Shown here one piece after another: positions 1-64,000 of a DNA stretch of 64,000 bases; the first letter of the stretch is position 1; the number at the start of each line of letters is the position of its first letter. Source of the stretch: Sporopachydermia quercuum (Eukaryota). The notes beneath the pieces were generated by a model that had not been told where the DNA came from, searched no databases, and saw nothing but the letters and a program-made list of their open reading frames with translations. The stretch lies in assembly GCA_001599295.1 (NCBI GenBank), contig BCGN01000001.1:2046001-2110000 (forward strand). Reading direction: 5' to 3'. The translations under genes and the position numbers were made by a program.

Positions 1-344
1 TAGGAGAAATTTCTAAAAAATTAGCAGTCTTTTCATTCAATTACTATGAGGAAAGATGGTAAAAGATTGAGATAAACTTTATTTTAGTAGTGGTANACCA
101 GTAAGGAAATCCACACATCCCGTCCATCCTCCATAAAAGTTCATAGGAGTTGTTTCTTGTATTAAGACAAAATCAACAGACACTTTTCTTTTTCTTTTTA
201 CCCCATACTGAAAGATACAATTTTGAGTAAAAGAGTTTGAATGAATTGGTGGTATAATAACAATACTTTTGCATATACTTGGAACTACTAAGTATTGGTG
301 GAACCAAATAAATAAATAGGTCATTAATAATTATTGAGGTCATA

Positions 345-1178
345 ATGTTCAAGACCACTACTCGATTAACAGCTTCGTTAGCATCGCAAGTTGCTAACAG
401 TTACAGTCGACACATTGTTTCTAAGTCAGCATTACGTGGACTTGCTACAGTTGCAGCTGATAAGCCACCAAGAATTAAGAAGTTCAAGATTTACCGATGG
501 AATCCAGATACCCCAGAAGAAAAGCCAGAAATGAAGACTTACGAAATCAATTTGAATGAATGCGGTCCCATGGTTTTAGATGCTTTATTAAAGATCAAGA
601 ATGAACAAGATTCTACTTTGACATTTAGAAGATCTTGCCGTGAAGGTATTTGTGGTTCTTGTGCCATGAATATTGGTGGTACCAACACATTAGCTTGTTT
701 ATGTAAAATTGAGCAAGATCACAGCAAGGAATTGAAGATCTATCCCTTACCACACATGTTCGTTGTCAGAGATTTAGTTCCTGATCTTACTCATTTCTAC
801 AAGCAATACAAATCTATTCAACCATATTTACAGAGAGATACCGTTCCAGAAGATGGAACCGAGAACCGGCAATCCATTGCTGACAGAAAGAAGCTCGATG
901 GTCTTTATGAATGTATCTTATGTGCATGCTGCTCTACATCATGTCCTTCATACTGGTGGAATCAACAAGAGTATTTGGGACCTGCAGTTTTAATGCAAGC
1001 TTTCAGATGGATGATTGATTCAAGAGATGAAGCTACTGCTGCCAGAAAAGAAATGCTTCAAAATTCTATGTCTGTCTACAGATGTCACACCATTATGAAC
1101 TGTTCAAGAACGTGTCCTAAGGGTCTTAACCCTGGTTTAGCTATTGCTGAAATTAAGAAGAGCATGGCTTTTGCTTAA
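345..1178 (+). CDS. SDH2: Succinate dehydrogenase iron-sulfur subunit, mitochondrial
   Basis: 277 aa. Basic N-terminal presequence; [15 protein letters not shown] [2Fe-2S] motif; [12 protein letters not shown] and [12 protein letters not shown]e-S motifs. Confidence 0.98.
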
Positions 1179-1753
1179 ACGGAATAAATGGTATTGAAAA
1201 TTAAGCATTTGGTTACTATTTACCTGGGTTCTTCTTTAGATATTGTTTTGTCGCTGAAATACTGGGTAATTTTTAGCCGACTACAATTTTAAAAAGATAT
1301 TGGTTGAACACTTATTTTTGTAGTCATATATTTATTTATTATTTATTTATTTTCCCTTCATAATTCATCTGTTTATTCAAATAAATTTCATTGTTCATCA
1401 TTAAATTTCCTCCATTCTTATTCTTAATTACTTTCAATGACTTGAGCCAACTTTTCTACCATTGGTTGGTCATTATTCTTAACCGGACAGGAATTTTTCG
1501 GAATTTTGTTTGTCTAATGTCCTATGTTACTCTGGATATTAATTGATTATGTGATCCATAATTATAAGATATTGTTGATGTAATCAGTAGCAATCACTTC
1601 TTCTACAGTTCTGGATTAGTCTAGATAAGCGTAATCTTTTCCAAAGTATCAAATCAAATAGATACCTACAATATGCTACGATAAATTAATTTAGGTAATA
1701 ATTGAACATTTTGAAGTATGAAATTCGGATTTGCAGTAATCGACTAGTTAGAA

Positions 1754-2336
1754 ATGTATCTAACTAAGGAAGAGTTCAATGATCTCATTGAGACGTATTA
1801 TAAAGAGGTCATTCCTAAGAGATCAGTAAGACATCTGGTGAGAGTCGAACTGAAGTATAATCCTGATCCTTCATTACATTTTATCATAAACAATGACAAC
1901 ATAATTTTAGATATTGATATAGTCTACCATCCTTCGTATTTATGTCCAGTTCTGTACTTTTCAGTACTTAAAATATCATCTGACGAATATGGATTTGAAA
2001 GTCNAACAACGATAACAGCTATTGATGAGCTTCAATCTCAATACATAAGCCCAGAAGTACATCAGGGCTCGGTGTGGAACGGAACGGCACCTCTGGTCAC
2101 TCAAAGTGTATGTTTACGATGAATCTACCATTTATATTGAGCGCAGTAGCAGTCCTCTAACAATCCTTTAGGAACATTTATATACACGATTACCTTGTTT
2201 TTTCATTCATCCATGTGATACTAATGATCTTATGGAGAGCATTCTGGCTGATAACAAATCACNATATATGGACTTATGGACCTCAATTTATTTCCAGGCT
2301 ATCGGAATTTATATCNAAATTGTTGACCACCAATGA
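1754..2336 (+). CDS. ATG10: Autophagy E2-like conjugating enzyme Atg10 (spliced, ~172 aa)
   Basis: Exon 1 1754-2107; intron 2108-2171 (GTATGT, ctctaac, tttAG); exon 2 2172-2336 in frame, reading EHLYTRLPCFFIHPCDT with the HPC active-site motif of Atg3/Atg10 enzymes. Exon 1 has IVYHPSYLCPVLYF. The short length fits Atg10 rather than Atg3. Confidence 0.88.
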
Positions 2337-2846
2337 TTTGGGATATATGTGCTAGACAATATTCACAATTATTCAATTAAAATATATCCAAGTCCCCTGT
2401 TTGATTGTTTATCAAGCTGTGCATTCNTACTCACAACCCAATCAAGATGGTGTTTCTGATGGAGTTATTTTGATTATATAATCAACAAAGATCTGCCACT
2501 CCTTTTGCGTTTGTGCTCCCTAAAATGGGACGCACATATCTTTAACGCCACGAGTGAAATTAATCAATAGATAAACAAGATGACCTATTGATTTCTACGG
2601 TGTACTGTATTGAATTTAACTTGAATATATAATATAACTCATGATGTTTACGCGTATTTGAGAGTGCACTATTAAAGAGGAAATATATTAATTGATGAAC
2701 AGTTCAATCTGCGTTATCTTATCATTGTCATTGTCATCAGCATAAGGGAAACATAATCCTTTATTATTATTCCAAGGTTCAACATATTCATCGTAACAGC
2801 ATCAATCATTCTACAACACTTGTTCACATAACCCATCTTCTACAAA

Positions 2847-3605
2847 ATGTCAACTTTCCCACAACTGAGATCTCAGGTGAGAAATCTAGAGTCTAAGACT
2901 TCATCCCTGCTATCAGATTTATCTTCATTTGTTCAATCAACAACGTCTTCTGCTACTGAAGATGAAACCCACTTATTAAATGAACTGCAATCAACCATCG
3001 ATAAAGTATGTATATAAGTCTCAGTTTGTTATAGCTATTAGTAGTATAGTATAAAATTACCGCACATCTATCTAATGGATATATCATGCTAACGTTTCTA
3101 GCGTACTGAACTGTTACAAGCATTAACAAGAATTGTCGATTCTGACCCTTCAACACCGGCAACCAAACTACAGCAATTGCATAGACACAAAGAAATACTA
3201 GCAGAGCAGACTCAAGATTTTATTCGAATGAAAGAAGCTATCAAAGATGAAAGGGCGCGTACAAATCTTTTATTTTCTGTCAGAAGTGATATAGAAACCC
3301 ATCGCAATAGAGGTGTCCCAAGAGAAACATCCGAAGCTGATTATATGGGAAGTGAAAGAGGAGCAATTGATTCAGCTTTGGGTGTTGCAGATAGATTAAT
3401 TGCCCAAGCATTTGAGACTCGTGAAGAGTTTAGTAGACAAAGTGCGGTATTAAGTAACGCTCAAAGAAGAATGTGGAATACAATTAACCAAATACCTGGT
3501 ATAAATACTATCATATCAAAGGTTAATACGAGAAAGAAAAGAGATAGTTTGATCATGGCTGCTCTGATTACCACTTGTATTTTATTCTTGTTTTTCATTA
3601 GGTAA
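2847..3605 (+). CDS. GOS1: Golgi SNARE Gos1 (spliced, ~220 aa)
   Basis: Exon 1 2847-3005 (MSTFPQLRSQVRNLE); intron 3006-3101 (GTATGT, gctaac, tctAG); exon 2 joins in frame to the 3177 ORF. LHRHKEIL motif, SNARE region, IPGINTIISKVNTRKKRDSLI and a C-terminal TM helix. Confidence 0.93.
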
Positions 3606-5294
3606 TGGAATTTGGACCAGGAGAACTAGGCGAATGATGAGGAAGAAGACTATGAAATAAAAAGAGCTGTTTCAACATTGTTTTGGAATTATGGATGAAG
3701 TGCGCCCGAACGTAGAGTGCAACGATATGAAAAAAGAGTCTTTTTTGAATATGCCAATATCAACGTTATTCTATTAATTTCATCATTTTTGATAAGAAAG
3801 AATAAATGATTGATTGCTTGGATCAAATAAACATCAAATATCTGGGAAGAGGAAAATGCGTATTTGTACATCATAAGAGAGAAAATCCTCGCGTGATGAA
3901 ATGTTGATTGGCCATGCCATTTCGACATATTCAGGAATAGAATTAGTATTTCAAATAGTAATAATATATATAAAACAAAGGGAGAGGCAATACGACAAAT
4001 AAAGTAATCATAATCAATAAACAACAACATTTTTCACGAAGCATATAATAGTTCTTCTACTGCCAATGCAATATAAATAATACGTCAAGCGATATGAGTT
4101 ATTACTGATGCACTACTTCACAACTGCACATTCTGTATGGAATCAGTAACGATAGTATTATCAATCTACTATCTATTCTTGCTTGCAATTTCAAATACTG
4201 TGGAATAGTAAACGGAAGAATAAGAATAAATGCAATAGATTGGTTACCTATTATTTGAAACAATCGACAACATAAAATGGTCAAGGATTCAGTTTGCGAT
4301 GATATAATACTTTATCCCTTCAAGCGAAAATACAGGATTGAGATTGTACGAGTCTCGATTAATTCCTATCAAAGAAACCACTGCACATCTTACACATTCA
4401 ACACACTTTACATGCTTAAATACAACTGTAGACAATTATGGAAAACCCATAAGATATGCGTACTTCTGTTTATGTATTTTTATCAAACTGCGTTTAGACG
4501 ACGGGGGTTGTAAAGTATCATAGCCTTTTTACTATACCTGTTACTCCACCAACAATTCGATAATATTGAACAAAGAAAGAGAGGAATCTAGCAGTCAATT
4601 TTCTCAAAGGATAATTATCACGTACTTCAGCAGTCACTTGATAAGTAATCTCAATCTATATGTATTCCTCAATCTGTATTATTAGTTATCTTAAATAGCT
4701 TTCAATTACCATTGTCAATAGTCATAAACGAAACAATGAAACTAGCGACTGATCTGCCATGGTGTGAATGGTAGATCGTGAGCATGCTATATACTAATGC
4801 TGATAAAAGCACTATTTATAATAAATAATGTCTACTCATATCATGAATAATACCATAAATTCTTCATTCAATTAACTATAATCATTCATGCTTTCATATG
4901 GGAAGGCCCATTCTAAAACATTNAATGAACACGAGGCGCTAGCAAACCTGGCACAACCATACAAAATGAATACAAACAGAAAGAAAGGGAAAAGTTTAGT
5001 AGATGATTATATTGTCTTATTTCTGCTATGCGTTTAGTATCATCTTCCTATTACCATTTGGTTTGATTTGACCTTAGTAGTTTCATAATCATTAGCAAAT
5101 ACACTCTGTTTAATATATCAGATATTCTTCTTTCTTTCCAACCCTTATTCTCACTCCTTCTACCACATATCATTTTATATTCATTATTTCATTATTAACT
5201 ACATAATAAGTAGCACCAGCTGAATTTAAAGCCAAAAATGCACTTTTTTAACGCTATCCTTCTTTTATCACCTTACCCTAAAATTAATTACATT

Positions 5295-6296
5295 CTAAGC
5301 CGTAAATACCTTTTTATCATTCCCCCTATCATTCAAGTCCTTCTTACCAAATCTCTTTTGTAAATAATTAATACCAAAATAAGCTTGATTCACAGGAGAA
5401 TCCATACCAGCATAGATAAAGAAATCATAAATAAGACCTCCCAAGAAGCAGCCAATAAAAGGAACAACAATTGGAATCCAGAAATAATAATCACCATTAG
5501 AAAACATATTACCACCGAATCCTAGAATAACAGCAGCTACCCTTGGACCGAAATCCCTTGCCATATTCAGAGCGAAACCAGTTTGCCATCCGAAACAGGA
5601 ACCAATTTCGTAAATCAATAGCCATAAACCGAAAGGTAACAGCTCCTTGGCCGGGAAATTCTTTTCATCTGTCAAAGCAAAAATGCCAATTTGTAGTAAA
5701 GCGGAGGCAACTAATTCTGAAACAACTTGAGCACCAGTTGGCAAGAAAGCGGCAGGGAACGTACAGAAGATACCTCCAGTTGTGTCTGCATCTCTAACAT
5801 TATAACCAGAGAAGTTATTCCATGCACTTTTGTATGTACCGAACACAATAAATGCTCCTAAGAATCCACCAAATAGCTGACTGAGGATATAAATAGGAAC
5901 TTTCTTCCATGGGAAACCTCTGAAAATAGCTGCGGATACACTTACCGCAGGATTTAAATGACCACCGGAAACACCACCAGAAACCCAGAAACCGAATGCA
6001 ACTGCAACACCCCAACTGAGATCAATAGCTAAGATAGATCCCATTTCGCCATCTGATAAAATCTTTTGGGCAACAACACCATTACCAAATACAACTAGGA
6101 TCATAGTACCTAGGAATTCAGCAAATGGTTCTCGTAGTGCAGTTTTGAATCTGAAGGCATATGACACTGCTTCAGGGTCAATTTCCACATTTTCATCATC
6201 CTCTATAGTAGTAAGGGAATTTTCCTGACGATTATTATAATCGGCCGGATATTCAGTTAGTTCTGATATTGGTTTTGAAAATTTGTGGTCTTCCAT
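5295..6296 (-). CDS. Aquaglyceroporin (MIP family, Fps1-like glycerol channel)
   Basis: 333 aa. AEFLGT; SGGHLNPAVS (first NPA); FALNMARDFGPR (second motif NMA followed by RD, the aquaglyceroporin signature); multiple TM segments. Confidence 0.95.
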   Translation of the reverse strand: MEDHKFSKPISELTEYPADYNNRQENSLTTIEDDENVEIDPEAVSYAFRFKTALREPFAEFLGTMILVVFGNGVVAQKILSDGEMGSILAIDLSWGVAVAFGFWVSGGVSGGHLNPAVSVSAAIFRGFPWKKVPIYILSQLFGGFLGAFIVFGTYKSAWNNFSGYNVRDADTTGGIFCTFPAAFLPTGAQVVSELVASALLQIGIFALTDEKNFPAKELLPFGLWLLIYEIGSCFGWQTGFALNMARDFGPRVAAVILGFGGNMFSNGDYYFWIPIVVPFIGCFLGGLIYDFFIYAGMDSPVNQAYFGINYLQKRFGKKDLNDRGNDKKVFTA

Positions 6297-6567
6297 TATG
6301 CAATATATCTTTGTTGTTGCTGAAAAAACAATTATAATGCTCAGGAAAATTAAGAAAATTAAACAAATGGATTATACAAATCGTAATCAAAATAGCGAAA
6401 GCTGTATGTTGAAAAGCAATATATGGACAGAAGAAGAATAAAAGAGACAATAGACTACATATATAATAATATCCATAAAACAGAATCAAAGTTTGAAATT
6501 TGGGGAATTCTTAGTACGAACAGCAGAAATATGCTAGAAATCAAAAGAGTTAAATTTTTATTTACTG

Positions 6568-6601
6568 TTATATAGTTTCCTATTATAAGAAGGGGAAGGG
6601 G
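6568..6601 (-). promoter_or_regulatory. Putative TATA element and two tandem STRE-like (AGGGG/CCCCT) sites upstream of the aquaglyceroporin
   Basis: AGGGG at 6591-6595 and 6597-6601; TATATAA on the minus strand near 6568-6574, about 280 bp upstream of the ATG. Short motifs; function is inferred only. Confidence 0.3.
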
Positions 6602-9600
6602 ATAAGCTGGGACCAACTTTCAAATATGGAGAGAAACCCGGAGAAACCCCAGGATGAAATATGGGAAAGTTGAACAACTGTATACGTAATAGACAATTAA
6701 ATTTCAAATTCAAAACTTTACTAAATATCTCGGAGAAATTTACTTAAATGTAGTAAATAATCCTTGGTGCCTTCTCCATAAATCCTGACTCAAGTAGAAA
6801 ATGTAATTTGGAACATGGAATTAAGTCATCGTTGAAGAAATAGGGTAATAACTTGTTAGCTAAATAAACAATAGTAGAAATCATAGAACATTTATGAATT
6901 AGCTTATCAAATAGTTAAGATCATCAATTCAAGTGTTCATTTTTGTTAGTGCTGATAATTTTCACTTCATTCGAAGGAATATTGTAACGTACATCTTGTA
7001 CTTTGAGTAGCAATAGTTTAGAGTTTTATATGACCTGAGATTACTGCAGGAATGGGTTACTGAAACATTAAAGCTCACAACCTTAATTCAAAGGATGATG
7101 AACCCAGTTATAGTCAGTACGTCATTGGTATATGTTCATGAAGAAATTCACAAGGCTAGGTAGCAAACTACCCCAAAGAGAGAATAGGCATGGACGTCTA
7201 CAATGCTCCGCCTTCATTAAGTACATAATTTTTCTGTTTGTATTATTCATTAGTCAAGATGGGGTTTGAGATCCATTCGAAGGTATATAACTTAACTTAT
7301 ACTTTTGACTACTGATTATTGATCTGTAATAAAAAATTTCAACTTCTTTTTGCTAATGGTACATACAATACTGTGTGTGAAGCTCCTAGTTATTATGTTC
7401 TTGTGAAGTGTGTACGCGTAAACAATTGTGCTTCAATCAACAGATTTCTAAGACAAAGTTATGATTTTGATAGTCATTTAGCTATATGTAAAGGAGCAGA
7501 GACCTAGAGGTGGTTCTCAAAACTCGACATGCCCTGTGTCTTTTTTCACTCCAACAAGATACCTGCAAGATCCAACATAAGTGGTTTCAATTTCAGCTTT
7601 GTTATTACATAGTAGTTCTTCATAATAGTGGATGCTCTCAAGTGAATAGGAGAAACCATTATCGGATTAATTCAAGTAATAAGCCAAACCCTAAATTTCT
7701 AACCCTCTTTTCGTTTTCTTCAAGTACTAACTTTAGTAGTTTCTATTTATTAGAACTAATATGTTAAGGGTTACATTAAAGTAAATAGAGAGAAGATCAA
7801 AATCGAACGTAAACTAAGAAAAGACATAAAGTATCAAATAATATAAATTTCACTGAATCGAAGAAGAAAAGTTGTATGGGACGGTGTTTAGGGAAATTTT
7901 TTCTTTACTTAACCCTTTCAAGTATCGAAGTGATATATGGAAAATGAAGTCATAGATGGCCAGGTGGATAAATAGACAATACTTTACTTCTTAAACTGTA
8001 CCTAAAATTCAAATATTCGATTAAAAGCTTGTTATTAATGCTACAGAGTTGTAGTTATAGAATATTCTGTTGAGTAGGACACCAGCACTTAAATATCACG
8101 TGGGCAGAGAAACACTCAAGTTTGAATAAAGGCGAGAAGCTAGTGCGTCATATTTATTTCATACCCAACAAGTTCAAGTATCATTAAGTACCCCTTCAAG
8201 TAGTAATTTTTTNAATGCTGCAGGGACATTTATTGGTTTGTTCAAAAGAATAGACAGAATAGAAAAATATTCTTTGTTATAATGTTACAGTTGACAACTG
8301 AAGTTTATTCTCAATCACGGTCGTCAATGTATTAACATATTGATCGTACAGAACACCAGAAAGTAGTATTTTCGTTTTAGTATAACCAACTGAAAATTAA
8401 TCCGATAATTTTCCGGTGTTTCCGGCGCGAGTTAACGTTCTTTCAACTGAAACTTTATCACATATACGGAAAGCAAGAATTAATAGTTTAAAGCTTATTT
8501 TGAGCTATGGGGCAGTGACAAGTTGAAGAATAGGATTAAAGTACTACTGATACATATTCATTATTCTGACGGATTAAATAAAACACCCTAATAACGAGAT
8601 ATATTTTCTCTGAATAGATTTTAAGCAATTGATCTAAATTGCTTTCGGGCTTCGGGCTACAAGAACCATTACTTCTCTACTGAAAAAGTATCATTCTTGA
8701 CTTCCCTCTAATCTCTCTAACAACTAGTTCCATTTTTATCCGTAGTAAAATCAGGCGAGAACTGCTAAAGTGCGCACTATAAATGACCATTTGGTCCAAG
8801 AGTGCGAAGAATGGAAAGCATTATAGAATCTTTCAGGGTTTATCCAATCAACATTTCATCTGGTTAGTTCGTTCAGAACATAACCTCGGTTTTTCAGATT
8901 CAGAATCAATAACTAAAGCACATTCTTACATTTGNCAACATACAATTAAGAGAGAAAGAAATAAACATCGGATGTGTCAACTGAAAATACCGAGAAGAAC
9001 GTCAGTGTAATGTGAGCTTGTTTACAAAGTATTGAAACCAGTGTACTATTTGGGACTCAGAATTCAATAATTACTGAATATGTTCATATTCGTACTCATA
9101 CTCATAGTCATATTTTAATTTAATCCACTATATCTTTGTAATTGTATTCTGTATTTGATGACTGATACAACACACCGTATTTTCGACTCTTACAGATTCC
9201 AAACTATCAAGGTTATCAGGGATATCATGACGGTTTAAAACTAATCAACAGAAGGGACATACAAAGCAACAAGAATTCAGATGTGAAATGTGGAGAAACC
9301 ATTATTATGTCCTTTGAGGCGGAACGTGATTGATACAAAATTATTCCAAGTTTCTTTGCTATTAAACAGAATCTGACAATAATTGTTCGCGATAGTAGAT
9401 ATAATTTCAAATTCAAATGAAACTACAGAAAATACATTTATGAAGCGACAGAAACAACAATCATCTCAAAAAAGAAAAAATTAAGATGATAAACAATAAA
9501 TGAGAAAGTAAATCATCAACCTACAAGTTATTTGCGCTTTGCTTGATATATATTCTTCTTGATTCACGCTCGCCCTAGTGTCTTTAATCTAAACGTTTGA

Positions 9601-12152
9601 TATATTCCTTGAATTTCCAAAATTTCTAGCAATCCATGCAAATATACGTATACAAAAATACATGATCTTGGATTTTAATGTGGATGATGGAGAATTGGGA
9701 TGTGATGAGCATGTTAATAGTCCTTATATAAGCATTAGTGAAACCGAACAAGAACAATTGAATACTTTATTAAGAAGNAACTAGTATTAGCCATTTATAT
9801 CCTTCATTCAATTGTTTGAATTAAGGAAATAGTTGAGAGCTAAGGTCGACCAAATTTGAACAATAATCTGGAGAATAATAGGAAGAAAGAATTGAAGGTT
9901 GGCATACGGATAAACTAGGGCGAAAGAGAAAAAATTATTCCGCTGGAGCGGTAATTACAGTTTTCAAAATAAAGTTTAGTAAGTTGATTTTATGAATCTA
10001 TTTTAAAGTTCCACCTCAGAAGAAGAGATATATGAACATGTGAAAATCAATAAAATAGAGTTCTTGCTATAGTTACAATCGAGTATGCCTCGCTTCCTAT
10101 TCAAATACACCAACCGAATAGGCTGAACATGATAACGATGAAATACAATTGAAAGAATTTGATCGCGTTTGTGAACACAGTTTCCAAAAAGTCAGTTATT
10201 TTCATAGGAAGAAAGGCTTAAATGAAATTGTGGGAGAATAAATGTGGTGCCCCTCAACTGCCTACACTAAATACTGGGGTATGTACTTTTTTCAAACTAC
10301 GAACGTTTTGCTGATGAATAAGGCAAAAATGAAAAATGTGGTCCAATGATTGGTGCAGTGAGAAATGGTACATCCCTACATTATTTTAGAATGGTTGACA
10401 ATAAGGGTGACGAATAGTCGTAATTGAATGTAGAATTATACGTTTTTACTTTTGTCCAGACAGCAAAACTGACAAGAAAGTACTATAAATTGCTTTCTAC
10501 GTTAAGGAAAATTTTAATTTCACTAAGAAAGATGAGAATTATAACAATGTAGTATGTAATTTGTCTAAACTATTCAACCACTCTGTTAAATCGTGGTATT
10601 CTGTTGACAGATCATTTGTTAGAATTCTACCAAGTCCGACAGTTTGATGAAATATTGCACTAAGCAAGTAGCCGTTCAAATCCGGAGAAGAAGGAAATAG
10701 CTTTACAATTGCAGAGAAGTTCTCGACCATAAAAGAGGAATCTCATAAACTGTCGTATTAAATCAATTGAACCCTTAAGAATATACTATTTGTCAAAGAT
10801 TAGTTGCTTTCAAATTACATGAAAGTAAGAGGAATCGAATAAACAACTGAGAACTCCTATTCTTACACTAAAATGGATTTGAATATTTACAGAGGAAATC
10901 AGGGAATAATATTGAAGAATTCATTTATATCATGACATGACAACAACTATTGCTGAGAGAACAGATGAAATTCAATTCTATCAAAGTGGTGAATAGCTCT
11001 CTTCGACGTTCTTAATTACAGAAATAATACTCTGGAAATAAACCACTGTTAAAAAAAGCTGACTTTGCAAATGAAGGATTTCTACTTTAAGTTATGCTTT
11101 ACTAACCGCGTTATATTACTTTCAGAGGAGCTACAATACTATTAGCTATAGAAAGATAGTAATACATCTAGTTGGTGATAATTGACCGGCACTCCCAAGA
11201 GAAGCACTAGAAGTTACATCTTCAACTAATATTATTGCAAAGTAATAACTCAGATATCTTACTTAAAGTGCGATTTAAATTGCTAATATAAGATTAGTTA
11301 GTCCTGTTGGTAGGTGTAGCTCATTGTTGACAGTAGATCGGAAACCAAGCAATTAAGGCATATTTAAACTCAGTTCAGAATAGAACATGTTTCATCTTCA
11401 ACAAGAAAGCAAAGCATTCCAGCTCATATCAAAGCATTTTTATTTCATTGTTTTTTTTTGTTTTTTGTTTCAGTTAAATAAAAAACTCAGGTAGTTCTCA
11501 AATCGCTGTATTTTCTTCTTGATTTGTTGGAATGTATATTATTGGCCAAATTCTTGTCGACATTTGATTTGTTATTTCTATATGTGTTCGCAGTGATCAT
11601 ACATTCTCGAATGTGAGCAGCCTTCTATTCCCGTAGAAACTTGTGAAAAGCAATCCACAACTAGTTACAATTCGACCCTCCTTTCATACATGTTTTTCCA
11701 GCATGATCTTTCCTTCAATATAGGTAGATGAAATAGATTTTTTTCTTTTACTGTGAAATGAATGATTATGCACATCTAGGCACGTCATTTTCACCTTCCT
11801 TTTCGGGAAACATATATTTACAATATTCAGGAAAAGATATATTTATTCAGAGTTATTATCATTTCCGAAATATTTTCTTAAGCCTAAACAAAAATTTTCT
11901 ATATCCGAACATTCTTTGTTTCATTTAGTTCCTTCCCGAGATGAACTTGCTTCCGCCTACCTTGGTAAAGATTTTTGATGTTCAGAGAAGAAAATGAACA
12001 TCATAACGGCTCCCTTGTACTATACAGGAGTGAGTCTTTAATAAATTGTCATTCTTACTGCTATAATTAATACTATTTATCCTTTCTGTACATATAAACA
12101 AAACAACAGCCATAGTAACATTTCTTTAACAACCAATATTTTCACAGGCAGA

Positions 12153-13514
12153 ATGGATTTTTTTGACCGGAAAATATCAGTCAGTCTTTTAGGGTTAGCA
12201 ATAATTGGATCAGCTGCTACAGCTTCTTTTATTACGTCAATTATTCTTTCCTCTAATCATGAAAGCTCTCCTAAATCTTATTCTCAACCATCCAGAAACA
12301 CAAACGCGGAGAAACGACAACCACTGAAATTAAGTAGCGAGAGTTATTCCGAAGAATTAATCCGAGAGCAACTAGCTAGAAATTATGCTTTCTTGGGGGA
12401 AGATGGCATGAAAGCCATACGAAACAAATTTATCGTCATCGTTGGAGCTGGTGGTGTTGGCTCTTGGACTATCACAATGCTGTTGAGATCAGGAGTTTCT
12501 CATATTAGAATAGTAGACTTTGATCAAGTGTCTTTATCATCATTGAACCGTCACGCATGTGCTACTCTACAAGACGTTGGTACATCAAAAGTTGATTGCC
12601 TGAAGAACTATCTATTAAAGATTGCTCCGTGGGCGGATATCGAAGCATACAATGAATTATTTCATAAAGAAGAAGCCGAGAGACTATTAAGTGGTGCACC
12701 TGATTTGATAATTGATTGTATTGACAATATTGATACTAAAGTGGATCTGCTACAATATTGCTATGAAAAAAAAATCCCGGTAATTAGTTCAATGGGTGCA
12801 GCTTGTAAATCTGATCCTACTAGACTAAACGTTGGTGATATTTCAATCACCAAAGAAGATCCTCTATCACGAGCTGTACGGAGAAGACTAAGAATGAATA
12901 AAATAATCACCGGTATACCCGTTGTATTCTCATCAGAAAAGCCTGATGAAGGCAAAGCCGAATTATTACCCTTAGATGATGAAGAATTCGAGAAAGGTAA
13001 CGTTAAAGAGTTGGGAATCCTGCAGGATTTCAGGGTTAGAATATTACCAGTCCTTGGTACAATGCCTGCTATGTTTGGCCTAACTATTGTCACTCATATA
13101 CTTACACATTTCGCTGGTTATCCTACTGAATATATTCAAGGCAAAAACAGGCTTAAGAATTATGATCAAATGCTTCAAACTCTTGCTGGGCAGCAAGCGA
13201 GATTAGGATATAAATCTCATAAATTACCTATTTCTATTAACGATGTCGGTTATATCTTAGAAGAAGTGTTTAGGGGAAAATCTCCGATCTCTGGCTTTTC
13301 AACTCAATTGACTTTATCTCGGTGGGATAAGAATAAGGAGATAAGTTTTCAGAACGTTGTTGTTATGACAAAACCCGAGCAAAAACGCCATGAAGCTGAA
13401 TATCTTAAATCTGAGAAGGATGTTAAATTGGAAGATTTGTATGATGAGAAAGTCATAAGTTTAGTAGAGAAAAGATTTAGGCAAGAAGCTGCTTATTCTA
13501 TATGGCGAGAATAA
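12153..13514 (+). CDS. TCD1: tRNA threonylcarbamoyladenosine dehydratase (Tcd1/Tcd2, ThiF/E1-like family)
   Basis: 453 aa. N-terminal hydrophobic anchor, EQLARNYAFLG, VGAGGVGSW, DFDQVSLSSLNRH, DCIDNIDTKVDLL, FRVRILPVLGTMP. Confidence 0.93.
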   Translation: MDFFDRKISVSLLGLAIIGSAATASFITSIILSSNHESSPKSYSQPSRNTNAEKRQPLKLSSESYSEELIREQLARNYAFLGEDGMKAIRNKFIVIVGAGGVGSWTITMLLRSGVSHIRIVDFDQVSLSSLNRHACATLQDVGTSKVDCLKNYLLKIAPWADIEAYNELFHKEEAERLLSGAPDLIIDCIDNIDTKVDLLQYCYEKKIPVISSMGAACKSDPTRLNVGDISITKEDPLSRAVRRRLRMNKIITGIPVVFSSEKPDEGKAELLPLDDEEFEKGNVKELGILQDFRVRILPVLGTMPAMFGLTIVTHILTHFAGYPTEYIQGKNRLKNYDQMLQTLAGQQARLGYKSHKLPISINDVGYILEEVFRGKSPISGFSTQLTLSRWDKNKEISFQNVVVMTKPEQKRHEAEYLKSEKDVKLEDLYDEKVISLVEKRFRQEAAYSIWRE

Positions 13515-15421
13515 AAAGGGATAGTCATAGAGACAAAAAAATGGTGGTTCTGTTTTTTATACGAAAGGAAAGTACCAATAATAATGATAGTAATGATAAT
13601 GGCTAGAATATAAAGAACTCATAGGACTGTAATAATTGCCAGAAAGCGTATTATTATGACTCCTGATATCATTGATTTCTACTGTTTTGTAAGTACTTTT
13701 GGTATCCAATACAAAGTACCATTACACTACCAACAGATATTGAAGCTGTAATTTTGACACTTGTATGGGAATTTCTATGCCCTAAGGGGTTGCTTATTTT
13801 CATGCTACTTGAGCAAGGTACGCTGAAGCTCATACTAGCGAATTATTTAGTTCTGCTATTAAATAGCCTACTCAAAGTAAAACAAAGATTCCATACATTC
13901 TGAATGATACTTGAACAGATAGTAGTGTTTCGACAATTCTGTTCAATATCAATTATTCTATAATCGAAGAAGAAGAAAGCTATCAGCGTACATTGAACGT
14001 TATCAGGTTAGGTGAGTTAGTATGAATTTCTTCAGAAGAGTTCATTATTACAGGGTTTCTTTTTTGCTTGATATAGCTGTTGATTTATCAGTAGAGTGAG
14101 TGTGAGCATAAGTAGTTGCAGTGATAGTAGTTAAATGTTTTGTTATTTTATGCTAGAAGTAAATAAATAACATATATACATATTCAATTAATTATTCGTA
14201 TACTTATTTAAATTATATGCCTCGAAAAGTAAACCGTAACTTATAAGATATCTAACCAAATATTTAATAGATGACTATAGTTTCTACTGTTTTCTACTAT
14301 TTCGGAAGTAAAATGGGAATATACTATATCTTTTCTTGAAGCAATTCAAGAAAGAACTGTTATGATATAATCATAAATATGCATTATTTGCTTGTATATA
14401 GTGATATTGATATCCTAATAATAATACCGCTAGTAATAATGGAAGTAAATTAGAAAAAGAGGAAACAGTTCTTTTTCTCTTGAGACTGGTAAGTTACAAG
14501 TTTTCATTGATTAGAACGCAAAAATAGCTACTTCCAATAATGTCAGTTTTAATACAATCCTTTTACCCCTATTCAACAATACTTTAAAAAAATAAAGATA
14601 TCAATTCACAATAAACATAGCTGCAGAATCAAAAGAAATCAAAAGGAGTAATCAGAACCATAGTAAAGTCAACAAAATGCACCACTTTGCATAGAAGTAG
14701 ATTTAAAAACCTAGCATTATCTGAGTTTCAAGACATAAACATGTATAGAGAAGTAAATGTATAACTACAGAATAGAGAGAAATATATTACATCGGTTTTG
14801 CAACGGATTATCAATCAAAGCATCTGTTTAAACTATTAACATTAGATATATAACAGAATCTGTAGAATATATATACGCACATTACTGGAATAGTATTTGA
14901 ACGAGAATCAATTGATAGATTGAACCAAAGAAATGAAAAACAATATCAAATGAACTNGCGGTTGCTTAACAATAAAAATAACCATGCATAGAATTCAACC
15001 ATAAATTGCTTTAGGCAAATGAAATTACATGAAAACAAATAAGATGGTGTCATAGTCNACCATCATCGATTTATTGATTTGTTAGTGTATTTGGTGATCT
15101 AGTGGATAGCACTGATACTTGTTCATAGTTATTTTATGTTTTGAAATAATTTGCTATATTATGATACAATAAAATATAGCTTGATATCCTGTTAAATGCT
15201 AATCTGTGTTGCTGTTGCTGTTGCTNTGCTTGACATAAATTCATAGATGCTAATCTAATACAGGAAGCTATGAATTAAATATCAGAACAACGGGGAAATA
15301 TTTCAATCCGAGATTTTCCCATTTTAACTATTCGTATATTAAGAAAATTTCGTTTCCGTTTCTGCTTCCAATTCCTTCCTTGTATCTTCTTCTAATATTC
15401 TCGTTCATACAGCATCACAGG

Positions 15422-16684
15422 TTAAATGCCCAAAAATAACTTCATTCTTTCATACACAAAGAAACTGCATGCTGCCATTGGTATCACCTTAATATACCCG
15501 ATTGTCAACCCAACATAAAAACCTTTGAATCCACGCTCACGATAGATCACTTTAATTGTTTCCTTAATACTTAGAAATTGCCCATTGTTTGTCACTCCGC
15601 CGACTTGCATTCGTCGTCTGATGACTTCCAACGGATATGCCGAGGTTTGTGAAAACATTCCTGCTAATCCACCAGCAATTAATTGTGCCCATGTTTTCAA
15701 TGGTTGTCTATGATCATGTGACAGTACATAAGAATCAAGCGATTGTTTATCGGAATTCATAGGAACAAACTGAGGACTTTGATATACACAATATTTGTAT
15801 AACATCCGAGATCTGAATATATCATGAAAGAAATCATGGGTCCAGAATGATACCCCGGCATAAGGAATCATTCCCAGAATCGTCGGAATAAACCCTCGAT
15901 AGAAATTAGAGATCTGATGAAGTTTCTCGGGAATTAGTCTCGAGATTAATGCAATTGGTTTTGGAGTAGTTGGTGTTACTTTCGGAGTTGGTTCCGTTAG
16001 AATACTAATACAAGTTTGAACTAATCTTCCTCCTCGGTGATAATGACTTCCATGAGGAATTTTGCCGGTTGTGATTGGAGTAAAGTTTGATTTTGTTTCA
16101 AATGCAAGACGAACTCGGATAAGATCTAATGGATATGTGAAAAACACTGAGGTAATGCCGGAAAGAGAACCTGCCACTAGCCGTCGTAATCCGGTTTCTT
16201 GCTCTTCGGATCGAATGATGAATGAACGTATTTGCTCATAGACCACAAATTTGATCGCAGCATAAGGGAAAATACGAAGTAAAGTTGCCGAATGGCCTTG
16301 AAAAAGACCTCTGAGGCCATCAGTTGTGTAAATTTTGTCACCTGCTTTAAACAATCCCACAAAGGTTCCTGAGTATTTCCGGAAATCAGGATTTGACGTT
16401 TGAAATAAAATTTTCACACGGTCTAGAGGTGCTATCAAAGTCTTTGCCACACACCCAGCTACCCCTCCAGCTATTCCACTTTTTGTTACATATTCTAATG
16501 ATGATTTGTCTATTATTCGAGTCTGCACAGCAAATGGGCTTGCCATATCATCCGATGATCCTGCAATTGATAAACTTGCATCTTTATCAAGATCTATTAA
16601 CGGTAGTCTCTGTCTCATGCTCTTTTGTGTAACAGGTGACCCTGATTCGCTAGGACTCTGCGTAGGTAGATTTGATTCTGTCAT
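15422..16684 (-). CDS. LEU5: Mitochondrial coenzyme A carrier Leu5
   Basis: 420 aa. Three carrier signatures (PLDRVK, PLDLIR, PLEVIR); Leu5-type segments AKTLIAPLDRVKILFQT and QGHSATLLRIFPYAAIKF. Confidence 0.93.
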   Translation of the reverse strand: MTESNLPTQSPSESGSPVTQKSMRQRLPLIDLDKDASLSIAGSSDDMASPFAVQTRIIDKSSLEYVTKSGIAGGVAGCVAKTLIAPLDRVKILFQTSNPDFRKYSGTFVGLFKAGDKIYTTDGLRGLFQGHSATLLRIFPYAAIKFVVYEQIRSFIIRSEEQETGLRRLVAGSLSGITSVFFTYPLDLIRVRLAFETKSNFTPITTGKIPHGSHYHRGGRLVQTCISILTEPTPKVTPTTPKPIALISRLIPEKLHQISNFYRGFIPTILGMIPYAGVSFWTHDFFHDIFRSRMLYKYCVYQSPQFVPMNSDKQSLDSYVLSHDHRQPLKTWAQLIAGGLAGMFSQTSAYPLEVIRRRMQVGGVTNNGQFLSIKETIKVIYRERGFKGFYVGLTIGYIKVIPMAACSFFVYERMKLFLGI

Positions 16685-18366
16685 TTTGTAGATGTTGTTA
16701 TATATACTATGATATGCTTATGAACGTTCGTTTTGCACGGAGATCAAAATGAACCTATTTGGACTATGCCTGCACAAAGTAAAGGAAATTGGGGGTTCCG
16801 TGAACTAATGCCAAGTTATTTCAATTCAGATATCTCTTCGTCTGTGCTAAATTTAACACTTTTAAACTTATAAATCAAATAAACAATATATGTTTGATGA
16901 TCAGTCAACTGCGACTCTTGATACATACAAGGCCTCGCTATAGCACTCAAAATCAATCAATATTGGTTTAGTAAGTAACTTTTTCCCCCAAGTCTGTACC
17001 ACCTATATTTATTCCCATCCACCGTCTTCCAATGCTGTTCCCTCTGAAATTAACCTGTTTCAATCCTATTTAGATATTACTCACTATTTGGTATACCTTC
17101 TCACCTTTATGCTGTTATTCACCGCTTTGATTATACCATAAAGATCCTCAACTCTTCCAACCAAAATAACACCAGAATGCACAGCAAAACCGGTCAGTTC
17201 AACCCTAATGACAACCAGCAAATGACTGCAGACGTTAAAAGTTATTCTAACAGTTATAATCTATTGATTATCTATTTGATAGGAAGAAGTGTCGGAAAGA
17301 AAAATACGTTTCCCCACTTTGTGATTTGTTACTCCACACAGAAATTTTAAAGTTCTATCTTTGCGAGTAGAGTTTATGGATTAAAGGATGATATAATCAT
17401 AAATGAATGAACGGCTTGTCATGTGACTTGCGAGGTAGGCTATGAAGGCAACAAAGGAATAATAGGTTATGTATGGGAGTGATAAGGGACTGGAAACGCA
17501 ATTTGAGAGTAATCTGGCCAAAATAGGAGATATATGGAATTAAAAGTAACGTCAAAATTTAGGCTAGGAAAACAAGGATAAACAGGAGATACGAAATACG
17601 GAGTTGCTTGAGTTTGCCACTAGATCGTATGAGTCTAATACATAAGATACTTATAGATTTGGACCATTTGAAAGAGAATTACACCTCCTAGGAAAGATTG
17701 TATCTACTGAGTAAAATATTTATAAAACTAATGAGATACTTGTTTGTTGTTTGCCTATTCATAATGTATAACAAAAAGAGTGAAAAATCACTCATTTTCT
17801 TTGTCACAAGATCGGATGATTCCTTCGGATAAATTAATACAATGCAATATGCAGCCTTATGCATAGTTAATATAATGATCCGGAGATGAAAAGGAGTATT
17901 CGTTGAATACTCTAAACACCGAAGAAAGAAATAATATAATTTAGAAGATCAGTTAAAGTNTACTTATGCTATATTAAGTTACATGATTAGTTTAGATATC
18001 AAATAGTTCTTTTGAATCTCAGTATTTAATTTACCAAAACTATTCAAACTTATCTCCGTAGCTTTCTTAATGTCCAACGCATCAACCTGCATAGCTGTGC
18101 ATTTACGGATCCAATTCTAACTCAATTTCGATGGCAACTGACACTTCAGATCTCACTTCGTTCATCCAATGAGAGGTCTGAAAACTCGGACAATAGTTTT
18201 CTTTTGTAATTGAGTACTTTTCTTTACCGAGAAGCCGAACGGAGATCTTCGGATAAGCCGATTTTGGTCTTTGTATTACTTTTGAAGCTAGAAGAGAGCT
18301 ATCTTTTATGTTGTGCCTGAATTACCAACATTTGAAGGCAAGTTAATCGACAATTAGCATCTAAAG

Positions 18367-19182
18367 ATGTTCTTGAAATCATTATCAATGCTGGGCTGGG
18401 GCAAATCATTGATCGGCAATCCTTCTGTCCAATCGGCAATGTCTCGGGCTATTTTCTCTAATATGAGAGCCGGTTGGTCCCGAAACCACTCTAAACCTCT
18501 TTTCACTTTTGGAAATGGTCTCGGAACAAAATCTCGAGCTTTTCAATCTCGGTTCTACTCCACAAATACATCTGGAGCTGTGAAGTCAGCAAAAGGTCAA
18601 CCAGAATTAAAACCCAAAGGATTGAAAGCTCTTATTCAGAAATACGGAACTACTGCTCTTATAGTATATTTGACATTGAGCGTGCTGGATTTTCCGCTTT
18701 GTTTTATTTTTGTTCATACTGCTGGTGCAGAAAAGATTTCTCAAATAGAAAAATCAATTAAGGAGTACATTCCGTTTCTAAAATCCGGTGATGATAAGGA
18801 TAAGCCGAAAGAAGATGATGGTGCTACAATTGAAGTATTAAACAAACCAGATGCTAATGTCTCTTCTGATTCCAAGAAAGATGTGGAAGGTCCGTCGCTA
18901 CTTACTGAGCTGTTGATTGCATATGGAATTCATAAATCCTTATTAATTTTTATCAGAGTTCCATTGGCAGCATCAATCACGCCTTCAGTAGCTAAACTGT
19001 TCCGTAAATGGGGATTCAAGTTTGCTCAACCCAAGGGAAACATTCTGAAAACTGCTGCTGATTCAGCAGATGTTAAACCATCAGTAGGAATCCACTCTGC
19101 TGCAAGGGATGCTACGGCAAGCAACAAGAAGTTTGGAACACCCCCAACTAAGAAGCAGAAATGGGGAGGTTGGCTATTTTGA
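18367..19182 (+). CDS. NAT2: Nat2/FAM210-like (DUF1279) mitochondrial protein
   Basis: 271 aa. Arg/Ser-rich presequence; GLKALIQKYGTTALIVYLTLSVLDFPLCF and ELLIAYGIHKSLLIFIRVPLAASITP; C-terminal KFG..PTKKQKW. Confidence 0.85.
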   Translation: MFLKSLSMLGWGKSLIGNPSVQSAMSRAIFSNMRAGWSRNHSKPLFTFGNGLGTKSRAFQSRFYSTNTSGAVKSAKGQPELKPKGLKALIQKYGTTALIVYLTLSVLDFPLCFIFVHTAGAEKISQIEKSIKEYIPFLKSGDDKDKPKEDDGATIEVLNKPDANVSSDSKKDVEGPSLLTELLIAYGIHKSLLIFIRVPLAASITPSVAKLFRKWGFKFAQPKGNILKTAADSADVKPSVGIHSAARDATASNKKFGTPPTKKQKWGGWLF

Positions 19183-19964
19183 TAGGTTTGAAAGCATCTT
19201 CATGTATATAGTGGAAGCATAATTGCTGTTGGTGTTATAATGATAGATCAACAGTCCTCTACCGTAGGTAGATGGAAGAAATGTGCAACGGTTAGTCATT
19301 AGTATTTAATGAGTTGTAGTCGCTGTAGGAATCAAGATACAATCAGAAGTGAAATAACAAAAATGTTTCGGTTGCAGTTCTGATAAGTTCCATCACGTCT
19401 GAATCTGATACCTTTAAATGCGTCGTCGATCCGATCTGCGGTTGCATTTTCTATTATTTCCGAAAATTTATGGATTGTTTCCGAGATAAGAATAAGGTTC
19501 ATCGCCGTGCATCAGCCTGCATTATCCTTATAATTGCAATCAATATTACACCTTTTGTAAGAACCTGTTTGAAGACAAATGTCATCAGCTATCTCTTGTT
19601 GAAAACGTCTGAGTCTACTATTCCACGGTAATACACTATAAGTTCGATTTATAAAGATTTCAACGCTCATTCTTACATATTCAACCACTAGTTTTCTCAA
19701 TCTTTACGGTTTCATTCATTAATCAAAACCTTAATTTAAGTCTCTATTATTTCCGTTTTGTTCATTGCATCACCTTCTTTCTATCATTCATCTTTTCTTT
19801 CCTTTTACCTTGTGGCTACTCCGTAACCTCCATCTATCTGCACTCTTTTATTTNGTTGATCTCCATAAAATAATCATGGAGTTACTGAAAATTAGGGGTA
19901 TCATAAACTACACTACACTATAAATACTAAATATATGAAAGGCTGATGTTTTAAACTTGCGAAA

Positions 19965-22163
19965 ATGGGTCAGAATTCTAGCTTACCTGAGGGCAATCAT
20001 ACAGGCAACTCTATCACTAGAAAAGAAGTTTTGAGCCAATTTGCTCGCAATTGCTACAACCGCTTACTTCCAATAGAACAATGGGCTCTCAAAGTAAGTT
20101 ATTTTGATTTTCACAATAACTATCTCAATTTTAATGCATTATTTTGGTGAACAGTATATATCTTGCTGATGTTAATAGTTTCATACTAACCCCTCTTGTT
20201 TTTATTGCAGGATGGTTATAAGCAGTTGTTGCCTGATACCAGTAAACTATGGGGAAGATCAGAACTGTATGTATAAATATGCATAATGCTGCAGAATTGA
20301 TGCAATAGTTAACTGGGTTTTGAAGATAAACGGATTATGGAAAAGATAATGAGAACAATTTATGATCATTAAACTAACAAATAAGCTAATAGAAAGAAGG
20401 CCTTACAGTTAGACACTTTATCGGAAGAGTACTCTAAAGTTATTGTTGATATCCTGTTTATAGCAGGAGGATTTCCGTTTTTGAAACCGGAAATCAAACA
20501 AGTGTTCAGTAGGGAAGATTTTGTCCGGTGTGTTACTATCTGTACTGAGCGGTATAAAGCAGTACTGGGAGTTGATTTTGACATAGTGAACTTGTATTTT
20601 CTATTGTTCCTATACAGTGAAAAATGTGAGGTTTTGAAGTCGGACAATCTATCGGAAGGAAAATCGGAAAAGATCCCAAAAGAAAGTATTGAGAAAATAA
20701 CGGAAAAGATATCAAAAACTACTATGGAAGACGGTTCTGAATCAAAATTGGAAGTAGTATTACCGGAAAAGCTGTATAGAGTTGGATCTGTTTCCGATAT
20801 ATTCCTTGATCAGCCGCTAGCGGAAGATTCAACTATATCAGCTCAGCATCTATGCCTCATTCTATCTGTTCTGCTTCAAGTATCATGGCTCAATGCCGAC
20901 CGGCACGTGCTTATAAAAGCCCCTAGATTCGAGAACTTGAAATTCAACGGAACAAATAATTATCGGGAAGAAGTTATAAATGTTTTAAGAGGTATGAACC
21001 AAGAAATTTCGGTTTCTAAAGATGATGCTTATTTTGTTTCCGGAACTGTTTCTTACAAACAATTTCGAAGCGCAATCGAATCATCTATGCAGAACTTGTT
21101 ACCTTGTTTTGGCAAATTAACTGAAAGTATGCTATTTAATGACTCAATGCAGAATTACAAAGCGGCTGCTGCTAGAAATTCCATCTCAGGTCATTCTCGG
21201 AACAATTCTACCTCTTCAGATCAGCACCCTTCCGAAAAACCATCAGCTACATCAGAGAAATCGGAAGCAATATTAGACGATTCACCAGAAAAACTTATTC
21301 CTGCTTCCGATATCAATTCCGACCCAACATTTGAATCACGGATAATATCACCGCCTCTATTAGCACATATGGCTCTTTTCCTAGACAACACTATGATATA
21401 TTCAAGACTTAAAAAACTATACATTGCTGCAGAAACAGGTTTCTCTATGCGCTCATTGGAAGCGAAAGTATTTCATTGGAAAGCTCCGACAATCATACTA
21501 ATCAAAGGACTAAGGTTACCCGCTGATCCGAAAGGACCTCGGCACAGAGCTTTTGAGGAATCATTTCCGGCTTTACCGTTTCAGTCGCGTGAAGTCACTT
21601 CTTCTCATACAATAGGAGAAAAACTTTCATTTGGAATTTTCATAAATTCTCCTTGGAAGAAAACCGGAAAACAAGGTTTCGGAGATGAAAAGACTGTGTT
21701 ATTTCAATTATCTCCAATTCATGACGTGTTTCACACGTCCTCCTTAATCTCGGAAAACATATACTTTTCAGCGCAAGGAGGTGGCTTTGGTGTAGGTTCA
21801 AAACCTCCTATTGTTTCCGGTCACAGTAAGAAAGTCACCCGAAATACCGGAAACATTAGTTTCAGTATCGATGACTCTCTAGAATATGCAGTATTTCGAC
21901 ATGCGGGTCCCGGCGGTAGTTTTCATATTAGTAAGCAAAGGGGCCATCTAGAATGGGAAGATAGGATGAGAATCACTGATTTGGAAGTTTGGGGTTGTGG
22001 GGGAGAGAAGGAGTTAGAGGAAATGCGGAAACGATATGAATGGGAAGAAAGAGAAGCTTTAATGCGTAGTCAGGTGTCTTTGAAATCCATTAATGATGAT
22101 CGGGCGTTGTTGGAGATGGCGGGTATAATAGGAAACCACGGAGCAACTGGGGGTTCGGTATAG
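19965..22163 (+). CDS. RTC5: TLDc-domain protein Rtc5 (two introns, ~651 aa)
   Basis: Exons 19965-20093, 20211-20266 and 20393-22163. Introns GTAAGT/tactaac/gcAG and GTATGT/aactaac/atAG keep the frame. MGQNSS myristoylation-type start; TLDc motifs GFSMRSLEAKVFHWKAPTI, LEVWGCG and WEEREA..R. Confidence 0.9.
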
Positions 22164-22455
22164 ATTATAGGAAAGTGAAGGACGAAATCGGAACGGAAAT
22201 ATCAGAGGAAAAATCATATGACAATAACCATAAATCGACATTAACTCTTATATCTGATTCTGAGGATTGCGGTACCGTTTGTCGCGCGGAATGAACAAAC
22301 ACTACCATATTAACATATATATACTACAAAATCTACGAAATCTGTTAGTGTCTCAACGATGATGGTAATAAACATTAACAATGATCATAAATATGTTAGC
22401 CATGAATAAACTATGCATTTACCTTATGAATGTGTATCTATTTTACCGTCTATTC

Positions 22456-24183
22456 CTATTTTCTTGATTTCCCTTTCCTTTGGAGCTTCTTCTTCTCATA
22501 TTTCTTGATCTTATGAGTCCTTTTCTCTCTTTTCTCTTCCTTAGCTAACTGCTTTCTTTCTTTTTTTACTTCCTTGTTTTCATGTTTCTTACCTTTCAAA
22601 GGCTTTAGCTTCCTCCTTCGAGGGTTGTCTCCATCTGATTCATCTTCAGAATCCTCATCTGAATCATAGTCAGATTCATCATTGGAATCTTCCGATTCCA
22701 AACCTTCCGAAACATTTTCTTCCAGATGGCCTTCCAAGTGTTTTTCTGAGGTTTTCTCCCTGTCCGACTTTTCTTGAGTTTTCTTCTCTTTGCTTTCGAT
22801 ACATTTTTCAGCATTATTCATGATCGATTCTCCCTCTTCTGTTTTTCCTTCTTTTGTTCCTTCTGGCAACAAAGACCTATAAATCAAATTATCACCTTGG
22901 CCTTTATTCAGCTTCTCAATATCTCTTTCAACATCAAAAACTTCATTGAGATTTCTTGGAATGTATGCGGAACGAAATATAGCATCATTTAACTCACTAT
23001 CTTCCATTGATTCACCGAAATTCTCCATTGGCGGATTGTCTGCCAGATAGTCCATTAGTGATTCAACTGACTCATCCTTATCAAAAGGAACTTTTGGGTC
23101 TTTCATGGTAGCAAATGCAAATATTTCTCTTTCAGAATAAACAGCTACACCATTTCTCCTAAAATAATCATTTACATTCTTGATATCCATTCTTAAAAAC
23201 TCAAAACTTCTAGGATGACTGTGTTCCACTGATTGGGATACATCAATAACATAAACTCTTTCATTATGATAAATAAGATTGTATTCACTCAAATCCGCAT
23301 GAACCAAATGACATTTATTATAAAGTATTCGTATGATTCCTAATACTTCATAGTATATCAATTGATAGTTATCATCTTTGATTGCAGCATCTTTTAATCT
23401 TGGTGATGCCCAGCCATTAGGTTCTTTGATCAGTTCCATTACTAAAACATGAGATTGTAAAGCAATTGGTTCTGGAGATAAAATTCCTGATGAATAAATT
23501 CTTTTTAGATTCCTCATTTCCTTTTCAGCCCAAGTTTTAACCATTTTTCTTGGATTGTGCCGATTATAGCCAAATCTGTACCGATACTCTCCTGACACAT
23601 ATCTATCACGATCTTTAAAAATTAGAATCGAAGTTTTATAAATTTTTACTGCTCTCTGTAAATCAGTTGAATGTGGAACATCAGCATAGTAAACATTAGC
23701 TTCTTTACCTGTACTTATACATCCCCTTAGTTCCGATATGTATTCTTTATTAACTAATGTCTGAAGGAACTTTCTTGTTCTCCTATCTAGCACTTGATCG
23801 ACAGTCGCCCTATCAGCTTTATCCGTATGATTGACCTTCTTGATTGAAAATTCATCGGATTTGATCTGATTTTTGAACCTGGAAAATATTCCACCTTCTC
23901 TAAATGCGGACTGGCTTTTATTCCCAATATTTGGCATAAGAGGTTGCTGCTTCTCACTAACGCCAGCTTTAGAGTCAATGATGATCTCTTTAAGTGTCAA
24001 GTCACCAAAGATTTCTTGATACTCTCCATCAGAGGAAACTGAGTCATCCGAGCTTTCGCCAGTATCAAAATCAATATCATCGTCACCGTTTTCTATGCCG
24101 TAGAAATAGTTCAAGTCCGTCACCTTCATTTGACTTGATACTCGCTGTGAGAGCTTTTCTATCTCACTGACATCATCAGTCAT
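22456..24183 (-). CDS. RIO1: Atypical Ser/Thr kinase Rio1 (40S ribosome maturation)
   Basis: 575 aa. DKADRAT, ISTGKEANVY, AVKIYKTSILIFKDRDRY, LVHADLSEYN, IDVSQSVE; acidic then Lys-rich tail. Confidence 0.97.
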   Translation of the reverse strand: MTDDVSEIEKLSQRVSSQMKVTDLNYFYGIENGDDDIDFDTGESSDDSVSSDGEYQEIFGDLTLKEIIIDSKAGVSEKQQPLMPNIGNKSQSAFREGGIFSRFKNQIKSDEFSIKKVNHTDKADRATVDQVLDRRTRKFLQTLVNKEYISELRGCISTGKEANVYYADVPHSTDLQRAVKIYKTSILIFKDRDRYVSGEYRYRFGYNRHNPRKMVKTWAEKEMRNLKRIYSSGILSPEPIALQSHVLVMELIKEPNGWASPRLKDAAIKDDNYQLIYYEVLGIIRILYNKCHLVHADLSEYNLIYHNERVYVIDVSQSVEHSHPRSFEFLRMDIKNVNDYFRRNGVAVYSEREIFAFATMKDPKVPFDKDESVESLMDYLADNPPMENFGESMEDSELNDAIFRSAYIPRNLNEVFDVERDIEKLNKGQGDNLIYRSLLPEGTKEGKTEEGESIMNNAEKCIESKEKKTQEKSDREKTSEKHLEGHLEENVSEGLESEDSNDESDYDSDEDSEDESDGDNPRRRKLKPLKGKKHENKEVKKERKQLAKEEKREKRTHKIKKYEKKKLQRKGKSRK

Positions 24184-24404
24184 TTCGATAAAACTTGAAC
24201 TTCTGAAGCTACTTCAAAGATACCAGTAGTTTTATAGGGCACTTCTTAAATCAATCAAACAATTTAACAAACACAATTTTTCGTATCTATACCGATAATC
24301 TATCTATTAAATGTAATAGAAAGCTCTTATACTAGACCCAAAAGCTCCTTTCAATCCAGCGTCATAACCAACTTGACATAGTGAAAAAAGTGCCCATACA
24401 AATT

Positions 24405-24437
24405 AAAATTTTTTTCACATGATTTAGGTGAGATGGG
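24405..24437 (-). promoter_or_regulatory. RRPE-like and PAC-like elements upstream of RIO1
   Basis: AAAATTTTTTTCA at 24405-24417 (RRPE-like) and GTGAGATGGG at 24428-24437 (PAC-like, mismatched), ~230 bp upstream of a ribosome-biogenesis gene. Confidence 0.4.
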
Positions 24438-25495
24438 AAAAGATGTGAAGTGGTTGTAAGTGAGAAATAACGGAGACTATGAGGTGAAGAATAGGAAGAT
24501 TAGGTTGAGATGGTCTCCGCTTGATGTCAGAGGGAATGAAGAGGGTACAAGGAGAATGATGAATTCAGGACGATAGAATGTTGAAATTTGCTGGAAGTAG
24601 TAGAGCAATAGATTCTTTGAAATTTTTTCTTTCAGTTTCGGATTCACCAAAAAACATGCTATAATTATAAATTGATGGGATTCGTATAATACTTGATATG
24701 TTAGAATATCGGAGACTATATCACCGCAAGGTTTAAGTTTCAGAAATATGCATCTATTCTGTAAATGCAAACTCTAAATCAACATTTTCCCAGCTCACAT
24801 CAACTTTCAACTACATTTTTTCCTTTCACTCTTTGTACCCACCAAAATTCCTTCTAAATTGCAAAAAATGAAGTATACTCTTCGATTTGCAATCAAAAGC
24901 TATATCTAACATTTACTCAATTTACCCTTTAAACTCATCCTAAATAGCCTTTCCTTTTCAACATCATCAACAAAGCTTTAGTTCCCTAACACTCCTTCTA
25001 AATTTTTAAGGTAATATAATTTAAACCTTAATCAACAATACCGGAAATAATATGTCGCGAGTACAAATGAGAAAAAAATCACAATCTTCAAACTTATCGA
25101 TTTCCACTCAAATCATACCTATCAAATACTCACGTTTTACTATACAGATAGTTGTAAAATCTTTATATTAACCTATCTAAACATACAGGAGGTAATCATC
25201 ATTGAACTAGGCGTTGGTAATGGGTTTCCAGCTGAATAATTGTATTGCTTATTGACGTATCTGATGGGACGTACATTATAGAAGGCGCATCAGTGGATTG
25301 TATACTGACATTTGATGATACGAGCAGCACGATAAGTTTCAGAAAAGATAGTAAACACTTTTTAGGATATCCGAGCTCATAGCGGTATATATCTATTGCC
25401 TAATTTGACAGGTTTCTTATAGAACAGGAAGCTTAAAATTGAATTGGACACAAAGTAGCACATGACAGAGATTCAGCTTGGGTGTGAAACTGTAA

Positions 25496-28400
25496 ATGTC
25501 GGAAAAGACACAACCAGATACGGAACGGAGTTCCGATGCCGCTTCCGTTTCTGCTTCTGCCTCTGCTTCTGAGTCNAGGAGAAGCTCGGCTATATCGCCC
25601 AACGAGGAAAGTTGTCCAGAACCGCAGCAGCAGCTCAGCATGAAAATGGAACTGGAAGAACTCGGTAAAGATATTTCAAAGAGCCGAGCCAACTTTGCCG
25701 ATGACCGCCAACAAGAACTAATGCGTCGAGCCATTCTGTTGCTTGGTAAGTTGGACGATCGGCACTGGTTTTGTGATGATAATGTATGTCCTGTTGCCGT
25801 TCATACATTGCTACTATTTTCATTTGATCCNAACGCTTCAGCATTAGTATGGCTAAAACAGCGTCTTTCGGTACAATTGAGTCGATGTTACCAATGCATT
25901 CGGCATTTTCATCTCGGAAGAGCTGAGCTTCGAAACGATTTAGTTGCAATCTCAGGATTAGGTATTATAGAAGTAAATACGTTCATGTATACAATATTTA
26001 CCTGGCTTGCTTCGGAAACGGAAGGCAAGCTTCGGAAGGGAATTGAAATGGTACAAAAATTTGAAGAGGATCACCCGGTGGAAGAAAAGGAAATTGACAA
26101 AGCTTCAGGAACCGCCGGATATCACACGGCAGAAAACAGAGCATTATTCGCATCATTATCAAATGATGTTCTTGTAGCATACTACGATTGTTTCACTTGT
26201 TGTTATTTATTACGGATGAACTCGGAATTACGGCAATTATTCTCTAGTTTATTCCGAAAGCTTATTTCACGGAATCTCAGATTCACGGAATCTCATGTAC
26301 TTCCGTTGGTGGTTTATCTTTGTTTTAATGATGATGAAAATTCTAGTTACTCGGCAGAAAATGTCACTTCACTGTCAATTTGTGACCCAGAAATCAAAGA
26401 TTGGGTCCGTGAAACCTTAATGTCTCTGCCCCGGAATAATTCGGAAAAAATTAACACCGGAACTACTCGGTTGACGTTCCCCATGGATCCATTATTGTTA
26501 GAGGAATTCAACTTTTATTTGATAGAGATTCAGAAACCGCAATCATTCCCGGAATTAGAGATGAAATTTTGGTCGGAACTTTCGTTTTTCTCAGATTGGT
26601 GGAGTGTAGAAAGTTTAATAAAAGGTCTTGGAAGTATTCCCTTATTAGAAAAGCTGCGAGCGGATATAACTCCGGGATTATATCCGTTGTTTGAACTGTT
26701 CTCCAAGAGACTGGCCCTTGAAACGTACAGACGGAAAGAATTACTTCCGGTCTTACTTCGAAATCTCGGATGTTTNTCCCGGGCTTTCGGGNCACAGTTG
26801 CATACGGATTTATATGTATTATCGGATGATTTCACACCTGAAAAACTGCTTAATATAACCCAAGCTGATGACTTTTTAACTTCCGCCTCGGAACTGAAAC
26901 CCAAAAGTCAACTCCGGACTTCAGAGCTGGATCGAGATGTCGCAAATCTCTCCGATTTATCCGAATGGCTTGAACCATATCTAAAAACCCTAAACCCCGA
27001 AACTTTATCATCGACAGTACTACAAACAATGGATAACATATTANGAATTTTATCTTTATCATCTGGAGAAAAGGAAAATACGGAAAAGATAAAGGAACCA
27101 GAAGATCCCTCGGAAATGAACCAAGCGACCTGTCTTTGGACCTGCGTATATTATTTGATCCAAGAGGGGTTTGATATTTCCCTTTATGGTAGTCTCAACG
27201 CATCGAATGGGGAACTATTCGCTAAACTATCGGTATTACTTCCTTTTCGGGAAATAATTGAGGACAACCACAAAAATATCATCACTCCGTTTACCCAATT
27301 AGGTGGGCTTCCTTCNGATATCTGCAAAACCATCCAAACCTTATCTGCTACCGCCATCAACCGAATTCTCACTTATGACATTACGTTAATGGCCCAAGAA
27401 ACCATTCTTTTCTCAACCGGAAACAATATTCTNCCGTCATCNCTGCCTGNTTCNTTCCACGTTAAATTCTGGAATTACGCTCGAAAAACTTGCCGAGCTG
27501 ATGTTTTCTTAGTGCAGCAAATATTTCGAGCATTTAGAAACGTTGTAGCCGTTTCCATTATTCCTGAACCTAAATCTGACGAGAGTCCGGAAACTATATC
27601 CGATTCAACAAATAAAATCAGTTTAGACAAAACTGAAACAATACAAACCTCGGTTCAAAAGTTCAACTCGGTCTCAGAACAAATTTTCCGAGCTATTCAA
27701 TCACTATTAGTAAGGATCGGAGATTATGACGGAGATATTCTCCGATCCAGCATTCTAAATTCACCGGAAGCTTTAGAAGGGGTGTTTTCCGCTATGCTAT
27801 CAGTGAATGTTCAGATAAAAGAGGCGGCTACGGATATTTTGTACCAAAGCTTTGATGACGATGAATTAGGAAATAGCTCTGATATTGTTTCCGATATTGG
27901 TTCTGACATTAATTCTGATCTAGGGTCATTGTCGGTTAGAATNAAAGCATTACGGAAATTATGCCTATCATCTTTAGAATCCACGCTTTTNGCTTTCAAT
28001 CAACTTCTCCGTACTGTTATTATGTCTACCGGTTTTCCCTCTTGCCCTAAAGCAATCAAGTTTCAAATGGATATCCTATCAGTTTTAACTGCNTCTAGAG
28101 GCGGGATACTCCAAGAGTCATTCTTAGAGAAAAATATCGGAGATTATATGCAATTGAAGAGATTCTGGCGCCGAAGCTGGGAATTTTTAGGATATGTTTT
28201 TGTACAGATTTTCCAATGGGCCGAGCATTATTCATTCCGAGTTCTGGTGGAATTTACCCGAGATGTTCTTGATTATAGCAACCGATTAATAGATACGCTT
28301 CCAGTGTTTTCCGAATCATTATCTATCTCCGTTCCGACCGATCGGGTGAACCGGATGCTTGTCGGATGTGTTGTTAAAGCTGTTCCGAATATGATTTCTT

Positions 28401-31400
28401 GGCTTCGGCTTGGAGATGAATCATTGTTACGGTCCTGTGTACGGATGATTACTTTAGTATTAGATATACTTAAGGAACAAGGAGAACCCTTAGCCAATGA
28501 AATAACGGAAAAATTAGCATGGTATGGTGGAACGGAAGATCGGAAGTACCGAAGTAAGCTCACCGAAGCTCAAAAATCTGANCTAATAAGCCGTGCTCGG
28601 TACTTTGATGAGAAACTGGTGGAAGGCGTTATTCTGCAATATCAGGAGAAATTACGGCAAGTTGCGGAACGGAAGAAAATTATGGATACAGTCAGCAGAT
28701 CTGTTACTCCTGCCGCTATTATTTCGGGAATGTCAAAGCGCGTTGGAACTTCCAGTTATGATAACAGCAAAAATCGCGGAAATAATACCAGAAAAACAGA
28801 ATACAATTTATCTTCAAAGAATCCAGCAATTTCTTCCGATATCGAAATTATTGAAACTTCGGCATCTACTCAAACACGGAAGACTCAGGACGTTCTTTCC
28901 GCAATTAAGACATTAAGTAATCCACAGGAACGTATGAAAATAGGGTTTAGACCCATTCCAGCCGTTCCGACATTTCCTAGGGATAAACAGCCAAAAATNA
29001 CTGCATTCGCAAAACATTCAGCTCCATCTGTTCCAAGAACAAGCAACTTCAACTTTCCTTCCTCTCATTCCGCTTCCTTGGCACCCCATTCCGCTGTTGT
29101 TGCCGATGGAACATCTCGAATGAGCATGATGGAAAAAGCTCGGGAGGACCTTCGGAAGAAAAGGTCAATGGAAGCAAACATGCAAAAATTATACACTTCA
29201 ACACCATCGCTTAAGGGCAAAACGTTGGTTATTCATCCGGCAAGACCGGCTGGATTCCGGGTCGGTACGGAGACCGATAAACTTGAGTCTAAATCTGGCA
29301 ATGCCGACCCGATACCGTTACCGGATCCGGAAAAGATTATAGCNAAATTAGGCTTAGCCGATAACGAACATAACAATTCTTCCTCTGACGAGGACGATTG
29401 CGATTTCGCTTCCTTATTCGGAAATTCCTCTGAATCAGGCAAATCCCATATTAGGAAACTATCCCGTAATACGCCGGGATCTCTTTCCGTTTTCGATAAA
29501 GAACGCCAAGAACGGTATATGCGTGAAAGACTGAACGTTAATTTAAGTCCTTTGTACCAGCAGATTCTTCTTTGGAAATTTTCCGCTTCGGGTGAATTTC
29601 CCCTCGGAAAAACTAGGGATTCTTATAAACCAGTTGCGGATTCCTTCCGTTCCGTTAAAGAATATCAGGCCATTTTTGAACCCCTTTTACTATTAGAATG
29701 TTGGCAGCATTTACAAGCTGCTAAACAGACGTCTTCAGATAAGCCCTTCCGAATTGTTTTGGGCACTCGAACTACCACAGATTGTTTTTTCGATATTTAT
29801 GCCTCAATTGAGAGAAGCGTATTAGAACAACAACGTCTTTCCGACGCCGATTTGATTGCTTTGGCGTTATCGTGTGATTCTGATAATCTCACGGGAAAAC
29901 CTGGAGTGGAACTACTTGCAGCAAAACCTAATTCCTGTTTAGGTAAAATAACCGAGATCAAACCCACTTCTGCAGGCTATACAGATATAGTAATTCGGGT
30001 ATCTTCGGAAGGAAACTTCGGTGTTGGATTGGCTCCTAGAACTGAAGTGGTTGCCGTTAAACTAATGGCAATGCCGACAATTGAACGTGAGTTTTCTTCC
30101 GTCCGAGGATTACCCTACTATGATTTAGGCCAACAGATTGTTCGGGCTGAACCTGCAGACGTTGCACAGGCTCCTTGGGCAGAAATCCGGGATATCATGA
30201 CACTATATAAAGTTAATCAGTCACAAGCAAGAGCCATTTCTGGGTCATCTCGAGCCGAAGGATTCTCCCTAATTCAGGGACCGCCCGGAACAGGTAAAAC
30301 GAAAACCATTTTAGGTTTGCTAGGTCATTTGATCCGGTTCGACACTACCACCGCTAGAGGAGAAGTAGTGGGGCAACCGGTAGATCCGAAAATAGGTAAT
30401 AGTACGAATCGCACCCGGTCTGGGCCAGGTTTTTCCGGTTCTTCAAGTCAATATTCGAATTTCGAGGCAGGAAACGGTTCTGTACTTAATTCGGAAATCT
30501 CTACGGCCAAAAAGTCTGCACCTATACTTGTTTGTGCCCCTAGTAACGCAGCAGTAGACGAATTGGTTATTCGGATAAGAGACACGTTGCAGGCAAAAGT
30601 TGTTCGGCTGGGCCGATCGGAAGCAATCCATCCTAAAGTTCGAGACACAACTTTAGAGGAGTTAGTGGAGCGGGAATTGACTAAAAACCGAGAAGCCGCC
30701 TCGGAGTCGGCCCGGTTGAAAGCGGAAGTTCGGCAGATCTTGGAAGAGCGGGTAATTATCCGGGCTAAGCTAAACGACACCTCGGTACAAGAAGTCGAAA
30801 TCTCGAAACTAGAAACTCGACTGCAAGTATTGAACCGTCGGAAGCGGATATTGGACCGACAGTTAGATGAACAAAGAGAACAGAATGCAGTTTCGGACCG
30901 GAACCGAGAAATTGACCGTCGGAACCTACAAAAGCAAATCCTATCCAAAGCGGAAGTAATATGTGCGACTTTATCCGGTTCCGCTCATGATTCATTAGTA
31001 AATCTCGGCGTTCGGTTCGACATCGTTGTCATAGATGAAGCAGCTCAGTGTGTAGAATTGTCGGCAGTTATTCCTCTTCGGTACGGTTGTCGGAAGTGTA
31101 TTATGGTTGGTGATCCGAATCAGCTTCCGCCTACAGTTTTATCTCCGGCTGCATCAGCGTTACGTTATGAACAGAGTTTATTTGTTCGAATGCAAAGGAA
31201 CAAACCGGGAGCGGAACACTTATTAGATGTCCAATATCGGATGCATCCAGAAATATCAGCATTTCCAAGCCGAGAATTCTATAACTCTCGGCTTCTTGAT
31301 GGGCCCGAGATGAGACAATTAACTGAAAGACCTTGGCATAAAGAGCCTTGGTTCGGACCCTATTTACTGTATGATATCGGATCCGGGCAGCAAGGACAAT

Positions 31401-32749
31401 CAGAACGGTCGAAATCATTCCACAATCAGCAAGAAGCTCAAGCCGCAGTAGAATTAGTACAAGAGTTATTCCGAAGGTTCCCCACGGAAGAGTTTATGGG
31501 TAAGATCGGAATTATTTCTCCGTATAAGGAGCAAGTTAAGCTTCTTCGGAGTTTGTTCTTCCGAGCTTTCCGAGATATTGGAATCTCGGAGATTGTCGAT
31601 TTTAACTCTGTGGACGGATTTCAAGGCCAAGAAAAAGAAATTGTAATTTTGTCCTGTGTCCGAGCGTCGGACAACGACACAACAGTTGGGTTTCTTGGAG
31701 ATACCCGGAGAATGAATGTGGCTTTGACGCGGTCTAAAAGCAGTTTATGGATATTGGGAAATATTGTATCATTACGTAAACACCATGTCTGGAAAGACTT
31801 AGTGGCTGATGCCATCACTAGAGGAAAAGCGGTTAGAGTTAAAGGAAATATCCGTGAGACAATAAGCAACTGGTCACAAGGAAGAGAACCTGCGATTGTG
31901 GATGCCGAGATTGGCTACAAACGGAAGGAATTTCCAAATCGAAATTTGGAAGTCAGGGCGAAACCGGAAGTGGGTGCGGAAGTAGAAAGAGGAAGAGGAA
32001 GAGGAATAAATGCTTACAGGAATCACGGAATGAAAGCTGATGCCGACGTAGAGGGCTACAAACGAAGGAAAAGATCTAATCAGTTCTCAAATAAGGAATC
32101 TATCGGAGACAGTNTTACTGAATGGGGGAATAAATCAACGAAAATTCTCCAATCGGAAAGAGACAAAGACCTAAAACGGAAGCTAGAAAGAAAAGCTGGA
32201 AAAAAAGCTGAAAAGAAAGCAGTGAAGAAAGCAGAAAAGAAACTTAAGCGTAAAGAAGATAAAGTTAGGACCTCGGAAGAAAGCAATGAAGTTACCGAAA
32301 ACCCCGATTCTGATTCAAGCATAGAAACTAACCGGGATAACTCAGAGCTCTCCGATGGCCGAACAAGCTTTTGGGCTCGAATGAATAAAAAATCACAAAA
32401 CATACCAACAGGAAAACGGAAATACTCGTTCTCTAATAGTAACGGAGCGGGAGCTTCGTATAATATTTATCCGAAAAATAGCCCTGCTGAAGCTTTAAAG
32501 GTTAATAATAGCCTAGAATTACCACCGAAACCAAAACCGAAACTAACGAGAGGACGGGGAAATCCTAAAGAGTCTAATATTCTCCGGACGGGTAACAACG
32601 GCAGTAAATTACCGCCTAAATCTCCTGCATCTGTTTATGAATCTCGAGCTTCGATTCCGAAAGGTCCAACAAGGGAAACTCCGGAATCTCCGGCAACTAA
32701 AGTTTTCCGACGCAAGGAAAGCGATATGTTCATACGACGGAAACGATGA
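25496..32749 (+). CDS. SEN1: Sen1/senataxin SF1B RNA/DNA helicase
   Basis: 2417 aa. Sen1 N-terminal region (HWFC, LLLFSF, C..C..HFH). Helicase motifs GPPGTGKTKT, VCAPSNAAVDE, DEAAQ, VGDPNQLPP, QYRMHPEI, DGFQGQEKE, RRMNVALTR. Confidence 0.96.
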   Translation: MSEKTQPDTERSSDAASVSASASASEXRRSSAISPNEESCPEPQQQLSMKMELEELGKDISKSRANFADDRQQELMRRAILLLGKLDDRHWFCDDNVCPVAVHTLLLFSFDXNASALVWLKQRLSVQLSRCYQCIRHFHLGRAELRNDLVAISGLGIIEVNTFMYTIFTWLASETEGKLRKGIEMVQKFEEDHPVEEKEIDKASGTAGYHTAENRALFASLSNDVLVAYYDCFTCCYLLRMNSELRQLFSSLFRKLISRNLRFTESHVLPLVVYLCFNDDENSSYSAENVTSLSICDPEIKDWVRETLMSLPRNNSEKINTGTTRLTFPMDPLLLEEFNFYLIEIQKPQSFPELEMKFWSELSFFSDWWSVESLIKGLGSIPLLEKLRADITPGLYPLFELFSKRLALETYRRKELLPVLLRNLGCXSRAFGXQLHTDLYVLSDDFTPEKLLNITQADDFLTSASELKPKSQLRTSELDRDVANLSDLSEWLEPYLKTLNPETLSSTVLQTMDNILXILSLSSGEKENTEKIKEPEDPSEMNQATCLWTCVYYLIQEGFDISLYGSLNASNGELFAKLSVLLPFREIIEDNHKNIITPFTQLGGLPXDICKTIQTLSATAINRILTYDITLMAQETILFSTGNNIXPSXLPXXFHVKFWNYARKTCRADVFLVQQIFRAFRNVVAVSIIPEPKSDESPETISDSTNKISLDKTETIQTSVQKFNSVSEQIFRAIQSLLVRIGDYDGDILRSSILNSPEALEGVFSAMLSVNVQIKEAATDILYQSFDDDELGNSSDIVSDIGSDINSDLGSLSVRXKALRKLCLSSLESTLXAFNQLLRTVIMSTGFPSCPKAIKFQMDILSVLTXSRGGILQESFLEKNIGDYMQLKRFWRRSWEFLGYVFVQIFQWAEHYSFRVLVEFTRDVLDYSNRLIDTLPVFSESLSISVPTDRVNRMLVGCVVKAVPNMISWLRLGDESLLRSCVRMITLVLDILKEQGEPLANEITEKLAWYGGTEDRKYRSKLTEAQKSXLISRARYFDEKLVEGVILQYQEKLRQVAERKKIMDTVSRSVTPAAIISGMSKRVGTSSYDNSKNRGNNTRKTEYNLSSKNPAISSDIEIIETSASTQTRKTQDVLSAIKTLSNPQERMKIGFRPIPAVPTFPRDKQPKXTAFAKHSAPSVPRTSNFNFPSSHSASLAPHSAVVADGTSRMSMMEKAREDLRKKRSMEANMQKLYTSTPSLKGKTLVIHPARPAGFRVGTETDKLESKSGNADPIPLPDPEKIIXKLGLADNEHNNSSSDEDDCDFASLFGNSSESGKSHIRKLSRNTPGSLSVFDKERQERYMRERLNVNLSPLYQQILLWKFSASGEFPLGKTRDSYKPVADSFRSVKEYQAIFEPLLLLECWQHLQAAKQTSSDKPFRIVLGTRTTTDCFFDIYASIERSVLEQQRLSDADLIALALSCDSDNLTGKPGVELLAAKPNSCLGKITEIKPTSAGYTDIVIRVSSEGNFGVGLAPRTEVVAVKLMAMPTIEREFSSVRGLPYYDLGQQIVRAEPADVAQAPWAEIRDIMTLYKVNQSQARAISGSSRAEGFSLIQGPPGTGKTKTILGLLGHLIRFDTTTARGEVVGQPVDPKIGNSTNRTRSGPGFSGSSSQYSNFEAGNGSVLNSEISTAKKSAPILVCAPSNAAVDELVIRIRDTLQAKVVRLGRSEAIHPKVRDTTLEELVERELTKNREAASESARLKAEVRQILEERVIIRAKLNDTSVQEVEISKLETRLQVLNRRKRILDRQLDEQREQNAVSDRNREIDRRNLQKQILSKAEVICATLSGSAHDSLVNLGVRFDIVVIDEAAQCVELSAVIPLRYGCRKCIMVGDPNQLPPTVLSPAASALRYEQSLFVRMQRNKPGAEHLLDVQYRMHPEISAFPSREFYNSRLLDGPEMRQLTERPWHKEPWFGPYLLYDIGSGQQGQSERSKSFHNQQEAQAAVELVQELFRRFPTEEFMGKIGIISPYKEQVKLLRSLFFRAFRDIGISEIVDFNSVDGFQGQEKEIVILSCVRASDNDTTVGFLGDTRRMNVALTRSKSSLWILGNIVSLRKHHVWKDLVADAITRGKAVRVKGNIRETISNWSQGREPAIVDAEIGYKRKEFPNRNLEVRAKPEVGAEVERGRGRGINAYRNHGMKADADVEGYKRRKRSNQFSNKESIGDSXTEWGNKSTKILQSERDKDLKRKLERKAGKKAEKKAVKKAEKKLKRKEDKVRTSEESNEVTENPDSDSSIETNRDNSELSDGRTSFWARMNKKSQNIPTGKRKYSFSNSNGAGASYNIYPKNSPAEALKVNNSLELPPKPKPKLTRGRGNPKESNILRTGNNGSKLPPKSPASVYESRASIPKGPTRETPESPATKVFRRKESDMFIRRKR

Positions 32750-33342
32750 GCAGTATTAGATAGTAGTAATTGCGGAGGTAATGATGAATTTAATGAGGTA
32801 CAGGGGAAGATTTGAATGACAGAAGTTGTTCGAATTAATGCATAGACAAATATAACCAAGAATTGAATAATAAAATCAGTTTATAATGTTAGTAGCGGAA
32901 TTTAGAGAATTTTGATGCCCAAGTCTGAGCGGTCAAAACGGAGGGGATGAGTGTTTTTTGATTATGTAATCTGTATATAGCAGGAGTCTGGTGGCTATCT
33001 ACTCTACTATTCATTCGCTGGGATGTAATAAAAACAACGAGCTGCCTTCTTAGGTAGGAGAAAACTGTTCTTCTCCTTTAGATTATTATCAACCGTAAAA
33101 AGCTACTCAGCTATTTGCACGTTCTCATTTTCTCATTACATATTACCTGTTCCACGATGCTACTTCTACTACTTCTCTACTACTAAAATATAAGTATGCA
33201 TAATTCATGCACAAGAAGCAACATGTACGCAACTTAGTTTAGTATTAATAAATAATTAGCTGATCATCGATTTTATCACATTTTTTGATCACCTAATTAA
33301 AAACTCTCATGGTGAGACTCGATGTCTCACCCTTTTTATTAT

Positions 33343-33351
33343 AATTTTTCA
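33343..33351. promoter_or_regulatory. RRPE-like element upstream of DPH2
   Basis: AATTTTTCA about 175 bp upstream of the DPH2 ATG. Short AT-rich motif. Confidence 0.3.
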
Positions 33352-33521
33352 GTACTTAGGGAGAATAATCTTTTTCCTTACTATTAGAAGATTCGTTAAA
33401 TAATGTTTGTTTTAGTTTTATCAATGAATGTGAGCGTATTATAACAATATTCTGCAGGCATTGTCACCAAATAAGTAGTCATTTTCTTTCATACGCCTGT
33501 CCAGTTGAACATGTATATATA

Positions 33522-35438
33522 ATGTCAGGAGCAGTACCAGTAGCGTTTTCTACTGCGCAGGAAGAAGCAGTTTTTGATTTGGAATTCTCCAAACAAGAGA
33601 CCTCTCAGCAACAATCGGGACTATCTCGGAAAGGGTTAGACATTTCGGCATCACAAACAGAGGTCATTTCGGCATTAAGAAGTTTTTATTGCCTACCGGC
33701 TTTAATTACTTATTTAGCTAAATCTGCATACCGAAAAGTGGCGCTACAGTTCCCTGATGATTTAGTATCAGATGTGACATTAGTAGCCCGAGAAGTTGAA
33801 GCAGGAGTTTTCAGAACTCGAAAATTGAAAAGGAAACATTCAAAAAGTAGAACAAACAGTCATGAAACAGGGGAAAATCATGAGAAGAAGCATAAAGATG
33901 GAGAAGAGTGTAAGAAAACATGTGCCGATTGTAAATGTTCATCTGAGATTGAAAACAGTGTCCCTGGAGGGCTACAAACACATTCGGATAATTCCTACTC
34001 GGAGGTTGACTCTAATGCTGATTCCAATCCTGTTTTCTCGGTTGCTGTTCTTGCCGATACTTCGTATTCTCCATGCTGCGTTGATACTGTGGCGGGTCAA
34101 CATATAAATGCTGATGCTGTGGTGCATTTTGGTGATTCATGTTTAACCAAAGTTGAAGGACAGGCAATTTATGTTATGGGTAATGCTCATTTTGATTATT
34201 CTTTAGGCTTGAAGACTGTGAAAAGTAAGTTTCAGGAGAAATCGGATAAAATAGCTGTGATGGCTGGAACATTATTTCAGTCACACGTGGAAGAGTTTTC
34301 GCGTATTATGCATTCTGAGTTTGATGATGTGATTTATTCTAAGATAAGTTTGACTTATGATGCTAAGATACTAAATGAGGATGGAATTATTAGTTCCGAT
34401 AAGTTCCGATATTCACAAGAACTAACTGAAATATCCGAAGTATCCCGAAGATTGTTTTTCCAAGTTGAACCAGATTCTGAACGGGAAATAGTATCGAATG
34501 TGTCTGATTATAATCTTATATTATTAGCAAATCCTCCCCCTCCTTTTCTCCTTTATCTTACAACAAAGTTTTCATCAGTTAATATAATTAATCCTTCAAG
34601 CTCTGAGTACAGTCTAACCACAGGACCTTTCCCTGGACTGAAAAGAAGATATCGGTATATGCATATTGCTCGTTCTGCTGGTGTAGTAGGAATTCTTATC
34701 AACACGTTATCATTAAAGAACACAAGAAGTCTAGTGAATACGCTAATAAAATGGGTCAAGGAAGCAGGCAAGAAACATTATTTATTTGTTGTTGGTAAGC
34801 CGAATGTAGCAAAGCTTGCAAATTTCGAATCTGTTGATGTTTGGGTTGTCATTGGTTGTGGACAAGGTGGTATGATACTTGATGAAGAGCATGAGTTTTA
34901 TAAGCCAATAATTACGCCGTATGAGCTTCAATTAGCTCTAACGTATGAGGTTTCTTGGACAGGACAATGGGATATCAATAATGATGTTTTTTTGCATAGT
35001 GATGAAGAAATGAGACCATCTGAAGGAGAAGAAACTGCTGTTTGTAGTGAAGAGGATAATGATAAATCCACTGATGCGGATGTACCAATGTTTGACTCTG
35101 TTACAGGTAAATATGTATCCACACATAAACCATTGAAAGTCTTAACCCAACATATTGAGATAGGTGATGATACCGATCGTGATACTAGTACTGTAGCAGA
35201 CGATAAGGATAAAGATGTCAATCAATTAGCCAAGAGAATTTCAGATGCGTTAATTATAGGTAACACTGTTTCAACGTCAGCAAAGGCATTACAGAATAGA
35301 TCATGGCAAGGATTAGGATCTGATTTCAATGAGCTATCGGAAGAAGTGTATAATTATGATTCAGAAGGTGCAGTGCTTGAACAAGGGTTGTCAGGAGTAG
35401 CAAGAGGGTATGCAGTAGGTTTAGGGTCCAGGCGTTAA
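33522..35438 (+). CDS. DPH2: Diphthamide biosynthesis protein Dph2
   Basis: 638 aa. VALQFPD, LADTSYSPCCVD, VVHFGDSCL, GILINTLS, VVGKPNVAKLANF, KPIITPYEL, RSWQGLG, G.SGVARGY. Confidence 0.96.
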   Translation: MSGAVPVAFSTAQEEAVFDLEFSKQETSQQQSGLSRKGLDISASQTEVISALRSFYCLPALITYLAKSAYRKVALQFPDDLVSDVTLVAREVEAGVFRTRKLKRKHSKSRTNSHETGENHEKKHKDGEECKKTCADCKCSSEIENSVPGGLQTHSDNSYSEVDSNADSNPVFSVAVLADTSYSPCCVDTVAGQHINADAVVHFGDSCLTKVEGQAIYVMGNAHFDYSLGLKTVKSKFQEKSDKIAVMAGTLFQSHVEEFSRIMHSEFDDVIYSKISLTYDAKILNEDGIISSDKFRYSQELTEISEVSRRLFFQVEPDSEREIVSNVSDYNLILLANPPPPFLLYLTTKFSSVNIINPSSSEYSLTTGPFPGLKRRYRYMHIARSAGVVGILINTLSLKNTRSLVNTLIKWVKEAGKKHYLFVVGKPNVAKLANFESVDVWVVIGCGQGGMILDEEHEFYKPIITPYELQLALTYEVSWTGQWDINNDVFLHSDEEMRPSEGEETAVCSEEDNDKSTDADVPMFDSVTGKYVSTHKPLKVLTQHIEIGDDTDRDTSTVADDKDKDVNQLAKRISDALIIGNTVSTSAKALQNRSWQGLGSDFNELSEEVYNYDSEGAVLEQGLSGVARGYAVGLGSRR

Positions 35439-36139
35439 AGGGTAGCAATAGGGATATGGTATATATGTCAATGTGAGTTTATTAGCCTTCTTCGTACTTG
35501 GGAGATTTAATGTATTTATATAGTGATTTATTTCTTAAATCAGTCTATGGGAAAAGACCGTTATCTCTCTAGACCAATAGTTAATATTTCCTCTCAATCA
35601 CTTGAACTTTTTCCAGAAAGTTATGCAATTTGCAAAATATCAATTGCCCTTTGAAAAAACATATAAGTCCGTTATAATTATAGTAATTCTACAAGTCCCA
35701 GTCAAACAATCCCCTAATTGTCGAATAACCAACTTTTATTCTAACCTAACCTAACATGGCCAAACTTGAACTAAGCTAACCTTTCAAGCCTGCACTCAGT
35801 TAAGCTAGTTAAGGTCTGAAAGTCTTCTGAAATAACCCCCAATTCTAAATTCAATTTCCTTTCTGGGTTATNATATTCAGTAGCTTCTGGTCAGTCTCAT
35901 CATCATCAGAGCAATGGAAGCACTTACAAGGACGGCCTCTTTCATTACTGTCAAGGGCTTTTACAGTAGAACGGTGAAAAATACTGGACATCACACACTA
36001 CTTTCACGTATATCCTTATCTTTATATGTGTTTTATGGGGTAAACACGTAATAAAATAAAGATTATAGCAAAGAATTAAGTCACAAGGCACAATAGCCAT
36101 AGCCAATAACCATACGACACACAAAGTAATTATCACAAA

Positions 36140-36754
36140 ATGGGTGCTGGTACATCCCAATTAATGGATAGTTTCGTTGAAGAAACCAATTGTAAGTATT
36201 TGAAAGATGTGGATAGGATGTAAGGGAAATTTGGCCGGGTTGCTTAAAGGATTACTCAGATACTAACTAATCCTATAGTCGATAGCGATGAAATTGATAG
36301 ATTAAGTAAACGATTCATGAAGATGGATCGAGATAATTCGGGAACTGTGGATCAACAAGAGTTCTTGATGATACCCTCGTTGGCTTCCAATCCACTGGTC
36401 ACTAGACTNATTGATGTTTTCGATACAGACGGAAATGGAGATATTGATTTTGAGGAATTTGTCAGAGGGCTATCAACATTTTCAGCAAAGGGAAAACCAG
36501 AAGATAAACTATTATTTGCATTCAAGATATACGATATTGATAGAGATGGATACATTTCCAATGGGGAGCTATTTCTAGTGTTGCAGAAGATGGTTGGTAA
36601 GAATTTGACAGAAGAACAATTGCAACAGATTGTTGACCGAACAATAGTTGAATTTGATAAAGATGGAGATGGAAAGCTGAGTTTACAAGAATTTAAAGAT
36701 GCCATAAGTTTTGACTTCTTTGATCATTTGAACTTCAATGACAATGATATTTAA
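36140..36754 (+). CDS. CNB1: Calcineurin regulatory subunit B (spliced, 175 aa)
   Basis: Exon 1 36140-36191 (MGAGTSQL, myristoylation-type start); intron 36192-36278 (GTAAGT, tactaac, atAG); exon 2 gives [15 protein letters not shown]. Four EF hands; [20 protein letters not shown]. Confidence 0.95.
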
Positions 36755-37566
36755 TTTCTTTCCACAAGAGGTTTCATTTTCAAGCTACGTCATCTCACAC
36801 CTGAAGCATTACCATGCTTCTCACAATTAACACTCAATTGACCCCTGAAACAGCATTTTTTTTCTCTGACTTGTATACTATAATCCTTCATAGCAATGTC
36901 TTTAATTGGGGTATGAGTATATTATTTTATAGTAGTAAGAAACACATAAATTTTTCTCATTAATTGTCATTTAATTGAATAATATGACCGTGTGAAAACT
37001 GTACCCCTCTACCTGCTTCAGACCATATACATGTAATATTTGATGTTTTACATCCATGACCAACAATAAAATACNTTGTAGAAGTCCTTATAGACTGTAT
37101 AATCACATGACCGTTATATTTTGTAGACTCTCAGAGATAAGGTCCTTTTGGCGATGGTGATGATATATATCTGATAAGAGAGCAAAATGGCTGTTAAAGC
37201 AATTGAGTGCTCTGATAGCTTTTCGAATTATTTGATAATGGTGACCGTGATGGTTTACATTCCATTTTGAATATAACTCCTAAAAGAGGTTTCAATGAAG
37301 ATTTTATCTATTAAGTTAGTGTTTAAGGTGAAGCTAGATGTATTGTGTTCAAGAATAGTATTCCACTCCCAATCTACTCTTTATTTTGTCGATCCATAGG
37401 TTTACTATTGACTACAACGTTGATTGATTGATTTTTATTTTGTTCGAAACTGTTGAAGGAGGATTTAATGGATAGACAAAAATAATCTGGCGCGAAGCTT
37501 TACATTATTCACTTTCGAGGGAGTTGACAACTTGTAATNAATATATGATACTCATCAAGAACCAAT

Positions 37567-39711
37567 ATGATACATAACATAATACATACACAAGTGCCAG
37601 AATCAGACCCAGAATCAAGTCCACTTATGGAACCAGNGCACTCAAGATATGATGAACATTCTTCAAACAAGCCTGAAGTTAGTTTTTTATCACCATCAGA
37701 AAACTACAAATCATTTGAAGATGCTGGGAACTTAGAAAACGGGTTTGGACCTCAATCAAACGGTGTGACGGAGGATCACGATATCTCAAATCAACAATAC
37801 AGCAAAAGAGAAGGCAAAACTAAAATGGATTCTGTTTATGTCACTAACTATGAACCAATTAATATCTCTTCCGGATTGGGTTCACTTTCAGGAAGCGTAT
37901 CAACATATGTTCAGACTATTGACCATAATCAAGTTGAAGACCTAATGTCTTGTTCCGTTAGAGAACTCCACCATATTCTCAGTGAACCTTTGAAAGAAAG
38001 TATTGGTGACTTAGGGAACTTTCCCATTCCCAATGCCCCTTCTCCGCAGATGATTCTTAATCCTCTGCATTATCTAACAAGAGAATCAGCTATCGTCAAA
38101 AAGAGTTTAGAGCAATACTTAGCTGCTCAAGCCTATGTTCTTAGAACTGGGAAAAAATTCAGAGCTTCTAATGGTGAGATTCTATCAATACAGAGGATAC
38201 GGAAAGAATTGAAGGCTTCATGGAGTAAATTGAAAGACATTGAATCAGCATTTGAAGAGTTGTATAACAAGGAAAAAAGCCGGAGGGAAAGTAANGTGAA
38301 ACAGCTCGATTCTTGTGAGTCAAAGAAATCGAGCATTATTGCCAAGGTTAAGTCAATTCGCAGCGACGAAACAACAGAAGCCAGAAAACTAAAATTGCTA
38401 AAAGAAACGAAAAGAGAAATCTTCACAGAAATTGAAGAGTTGAAATTACGACTTGAACAGCTAACTGACCAGGAAAAGCTGGTGGATGAAGAAATTATAT
38501 CAACAGAAAGCGTAATAGAAAGCAGAGCAAGTTCATATGTTGAAAGTTTGCGAGAAATCAATCAAGAAGAATCTTCTTTACTGAGAAACTGGATCGCAGA
38601 AGATCAATCTTTCAATAAGCTTCTACCCATATCCCTTCCTAATCTTTCAAGTATTCAATCAAGATCTAGTTTACCGTTATCTAGAACTTTTTTATCTACT
38701 ATGGAGTCATCTATACGTGATCTGACTGCTACAAAGGGTCTGCAGAAAATTTTGCAAATACCATCTGTGCTATCAGAAACGTTCTCTAATAATAAGGACC
38801 TCGGTTCGGATTCCTTGTTAATATCAACCGATAACAACGAAAAGCAAAATGGAAGTTCCAGTGACGAGATATACTCACTAAATGAGAATTCTGTTGAGGT
38901 TGAATATATGCAAGAATCATTAACGCTTCAAATTGAAGCATTAGAAGAAAATATTTCCAATAAGGCTCAGCAGAAAGTGCAATATGATGCATGCTTATCC
39001 TTGTGGAGAAGTATTGAACAGCTCGTTAATGAAATGGAAGAAAACATTGAAAGCTTAGCTGAATCTAATGCTGAATTAAATGGGAACACTGATAACATAA
39101 GGAAAGTTCTGAAAAGCACTTTAGACATGATTCAATCACGGTATGATACAGCTAAAGAAATACATAATGACGATCTAGCTGATGCTATATCAAATGAGGC
39201 CAATGTGATCTCTACAGCTCTGACATTGATCACAGATAGGGTTCTTTGTAAACCAAAAAATAAAAGCCAAATAGTCTTTGATTCTGACAATGAAGATGGG
39301 TATTACGACAATGAAATGCATCTCTCTGATTTTCATGGCAGTGATAAAATAGGACAGTATTCTAATGGCCCCCACAATTCAGAAGACATTTCTCAACACT
39401 TTTATGAGCCATCAATAACCATTTCTAATAAGCAAAATAATGACAATAGTACTGATTCTATGGACAACCGAAATATTCACAACTTGGGTTCCAGGGTATC
39501 ACCACCTAGCTTTCCTGTGGTAACTGTTTCTAATATCAATGCTGAATATGAGAAACCAAAGCAGAAATCAATCAGAGCCATTGGCGATTTTCAGGTAAGA
39601 AATCCACCCCCAGATAGTATAGGAAAGATATCTAAAGAAATGAAAAAAGTAGGGCAAATAGTAGGTAATATGATTGGAACGAAGAATGAGAAGCAGCAGA
39701 AGAGAGATTGA
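37567..39711 (+). CDS. Long coiled-coil protein, probably Atg28-like (autophagy/pexophagy)
   Basis: 714 aa open frame. The central coiled coil EIEELKLRLEQL...ESVIESRASSYVESL resembles fungal Atg28 as I recall it; this assignment is unverified and the start codon is uncertain. Confidence 0.6.
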   Translation: MIHNIIHTQVPESDPESSPLMEPXHSRYDEHSSNKPEVSFLSPSENYKSFEDAGNLENGFGPQSNGVTEDHDISNQQYSKREGKTKMDSVYVTNYEPINISSGLGSLSGSVSTYVQTIDHNQVEDLMSCSVRELHHILSEPLKESIGDLGNFPIPNAPSPQMILNPLHYLTRESAIVKKSLEQYLAAQAYVLRTGKKFRASNGEILSIQRIRKELKASWSKLKDIESAFEELYNKEKSRRESXVKQLDSCESKKSSIIAKVKSIRSDETTEARKLKLLKETKREIFTEIEELKLRLEQLTDQEKLVDEEIISTESVIESRASSYVESLREINQEESSLLRNWIAEDQSFNKLLPISLPNLSSIQSRSSLPLSRTFLSTMESSIRDLTATKGLQKILQIPSVLSETFSNNKDLGSDSLLISTDNNEKQNGSSSDEIYSLNENSVEVEYMQESLTLQIEALEENISNKAQQKVQYDACLSLWRSIEQLVNEMEENIESLAESNAELNGNTDNIRKVLKSTLDMIQSRYDTAKEIHNDDLADAISNEANVISTALTLITDRVLCKPKNKSQIVFDSDNEDGYYDNEMHLSDFHGSDKIGQYSNGPHNSEDISQHFYEPSITISNKQNNDNSTDSMDNRNIHNLGSRVSPPSFPVVTVSNINAEYEKPKQKSIRAIGDFQVRNPPPDSIGKISKEMKKVGQIVGNMIGTKNEKQQKRD

Positions 39712-40225
39712 GTGTATGATGAAAACAATTGTTACGATAGTTGCTGAGATTATTAATCTATATTTAACCTCTTGATCAAAATAATTTTAGTACATAATAT
39801 TTAATTGCTATGCACTTCCAGTATGTATTTTTTGTATTTCAAGAATGAATTAATTGATGTACATCAATTCCCAATGATACAGTGTATGACTCCCATAATT
39901 ACCCTTCTCGGTGAAAATGCAAACTTTAAAATTTCATAGAACCCGGGGAAAATTTTCATCGTACCGCCGCTCTTATTAAGTGTAATTTGATTTCCATTAG
40001 TTCATTTCTTCGCCAGAGTTTTATCCTTATAAATACTTCAATGCATCATGTATCATAGTAAAATTATTATAAAGGAAGAAAAGTAGAGAATTCTAATCTT
40101 TGTCTTTATTCTATTTTATTTAACCTTCGTTTTTGTTCTTTGATTTTTCAACCTTTAAGCCATTTGGTAGGCAGTTTTTAATTGATTCTATGAGAAGCAG
40201 CAGAATTTTATATAAAGCAAGCAAG

Positions 40226-41468
40226 ATGGCACCCTTAAGACGAATCTTTTTGGATAAGCCAGCTGACATGCATGTTCATCTTCGAACTGGTGATATGATG
40301 AAGTTGGTTACTCCAACAGTGAAACAAGGTGGTATTTCTATTGCTTATGTTATGGTATGTTTGGTATTAGTACAGCGTCTAGAATGATTTGGTAGATCCC
40401 AAGAGGTTTAAAAGAACTATCGTTTTATGGATATTTGATTGATGAAAGAATCAATATATGTGTACATCAATCAATTTAATTTAGCTTACTAACTTTTAAT
40501 AGCCTAACTTGACACCACCAGTTGATAGTTTAGATGTTGTTAGAAAGTATGAGAAAGAGCTAGAAGCCATTGCTCCAGAGACTACATTCATGATGACATA
40601 TTATCTCAACAAAAATATTACCCCAGAATTGATAAATAAGTCTAAAGGAGCTATTTCTGGAGTTAAATGTTATCCTGCTGGCGTCACAACAAACTCTGCT
40701 GAATCTGGTGTTGATCCCAATGATTTCAGTCCTTTCTACCCTGTTTTTGAAGCAATGGAAAAAAATGGGCTAGTTCTGAATATCCATGGAGAATGTCCTG
40801 ATAATCACAACCATCAAGGTAAAGATGCTATCAATGTGTTGAACGCTGAACCCAAATTTTTACCAATTCTACTTAAACTTCACGAAGATTTTCCAAAACT
40901 CAAGATCGTTTTTGAGCATTGTACAACTGCCCAAGCCATCGAAACTATCGATAAGTTAAATGAAAACTGGAAAGAAGGCGATGAGATTTTTGTTGCTGCT
41001 TCTATCACAGCTCATCATCTGTACTTGACTATTGATAACTGGGCTGGAAATCCTTCAAACTTCTGTAAACCAGTTGCTAAATTTGCTACTGATAGATCTG
41101 CTTTAGTTGATGCTGCCATCTCAGGAAAACCTTGGTTTTTCTTTGGTTCTGATAGTGCTCCACATCCTTTGAAGAATAAGAAGAAAGCTGTTGGCGCCTC
41201 AGCAGGTGTTTATACTCAAAGCCACGCACTTGGNTATGTTGCTGAGATTTTCGAAAAGCATGGTAAGCTTGACAATTTGAAAAAGTTTGTTACTGATAAT
41301 GGAAGAGCATTCTACAATGTTGAAGATAAGGATATTATCGGCAGTCAAACTGTGACATTGGTTGAGAAAGAATCGACTATCCCGCAATTAATTGGTGAAG
41401 GTGATGAAGGTGTTCTACCTTTCAGAGCAGGTGAGACTCTTAAGTGGTCTGTTGAATGGAGTGATTAA
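40226..41468 (+). CDS. URA4: Dihydroorotase (spliced, ~364 aa)
   Basis: Exon 1 40226-40354 with DMHVHLR; intron 40355-40502 (GTATGT, tactaac, atAG) yields YVMPNLTPP. Also KCYPAGVTTNS, HGE, EHCTT, FCKPVAK, FFGSDSAPH. Confidence 0.97.
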
Positions 41469-43223
41469 TGNATATAGAAACCAAATTATCAGTATGAGAA
41501 TTACTGCTCTTAAGAGATATTCTTCTCTCCTCAAATGTATTTACAATGTCATTTCCACTGTTTTACAACGACACCGATTGAGTGTTGTAAAACAAGCAGT
41601 TAAAGCAATCTACTTGATGGCCAGCAAAGCTTCTGTCACAGTTCAATCAATGCTAGATCGAAGTCTCTCTTGCTATTTGCCTGGTTCTCAAAAATACACT
41701 ACCCTTCCAGATGTTGTATTGAATAGAATAGTGGTAATAATAAACTATATTAAACTGCAGTAATGACTGCCTTGAGCTCTGTGGTTCCAAATGAGTGCTC
41801 TCTCTTAAATATTATCATCAGAAGCGGTGAGCAACTGGCAACGAATGTTCCCTATGTCTATTTCTTTTCATAGCCATTAGTCTGATAAAAGTTTACGTTA
41901 CCGCTGAATTATAATATAATGGCATCACATTGTCTGAATATAATTTACTTCAATGGTTTAAGTGATAATTATAGATATTGTTGGGATGGAAACTAGAAAC
42001 AAAGTATTACCACAGAGAGAGTGTTTTTTTTTTTTGAAACTGTGAATGCAAACTTCATACTGGAGTATTGGCTGATGAAACACATAATTAATAGAAATCA
42101 GATAGATTTGAACATTCAATAAACTATTTGAATACAATAACTGAACACAGGAACTTAAAGAGGATATTCTTAGTTTCTTTTGCATAAGAACATAAAAGAA
42201 AATATAATAGTATCCTTCCTTAATAGGTTGCTGTTCAAACACAAATTTTTATAAAGAATATTACTTGAAACTTTTAAGGTTAACTTTTGGGTATTTCTAC
42301 TAACATATGTAATTGTCAAACTTAATTGTTAGTTCGTAGAAATGCCGGTGGTTGCTATTTTCAAGACAAACAAAAATCTCGTGCTTCTCATATAAGGTAC
42401 AAAAAACTGTAGAGTAAAAGAAATCAGAGTGTATATGTGATAATTCGTCAGCAAGATACATCTCATTTATTTCTTTTCCTCTATTTATGCATCAGCATTA
42501 AGAAGTGGGAAACTGACAAGAATAATAAGTTTTAGGTTTCAGAATAAAAGTAAACTCTACAATTTAGGTTGTTCAGTTGTTAACCTTAGTTTTACTTTTC
42601 AGAACACCGATTCGTTTCTTCATCTCATGAACCCAGAAATCTTGAAGATTCTAACACTTCTGAGCGAAAATATTAAGTTCTCTTTTTTTTAAGTCAATGT
42701 TATCATGATTGTTTTATTCATTAATAAACAAGTTTTCTTAATCCTCAACATAATTTGCTTCATACTCCTTTTGCACCAACATTTTCCAACAACCTTAGGC
42801 ATATTCAAATAAAGTTGGAACGAAACAATCTTCCAAAGCCAAATCTTGATTAAACTCTCAAGTACTTAAGCACTTCTAAAATCACAGCTCAAATCAATTT
42901 ATCACCAGCCACATCGATCAATATCACAACAATACCCTTTCTTTCTGTTTTTTTATTCCTTTATTACTTACTCATGATTTCTGAGATAACAAAATAGTAG
43001 TTACTTGCTTTTCATAAATAACGCTCAGCTAACTTTCATTATCTAGTTCCTAGTGATCACATATTGGTTCATTGATTACTTAAACATCTCTGATAGTCTT
43101 TGTGCTAAGCTATTTGTTATATGAGGACCCTCAGTGTTATCATTAACAATTAACTCAACTGTAGAAGACGCTTTCCAACATATACATTATATTTGGATAC
43201 TCAAATAGTGATAAACTGCTGGA

Positions 43224-45422
43224 ATGAATATTTTTGACTATGAATCTATTCTTGGAGAACCGTCAGATGTCCGAACTAGTGGTGATTCTGCTTCTAAGGC
43301 TGAAGCCCTCTCGTCGAATACAGAGCCATCATCATCTACATCTACGAATTCAGTAAAGCCAATTGACGAAGATGTGAAATCAACTTTTGATCAGATTAAC
43401 TCCTTGGTAAATCTAATTTTTGATGCTGGCTATACAAACGGTCAATTCTCTGATATAGAGATTGAAGCTTTTGACAGGAAATATAAACTTCATAAGTTAA
43501 TATTGAGACAATGTTCTTACTTTGCTGCGCTATTTGATGGACCATGGCAAGATTCTAAGGAGGAGCGTATTAAGCTCGAATTTGATAGTAATTACATATC
43601 AGTGAAAGATCTAGAAACTGTATTTTCAAGGCTTTATGGAAGAATTCAGATCGAAGCAGAGGAAGAAAATCTTCTAGGTATGATTGCTATTGGGAGCTAT
43701 CTTGGTTTAGGAAGTTTAGTTGACTCAACAGCCGAAAAACTGATCAAAGGAATTTCTTTTCAGAATGTTGGTCAATATTTTCTATTCGCAATGCAAAACG
43801 AGTACGGACATGCCAGTGAGAAAGTGATTGATGCTTGCAAAGGTGTATTATGTCTTGAAGGATGGGAAGCAGGCAGCGAAGCTTGGGATAAACTACCAAT
43901 CGAAATAATACTAGATGTAATTAGTTCAGATCAGTTCTTTATAGGAAGTGAATTTGATAGATTTTTATTTATTCTTTCATTGATNAAAAGAAGAGAGAAT
44001 ATGCTGAGAGATGCACAATTAGAGCTTAAGAGGGAATCTGAAACAAAAATTGAGACTGGCCTTGAAAGTGAAATAAAAACCAAGGACATCTGTGAAAACG
44101 ATGATACAACAACTAAAGAAGACATACCATCGAACTCTATAGATTCACCTACTTTGGTTACTTATGAAGAACTCAGTGATCATTTGAATAATCTTACCCT
44201 AGAATATACTGGTGATAACGCAAACAAGCAAGAAACTTCTGATAATGAAGCCATGTTGCATTTAATTGTAGAGATCAATGAATTGAAAAATGAAATAATT
44301 GAACTAATCAATTGCCTAAATACCAAGGTTCGATACTGTCACATTCCTGAAATAGTCCTTGTTCAACTGGAATCCATAGTTAATAATGAAGGAAAGCCAT
44401 ATCTTAAAACAGAGACACTGAAACTAGGTACATGGCAACAAACGAAGTTGAAGCAGCTAACGAGTATAAAGAGTTATCTGAAAACTGATACATTGGGCTT
44501 GACGACAAGAATTAGAAACAATCTTTCATGTGAATACCATGCAGTTCCTGAATATGATATTTCTGCTGTTGGTACTCCCAAAAGTTTACAGAAAAAGCTA
44601 GATTCCAAAGAATTGCAGCAGAAAAAACACAAGACAGGAAACCATGGAGATCCAGGATACGGTCTATGGACCGAGATACCCCCTTTCAGGATTTCTGTTG
44701 CATTCACGAATATAAACCTGCTTAAAGAAGGCGTAAGAGTCAACACCAACGAGTTTTGGTATTCTGGTTCATTTTGGAACGTATATATTCAAAAAGTCAG
44801 CCATAAAGAGACTTTTGAGATTGGTGTATACATTCATAGAGCAAAACTTCCTAGTTCAAATTCATTAGACATAAAGTCACTATCGACGGCTACTGGTATG
44901 CATGGATCAACACCACAGCCTTCAAATATTGGATCTGCAAGAAAGATATGTTCCTGGAATNGCCATAACTCGTTTACTGATGCATCAAGCCCAAATTCTT
45001 CCCAACAAAGTTCTCAAGGGAATCTTCATCATAGCAATGTTTTTGGGTACTCTCAACATTCATTTAACTCTGGATCCCACACCAATTACACCAGTGTATC
45101 CGCACTAAGTAATCAGGCGTGCGAACTCTCGCTTGAATGTCGTCAAATATTATCTCAGTACAGCATTCATAAGCTTTTAGTCAACCAAGATACTGATTAC
45201 AAAGACTTCCGGCATTCAATCAAGAGCTATTTCATTATATACGGCCAATCTAGTACTGGGAATGGAAATATGACATGCTTTAGATCACGACAGGATACTT
45301 TTGCTATTTCTCAAAGTTGGGGATGGAAAAGTAGTAAAATATGCAAATTTGATAGTTCTGGAAAGTTGGAAAAAGGTCAACCAACTACACTCAAATTTAC
45401 AATCTTGCTAGGAAATGTCTGA
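43224..45422 (+). CDS. BTB/POZ-domain protein with C-terminal MATH-like region (fungal germ-cell-less-like, putative Cul3 adaptor)
   Basis: 732 aa. BTB motif FSDIEIEAFDRKYKLHKLILRQCSYFAALF; EFDRFLF; PPFRISVAF, FWYSGSFWNVYIQK and SQSWGWKS. Confidence 0.8.
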   Translation: MNIFDYESILGEPSDVRTSGDSASKAEALSSNTEPSSSTSTNSVKPIDEDVKSTFDQINSLVNLIFDAGYTNGQFSDIEIEAFDRKYKLHKLILRQCSYFAALFDGPWQDSKEERIKLEFDSNYISVKDLETVFSRLYGRIQIEAEEENLLGMIAIGSYLGLGSLVDSTAEKLIKGISFQNVGQYFLFAMQNEYGHASEKVIDACKGVLCLEGWEAGSEAWDKLPIEIILDVISSDQFFIGSEFDRFLFILSLXKRRENMLRDAQLELKRESETKIETGLESEIKTKDICENDDTTTKEDIPSNSIDSPTLVTYEELSDHLNNLTLEYTGDNANKQETSDNEAMLHLIVEINELKNEIIELINCLNTKVRYCHIPEIVLVQLESIVNNEGKPYLKTETLKLGTWQQTKLKQLTSIKSYLKTDTLGLTTRIRNNLSCEYHAVPEYDISAVGTPKSLQKKLDSKELQQKKHKTGNHGDPGYGLWTEIPPFRISVAFTNINLLKEGVRVNTNEFWYSGSFWNVYIQKVSHKETFEIGVYIHRAKLPSSNSLDIKSLSTATGMHGSTPQPSNIGSARKICSWNXHNSFTDASSPNSSQQSSQGNLHHSNVFGYSQHSFNSGSHTNYTSVSALSNQACELSLECRQILSQYSIHKLLVNQDTDYKDFRHSIKSYFIIYGQSSTGNGNMTCFRSRQDTFAISQSWGWKSSKICKFDSSGKLEKGQPTTLKFTILLGNV

Positions 45423-46434
45423 GTGCAGAAGGAATATATTTGTTGTTGGAAAGCCAGTCAATACTTATTATTTCCAGTTACAGGACAACTAGCAGGAAAA
45501 ACTTGCATTGAATCACAGTTCACGACAACTTCACTCGCTGGTTGTAACCAGTAACGTAACATTGATGTATCATATAGTGGGATACTATCTGCTCATGAAT
45601 TGATAAAATCTCAANATATATGTTAAATTGGTTCTCAACAACTCTTTTGTGCAGAAGAATGTACTCAAATAGGTCCTTACTTTTCAACTGCCTCCAATTA
45701 TGTTAAGGTTTATGAAATTTCACGTTTTTTTTTAAACTGAACATTATAGTTTAAGTTTTTTCCCGAAACGTTGAAATATGTAGACGTTAAATGTATCCTT
45801 AACAACGAATTGTACCATCATTGTCCTTTGACTTACTATTATATTACATATTATAATAACTTTTCAAAATGCTAGAACAATAAATGCTATTAATTCTTAT
45901 TAGTCGGTAGGAATCATAATTTCCTTCATATCTGTAACCAGTTGAATTTCATTATTCACTCAGATTCAAGCCATAGTATGTTTAATCATAATCAATAAGA
46001 AATACGTGCTAGATACGTGTAACATAAGCAGACAGACCGTAATACTATTGTTCTACCTTGCATCGAGATCTAACTAGGTATCTTATAAATGAAACGTACT
46101 TAGTAAATGAACAAGTAGTGAAATCATTTGTATAAGATATCTTTTATTCAAATAAATGATTGGCATATGTGAATAAACTATTTGCTAATTTTATCTCTAA
46201 TTTTACTTGTGTCGAAGTATGCAGCAATACATAATTTCATGTATAACTTGCACGCTACAAACCTTATCATTAAGCAACAATTATCATTCAATTTTCGTTC
46301 AACTATAACATAAAATATACAAAAATAGAATACTCAAAGATAGCATTAAACTAACAACTAACTTTCACTAATTCTCATCTTCTCTAACTTACTCTTCTTT
46401 CTCTTAACTCAACTGTGGAGATTACTAAACCTTC

Positions 46435-49400
46435 TCAATTTCTATTCACTCTTGCTGGTGTATAAACACTTAAACTCCTTACTAAGGAACCAACTCTTGA
46501 ATGCGTCTTTACTTGAGATTGATGTAAATTAGCTCTTGTTTTAGCAAACTCACTATCATTTTCATAATCTTGGACCTCGTCTTCGACATATTCTTCTTCC
46601 TCTGGTACTGGTTCAAATGAAAGCTCCCCTGCATCTTTCTTTATCAGATATAATAATGCATTATACCAGACATTATGTCGATGTGAGTTAGGACATGTGA
46701 TTTTGATATCTTTATCATTAGTTTTGATAATGATACTCTTATGGAATAATCCTGGTGGTAATGGATTATTATCTTCAATTGCTTCAACTCCTAAAATTGC
46801 TGCTGCCTTGGTTGTGTCATCGGATGGATTACCAATTACTGGGTTCTTATCGGACCAATACAGTGTCATTGTATAAGGATGAACCCAAAAGTATCTCGAG
46901 TGTCTATTCTCGGTTATACCCGAAAAGGAGAATTTACTATTTCGGTAATATTTGTAAAGGAATTCACCAATGACAATTTGGGTTACCGCAGGAATCATAT
47001 TTCTATCAGAAAGCGAAGCATTTGTCCCAAGAGTCACATGTGAGTTTTGATACAACGAACCAATTTCTGGTGATTTAACTGCCGCTGGAATGCTATGATT
47101 GGAAATTGAAGCGGTCTCAACAATGTTGCCACGGGTAAGGACTTTCCCTTGTGATGGCCTTAAAACAGGTGGTCCCATTCTATCATCAGTAGCTAACCCA
47201 GCAGCTAATCCAGTAGATAGGCCCGCTACTGCTCCCCTAGCAACAGTTGCACTAGCTACATTATCAGAAAGATCCTCGGAAACATGAGGTGAAATTCCAT
47301 CTAAATACATGGGAACAGCAACCAGTTTTGATTCTTTAAGTTCTTGATATTCCTTTCTTGGAATCAAGATTGAATCCAACCTATCGGCAACTTCTTCTAA
47401 GGTTTCAGTATTTTGGTTGCTATGAGTTTTCTGCAACAATGTATGATAAAACTCATCTGAGATAGCGACCATTTTTTCAGGTATCACTTCTTCTTCATTT
47501 GACGTTTTATCCGCTAATCCTCTTCCATTTTCTTCTACGAAAAAGCTTCCTCTATCTTTCATATCATTATAATCCGTCATTCTAACTTTAACGAAACCAC
47601 CTTCGACGATTGAAGCTTCTTCAGCTGACTTTCCAACCGAGAATTCCGAACCGGAGTTTCTGTTTCCAATATCTCTTTCCCTTTCTGGAACAGAAAGCTC
47701 ATCGGAATTGCCTTTCAGTAGTCTCAAATAATTGTCTCTAGCTAATAGAACCATTCCGTATTTTTCCGCTGTTACACCAATATCTTCCATTGTAACTTCT
47801 CGGTTAGCTTCTTCTTGCAATAATTCAAGTTCCTTATTGGCAATAAGAACCATTCCGAGGTCTTCTGCTCTTGTTTGCAAAATGGAAATATCTGGTCGTT
47901 CTAATTGATCACGTAATAATTTATTCTCTTCAGTTGATATTAATACAAACCCGCTTCTTGTTGCTGCTTGCTGCAATTCTTCTACTGTTGGTTGTTCAAC
48001 ACGACGATATAACTCACGTAAATTGTCCGATGAGACAGCTTGTAGGTTTAGCTCTCCGCATCTCCTTCCAATTTCTTCTGGTGTAGCTTTGAAACCAAGG
48101 CGTTCCAGCTCACGATACTCTTCCGTAGGGATAACTGTTAGTTTATGGCTAGCAGCCAAAGTTTGGATGGTATGCAAACTAGGAGATCTAAGCGAGGAAA
48201 GCTCCTGTTCAGGAATAACTGCGTAATTTAAGCTTTCGGCTTGATTGGTGAGTTCGGCTAAGGTCAAGTCGCGAACGTGAGCATTACTATCGACCGCCTT
48301 TGCAACGGCCCCTCCACTGCCAGCAGCAGCACCAGTAGTAGCACCCGCGGCATTTCCCGTGGCACTTATAGTAGTTCCTGTAGCCCTTCCTACCATTCCA
48401 GCGGCCCCAACGGCACCAGCAGCTAAGGTTCCAATAGCTGTACCGGTTAAAGCACCAACTCCGAATTTACTACCATGTTTGGTTTCAGCCTGATTCTGCA
48501 GGAATTCAAACTCATTCTTCTTAATAACAATCATACCGTGTTTACAAGCTAGAGATTGCAATCGATCAGGACTTGGATTGTAGAGTTTTCCCAATTCGGC
48601 ATCCGATATCACGGAGTATCCGAGCGGCTTTAGATCTGCTTCCAACTGTGGTAAATCTTCCAAGGTAACTTTAGTGCTTTCAGAGAATGACGATGCTGAG
48701 GCATTAGAAACGACAGAGTTTCGGGACCTTCGTGACAAAAGTCTGTTCTTTAGGCTTAAACGAGGTGAGGGCATATCTGTGCTTGAACCACTGGCAGCAG
48801 CTTCGGTCAAAGTTAAGAAATCGGATACTCTGATCGCTTTGAGATCTTGCTCTTCACACATGGCAACCAATTCAGATTTTGATAGCTTTTTATTCTTAAG
48901 GGTGATCAACTCTTCTGTTGGAATTACTTCGTATCCTAGCTTACCTGCTTCCTTTTGTAAAGCATCGGTTGAAATTATAGGTATGTCAGAAACGATACTG
49001 TCTGAAATTTTGGCTGAAGCAGTTAACAAGCCGAGGTATTCCGATGATGGGATCACTACTGCGTCGAATTTGCCTGCCGCATACTTCAAGTCTTCTAAGT
49101 CAGGTTCCGGGACGGATTTAGTTTCAGTANTAGCAGTGAATTCAGTTATCGGTTCCGTTCCAGGTTCAACAACGGCTGATTTAGCAACTGCTTTCACTGG
49201 AGAATCATCTTCAATTTCAGAAGCGGAAATGGTTTCGGACGTAGGCACTTGTCTAGGAAGCTCAGAAACTGTTTCCGTTTTCGGCACAAGAACAAAACCA
49301 TGTTTTACAGCTTCAGTAGCCAAAGTCTGTTCATTAACTTCTATATTTGTAATCGAACTCGTGCTTGCTGTTGCTTGAGATTGTAAATCCTCATATTCCT

Positions 49401-52400
49401 TCTTTGTAAGATACACATAGCCTAAGTCAGTTACTTGTTGAAGAATATCCTTTTCTGGTAAGTCGGCAGCTGTAATATTACTTGGTTTGNAAACTGTGGC
49501 TAGTTCAACACCTCCACCTCCAGCTCCACCCCCAGCTGCAGCTGAAGCACTTCCAATACTACCGGTGGCCAACTTAGCAATGCCTGAGCCTGCAGAAGAT
49601 GCAACACCTGCAGCGCCAGCAGCTAAACCTGCAGCAGCACCAATTAAGCCCCCCGTTATTGCGGCTCCTCCAGTAAAAGCTGCACCACCGGTTGAAATAC
49701 TTTTTTCTTTACTCTTTTCCGCTTGCTCTTTCAACGCATTCGCTTCCTTTTCATTCATGACTATGTATCCCAGTGACTTAGCCTTACCGGCCAAGTGCAC
49801 CACAGTAGGATTAGTGAGCTTTTCGTAATCCTGCTTGGGAACTGCAATAAGGTTTAGTTTACTAGCGGCAACTTTAATAAATTCATCACTAGGATTAGTG
49901 GCCTTGGAGATAAGCTCTGCATGTTCGGAAGCTGGTAAGATTGTGAATCCTAATCCCGAAGCTTTTTCAGTGAGATATTCCACATTAGGAGACTTAAACA
50001 ATGCGCTTTCATTTTCTAGTTGTTTCAGTTCTGAATCCGGTAAGGTGGCCAAACCTAGCTCTTTAGCCTTCAGGACAATAAACTCTTTGTTTGGAGAATC
50101 AACGACATCGGCCTTCTTATTTAGTTCAGTGAACTCCTCTGAAGTTAGTACGTTAAATCCTTTTCCGGATAATTTCTCTTTGAGGAAATTTTCGCTAGGA
50201 TTTTCAAACTGCCCTGATACTTTAACCAATTTGGAATGTTCTTCTTCTGAAAGGGCAACTAAACCAACTGAAACGGCAGCAGCAGTAATGAATTCCTTAT
50301 CAAGACTATCAATTTTTTGTGCTTTGGCTTTGAATTCTTCGTACTGTGTTTCCGGAATGATAGCCAAGCCGAGTTTTTCTCCTTTCTCTGTAATATATTC
50401 AGAGCTAGGATTTGCCAGTGCTTCCCTTACCTTTTCCAACTCTTCCGCCTTTCCTGATAATTCGGAATAAGTTTCCGAGGGTATAGCAACTAATCCAACT
50501 AGTTCTGCTTTTTCAATTATATATTCGGCATCTGGATGTTCCACTGCCTCGGTAAGCTTATTAGCCTTATCGGTCAATTCTCCGTATTCCTCCGATGGTA
50601 AGGTAATTAAACCTAATTTCATTGATTTCTCAATCAAGTAATCAATATCAGGGTTATCAATTTCAGTTTGGAGTTTCTCTACTCTTTCGGATATTTCTGC
50701 GAGAGCCTCAGATGGGATTGCGGTTAATCCGAGTTCATCTGCCTTTTGTTTGATATAATCTGGAACTGGCGCTTCGTATTGTTCACCAACAGATTTAAGC
50801 TTTCCATGGTCTTCCAAAGTAAGAGCTACTAAACCTAGTCCAGCGGCAGCTGCAATCACGTATTCAGCTTCGGGAGCATCATACTTAGCGGCTTTCCCTG
50901 TTAATGAATCGAAGTCTGATACAGAAATAGCAACCAGTCCAAGTGTTTCCGCTTTCTCCTTGATATATTCTTCCGATGGGCTCTCTAATTGTTCCGATAA
51001 TGACCTTACCTTTTCATTTAGCTCGGTCAATTCTTCCGAGGGGATTGTCATCAACCCAATTTCTCCAACTTTCTCCTTGAGATATTCCTCTTCTGGTTCA
51101 TCGAATTTACCTGATTTGGCAATCAATTCCGAATGCTCCTCCAATGATAAGGCGACCAATCCTATTTCAGAAGCTTTAGCAGTGATTTCTTCCTTTTCAG
51201 GTGCGTCAAACTTCTTGGCTTTACTAACTAACGTACTGTATTCTTCCGAAGGAACTACAATCAATCCAATAGCTTCCGCTTTAGTTTGTATATATTCCTT
51301 ATCAGGATTTTCTAATGCTTCAGCTTTCTTGACCAATTCGGAGTATTCTTCCGAAGAAACTGCCACTAAACCAATTTCAGTTGCCTTAGTTCCTATGAAC
51401 TCTGCGTTTGGTTCATCCACTTGCTTAGCTTTGAGTAATAATTCGTCGTAGCTTTCTCTAGGGACTGCGGCTAATCCTANTCCGGCAGCTTTACTAGATA
51501 TCAATTCTCTGTCTGGATTGTCCAATTGGGATGCTTTCTTTAAAAGAATATTATGCTGGGAAGTTGTAAGGGTGGCTAATCCAACAGCAGCTGCTGCCGC
51601 TGCAGCTGTAACTGAATCTTTAGGCACAGCTTCTTCAGCCTTTTCTGCTCTTTCAACTAACGTCTTATAGTCAGCAGCAGGAAGAGCAATTAACCCGATA
51701 TCAGCAGCTTTGGTCGTTATATACTCGGTGTCAGGGTTTTCCGTTTTAGCAATTAAATCTGCATGTTCTTCCAACGGTATAACGGTAAGGTTAAGGCTCT
51801 CTGCCTTCTCCTTCAATAATTCTTCCGAGGGGTTTTCGGCTATTTGCTCTAACTTGGCAAATGATTCTCTTGGAACTACTACAAAACCTAAGCTGCCGGC
51901 CTTCTCTTTAACAAATTCCAAATCGGGATTAGCGATCTCAACCGCCTTAGTCTTAAGTTCGGTTAATTCATCTGAAGTAATGGCCACAAGCCCTACAGAT
52001 TGTGCTTTCTCTTTTATGTACTCTTCATCAGGTAGTTCATACTTTTTGGCAATTTCAGCCAATTGCTCAAATTCCGCTATAGGAANAGCTTTTAATCCTG
52101 CTAAGATCGCTTTTTCGGTAAGATATTCTAATTCTGGTGTTTCATATTTACCTAATGTGCTAATTAGCTCGTCATGACGTTCAATAGGAATAGCAATTAA
52201 TCCGAGAGAGACAGCTTTCTCCGAAACGAACTCCTTAGTAGGGTTATTAAGTTTACTATTCAACTCGGAATAATCATGGATAGGAACAATGGTTAATCCA
52301 AGTTTCTCCGCTTTCTCAGAAATGTAATCAGAATCAGGGTTTTCGAATTGCTCTGATAAAGTTTTGGTTTTCGATTTGAGCTCGGAGTAGTCTTCGAATG

Positions 52401-55400
52401 ATAATATTGTATATCCGAGAGGTTCAGCTTTTTCTTTCAGATAATCAACTGAAGGATTAGCCAGTTCATTAGTTAAGCCTTCTACTTTACAAGTTAACTC
52501 TGCATACTCTTCCAATGGAAGAACATACAGTCCGAGACTTCCTGCTTTCTCTCTGACATACTCCGCACTGGGAGAATCATATTGTCCACTAATGGAACTA
52601 AGTTTTCGATGTTCCTCCGAAGAAAGCGCTACTTGACCTAATCCAGCAGCAGCAGCGGTTAGATATTCCAATTCAGGTTTATCAAACTTTCCTGCTTTTT
52701 CAGTTAGTGTGTTGAATTCCTCAATTGGAACGGCGGCTAATCCGAGACAACTAGCCTTTTCGGATATATATTCCTTTGATGGGCTTTCCAATTGCTCAGA
52801 AAGATCCTTGGCTTTCTGATCTAGTTGTGAAAGCTCTTCGGCGGGTATTGTAACTAATCCCAATGTTTCTGCTTTAGTCTTAATGTAACCTTCTGATGGG
52901 TTACCGATTTGATCAGTAAGTTCGGCTACCTTTTCAACTGTCTGCGATAATGCTGTAAACTCCTCAGAAGGAAGTGTCGACAGTCCGAGTTTTTCAGCCT
53001 TCTGTTTAATATATTCCACTTCTGGTGATTCTAATTCTTGCGAAAGCTTGATTGCTCGGTCCGAAAGCTCAGAATAATCTTTGTTGTCAATAGCGATTAA
53101 ACCTAAACCTCCGGCCTTCTCTTTGATATATTCAGAATCAGGTGACTCTAGTTCTTTAGCTTTACTTAACAAGGTTTGGTGTTCAGCTTCGGGAATAACA
53201 GCGAAACCATTTTGCTTACCCTTTTCGGAAATATATTCTGGTGTTGGAGAATTGTATAGAGATAATGTTTCGGTCAATTTACCATATTCGGTAACAGGAA
53301 CTAAGCTATATCCGTGTTTTTCGGCTTCTTCTTTCACCACAGTTGGTTTGAATGTCTTAAACTCCGCTAATTCGTCAGATTTAATCATAACAGAGTTATG
53401 ATTGTCTAAATAACCTTTCACAGATTCATCTGATACGGATTGCTTTAAGGCTTCGGCTTCCTTAGAAGTTAAAAGAACTAACCCAAGTTTACTACTGGCC
53501 TTACGTATCTCATCTTCGGTTAGGTCCCCTGTTTTGGAACCAACGCTACCTACTGGGACAACTGCCAAGCCAAATTTACTTGCCTCGGATTTAATATTGT
53601 CCGCAGTAATTGGAGTTGGGACAGCCTGAGCAGTTTTAGCAGCGGAGCCGAAAGTGGCACTACCAGTTCCGGCACTAAAACCGAGTTTACCTGCAGCTAA
53701 ACCTAATCCTGTTGCTAGACCAAGCCCGGTGCCTCCAATAGCACCAACAGTACCTGCTGCTACACCGCCGTGACTTTCNTTCTTAGCCCCGAAGTCGTCA
53801 TATTCTTCTTTCGTCATAATGACGTATCCTTGCCGTTCGGCAAATGTTTCGAATTGATCTAAGCTGATCATTGGTGGTTCTTCGCCCTTCAAACTCAACG
53901 AAAGGGGTTTAGATGTCTCCTCATCTGAGCTAAATCTTCGGGAACCGACAAGGCTTCTTCTGAGGCCACCTGCAGATCGAGAGATAACAGTGGTATCTTC
54001 AGCTTCGGCTTCTCTTTCCTGATCGATACTGTGATTATCCATAGTAACATCCATGTCATCATCGGTTAAACTAGCAGTTGAGCCAAAGGAAAGCCGTCTT
54101 CGAGAGGATAGCATTCCCGATGATCGGGTCAAATTCCTTGTCTTTAAAAATTTTGTAGATCCTGGTATTGTTTCTGTTTCGGTAACTTCTCCTTCATCAT
54201 AGGATTCTCTTCCAGTGGTGTAATCGTCTTCAGTTGAAGTTATTTCTCCTTCAGTAGCCGTATGAAAACTGGAACCTAAAGCTGCTGAACCAACAGCATC
54301 AGTGTCGGCATCCGAAGCCACACGAGATTCGGCAGCCGAATAAAACCCGCTATCCGTTGTTGTTCCGTCTGTATTTCTTTCAGTTTCCCAACCTTGAGAC
54401 TCCCCAAAAGGATCTGAATCTTTCCGGTAAATATACTTCGTTGGTTTAGTGCCCAGTAAAGAGGTAGTTTTTCCCTTTCTGGAATTTAAAGAGAATGCCA
54501 AACTGGGTTTCTTAGTTAAGCCAGTAGAGTCAGAGTAGGAACTATTACCGCTGGAACCGGAATTAGATCCCAAACTAGCAGCCAGTTTCTTTTCCAAATC
54601 AAGACGTTCTACCTGCTCTTTATGAAGTTGAGATTTAAGTTTAGCAATAATTTGATGAGCATGTGATAAAGAAGCCCTCACAGTCTCAGTTTCAAGATTG
54701 GAGTTTTGACCTGGAACCTTCTTCACTGGTGAAGATGGAGGCTCTTTACCCTTCTCGGCTCCGGAAAGATGTAATTCTCCATCACTAGCCGGGGAACTTG
54801 GTTTCAGGTCGGGAGCGGCTAAAATAAGGTTCTTGGATTTAGCGGCAGTCACTGAATTGAGATCCGCTTCCATTGCACCTATTTGAGTAGTTAACGTCTC
54901 CACTTTATTAACTAGAATTGCGTTCTCTTCGCTTAAATGATCATTTTCCTGCTTGACTTCAATTAGATCTGTGCTATTATTCATTTTCAGGGCTTCAATT
55001 TCTTTAATATACTCTTCTTCTTTTAATGTTAGAGCTTGTGATTTTGATTCGGATGCTAACAATGAAGCCGATACCTCTTCAAATGACTGCTTAAGCTTAT
55101 TATAGGCAGTAGTAGAAGAGTCTAATTGTCCAGTCACCTCTTGTAATCTCAATTCTAAATCCCAATTAGAGTCTTTGATCTGCTGGTCAGATTCTGACAT
55201 TTGCTTTAATTGTTGTTCTGTTGAGGATTTAGTTTGGATTAGTAGTTCAATTTCAGAATTGAGCTTTTTGATAGTCTCGTCTCTTTCCCCATTTATGGCC
55301 TGAAGCCTTCTGCACTCAGCAAGTAATTCCTCGCTTAAATCAACAACAAAACCCATATGATTTGTTTTAGGAGCTTGCTTTATTCCTGATTCTGAATTAG

Positions 55401-55794
55401 TGTTGAATAATGCTTGAGGATTAGGTATGGAAGATGTACTTGTAGACGCCGATATTCGGGATTTCTTACGAGATGAGATACCTCTATTTCGGGAATTTAA
55501 TCCGAGACCTATTCCCAGCCCAGAAGAAGAACCAGATGGCGTTCCACCATTGTTTCCGGTTTCTTGGCGATAGGAATTGAATTGGTTAGCAAGATCAGTC
55601 AAAGAGGATGATGCACCGGCAGTCTCGCTATTTGGCTCTAATTGACGTAATTGAGCTTTCAATTCTTCTTCCGTTTTAACAAGGGCTTTCCCTAGTGATG
55701 AGGTTTCGTGCAGTTTTGCTTGAACGTCCATTAACTGCGCTTTCACACTGTCAATATATGACGTGCTATTTTTCCGTTCTTGATCTTTGCCCAT
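46435..55794 (-). CDS. NUM1: Cortical dynein/mitochondria anchor Num1 (ApsA/Mcp5 family), ~3119 aa
   Basis: First ATG at 55794; the track start at 55899 is a TTG. N-terminal coiled coil (LSEELLAECRRLQA, NWDLEL), long central repeat array, C-terminal PH domain (QIVIGEFLYKY, RHSRYFWVHPY, PPGLFHKSIII). Confidence 0.95.
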   Translation of the reverse strand: MGKDQERKNSTSYIDSVKAQLMDVQAKLHETSSLGKALVKTEEELKAQLRQLEPNSETAGASSSLTDLANQFNSYRQETGNNGGTPSGSSSGLGIGLGLNSRNRGISSRKKSRISASTSTSSIPNPQALFNTNSESGIKQAPKTNHMGFVVDLSEELLAECRRLQAINGERDETIKKLNSEIELLIQTKSSTEQQLKQMSESDQQIKDSNWDLELRLQEVTGQLDSSTTAYNKLKQSFEEVSASLLASESKSQALTLKEEEYIKEIEALKMNNSTDLIEVKQENDHLSEENAILVNKVETLTTQIGAMEADLNSVTAAKSKNLILAAPDLKPSSPASDGELHLSGAEKGKEPPSSPVKKVPGQNSNLETETVRASLSHAHQIIAKLKSQLHKEQVERLDLEKKLAASLGSNSGSSGNSSYSDSTGLTKKPSLAFSLNSRKGKTTSLLGTKPTKYIYRKDSDPFGESQGWETERNTDGTTTDSGFYSAAESRVASDADTDAVGSAALGSSFHTATEGEITSTEDDYTTGRESYDEGEVTETETIPGSTKFLKTRNLTRSSGMLSSRRRLSFGSTASLTDDDMDVTMDNHSIDQEREAEAEDTTVISRSAGGLRRSLVGSRRFSSDEETSKPLSLSLKGEEPPMISLDQFETFAERQGYVIMTKEEYDDFGAKXESHGGVAAGTVGAIGGTGLGLATGLGLAAGKLGFSAGTGSATFGSAAKTAQAVPTPITADNIKSEASKFGLAVVPVGSVGSKTGDLTEDEIRKASSKLGLVLLTSKEAEALKQSVSDESVKGYLDNHNSVMIKSDELAEFKTFKPTVVKEEAEKHGYSLVPVTEYGKLTETLSLYNSPTPEYISEKGKQNGFAVIPEAEHQTLLSKAKELESPDSEYIKEKAGGLGLIAIDNKDYSELSDRAIKLSQELESPEVEYIKQKAEKLGLSTLPSEEFTALSQTVEKVAELTDQIGNPSEGYIKTKAETLGLVTIPAEELSQLDQKAKDLSEQLESPSKEYISEKASCLGLAAVPIEEFNTLTEKAGKFDKPELEYLTAAAAGLGQVALSSEEHRKLSSISGQYDSPSAEYVREKAGSLGLYVLPLEEYAELTCKVEGLTNELANPSVDYLKEKAEPLGYTILSFEDYSELKSKTKTLSEQFENPDSDYISEKAEKLGLTIVPIHDYSELNSKLNNPTKEFVSEKAVSLGLIAIPIERHDELISTLGKYETPELEYLTEKAILAGLKAXPIAEFEQLAEIAKKYELPDEEYIKEKAQSVGLVAITSDELTELKTKAVEIANPDLEFVKEKAGSLGFVVVPRESFAKLEQIAENPSEELLKEKAESLNLTVIPLEEHADLIAKTENPDTEYITTKAADIGLIALPAADYKTLVERAEKAEEAVPKDSVTAAAAAAAVGLATLTTSQHNILLKKASQLDNPDRELISSKAAGXGLAAVPRESYDELLLKAKQVDEPNAEFIGTKATEIGLVAVSSEEYSELVKKAEALENPDKEYIQTKAEAIGLIVVPSEEYSTLVSKAKKFDAPEKEEITAKASEIGLVALSLEEHSELIAKSGKFDEPEEEYLKEKVGEIGLMTIPSEELTELNEKVRSLSEQLESPSEEYIKEKAETLGLVAISVSDFDSLTGKAAKYDAPEAEYVIAAAAGLGLVALTLEDHGKLKSVGEQYEAPVPDYIKQKADELGLTAIPSEALAEISERVEKLQTEIDNPDIDYLIEKSMKLGLITLPSEEYGELTDKANKLTEAVEHPDAEYIIEKAELVGLVAIPSETYSELSGKAEELEKVREALANPSSEYITEKGEKLGLAIIPETQYEEFKAKAQKIDSLDKEFITAAAVSVGLVALSEEEHSKLVKVSGQFENPSENFLKEKLSGKGFNVLTSEEFTELNKKADVVDSPNKEFIVLKAKELGLATLPDSELKQLENESALFKSPNVEYLTEKASGLGFTILPASEHAELISKATNPSDEFIKVAASKLNLIAVPKQDYEKLTNPTVVHLAGKAKSLGYIVMNEKEANALKEQAEKSKEKSISTGGAAFTGGAAITGGLIGAAAGLAAGAAGVASSAGSGIAKLATGSIGSASAAAGGGAGGGGVELATVXKPSNITAADLPEKDILQQVTDLGYVYLTKKEYEDLQSQATASTSSITNIEVNEQTLATEAVKHGFVLVPKTETVSELPRQVPTSETISASEIEDDSPVKAVAKSAVVEPGTEPITEFTAXTETKSVPEPDLEDLKYAAGKFDAVVIPSSEYLGLLTASAKISDSIVSDIPIISTDALQKEAGKLGYEVIPTEELITLKNKKLSKSELVAMCEEQDLKAIRVSDFLTLTEAAASGSSTDMPSPRLSLKNRLLSRRSRNSVVSNASASSFSESTKVTLEDLPQLEADLKPLGYSVISDAELGKLYNPSPDRLQSLACKHGMIVIKKNEFEFLQNQAETKHGSKFGVGALTGTAIGTLAAGAVGAAGMVGRATGTTISATGNAAGATTGAAAGSGGAVAKAVDSNAHVRDLTLAELTNQAESLNYAVIPEQELSSLRSPSLHTIQTLAASHKLTVIPTEEYRELERLGFKATPEEIGRRCGELNLQAVSSDNLRELYRRVEQPTVEELQQAATRSGFVLISTEENKLLRDQLERPDISILQTRAEDLGMVLIANKELELLQEEANREVTMEDIGVTAEKYGMVLLARDNYLRLLKGNSDELSVPERERDIGNRNSGSEFSVGKSAEEASIVEGGFVKVRMTDYNDMKDRGSFFVEENGRGLADKTSNEEEVIPEKMVAISDEFYHTLLQKTHSNQNTETLEEVADRLDSILIPRKEYQELKESKLVAVPMYLDGISPHVSEDLSDNVASATVARGAVAGLSTGLAAGLATDDRMGPPVLRPSQGKVLTRGNIVETASISNHSIPAAVKSPEIGSLYQNSHVTLGTNASLSDRNMIPAVTQIVIGEFLYKYYRNSKFSFSGITENRHSRYFWVHPYTMTLYWSDKNPVIGNPSDDTTKAAAILGVEAIEDNNPLPPGLFHKSIIIKTNDKDIKITCPNSHRHNVWYNALLYLIKKDAGELSFEPVPEEEEYVEDEVQDYENDSEFAKTRANLHQSQVKTHSRVGSLVRSLSVYTPARVNRN
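47700..53600 (-). repeat. Degenerate protein-level tandem repeats of about 31-45 aa inside NUM1
   Basis: Recurring unit of the form (E/D)xPxxEYIKEKAxxLGLVAIPxEEYxEL, visible dozens of times in the translation. DNA copies are diverged; boundaries approximate. Confidence 0.9.
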
Positions 55795-57943
55795 AATGAC
55801 TTTTGGTATATGTAAAAAGGAGTATAAGTTATGGGAAGAACTGATAAAGGTAACAAATGGTATTGAGGTTGATCCGGTAAACTGTCGTTGAAAGATCAAG
55901 AGTTACAGCGTACCTTAATTAATTGATAGAACTATTGCCCCAAATGTTGATAATATGGCTTGCTTCAATACCCAGCAAATTTTCCATTCATACGATAACT
56001 GACAAACCAATAAGAGAAATGGTTCTGTCTAACTGATGACTGCGTGTTCTTTTCTGTTATTTGCCTGATATATCCTTTTATGAGTGCTACGCTATCCATA
56101 CAGTGACTGAAGAACAGTTGTTTGAATCAATCTAGCAATTTTCGATAAGCAATTTTGTTCTTGCGAAACACTCCAGCGGCACCTTTTAATATAGACGGTA
56201 TAAAATAGTATTTTTTTACTATAATACAGTGAAATGCAGTATATGATGGTACGTTATCTATCCTCTTCTACAATACATATAGATACGTGTATTATACATA
56301 CATCACAAGCCTTACAAGATAGAGTTTCACGTCCAAACAATGAAAACCTCCAACTGAGCTTAAGCCAAGATGAATATACTGTACTTCCAGCTGGTTTAAA
56401 TTGTTCTCTAGCTGCCAATATTACACTATTCGATTGTAAAATATAAGTAACAGATGATGCTTATGGGTGCTTGAAATAAACGAATAGGTGGAAAAGGGAT
56501 TGAACACAAATACAAAAGCAATTCTATCGAAAAAGTACTAATACCTGAAAAACGGGAAAGACACCCTATTTGGGTAATACCGTTTGTATGGTTGCCATGA
56601 GGAGTTGCCTGAAATGGTTGTTTACATTGCTGTTATGCATGATAGATGCATATGTGATGCATGAGAAGACAGTTAAAGTTGGAAGAGTATGTAGACAGGT
56701 GCATGAACATGCAGTAGAAGATTATTTGGTAAAAAGAACAGGGAATTCTTTATTTCGAGTATGAGATATGTAGTACTAACTACGGCTTTAATACAGAAAA
56801 GAAGTAGTTGACAAATCTTTGTTAATAATCAGATGCTAACAAATCGTGAGTACGACCAAGCCTTTTACACTCAAAGAACAACCAACACATCTGATTGAGC
56901 TAACGTTCAGTAAGAGACGGTGGTATACAAAAGATACAGTATGATGCAGTATATGTTTATATGTATATATGATTAGAAGATATATAACATAAATAAAAAC
57001 TTACGAGCAGGCGGAAATCAATTCTTTTCTTTTAAGCCTCTAAATTCAAAACAAAAGAAAGAAAAAAAAATTAACGTTTCTCATTCATGAATTAAAGGAT
57101 AGATTTATTAGTGGGCACTAGATCTTTTAATGAAACTGTCATTCTCATCTGAAATACCTTACTCTAAGTGTCGTATCGACAAATTGCNTACTGGTATTGC
57201 TACATTTAATCCGAAAAAAATCTGTACAATGCACCTATATGCAAGATCAGTTATTAAAAACCATTTCTATGAAGCAGCAGTTAGATAAGAAACTGATCTA
57301 ATGAGACCAAATTTTGACTTTTGTAATAACAATCAGTTTGAAAAAATATATATATATCTTGTTTTTGTCAGTATGAAGTCATTGAGCAATCACTCGTACT
57401 TGACACTAAAGTTGTATCGAGAGCTTCACATCTACATAAACAACGCATGGCATTTAGGTTGACATTTATCATGCAATACTATGCACAGTGTTTCAACGTT
57501 AATTGACCCTTTCTACNATCAGGTTGGTCTACTCAGTTATTCTTCTTTTCGTTAAATATAGTTTGAGTAGCAATGGTCAATAGATTGAATAATAAATGTA
57601 GACTTGTGACTTGTTTCTGTGAAGCTACTAGTTGATGTTTGTAATTGTTATATAGATGGAACATGCATGGTATTATATAGCACTGCAATATGNNTTCCTT
57701 CGCTAAGGATCTCTCTCATTCACTGATCACTTAGAGTTCTCAATTAAGAGCTCATTAAGATTGGTGCGAGCCATAAGCAATAAATGTATGCATGCTATCT
57801 TTAGTTGTTCATACTACAATTATCAACAATATAATAAAATTCGTGTATGTTTTAATGTAGATTTTATGGATTCTAGTAAAGGTTATCATTTATTTGTTTG
57901 TTCATTTTTGATTCTTCGGCTCGTTCATAGTTATGTTTGTAGC

Positions 57944-59216
57944 TTACTCCGTATAGGAATTATCTTTACTTTCAGACTCTTCCTTGGTGTGTTCCTCACT
58001 ATCTTTCTCCGTTTTACATTGTGTTCTAATACCATTAACAAATCCTTCAATTCCTTCTTTCTGATATCGAAAACCAAAATCGTTGGATAAAAATCGACCA
58101 ACTGGTGCACCTCCTTCCAATTCTGAGTTTCTTAGGGCATCAGAAAGAGTTTCAACAGCACGATAGAAGAATGGAGAAGTGATTATTTCAATTAAGGATT
58201 TTTTGGTTTTTGGTAGTGTTGATGGGATAGAATTGTATAGATCATTAAGTAAAGGGTCGTTCTCAAATAATGAAGATATCATTTTAGCTAGTTCTGGTAT
58301 AGGAACAATATGGTTGATGGAGATAATTGGTACGAATGCTTCAGAATTGGTTGAATGATTAGGTTGTGAACCGACTGCTTGTTTCAAGATATTGGCCATG
58401 TTTCGAATAGCTGTTCTGCAATGAATGTTAGTATACAGGATAAACGATTTAAGGGATAGTGAAAAGAACTAGACGAATCGTGAAAGTAAAACAAGACTCC
58501 AACAACAAATAATAAAGGAACATTTGCAAGAAATACTCTGGAGTATCTCTTACTCTAGTTGCAATAAATGCTCTTTGTGATCGCAATACCTAATGATAAT
58601 CAAATAGTATGACTATGCATCATTGATTCTTTATCATTTGATGCAATAACAAATCAATCTCAAAACTTTATCAACAAAAACAAAAGACATACAAATCANT
58701 AATTGCTTACCTTGTAGACTCTTCAGTGGTTGATTCAGCTTTTGGTTTATCTTCTACAGCATCAGTCATGACTTCATCACCAGTATCCGGAGTCTCCTCT
58801 TCTTCTTCTAATACGCTTTCATCAAGTAACTTATCCATAGTTTCCTTGGTCTTTTTATCCTCTTCCGTAAGTTTTTCAGGTTCATCATCTATTCCTCCGC
58901 TCTGTAGCCAATAAAAACTCTTTTCACCAGATGAATTGAATCTAATAGCAAATACCCTTCCCGATTTACATTGCTTTATATGTTTCCATTCTGCGTCGCC
59001 TGGAAACAGAAGCAATTCTTGCTTTTTATCATCGTTTCCACTCACAATGTTTCCTCTTGGTTCCCAAACAAAACTGAGAATGGTTGGGTCTTCTTCTGAT
59101 TTGGTTATAGTTACTTGTCCTTTCATGTCTACTGGAGTTGCCACATGAGTCTCCTCATTATAGTCAACGATTCCAGCTTTGAAACTTAGTATAGGAGCTT
59201 GAGCTGCAGATGTCAT
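57944..59216 (-). CDS. RPN13: Proteasome ubiquitin receptor Rpn13 (Pru plus C-terminal DEUBAD-like domain; spliced, ~325 aa)
   Basis: Exon 1 59216-58711: Pru motifs FKAG, KGQV, FVWEPR, LLLFPGD, SGRVFAIRF, FYWLQ. Intron 58710-58416 (GTAAGC, tactaac, gcAG) joins in frame (R-TAIRN-MANIL) to the 57944-58399 ORF, which contains SPFFYRAVETLSDAL..GIEGFVNGI. Confidence 0.9.
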
Positions 59217-59755
59217 TTTTGGTATTAATGAATGAGTACGCGATTGCTGCTTGGATTAAGATTTCAGAAAGATTCAAAGAAGAAATTGTAATCGTGAATG
59301 GTTGTAGATCAACTTATAAGCGGAGCCAAGTGAAAAACGCCTTTGATGTATTGACAATAGTATGTGCGTAGTATGTTAGTTTGGTGATGCTTATTAGGTT
59401 TGTACGAGGTATGTGAGACGAGGTGTCAGATCAAAATATCTGTGCCTTAATTTTATGTTAGGGTGTAAGGGTGTACAAGAACAGAACTTCGTAAACTTTA
59501 TTTATTGTCTTACATCAAGTCTCCTTTTGCTGTATCAGAAGAGATTCAGTAGGTGATACAAGTGGAATTTTATGAGGAACATACGATCATCAANGGCTAT
59601 TTATGTTCAGGAGATCTTGAGGGTTTTTCTTCATTTAGTTAATGTAATATAATCGCTATTGATGTTACTTTTATGAGCTAGGTAGTTTAGTTGGTTGCTT
59701 TGTTTTCTTGCTTATACTTTTTTGATAGAGGCATTGAAAAGTAGGGAGACTAACA

Positions 59756-60398
59756 ATGGGTTCCCAAGAAGAGACTTTTCCACCAAAAGAGATTCAAGAG
59801 TTACTTCAGAAGATCTCAAGCAAATTGATAGAGAAAAATGAAACAATTGCTGTGTCAGAAGCTGCTTGTGGAGGGTTGATTTCTGCTTATTTAGTTTCTG
59901 TTCCTGGGGCCTCAAAGTATTATCAAGGAGGAACACTTGTCTATTCACTGAAGAGTAGACTGAAGCTCAGTGGGTGGGATGAGAGTGATATTGAAAGTTA
60001 TACGTAAGTTTGATATAATGTGACCTTTTGCTGATGAATAACTTTTTAGAAAGAATCACTAACAAAATTGTAGAGGTCCTTCACAGACTGTAGTCAAACG
60101 ATTAGCAAGGAATCTGAAAATTGAGTTTGGTTCAACGTATTCCTTATCAGAATCTGGATACGCAGGTCCTACTGGTGGTCCTCACTCTAAGGAAGACAAC
60201 GAGTTAACTTCTAATTCTGGTTCCAATGGAGATAATGATCCTCCTGGAACATTGTATATAGCNGTTATTGGTAGATCTGGTGAATATTCAAAGAAGATAA
60301 ATACCAGAACAAGCGATAGAGGAAGTAACATGAAAGAGTTTGCTAAAGAAGCCTTGGTATTTTTGTTGGATGTAATGGAGAAGGAAAGTAATGACTAA
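59756..60398 (+). CDS. CinA C-terminal / PncC (NMN deamidase)-like protein (spliced, ~190 aa)
   Basis: Exon 1 59756-60003 (IAVSEAACGGLISAYLVSVPGASKYYQGGTLVYS); intron 60004-60073 (GTAAGT, cactaac, gtAG); exon 2 has LSESGYAGPTGG, PGTLYIAV and RGSNMKEFA. Confidence 0.88.
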
Positions 60399-61991
60399 GC
60401 CTTTATGGGTTATAAGAGAATATAAATAGCGGGTAAAGTCCATTGTTACTTCAGTCAGTATTCAATGGTGCAAATAATGAGTCTCAATGAATAGTCTTTT
60501 TCTTTTTTTAATGATCTTTGAATGGGAAAGGGTTGATTGAAGTGAGGCTATTAGTATTAGTTTTACGACCAGTAGTACTTGGTACTATCACTAGTAATCC
60601 TGTGCTTGAAACCATCAAAGCTAACGCTTTATTCGTAAACTTATGTCGTTGTTTAAATTTTCAAAACAGCATAGAAAGATGTGGATTAACTAATAGTGAT
60701 CGAGCAATTATCTCATTAGTGAATCCCTCTTTATCCTTCAACATTTCAGTCAGCCATGCCAACAAGTTACCTAAACATTCCTAGGCAAATCTGCATGAAG
60801 GTTTACTCCATAACCGCTGTTAATACTTTCATCATGAAATACTTCTTTAGTTGAACTATTAATTAGTTGATAAATGATTATCCAATCCACTTCTCATCCT
60901 CTATCTTTTTTCTCTTCTCAGTTTTAATGGTTTCTGGTGGGTTTAAGTTTGGGATTCCAGGTTGAGCGTGGTGAGAGTTCCCTAAATAGGGAATGGCATG
61001 TCAGGCAATTGTAGTTTTAAGATTTAATCTGCGTCAAGATGCATAAATGAAGCGGGTACAACAAAGGTTAATTTTAGCCAGCAGAGATCAGCTGAACAGG
61101 AGCACTAAAGAAATTGTACAAGGATTCGTTGTTCTTGCTTGAAACTAGCACTTTGTTTGTTTGCATTTAATATCACATGATAGTCGACTGATTTAGGTTG
61201 TCATTCCACTTTCAGCTGTTTAAACAAATAGCTATCGAGTCAAATTTGGTTCCTGAAGGTTTTCACCGTGAGATTAAACAATGAACAAATTAAAGTTGCC
61301 TTACTCTTAAACTCAATTTATCCTGTCAACTCTAAAAAATACCCTCTCCCTTCTCTATAGAGCGTTCAGTATTAGTACCAAGACTAACAATCAATACCAG
61401 AATAAAATTATCATCCATTATAACCCACTCTGCCGTCTTTTTCTAATAAAGTAACATACATTCATTGCACTTACGATTTCTCTGAGTTTTCTCATACTGA
61501 GTTCTCTTCTCACTTAAGATTTACCGTATGTTAAAACCTACTCAAATTTAAGTTTCTTTCACTTTTAACCTTATTCACCGGCAGTGTGAAATTTTTGTGT
61601 CTCCAAACATTTCTCACTCCCCACCCGTTTATTACCTATCTCACGATACAATACGACACTTTCCATACTAATACTTGAGATCTGTATAATATATAATCTG
61701 TCATAGCATCAATTGCGGCTATTCGTGTAACATCTACTCAATGGTTTTATTTGAGAGGATTAAAGTTGTCTATTTCCTCATTGTAAAGNCCCAAACCAGA
61801 TAGTTTTGAGTGGAGTTAGTATGGCAACCTGAATGCCTGTGGACTAACTGGTAATTCGTATCAAATATCTGTCTCTGTTTCTACTGTTGACTAATCGCTG
61901 GTTATTACTATTATACGAAGTCATTTGAATATTTGTTCATTTTGTTATTGTTGTTGTTAGCTATAATTTAGATGCAATTCTACAATTCACA

Positions 61992-64000
61992 ATGACAGAG
62001 TTGTCTTCAGTTTATCCAGTGTCTAAAGATACACCAGAAGGAACTAAATCATGGATCCCTCTCAGGTGCTTTGCTCGTGGGAAAGTTCTTCGATCATGGA
62101 ACTGTCCTGAAAGTGCGAAGCAGAAACTAAATGACAGAAATTCGAACCATACAGCATTCAAATTAAATCCATTTATTGATATTACTCTTGGTGATGAAGC
62201 CTACGTATTTGAAATCCATAAATCGGGAAAATGGGGAAGAGCTTACATATTCACATTACCTGATGAACTATCTTATTTACATGGAGCGATTTTGTCGGAG
62301 AAAAATGTTGCAATCAACTCAAAAATAAATTCCGAGCTTGAGAAAGCGAAACTGGATAAGCTCTATCGAACAATTGATCACTCAAATGTGAAGGTTGGGG
62401 TAATTCCATTAGGAAATCTTCATGTTTATGAACAAATTGAATTTGATGATAACACTTCAATGCCCAACAAAAAACACTCGAAAGAAAGTTTTATATCCCT
62501 AGAAACTCTTCAGCCAGCATTAAGTGTTACCAACGGGAAAACAAAGCCACCCCTACCTTATATTCACCAAAGGAAGTATGATTTGACATCATCTACACCT
62601 AGTGCAAATAAAAATATCCTTGATGATATTAGGCTTACTTTGCATAAATGGTATCGAAACTATTTTCTACGGTTCTATGTTGACAGCGACTATACTGTTT
62701 TCACGAAGCTTGCTAATATTATCGACGAATTGAATAGCCTGTACATCAAATTAGAGTATGATTTGCTAACTAAGGGTGAATTGGTAATTGCTTATAACAG
62801 GACAATTTATCTACTGAATGCTGGATCAAAACTGTTGAACTACAGTCATATTTCTTTCACATCAACTGCAGGATCAATTGCTGAACCAATTGTTGTTAGA
62901 AGGCCAGCTATTGCATCCAATAACACAAACTCAGGCGAAGACACTGATAATTCGTTATTTGGTCGGTTATGCGAACAAGGCGTTGATTATCCTGTTGAAA
63001 CAGCTAAACAACAAGTCCAAATGTCTTTGGCGCAAAATTACCCTACTATAGCCAATACAGAAGAAATAGAAGAAAAAGCCGGTGGAATGATGCCAAGTGA
63101 TGTTCTAGTTGATTTTAAAGCTGTTGCTGGTGATGAGTCTCTAACCAATGGTAAATTCACTGCTTATTTATATCTTCGCAATAAATCAAGAAGGATCTCC
63201 CAATCTTTTGCTATTCATATTAGCAAACGTGATGATTTTTCTTTATCTCAATTATCTGCTGCTTTGTTTAAAAATGTTCCTGCTTCTGAATATCTTAAAA
63301 GTAAGATTTACTTAGTAGCTGTATTAACAGAAGAAGTAACTATTGAGAAATCTACTACTATGAACACTAATGGCATTACTAGTACTAATGAAGCACCTGT
63401 TGGGCATACTGCTAATAACTCAAAATATGAATCAAACAATAGTAGGAAATTTAGAAGAGGAATTGCTGGGGGTGCTACCGATATTTCCAGAATCTTCCGC
63501 ATGCACGAAGGTGTTGAGAATGAGTTTATAATTCGTCTTTATTCTTCTTTCTTTACTCATAAAGATCCTAGTATTGATAATAAAGGATGGGGTCACTTGA
63601 TCGATAGAATTATTACTGGTAATAAAAAGGGAGTTGCTACAAATCCTCAAGCAAGTCAAATCGTTGTTACAGTGAAAGAATTTCGTGGTAGAATTAACAA
63701 TAATGTTAAGAGTTCCAATAATAGTGGTAGTGAATCTACTATTATTAGTACCAAAAAATCCATAGTTGGGAACAACTCAATTGCTGTTATCCCAAGTTTA
63801 TTTTATTCTCCAACTCTTGAATCGTCTTTAGCTCTTGATTCGGATACTTCTTATGTTCATATAGGAGAAGTGAATATTTTACCTTACGGTCAGACTCAGC
63901 TTAGAATCAATAAAAATGATTTAATAACGGTTCAGTTGGCTTTCTCAAATACTCATTTACAATTTCGAAAAGCAGCAAATGATGTTCTCATGAAAAAATG
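61992..64000 (+). CDS. DCK1: DOCK-family Rho GEF Dck1, 5' part (runs off the window end)
   Basis: ATG at 61992 opens a frame absent from the track, consistent with no stop before the window end. SH3-like start (WIPLRCFARGKV..LGDEAYVFE..GKWGRAY..VGVIP). The same frame near 63450-63690 reads RRGIAGGATDISRIF..KGWGHLIDRII..GVATNP..VVTVKEF. Confidence 0.88.
   Translation, partial: MTELSSVYPVSKDTPEGTKSWIPLRCFARGKVLRSWNCPESAKQKLNDRNSNHTAFKLNPFIDITLGDEAYVFEIHKSGKWGRAYIFTLPDELSYLHGAILSEKNVAINSKINSELEKAKLDKLYRTIDHSNVKVGVIPLGNLHVYEQIEFDDNTSMPNKKHSKESFISLETLQPALSVTNGKTKPPLPYIHQRKYDLTSSTPSANKNILDDIRLTLHKWYRNYFLRFYVDSDYTVFTKLANIIDELNSLYIKLEYDLLTKGELVIAYNRTIYLLNAGSKLLNYSHISFTSTAGSIAEPIVVRRPAIASNNTNSGEDTDNSLFGRLCEQGVDYPVETAKQQVQMSLAQNYPTIANTEEIEEKAGGMMPSDVLVDFKAVAGDESLTNGKFTAYLYLRNKSRRISQSFAIHISKRDDFSLSQLSAALFKNVPASEYLKSKIYLVAVLTEEVTIEKSTTMNTNGITSTNEAPVGHTANNSKYESNNSRKFRRGIAGGATDISRIFRMHEGVENEFIIRLYSSFFTHKDPSIDNKGWGHLIDRIITGNKKGVATNPQASQIVVTVKEFRGRINNNVKSSNNSGSESTIISTKKSIVGNNSIAVIPSLFYSPTLESSLALDSDTSYVHIGEVNILPYGQTQLRINKNDLITVQLAFSNTHLQFRKAANDVLMKK

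Follow-up and report, generated by a model that had tools for sequence, protein, structure and literature searches.

The 64-kb stretch of Sporopachydermia quercuum DNA analyzed here (the window) is AT-rich and CpG-poor, and its SEN1 gene raises the question of what fills a coding sequence with CCG and CGG words. In the background of the window, the CpG observed/expected ratio was 0.64 and that of CpA/TpG 1.13, and intergenic DNA (CpG 0.66) was depleted to about the same extent as ordinary genes. CCG and CGG together occurred at about 8 per kb, and 600-bp sliding windows outside the SEN1, TLDc and NUM1 genes (n = 403) carried a median of 4 words (95th percentile 12.9, maximum 20). Against a first-order Markov model, CGG/CCG was the top trinucleotide of the background (1.21). 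CpG counts in five ordinary genes were 0.52-0.70 times those of a context-free neutral codon model. In five of the six ordinary genes tested, codon-boundary CpGs were fewer than under an own-codon permutation, in which total CpG can vary only at codon boundaries (total CpG z from -2.1 to -3.6). The strongly biased genes SDH2 and MIP had NCG at 0.04-0.07 and mostly AGA for arginine (11 of 17 arginine codons in SDH2); in the ORF at 40590, AGA made up 3 of 3 arginine codons. Over 16 ORFs, CCG+CGG density formed a continuum from 2.3 to 42 per kb rather than two clean classes.

Size and limits of the SEN1 island

The main island, rich in TCGGAA/TTCCGA, occupies the SEN1 coding sequence (25496..32749, + strand; 2417 aa; Pfam SEN1_N, SEN1_barrel, AAA_11 and AAA_12). 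This ORF contained 381 CpGs (observed/expected 1.16, with CpA/TpG at 0.83) and 307 CCG+CGG words, or 42 per kb, and all 67 of its 600-bp sliding windows held 14-40 words (median 24). Its 176 arginine codons were CGG (60), CGA (44), AGA (35), CGT (17), AGG (13) and CGC (7). The hand counts of the initial annotation, 35, 3 and 0 CpGs in CCG/CGG context at 30601-31200, 38101-38700 and 40561-41160, were reproduced exactly, out of 47, 13 and 7 CpGs, respectively. We then compared SEN1 with codon nulls that all hold the protein sequence constant. With the codons of the other ORFs of the window, 107.2 ± 9.5 CCG+CGG words were expected (93.7 ± 9.4 when NUM1 and TLDc were left out); a GC3-matched null (0.37) gave 124.1 ± 10.7 (maximum 159 in 200 simulations), and permutation of synonymous codons within the gene gave 236.4 ± 7.9 (maximum 258 in 500; observed z about 9). 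The enrichment noticed initially therefore persists after GC3 matching and codon shuffling. Under the context-free neutral codon model, SEN1 should have 263 ± 14 CpGs, 118 ± 10 CCG+CGG words and 18 ± 4 CGGAA+TTCCG, the last against 90 observed. Since CpGs exceeded this model 1.45-fold and CCG/CGG words 2.6-fold, the excess is a positive one and not merely absent suppression. Neither GC content nor the encoded protein nor the usual codon choice accounts for the CCG/CGG excess of SEN1.

No word was present in the 112 nt upstream of the ATG and six in the first 50 nt downstream of it; the island begins at codon 2 and ends about 190 nt past the stop codon (about 32945). In the post-stop stretch (32750..32945, + strand), probably a 3' UTR, sense CGG words persisted: the 250 nt after the stop contained four CGG (32773, 32896, 32930 and 32939; one of them CGGAA) and no CCG, compared to about 0.83 expected per strand (Poisson P = 0.01). 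A single CCG/CGG word followed at 33000-33600, then a small TCGG patch at DPH2 codons 30-60 (33616..33700, + strand; 82 bp with six CCG/CGG words, including four TCGG), DPH2 being overall an ordinary gene in its word use. The described start near the ATG thus holds, while the described fade into the 5' end of DPH2 does not, the patch being separate. Nor is the phenomenon regional, as had been supposed: its edges match the coding or transcribed unit, intergenic DNA on either side carries no more words than the background, and RIO1, between the TLDc gene and SEN1, is unaffected. A start precisely at the ATG is easier to reconcile with a cause at the coding level than with one at the DNA level.

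Word form, strand and codon phase

Relative to own-codon permutation, SEN1 contained 56 CGGAA against 25.4 expected (z 8.1) and 34 TTCCG against 15.3 (z 5.7), so that both orientations were raised 2.2-fold, and they were raised in each of the three codon phases. CpGs were distributed equally over the phases (128/127/126, the last being phase 3|1, across codon boundaries). Some words were depleted, namely TCGT (5 vs 20), GCGA (7 vs 20) and ACGA (19 vs 33), and the CpGs of SEN1 were shifted into CSG, S being C or G (CCG/CGG words), flanked by T...A (TCGGAA/TTCCGA), and away from GCG/CGC, TCGT/ACGA and GCGA. The z score of a word correlated with that of its reverse complement at r = 0.78 for k = 3 (32 trinucleotide pairs) and 0.58 for k = 4. 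Taken together, the even phases, the excess over the gene's own codons and this symmetry bear out the proposal that the signal lies at the DNA level and is not protein-driven. Strand symmetry alone is no proof of a special reader, since ordinary genes likewise show reverse-complement-symmetric context effects (r = 0.65).

Several mutational routes lead to the same word: two changes from AGA to CGG for arginine, NCT or NCA to NCG before G, and NNT to NNC before GG. Codons with C at position 2 that precede GAA were NCG in 30 of 57 cases in SEN1 and 9 of 14 in the TLDc gene, compared to a fraction of 0.07 in ordinary genes (n = 58). At CpG-capable synonymous sites, third-position G/C was 0.42 in SEN1 and 0.20 in ordinary genes (p = 9e-26), whereas at non-CpG-capable sites the values were 0.33 and 0.31 (p = 0.39). 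This confinement of the difference to CpG-capable sites means that SEN1 is no relic and is not just rich in GC, and a GC effect was rejected as the cause of the island; repeats and terminator-motif avoidance were also ruled out. The protein composition leans the same way as the words, with R/(R+K) at 0.53 compared to 0.36 in the other ORFs of the window, R at 7.3%, E at 7.6% (the top value among 20 orthologues) and G at 5.0%.

The abundance of CGGAA in SEN1 was accounted for by its 4-mers (third-order Markov model), with little contribution from the flanks, and a signal at the 3-4-mer level resembles the usual outcome of context-dependent mutation more than that of a binding site. Word usage was even over seven gene segments, with about one word per 24 bp, and CpGs were more evenly spaced than Poisson rather than clustered. 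CGG is the half-site read by Zn2Cys6-type proteins, and arrays of such sites had been suggested for this island; the identity of the half-site fits, but no spacing of CGG/CCG pairs from 0 to 30 was preferred, and the CpGs are over-even. A hairpin reading was rejected, as we observed no excess of CGGAA-TTCCG pairing within 15-120 nt, and no extra structure was detected in the folding of the SEN1 mRNA (z = -1.55, 40 permutations).

Other genes with the same word preferences

The island is not a feature of SEN1 alone. A TLDc-domain (OXR1-like; Pfam TLD) gene 3 kb upstream and, more weakly, a NUM1-like gene also carry the words, with context profiles correlated to that of SEN1 at r = 0.60 and 0.67, compared to 0.12 (p = 0.36) for nine pooled ordinary genes, RIO1 among them. 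The large TLDc exon (20385..22163, + strand) is open from 20385, and a branch-point-like aaactaac together with an ag just upstream suggests, from the sequence, an intron there. This exon contained 15 CGGAA vs 4.9 expected (z 5.6) and 8 TTCCG vs 2.3 (z 4.1). Against the neutral null, it had 66 CpGs for 56.5, 58 CCG+CGG for 26.8 and 23 CGGAA+TTCCG for 4.0. Its tail after the stop (22164..22298, + strand) held three sense CGGAA (22189, 22194 and 22287) vs 0.056 expected (P = 3e-5); a second open frame (22100-22294) spans it, so the tail could belong to a coding sequence instead of a UTR. In the NUM1-like gene (46435..55794, - strand; 3119 aa; Pfam Mcp5_PH), the preference was weaker and partly sense-only, with 31 sense CGGAA vs 15.5 expected (z 4.5) and 10 antisense vs 10.4. 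It was strongest in the middle third (49555-52674; profile r = 0.59 with SEN1), and the gene had about as many CpGs as the neutral model predicts (303 vs 320).

Two further genes were intermediate. The mitochondrial-carrier gene (15422..16684, - strand) had 23 CCG+CGG per kb, a CpG observed/expected of 0.85, an arginine CGN fraction of 0.65, and a profile equally correlated with SEN1 (r = 0.41) and ordinary genes (0.42). The signal of the FAM210-domain gene (18367..19182, + strand) was weak, with 20.8 CCG+CGG per kb, arginine CGN at 0.62, a profile r of 0.41 with SEN1 and no excess that was significant against permutation of its own codons. The link to gene length proposed initially is not supported: the 1.8-kb TLDc exon has the same density as SEN1 (12.9 CGGAA+TTCCG per kb), while a DOCK-like ORF of at least 669 aa, which extends beyond the window edge, and ORFs of 714 and 732 aa lack the words.

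Explanations for the island

One explanation lies in translation. SEN1 could be filled with the codons that are rarest and slowest to decode (CGG, CGA, CCG, TCG, ACG and GCG) and with unfavourable codon pairs, keeping protein output or mRNA half-life low; in S. cerevisiae, SEN1 is a dosage-sensitive, low-abundance helicase, and inhibitory codon pairs involve CGA, CGG and CCG. PMC6379720 describes the known inhibitory codon pairs of S. cerevisiae as adjacent suboptimal codons. Codon choice alone makes up about two thirds of the excess (own codons give 236 words, neighbours' codons 94-107), the over-used codons are those that SDH2 and MIP avoid, as ordinary genes avoid the preferences of SEN1 also at codon boundaries, and the island covers the whole ORF evenly from codon 2. 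We nevertheless consider this improbable, because the extra words are strand-symmetric, equally frequent across codon boundaries, and extend beyond stop codons; TTCCG, which shares no coding meaning with CGGAA, is enriched by an equal factor. Other non-optimal G-ending codons were not raised (GAG 0.85, AAG 0.76, TTG 0.76 and GTG 0.76 of background), several usually optimal C-ending codons were, and conserved and variable residues behaved alike (arginine CGN 24/32 vs 73/98; NCG 15/81 vs 64/296). Copies of CGGA(A/G) in the mRNA might alternatively bind a protein controlling decay, export or localisation of a transcript set, a known analogue being the clustered hexamers that tag meiotic mRNAs for elimination in fission yeast. 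The sense-only enrichment in the NUM1-like gene, the sense words after the SEN1 and TLDc stops, the higher absolute sense count in all three genes and the restriction to the transcribed part favor such an element. It has a poor chance of being correct, as antisense words are enriched as much as sense words in SEN1 and TLDc (in the latter about 3-fold), the symmetry reaches the depleted words too, pairing and folding show nothing extra, and the TLDc tail may be coding.

It is very improbable that SEN1, the TLDc gene and part of NUM1 came from another lineage with a CpG- and CGG-rich genome signature. Their dinucleotide signature is atypical, the Arg/Lys ratio resembles that of orthologues (0.52-0.60) from Babjeviella, Ogataea, Diutina and Brettanomyces, whose genomes are GC-rich, the 5' half of SEN1 has a 6-fold higher density of single-N sites, and NUM1 is strongly affected in one sub-region only. 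However, transfer would be unlikely to leave three discrete blocks that match genes exactly, with unaffected flanks and an unaffected gene in between, and non-CpG synonymous sites are at host equilibrium, by which time the faster-decaying CpG words would have decayed too. The domain set of SEN1 is normal for fungi, SEN1 and RIO1 equally had no close relative in the protein database and so give no donor signal, and three independent contig sets have SEN1 joined to DPH2 without differences. A stronger contender, though still rather unlikely, is what survives of the initially proposed mutation/repair regime once its regional part is dropped: genes and spacers would mostly lose CpG to TpG/CpA, and a few gene bodies would be exempt or CpG-biased, non-adaptively, owing to absent cytosine methylation, different chromatin or more CpG-directed T:G repair, with the CSG/TCGGAA preference reflecting the flanking bases favored by the responsible enzyme. 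The reciprocal CpG and CpA/TpG shifts, the restriction to CpG-capable sites, strand symmetry and phase independence, the shifted amino-acid composition, the 3-4-mer level of the signal, the continuum across genes and the top rank of CGG/CCG in the background all agree with it. Against it, SEN1 is beyond unsuppressed, NCG before GAA reaches 53-64%, AGA to CGG takes a transversion and a transition, outside one repair bias, and intergenic DNA is depleted like ordinary genes. A symmetric process would also need boundaries at the start codon and shortly beyond the stop codon while skipping RIO1, for which no mechanism is known in yeasts, and budding yeasts are not known to have cytosine methylation.

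Our preferred, still tentative reading is that an active DNA-level process, via a putative reader, maintains the CSG words within the bodies of some genes. According to PMC4704713, CCG/CGG rank with the trinucleotides that mutate most readily in S. cerevisiae and S. pombe, and this in the absence of methylation; given this mutability in the two measured yeasts and the CpG-depleted surroundings, we take the words to be under active maintenance. Weak selection, or a fixation bias that acts in the same way, would favor double-stranded CSG words distributed evenly as a gene-body 'CpG-word island'. A sequence-specific protein recognizing unmethylated CGG, zinc-cluster-like or CXXC-like for example, may then set the chromatin or transcription state of SEN1-type genes. 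We infer the maintenance (as opposed to a mutational origin), the reading as DNA and any function alike. We know of no reader of these words, and selection on about 300 sites of one weakly expressed gene would demand a benefit per site that is difficult to envisage; the sense-only NUM1-like enrichment also speaks against maintenance, as do the exclusively sense extra words after stops, which hint at RNA. Among known systems, the CXXC domain of CFP1 prefers unmethylated CpGG 4-8-fold, according to PMC3072069. Gene classes of low and high CpG observed/expected are called a hallmark of invertebrate gene-body methylation in PMC2975444, which favors the non-adaptive CpG regime; unlike in such mosaics, the intergenic DNA here is CpG-depleted as well.

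Size and limits of the CCG/CGG excess in SEN1

All the results presented here come from this single 64-kb window, which is AT-rich (G+C about 0.30-0.37 per kb) and carries long uninterrupted ORFs. CTG codons fall on leucine or hydrophobic alignment columns; therefore the standard code applies, and alternative CUG decoding is ruled out. SEN1 is located at 25496-32749 on the forward strand and encodes a protein of 2417 aa with the Pfam domains SEN1_N, SEN1_barrel, AAA_11 and AAA_12. In a search of 5.8 billion proteins, its best matches showed 45-50% identity in the helicase part, over 32-40% of the query, and those of RIO1 (22456-24183, reverse strand) 45-59% identity, the top RIO1 matches being scattered over Mortierellomycota, Lipomyces, Nadsonia and Pezizomycotina. 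Since no close relative of SEN1 or RIO1 was found among these proteins, the window belongs to an isolated fungal lineage.

The initial annotation had described SEN1 as saturated with CpGs in CCG/CGG context, on the basis of hand counts of 35, 3 and 0 in three 600-bp pieces (30601-31200, 38101-38700 and 40561-41160, respectively), and our recount gave exactly these numbers. Over its 7254 bases, SEN1 contains 381 CpG, with an observed/expected ratio of 1.16, compared to 0.64 for the background and 0.66 for non-ORF DNA. Its 307 CCG and CGG trinucleotides (hereafter words) correspond to 42 per kb, for a background of about 8 per kb. All 67 of the 600-bp sliding windows inside SEN1 held 14-40 words, compared to a median of 4 and a maximum of 20 in the 403 windows outside SEN1, the TLDc-domain gene and the NUM1-like gene. 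The base 5' of the SEN1 CpGs was C in a fraction of 0.38 and the base 3' was G in 0.43, versus 0.21 each in the background.

We compared these counts with several null models. When the protein was kept and codons were drawn from the other ORFs, 107 ± 9.5 words were expected (94 ± 9.4 without NUM1 and TLDc), and a null matched to the GC3 of SEN1 (0.37) gave 124 ± 10.7 words. According to the initial annotation, the proposal would fall if the enrichment disappeared after control of GC3 and amino-acid composition; with 307 words observed for 94-124 expected, the enrichment persists. A context-free neutral model, with base frequencies taken from the synonymous sites incapable of forming CpG, predicted 263 ± 14 CpG and 118 ± 10 words, compared to 381 and 307 observed. 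Shuffling the synonymous codons inside SEN1, with its codon usage kept, reached only 236 ± 7.9 words (maximum 258 in 500 runs). Approximately two thirds of the excess are therefore due to codon choice, with an over-use of CGG (3.9-fold), CCG (3.5-fold), ACG and TCG (about 2.1-fold each) and 128 CGN among 176 arginine codons, and the remaining third corresponds to the placement of those codons beside particular neighbours. As a local view of translationally preferred codons, SDH2 (345-1178) and the MIP-channel gene (5295-6296) exhibit a strong classical codon bias (GGT 0.70-0.73, TTC 0.65-0.71, low AAA), and CpG codons are rare in both.

The excess does not reflect a higher G+C content of synonymous sites in general. 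At four-fold sites unable to form CpG, the G/C fraction was 0.33 in SEN1 (121/363) and 0.31 (171/559) in the ordinary genes, that is, nine pooled genes of the window, RIO1 and DPH2 included, lacking SEN1-type word preferences (p=0.39), and at R-ending two-fold codons it was 0.28 in SEN1 versus 0.33. By contrast, the fraction at CpG-capable synonymous sites was 0.42 versus 0.20 (p=9e-26), and at Y-ending codons before G 0.40 versus 0.18. GC pressure and the usual GC-biased gene conversion are thus excluded, since non-CpG sites are unchanged and the flanks and RIO1 are unaffected. A relic of a GC-rich ancestor is excluded as well: the non-CpG sites, which decay more slowly, have reached equilibrium already.

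The limits of the excess follow the gene closely. On the promoter side, the last word stands at 25383 and none is present in 25384-25499 (0 words in the 112 nt before the ATG); six are then found within 50 nt of the start of the ORF, whose opening is ATG TCG GAA. The signal had been thought to fade into the 5' end of DPH2 (33522-35438, forward strand). It does run past the SEN1 stop, with four sense CGG, the last at 32939 (0.83 expected, P=0.01); beyond this position there are practically no words until a separate TCGG patch, so that a continuous fading into DPH2 was not observed. This patch covers DPH2 codons 30-60 (33616-33700), with four TCGG in 82 bp (aatcggga, tctcggaa and tttcggca twice), and the gene is otherwise ordinary. 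The idea of a regional regime did not hold, as the SEN1 flanks are at background level and RIO1, between the TLDc gene and SEN1, is ordinary.

Inside SEN1, word use was uniform across seven segments, independently of the domains, and CpGs were under-dispersed per 100 bp (mean 5.2, variance 3.4). No difference was observed between conserved and variable residues, either for arginine CGN (24/32 and 73/98, p=1.0) or for NCG codons (15/81 and 64/296, p=0.64). The G+C content of the ORF is 0.425, with a 200-bp maximum of 0.52. An assembly chimera was rejected, as 28094-36000 is covered unbroken and without differences by three contig sets, which derive from two samples at most; these sets carry no alternative letters and are uninformative on N sites or alleles. 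The window holds 55 N letters at 54 places. The 5' half of SEN1 (25576-29344) is rich in single Ns, with 16 in 3.8 kb, a density roughly sixfold that found elsewhere (about 0.65 per kb), and 13 of the 17 SEN1 Ns stand at the third codon position, as expected of masked heterozygous or ambiguous SNPs.

A word profile shared by SEN1, TLDc and NUM1-like genes

With SEN1's own codon usage as expectation, CGG (164 observed, 126 expected) and CCG (143 and 110) were both in excess, and so were CGGA (89 and 52), TCCG (65 and 39), TCGG (70 and 42), GGAA (111 and 74) and TTCC (64 and 40). Also enriched were the core word CGGAA and its reverse complement TTCCG (56 for 25.4 expected, z 8.1, and 34 for 15.3, z 5.7), each in all three codon phases, and CGGAAG (21 for 4.9). 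Depleted words were GCG, TCGT (5 for 20), GCGA (7 for 20) and ACGA (19 for 33). Flank bases past the T at -1 and the G at +1 added little, and a third-order Markov model showed that 4-mers account for the CGGAA 5-mer; the unit is thus a short one, C-S-G (S being C or G) with T...A flanks. The sharpest rule concerned NCN codons before GAA: of the 57 such codons of SEN1, 30 ended in G, as did 9 of the 14 of TLDc, compared to a fraction of 0.21 for NUM1 (107 codons) and 0.07 for the ordinary genes (58 codons). In SEN1, the context z-score of a word was correlated with that of its reverse complement (r=0.78 for 32 pairs, 0.58 for 120 pairs); the ordinary genes are also strand-symmetric (r=0.65), with another profile.

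The context profile of SEN1 was correlated with that of the TLDc-domain (OXR1-like) gene, its neighbour on the forward strand (open frame 20385-22163; r=0.60), and with that of the NUM1-like gene, located farther away on the reverse strand (46435-55794, 3119 aa with a Mcp5_PH domain; r=0.67), whereas no correlation was detected with the pool of nine ordinary genes (r=0.12, p=0.36). Among single genes and gene parts, the coefficient was 0.59 for the middle third of NUM1, 0.47 for its 5' third, 0.41 for both the mitochondrial carrier and FAM210, 0.38 for the NUM1 3' third, 0.24 for RIO1 and between -0.20 and 0.19 for SDH2, MIP, ThiF, DPH2, the 37567 ORF, the amidohydrolase ORF, BTB and DOCK. As TLDc and the NUM1-like gene share the profile and RIO1 does not, the island is neither specific to SEN1 nor regional. 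Gene length, which the initial annotation had linked to the island, was not borne out as its determinant. The ordinary genes behaved in the opposite way: in five of the six tested, CpGs at codon boundaries were below the own-codon null (z -2.1 to -3.6), the exception being ThiF (0.2), and five ordinary genes had 0.52-0.70 of the CpG of the neutral model.

The density of CGGAA plus TTCCG was 12.9 per kb in TLDc and 12.4 per kb in SEN1, and both words were enriched in TLDc (z 5.6 and 4.1). Three sense CGGAA were found beyond the TLDc stop (P=3e-5). A second frame, open at 22100-22294 across the annotated end, contains these three copies; this tail may therefore be coding, and the gene may in truth end elsewhere, owing to a frameshift, an intron or a UTR. 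An intron seems to lie just 5' of the large exon, as judged from an aaactaac resembling a branch point (about 20371) and from ag sites at about 20391 and 20408. The frame is open from 20385, its first ATG is at 20724, and CGG words start at 20422, directly after the putative 3' splice site. CGGAA/TTCCG also form small groups outside the large ORFs, with three in 57 bp at 8411-8467 and four antisense copies at 19000-19751, upstream of the TLDc exon, the latter possibly in further small exons. Two perfect TTCCGGAA palindromes, in which TTCCG and CGGAA overlap, are located at 16377-16384 in the mitochondrial-carrier gene and at 21038-21045 in TLDc. In the NUM1-like gene, the enrichment was confined to the sense strand (CGGAA, 31 for 15.5 expected, z 4.5) and the antisense word was at its expectation (10 for 10.4, z -0.2). 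An ORF of 172 aa antisense to this gene (48860-49378, forward strand) is probably a by-product of the composition of the region.

At the protein level, SEN1 contains 7.3% R, 7.6% E (the highest of 20 aligned orthologues) and 5.0% G, and its R/(R+K) ratio is 0.53, for 0.33-0.60 in 19 orthologues and 0.36 in the other ORFs of the window. Since CGGAA, read in its three frames, encodes R, E and G, the pressure extends to replacement sites.

Candidate explanations of the word excess

Several other sources of the pattern were tried and rejected. Only short low-score repeat arrays, tandem or dispersed, were found in 20000-56000 and 25000-33500. Arrays of zinc-cluster pairs were searched in four orientations, with gaps from 0 to 30 nt, and no spacing stood out (at most nine counts per spacing). 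CGGAA...TTCCG pairs within 15-120 nt, as would form hairpins, were as frequent as under random placement, and the mean MFE per 150 nt did not deviate significantly from that of 40 synonymous permutations (-30.88 versus -30.05 ± 0.54, z=-1.55). Compared to the own-codon permutation, SEN1 did not avoid Nab3/Nrd1, poly(A)-signal, TATA or splice-like motifs (all |z|<1.2); the only deviations were those of A-runs (z -2.6 to -2.8) and of TGA out of frame (z -2.3). No overlapping ORF of at least 150 aa was present inside SEN1, where off-frame stops were near the null, and no structured RNA or tRNA was found within the window.

We tentatively favour an active maintenance of CSG words, at the level of double-stranded DNA, within the bodies of certain genes, a reading which we hold to be possible and well short of probable. 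The words would be kept by weak selection, or by a bias in fixation that resembles it, with a putative reader of unmethylated CGG. Zinc-cluster proteins show that readers of CGG exist. CXXC domains are a further example, that of CFP1 preferring unmethylated CpGG (PMC3072069). The maintenance reading relies on the excess over neutrality, several mutational routes converging on one word, the strand symmetry and the profile common to three genes; it is weakened by the lack of a known reader, the ATG-exact onset, a signal limited to 3-4-mers, the absence of a site architecture, and the sense bias in the tails and in NUM1. In S. cerevisiae and S. pombe, CpG is described as hypermutable without methylation and CCG/CGG as among the most mutable trinucleotides (PMC4704713); if valid here, mutation would be expected to remove these words, not to create them. 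A gene-body marking system in this yeast lineage, which would be an equivalent of CpG islands located inside fungal genes and working without DNA methylation, is in our opinion unlikely. In such a system, unmethylated TCGGAA/TTCCGA words about every 25-80 bp, kept by selection opposing the highest trinucleotide decay rate, would define a gene class (SEN1, OXR1-like TLDc and NUM1-like) whose chromatin or transcription state would be set by a sequence-specific DNA reader.

Ranked second is a gene-body-specific mosaic of CpG mutation, repair or methylation, in line with the reciprocal shift of CpG/CpA(TpG) observed/expected from 0.64/1.13 in the background to 1.16/0.83 in SEN1. A methylation mosaic predicts a CpG deficit with a TpG/CpA excess in one gene class and not in the other, which is found; it also predicts undepleted intergenic DNA, which is not found, as non-ORF DNA is depleted here (0.66). 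As SEN1 also stands above neutrality and no such mechanism is known in yeasts, we regard the mosaic as somewhat unlikely. The codon part of the excess and its limitation to the ORF would be explained by rare-codon de-optimisation of a dosage-sensitive protein, but the frame independence and the antisense mirror would not, and this third-ranked possibility seems quite unlikely to us. An element acting in the sense RNA, ranked fourth, should be enriched on one strand only, as in the NUM1-like gene; in SEN1 (z 8.1 and 5.7) and TLDc (5.6 and 4.1) both strands were enriched, making it improbable. Foreign origin comes fifth and is very improbable: composition speaks against a transferred or introgressed segment, as CpG-capable sites alone deviate and the flanks are ordinary. 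A general trait of SEN1 genes was rejected, from one metagenome orthologue without island (34% identity; one of 79 loci, the 78 others being distant helicases and left out). Its CpG observed/expected (0.28-0.57) and its 1-7 words per kb resemble its own flank, on a contig similarly AT-rich and strongly CpG-depleted (0.19-0.65).

If the words are selected, a fungus would possess a reader for coding DNA, and codon-usage models with one mutational regime per genome would misjudge such genes. If they are mutational, yeast would exhibit a gene-exact, strand-symmetric variation in CpG mutation or repair without known mechanism, which would bear on the open problem of CpG hypermutability in the absence of methylation. 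In both cases, a direct test is possible, since the contrast of SEN1 and TLDc with RIO1 and DPH2 is contained within 15 kb.

Comparison with known systems

Zn2Cys6 (zinc-cluster) fungal factors contact CGG with A/T-rich flanks, and their known sites are fixed-spacing pairs in promoters; SEN1 has about 300 single words, evenly distributed through coding DNA without favoured spacing. In E. coli, very-short-patch repair leads to an over-representation of CCWGG-related words. There too, a short palindromic-type word family is enriched on both strands, via context-specific T:G repair, but genome-wide and in a Dcm-methylating bacterium.

Classical CpG islands have a G+C content of at least about 50-55%, and SEN1, at 0.425, falls below. 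Its CpG ratio of 1.16 exceeds the classical threshold (about 0.6, kept up for hundreds of bases), and the excess covers codon 2 to the stop instead of a promoter or 5' position. The likeness to CpG islands and their CXXC readers lies in non-depleted CpG within a depleted genome and in CpGG/CCpG, the best trinucleotide of the domain; the CXXC domain of CFP1 favours unmethylated CpGG 4-8-fold (PMC3072069). The TCGGAA flanks, however, are foreign to the CXXC system, and the words of SEN1 occupy a gene body with a G+C of just 0.43.

Gene-body methylation is not an established feature of fungi. In invertebrates such as the honeybee, it is reported to give low- and high-CpG gene classes (PMC2975444). 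SEN1 resembles these classes in its per-gene CpG level, transcription-unit limits, strand symmetry, phase independence and reciprocal TpG/CpA shift. In contrast, intergenic DNA is here as depleted as the depleted genes, the CpG of SEN1 is above neutrality and the word preference is strong. The over-use of CGG, CGA and CCG and an ORF-confined effect recall the rare-codon usage of yeast and its inhibitory codon pairs (on the latter, PMC6379720), but the effect in SEN1 is frame-independent and mirrored on the antisense strand. Translational codon bias is not supported either, as words are enriched beyond codon identity, in three of three phases and without difference between conserved and variable residues.

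In the open-access literature, we found no account of a yeast in which CCG/CGG or CGGAA enrichment is limited to particular genes. A close parallel comes from budding yeasts, whose genomes contain sets of genes that follow distinct non-adaptive regimes of nucleotide composition, characterized by GC3 differences in large physical blocks, with the cause left open (PMC9246145). As there, one genome contains gene sets with differing non-selective synonymous-site regimes, the causes debated being gBGC, nucleotide pools and deamination. Those sets differ in overall GC3, each block comprising tens or even hundreds of genes, whereas here non-CpG GC3 is unchanged, the edges are sharp around a single gene, and only CpG words in set flanks are concerned. 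Overall, the finding belongs with the heterogeneity of synonymous-site regimes inside genomes and with CpG-island-like compartments; relative to the usual framing in GC3 blocks, and with ordinary GC pressure excluded for the SEN1 island, what is new is a unit of one gene and a currency of short double-stranded CpG words only.
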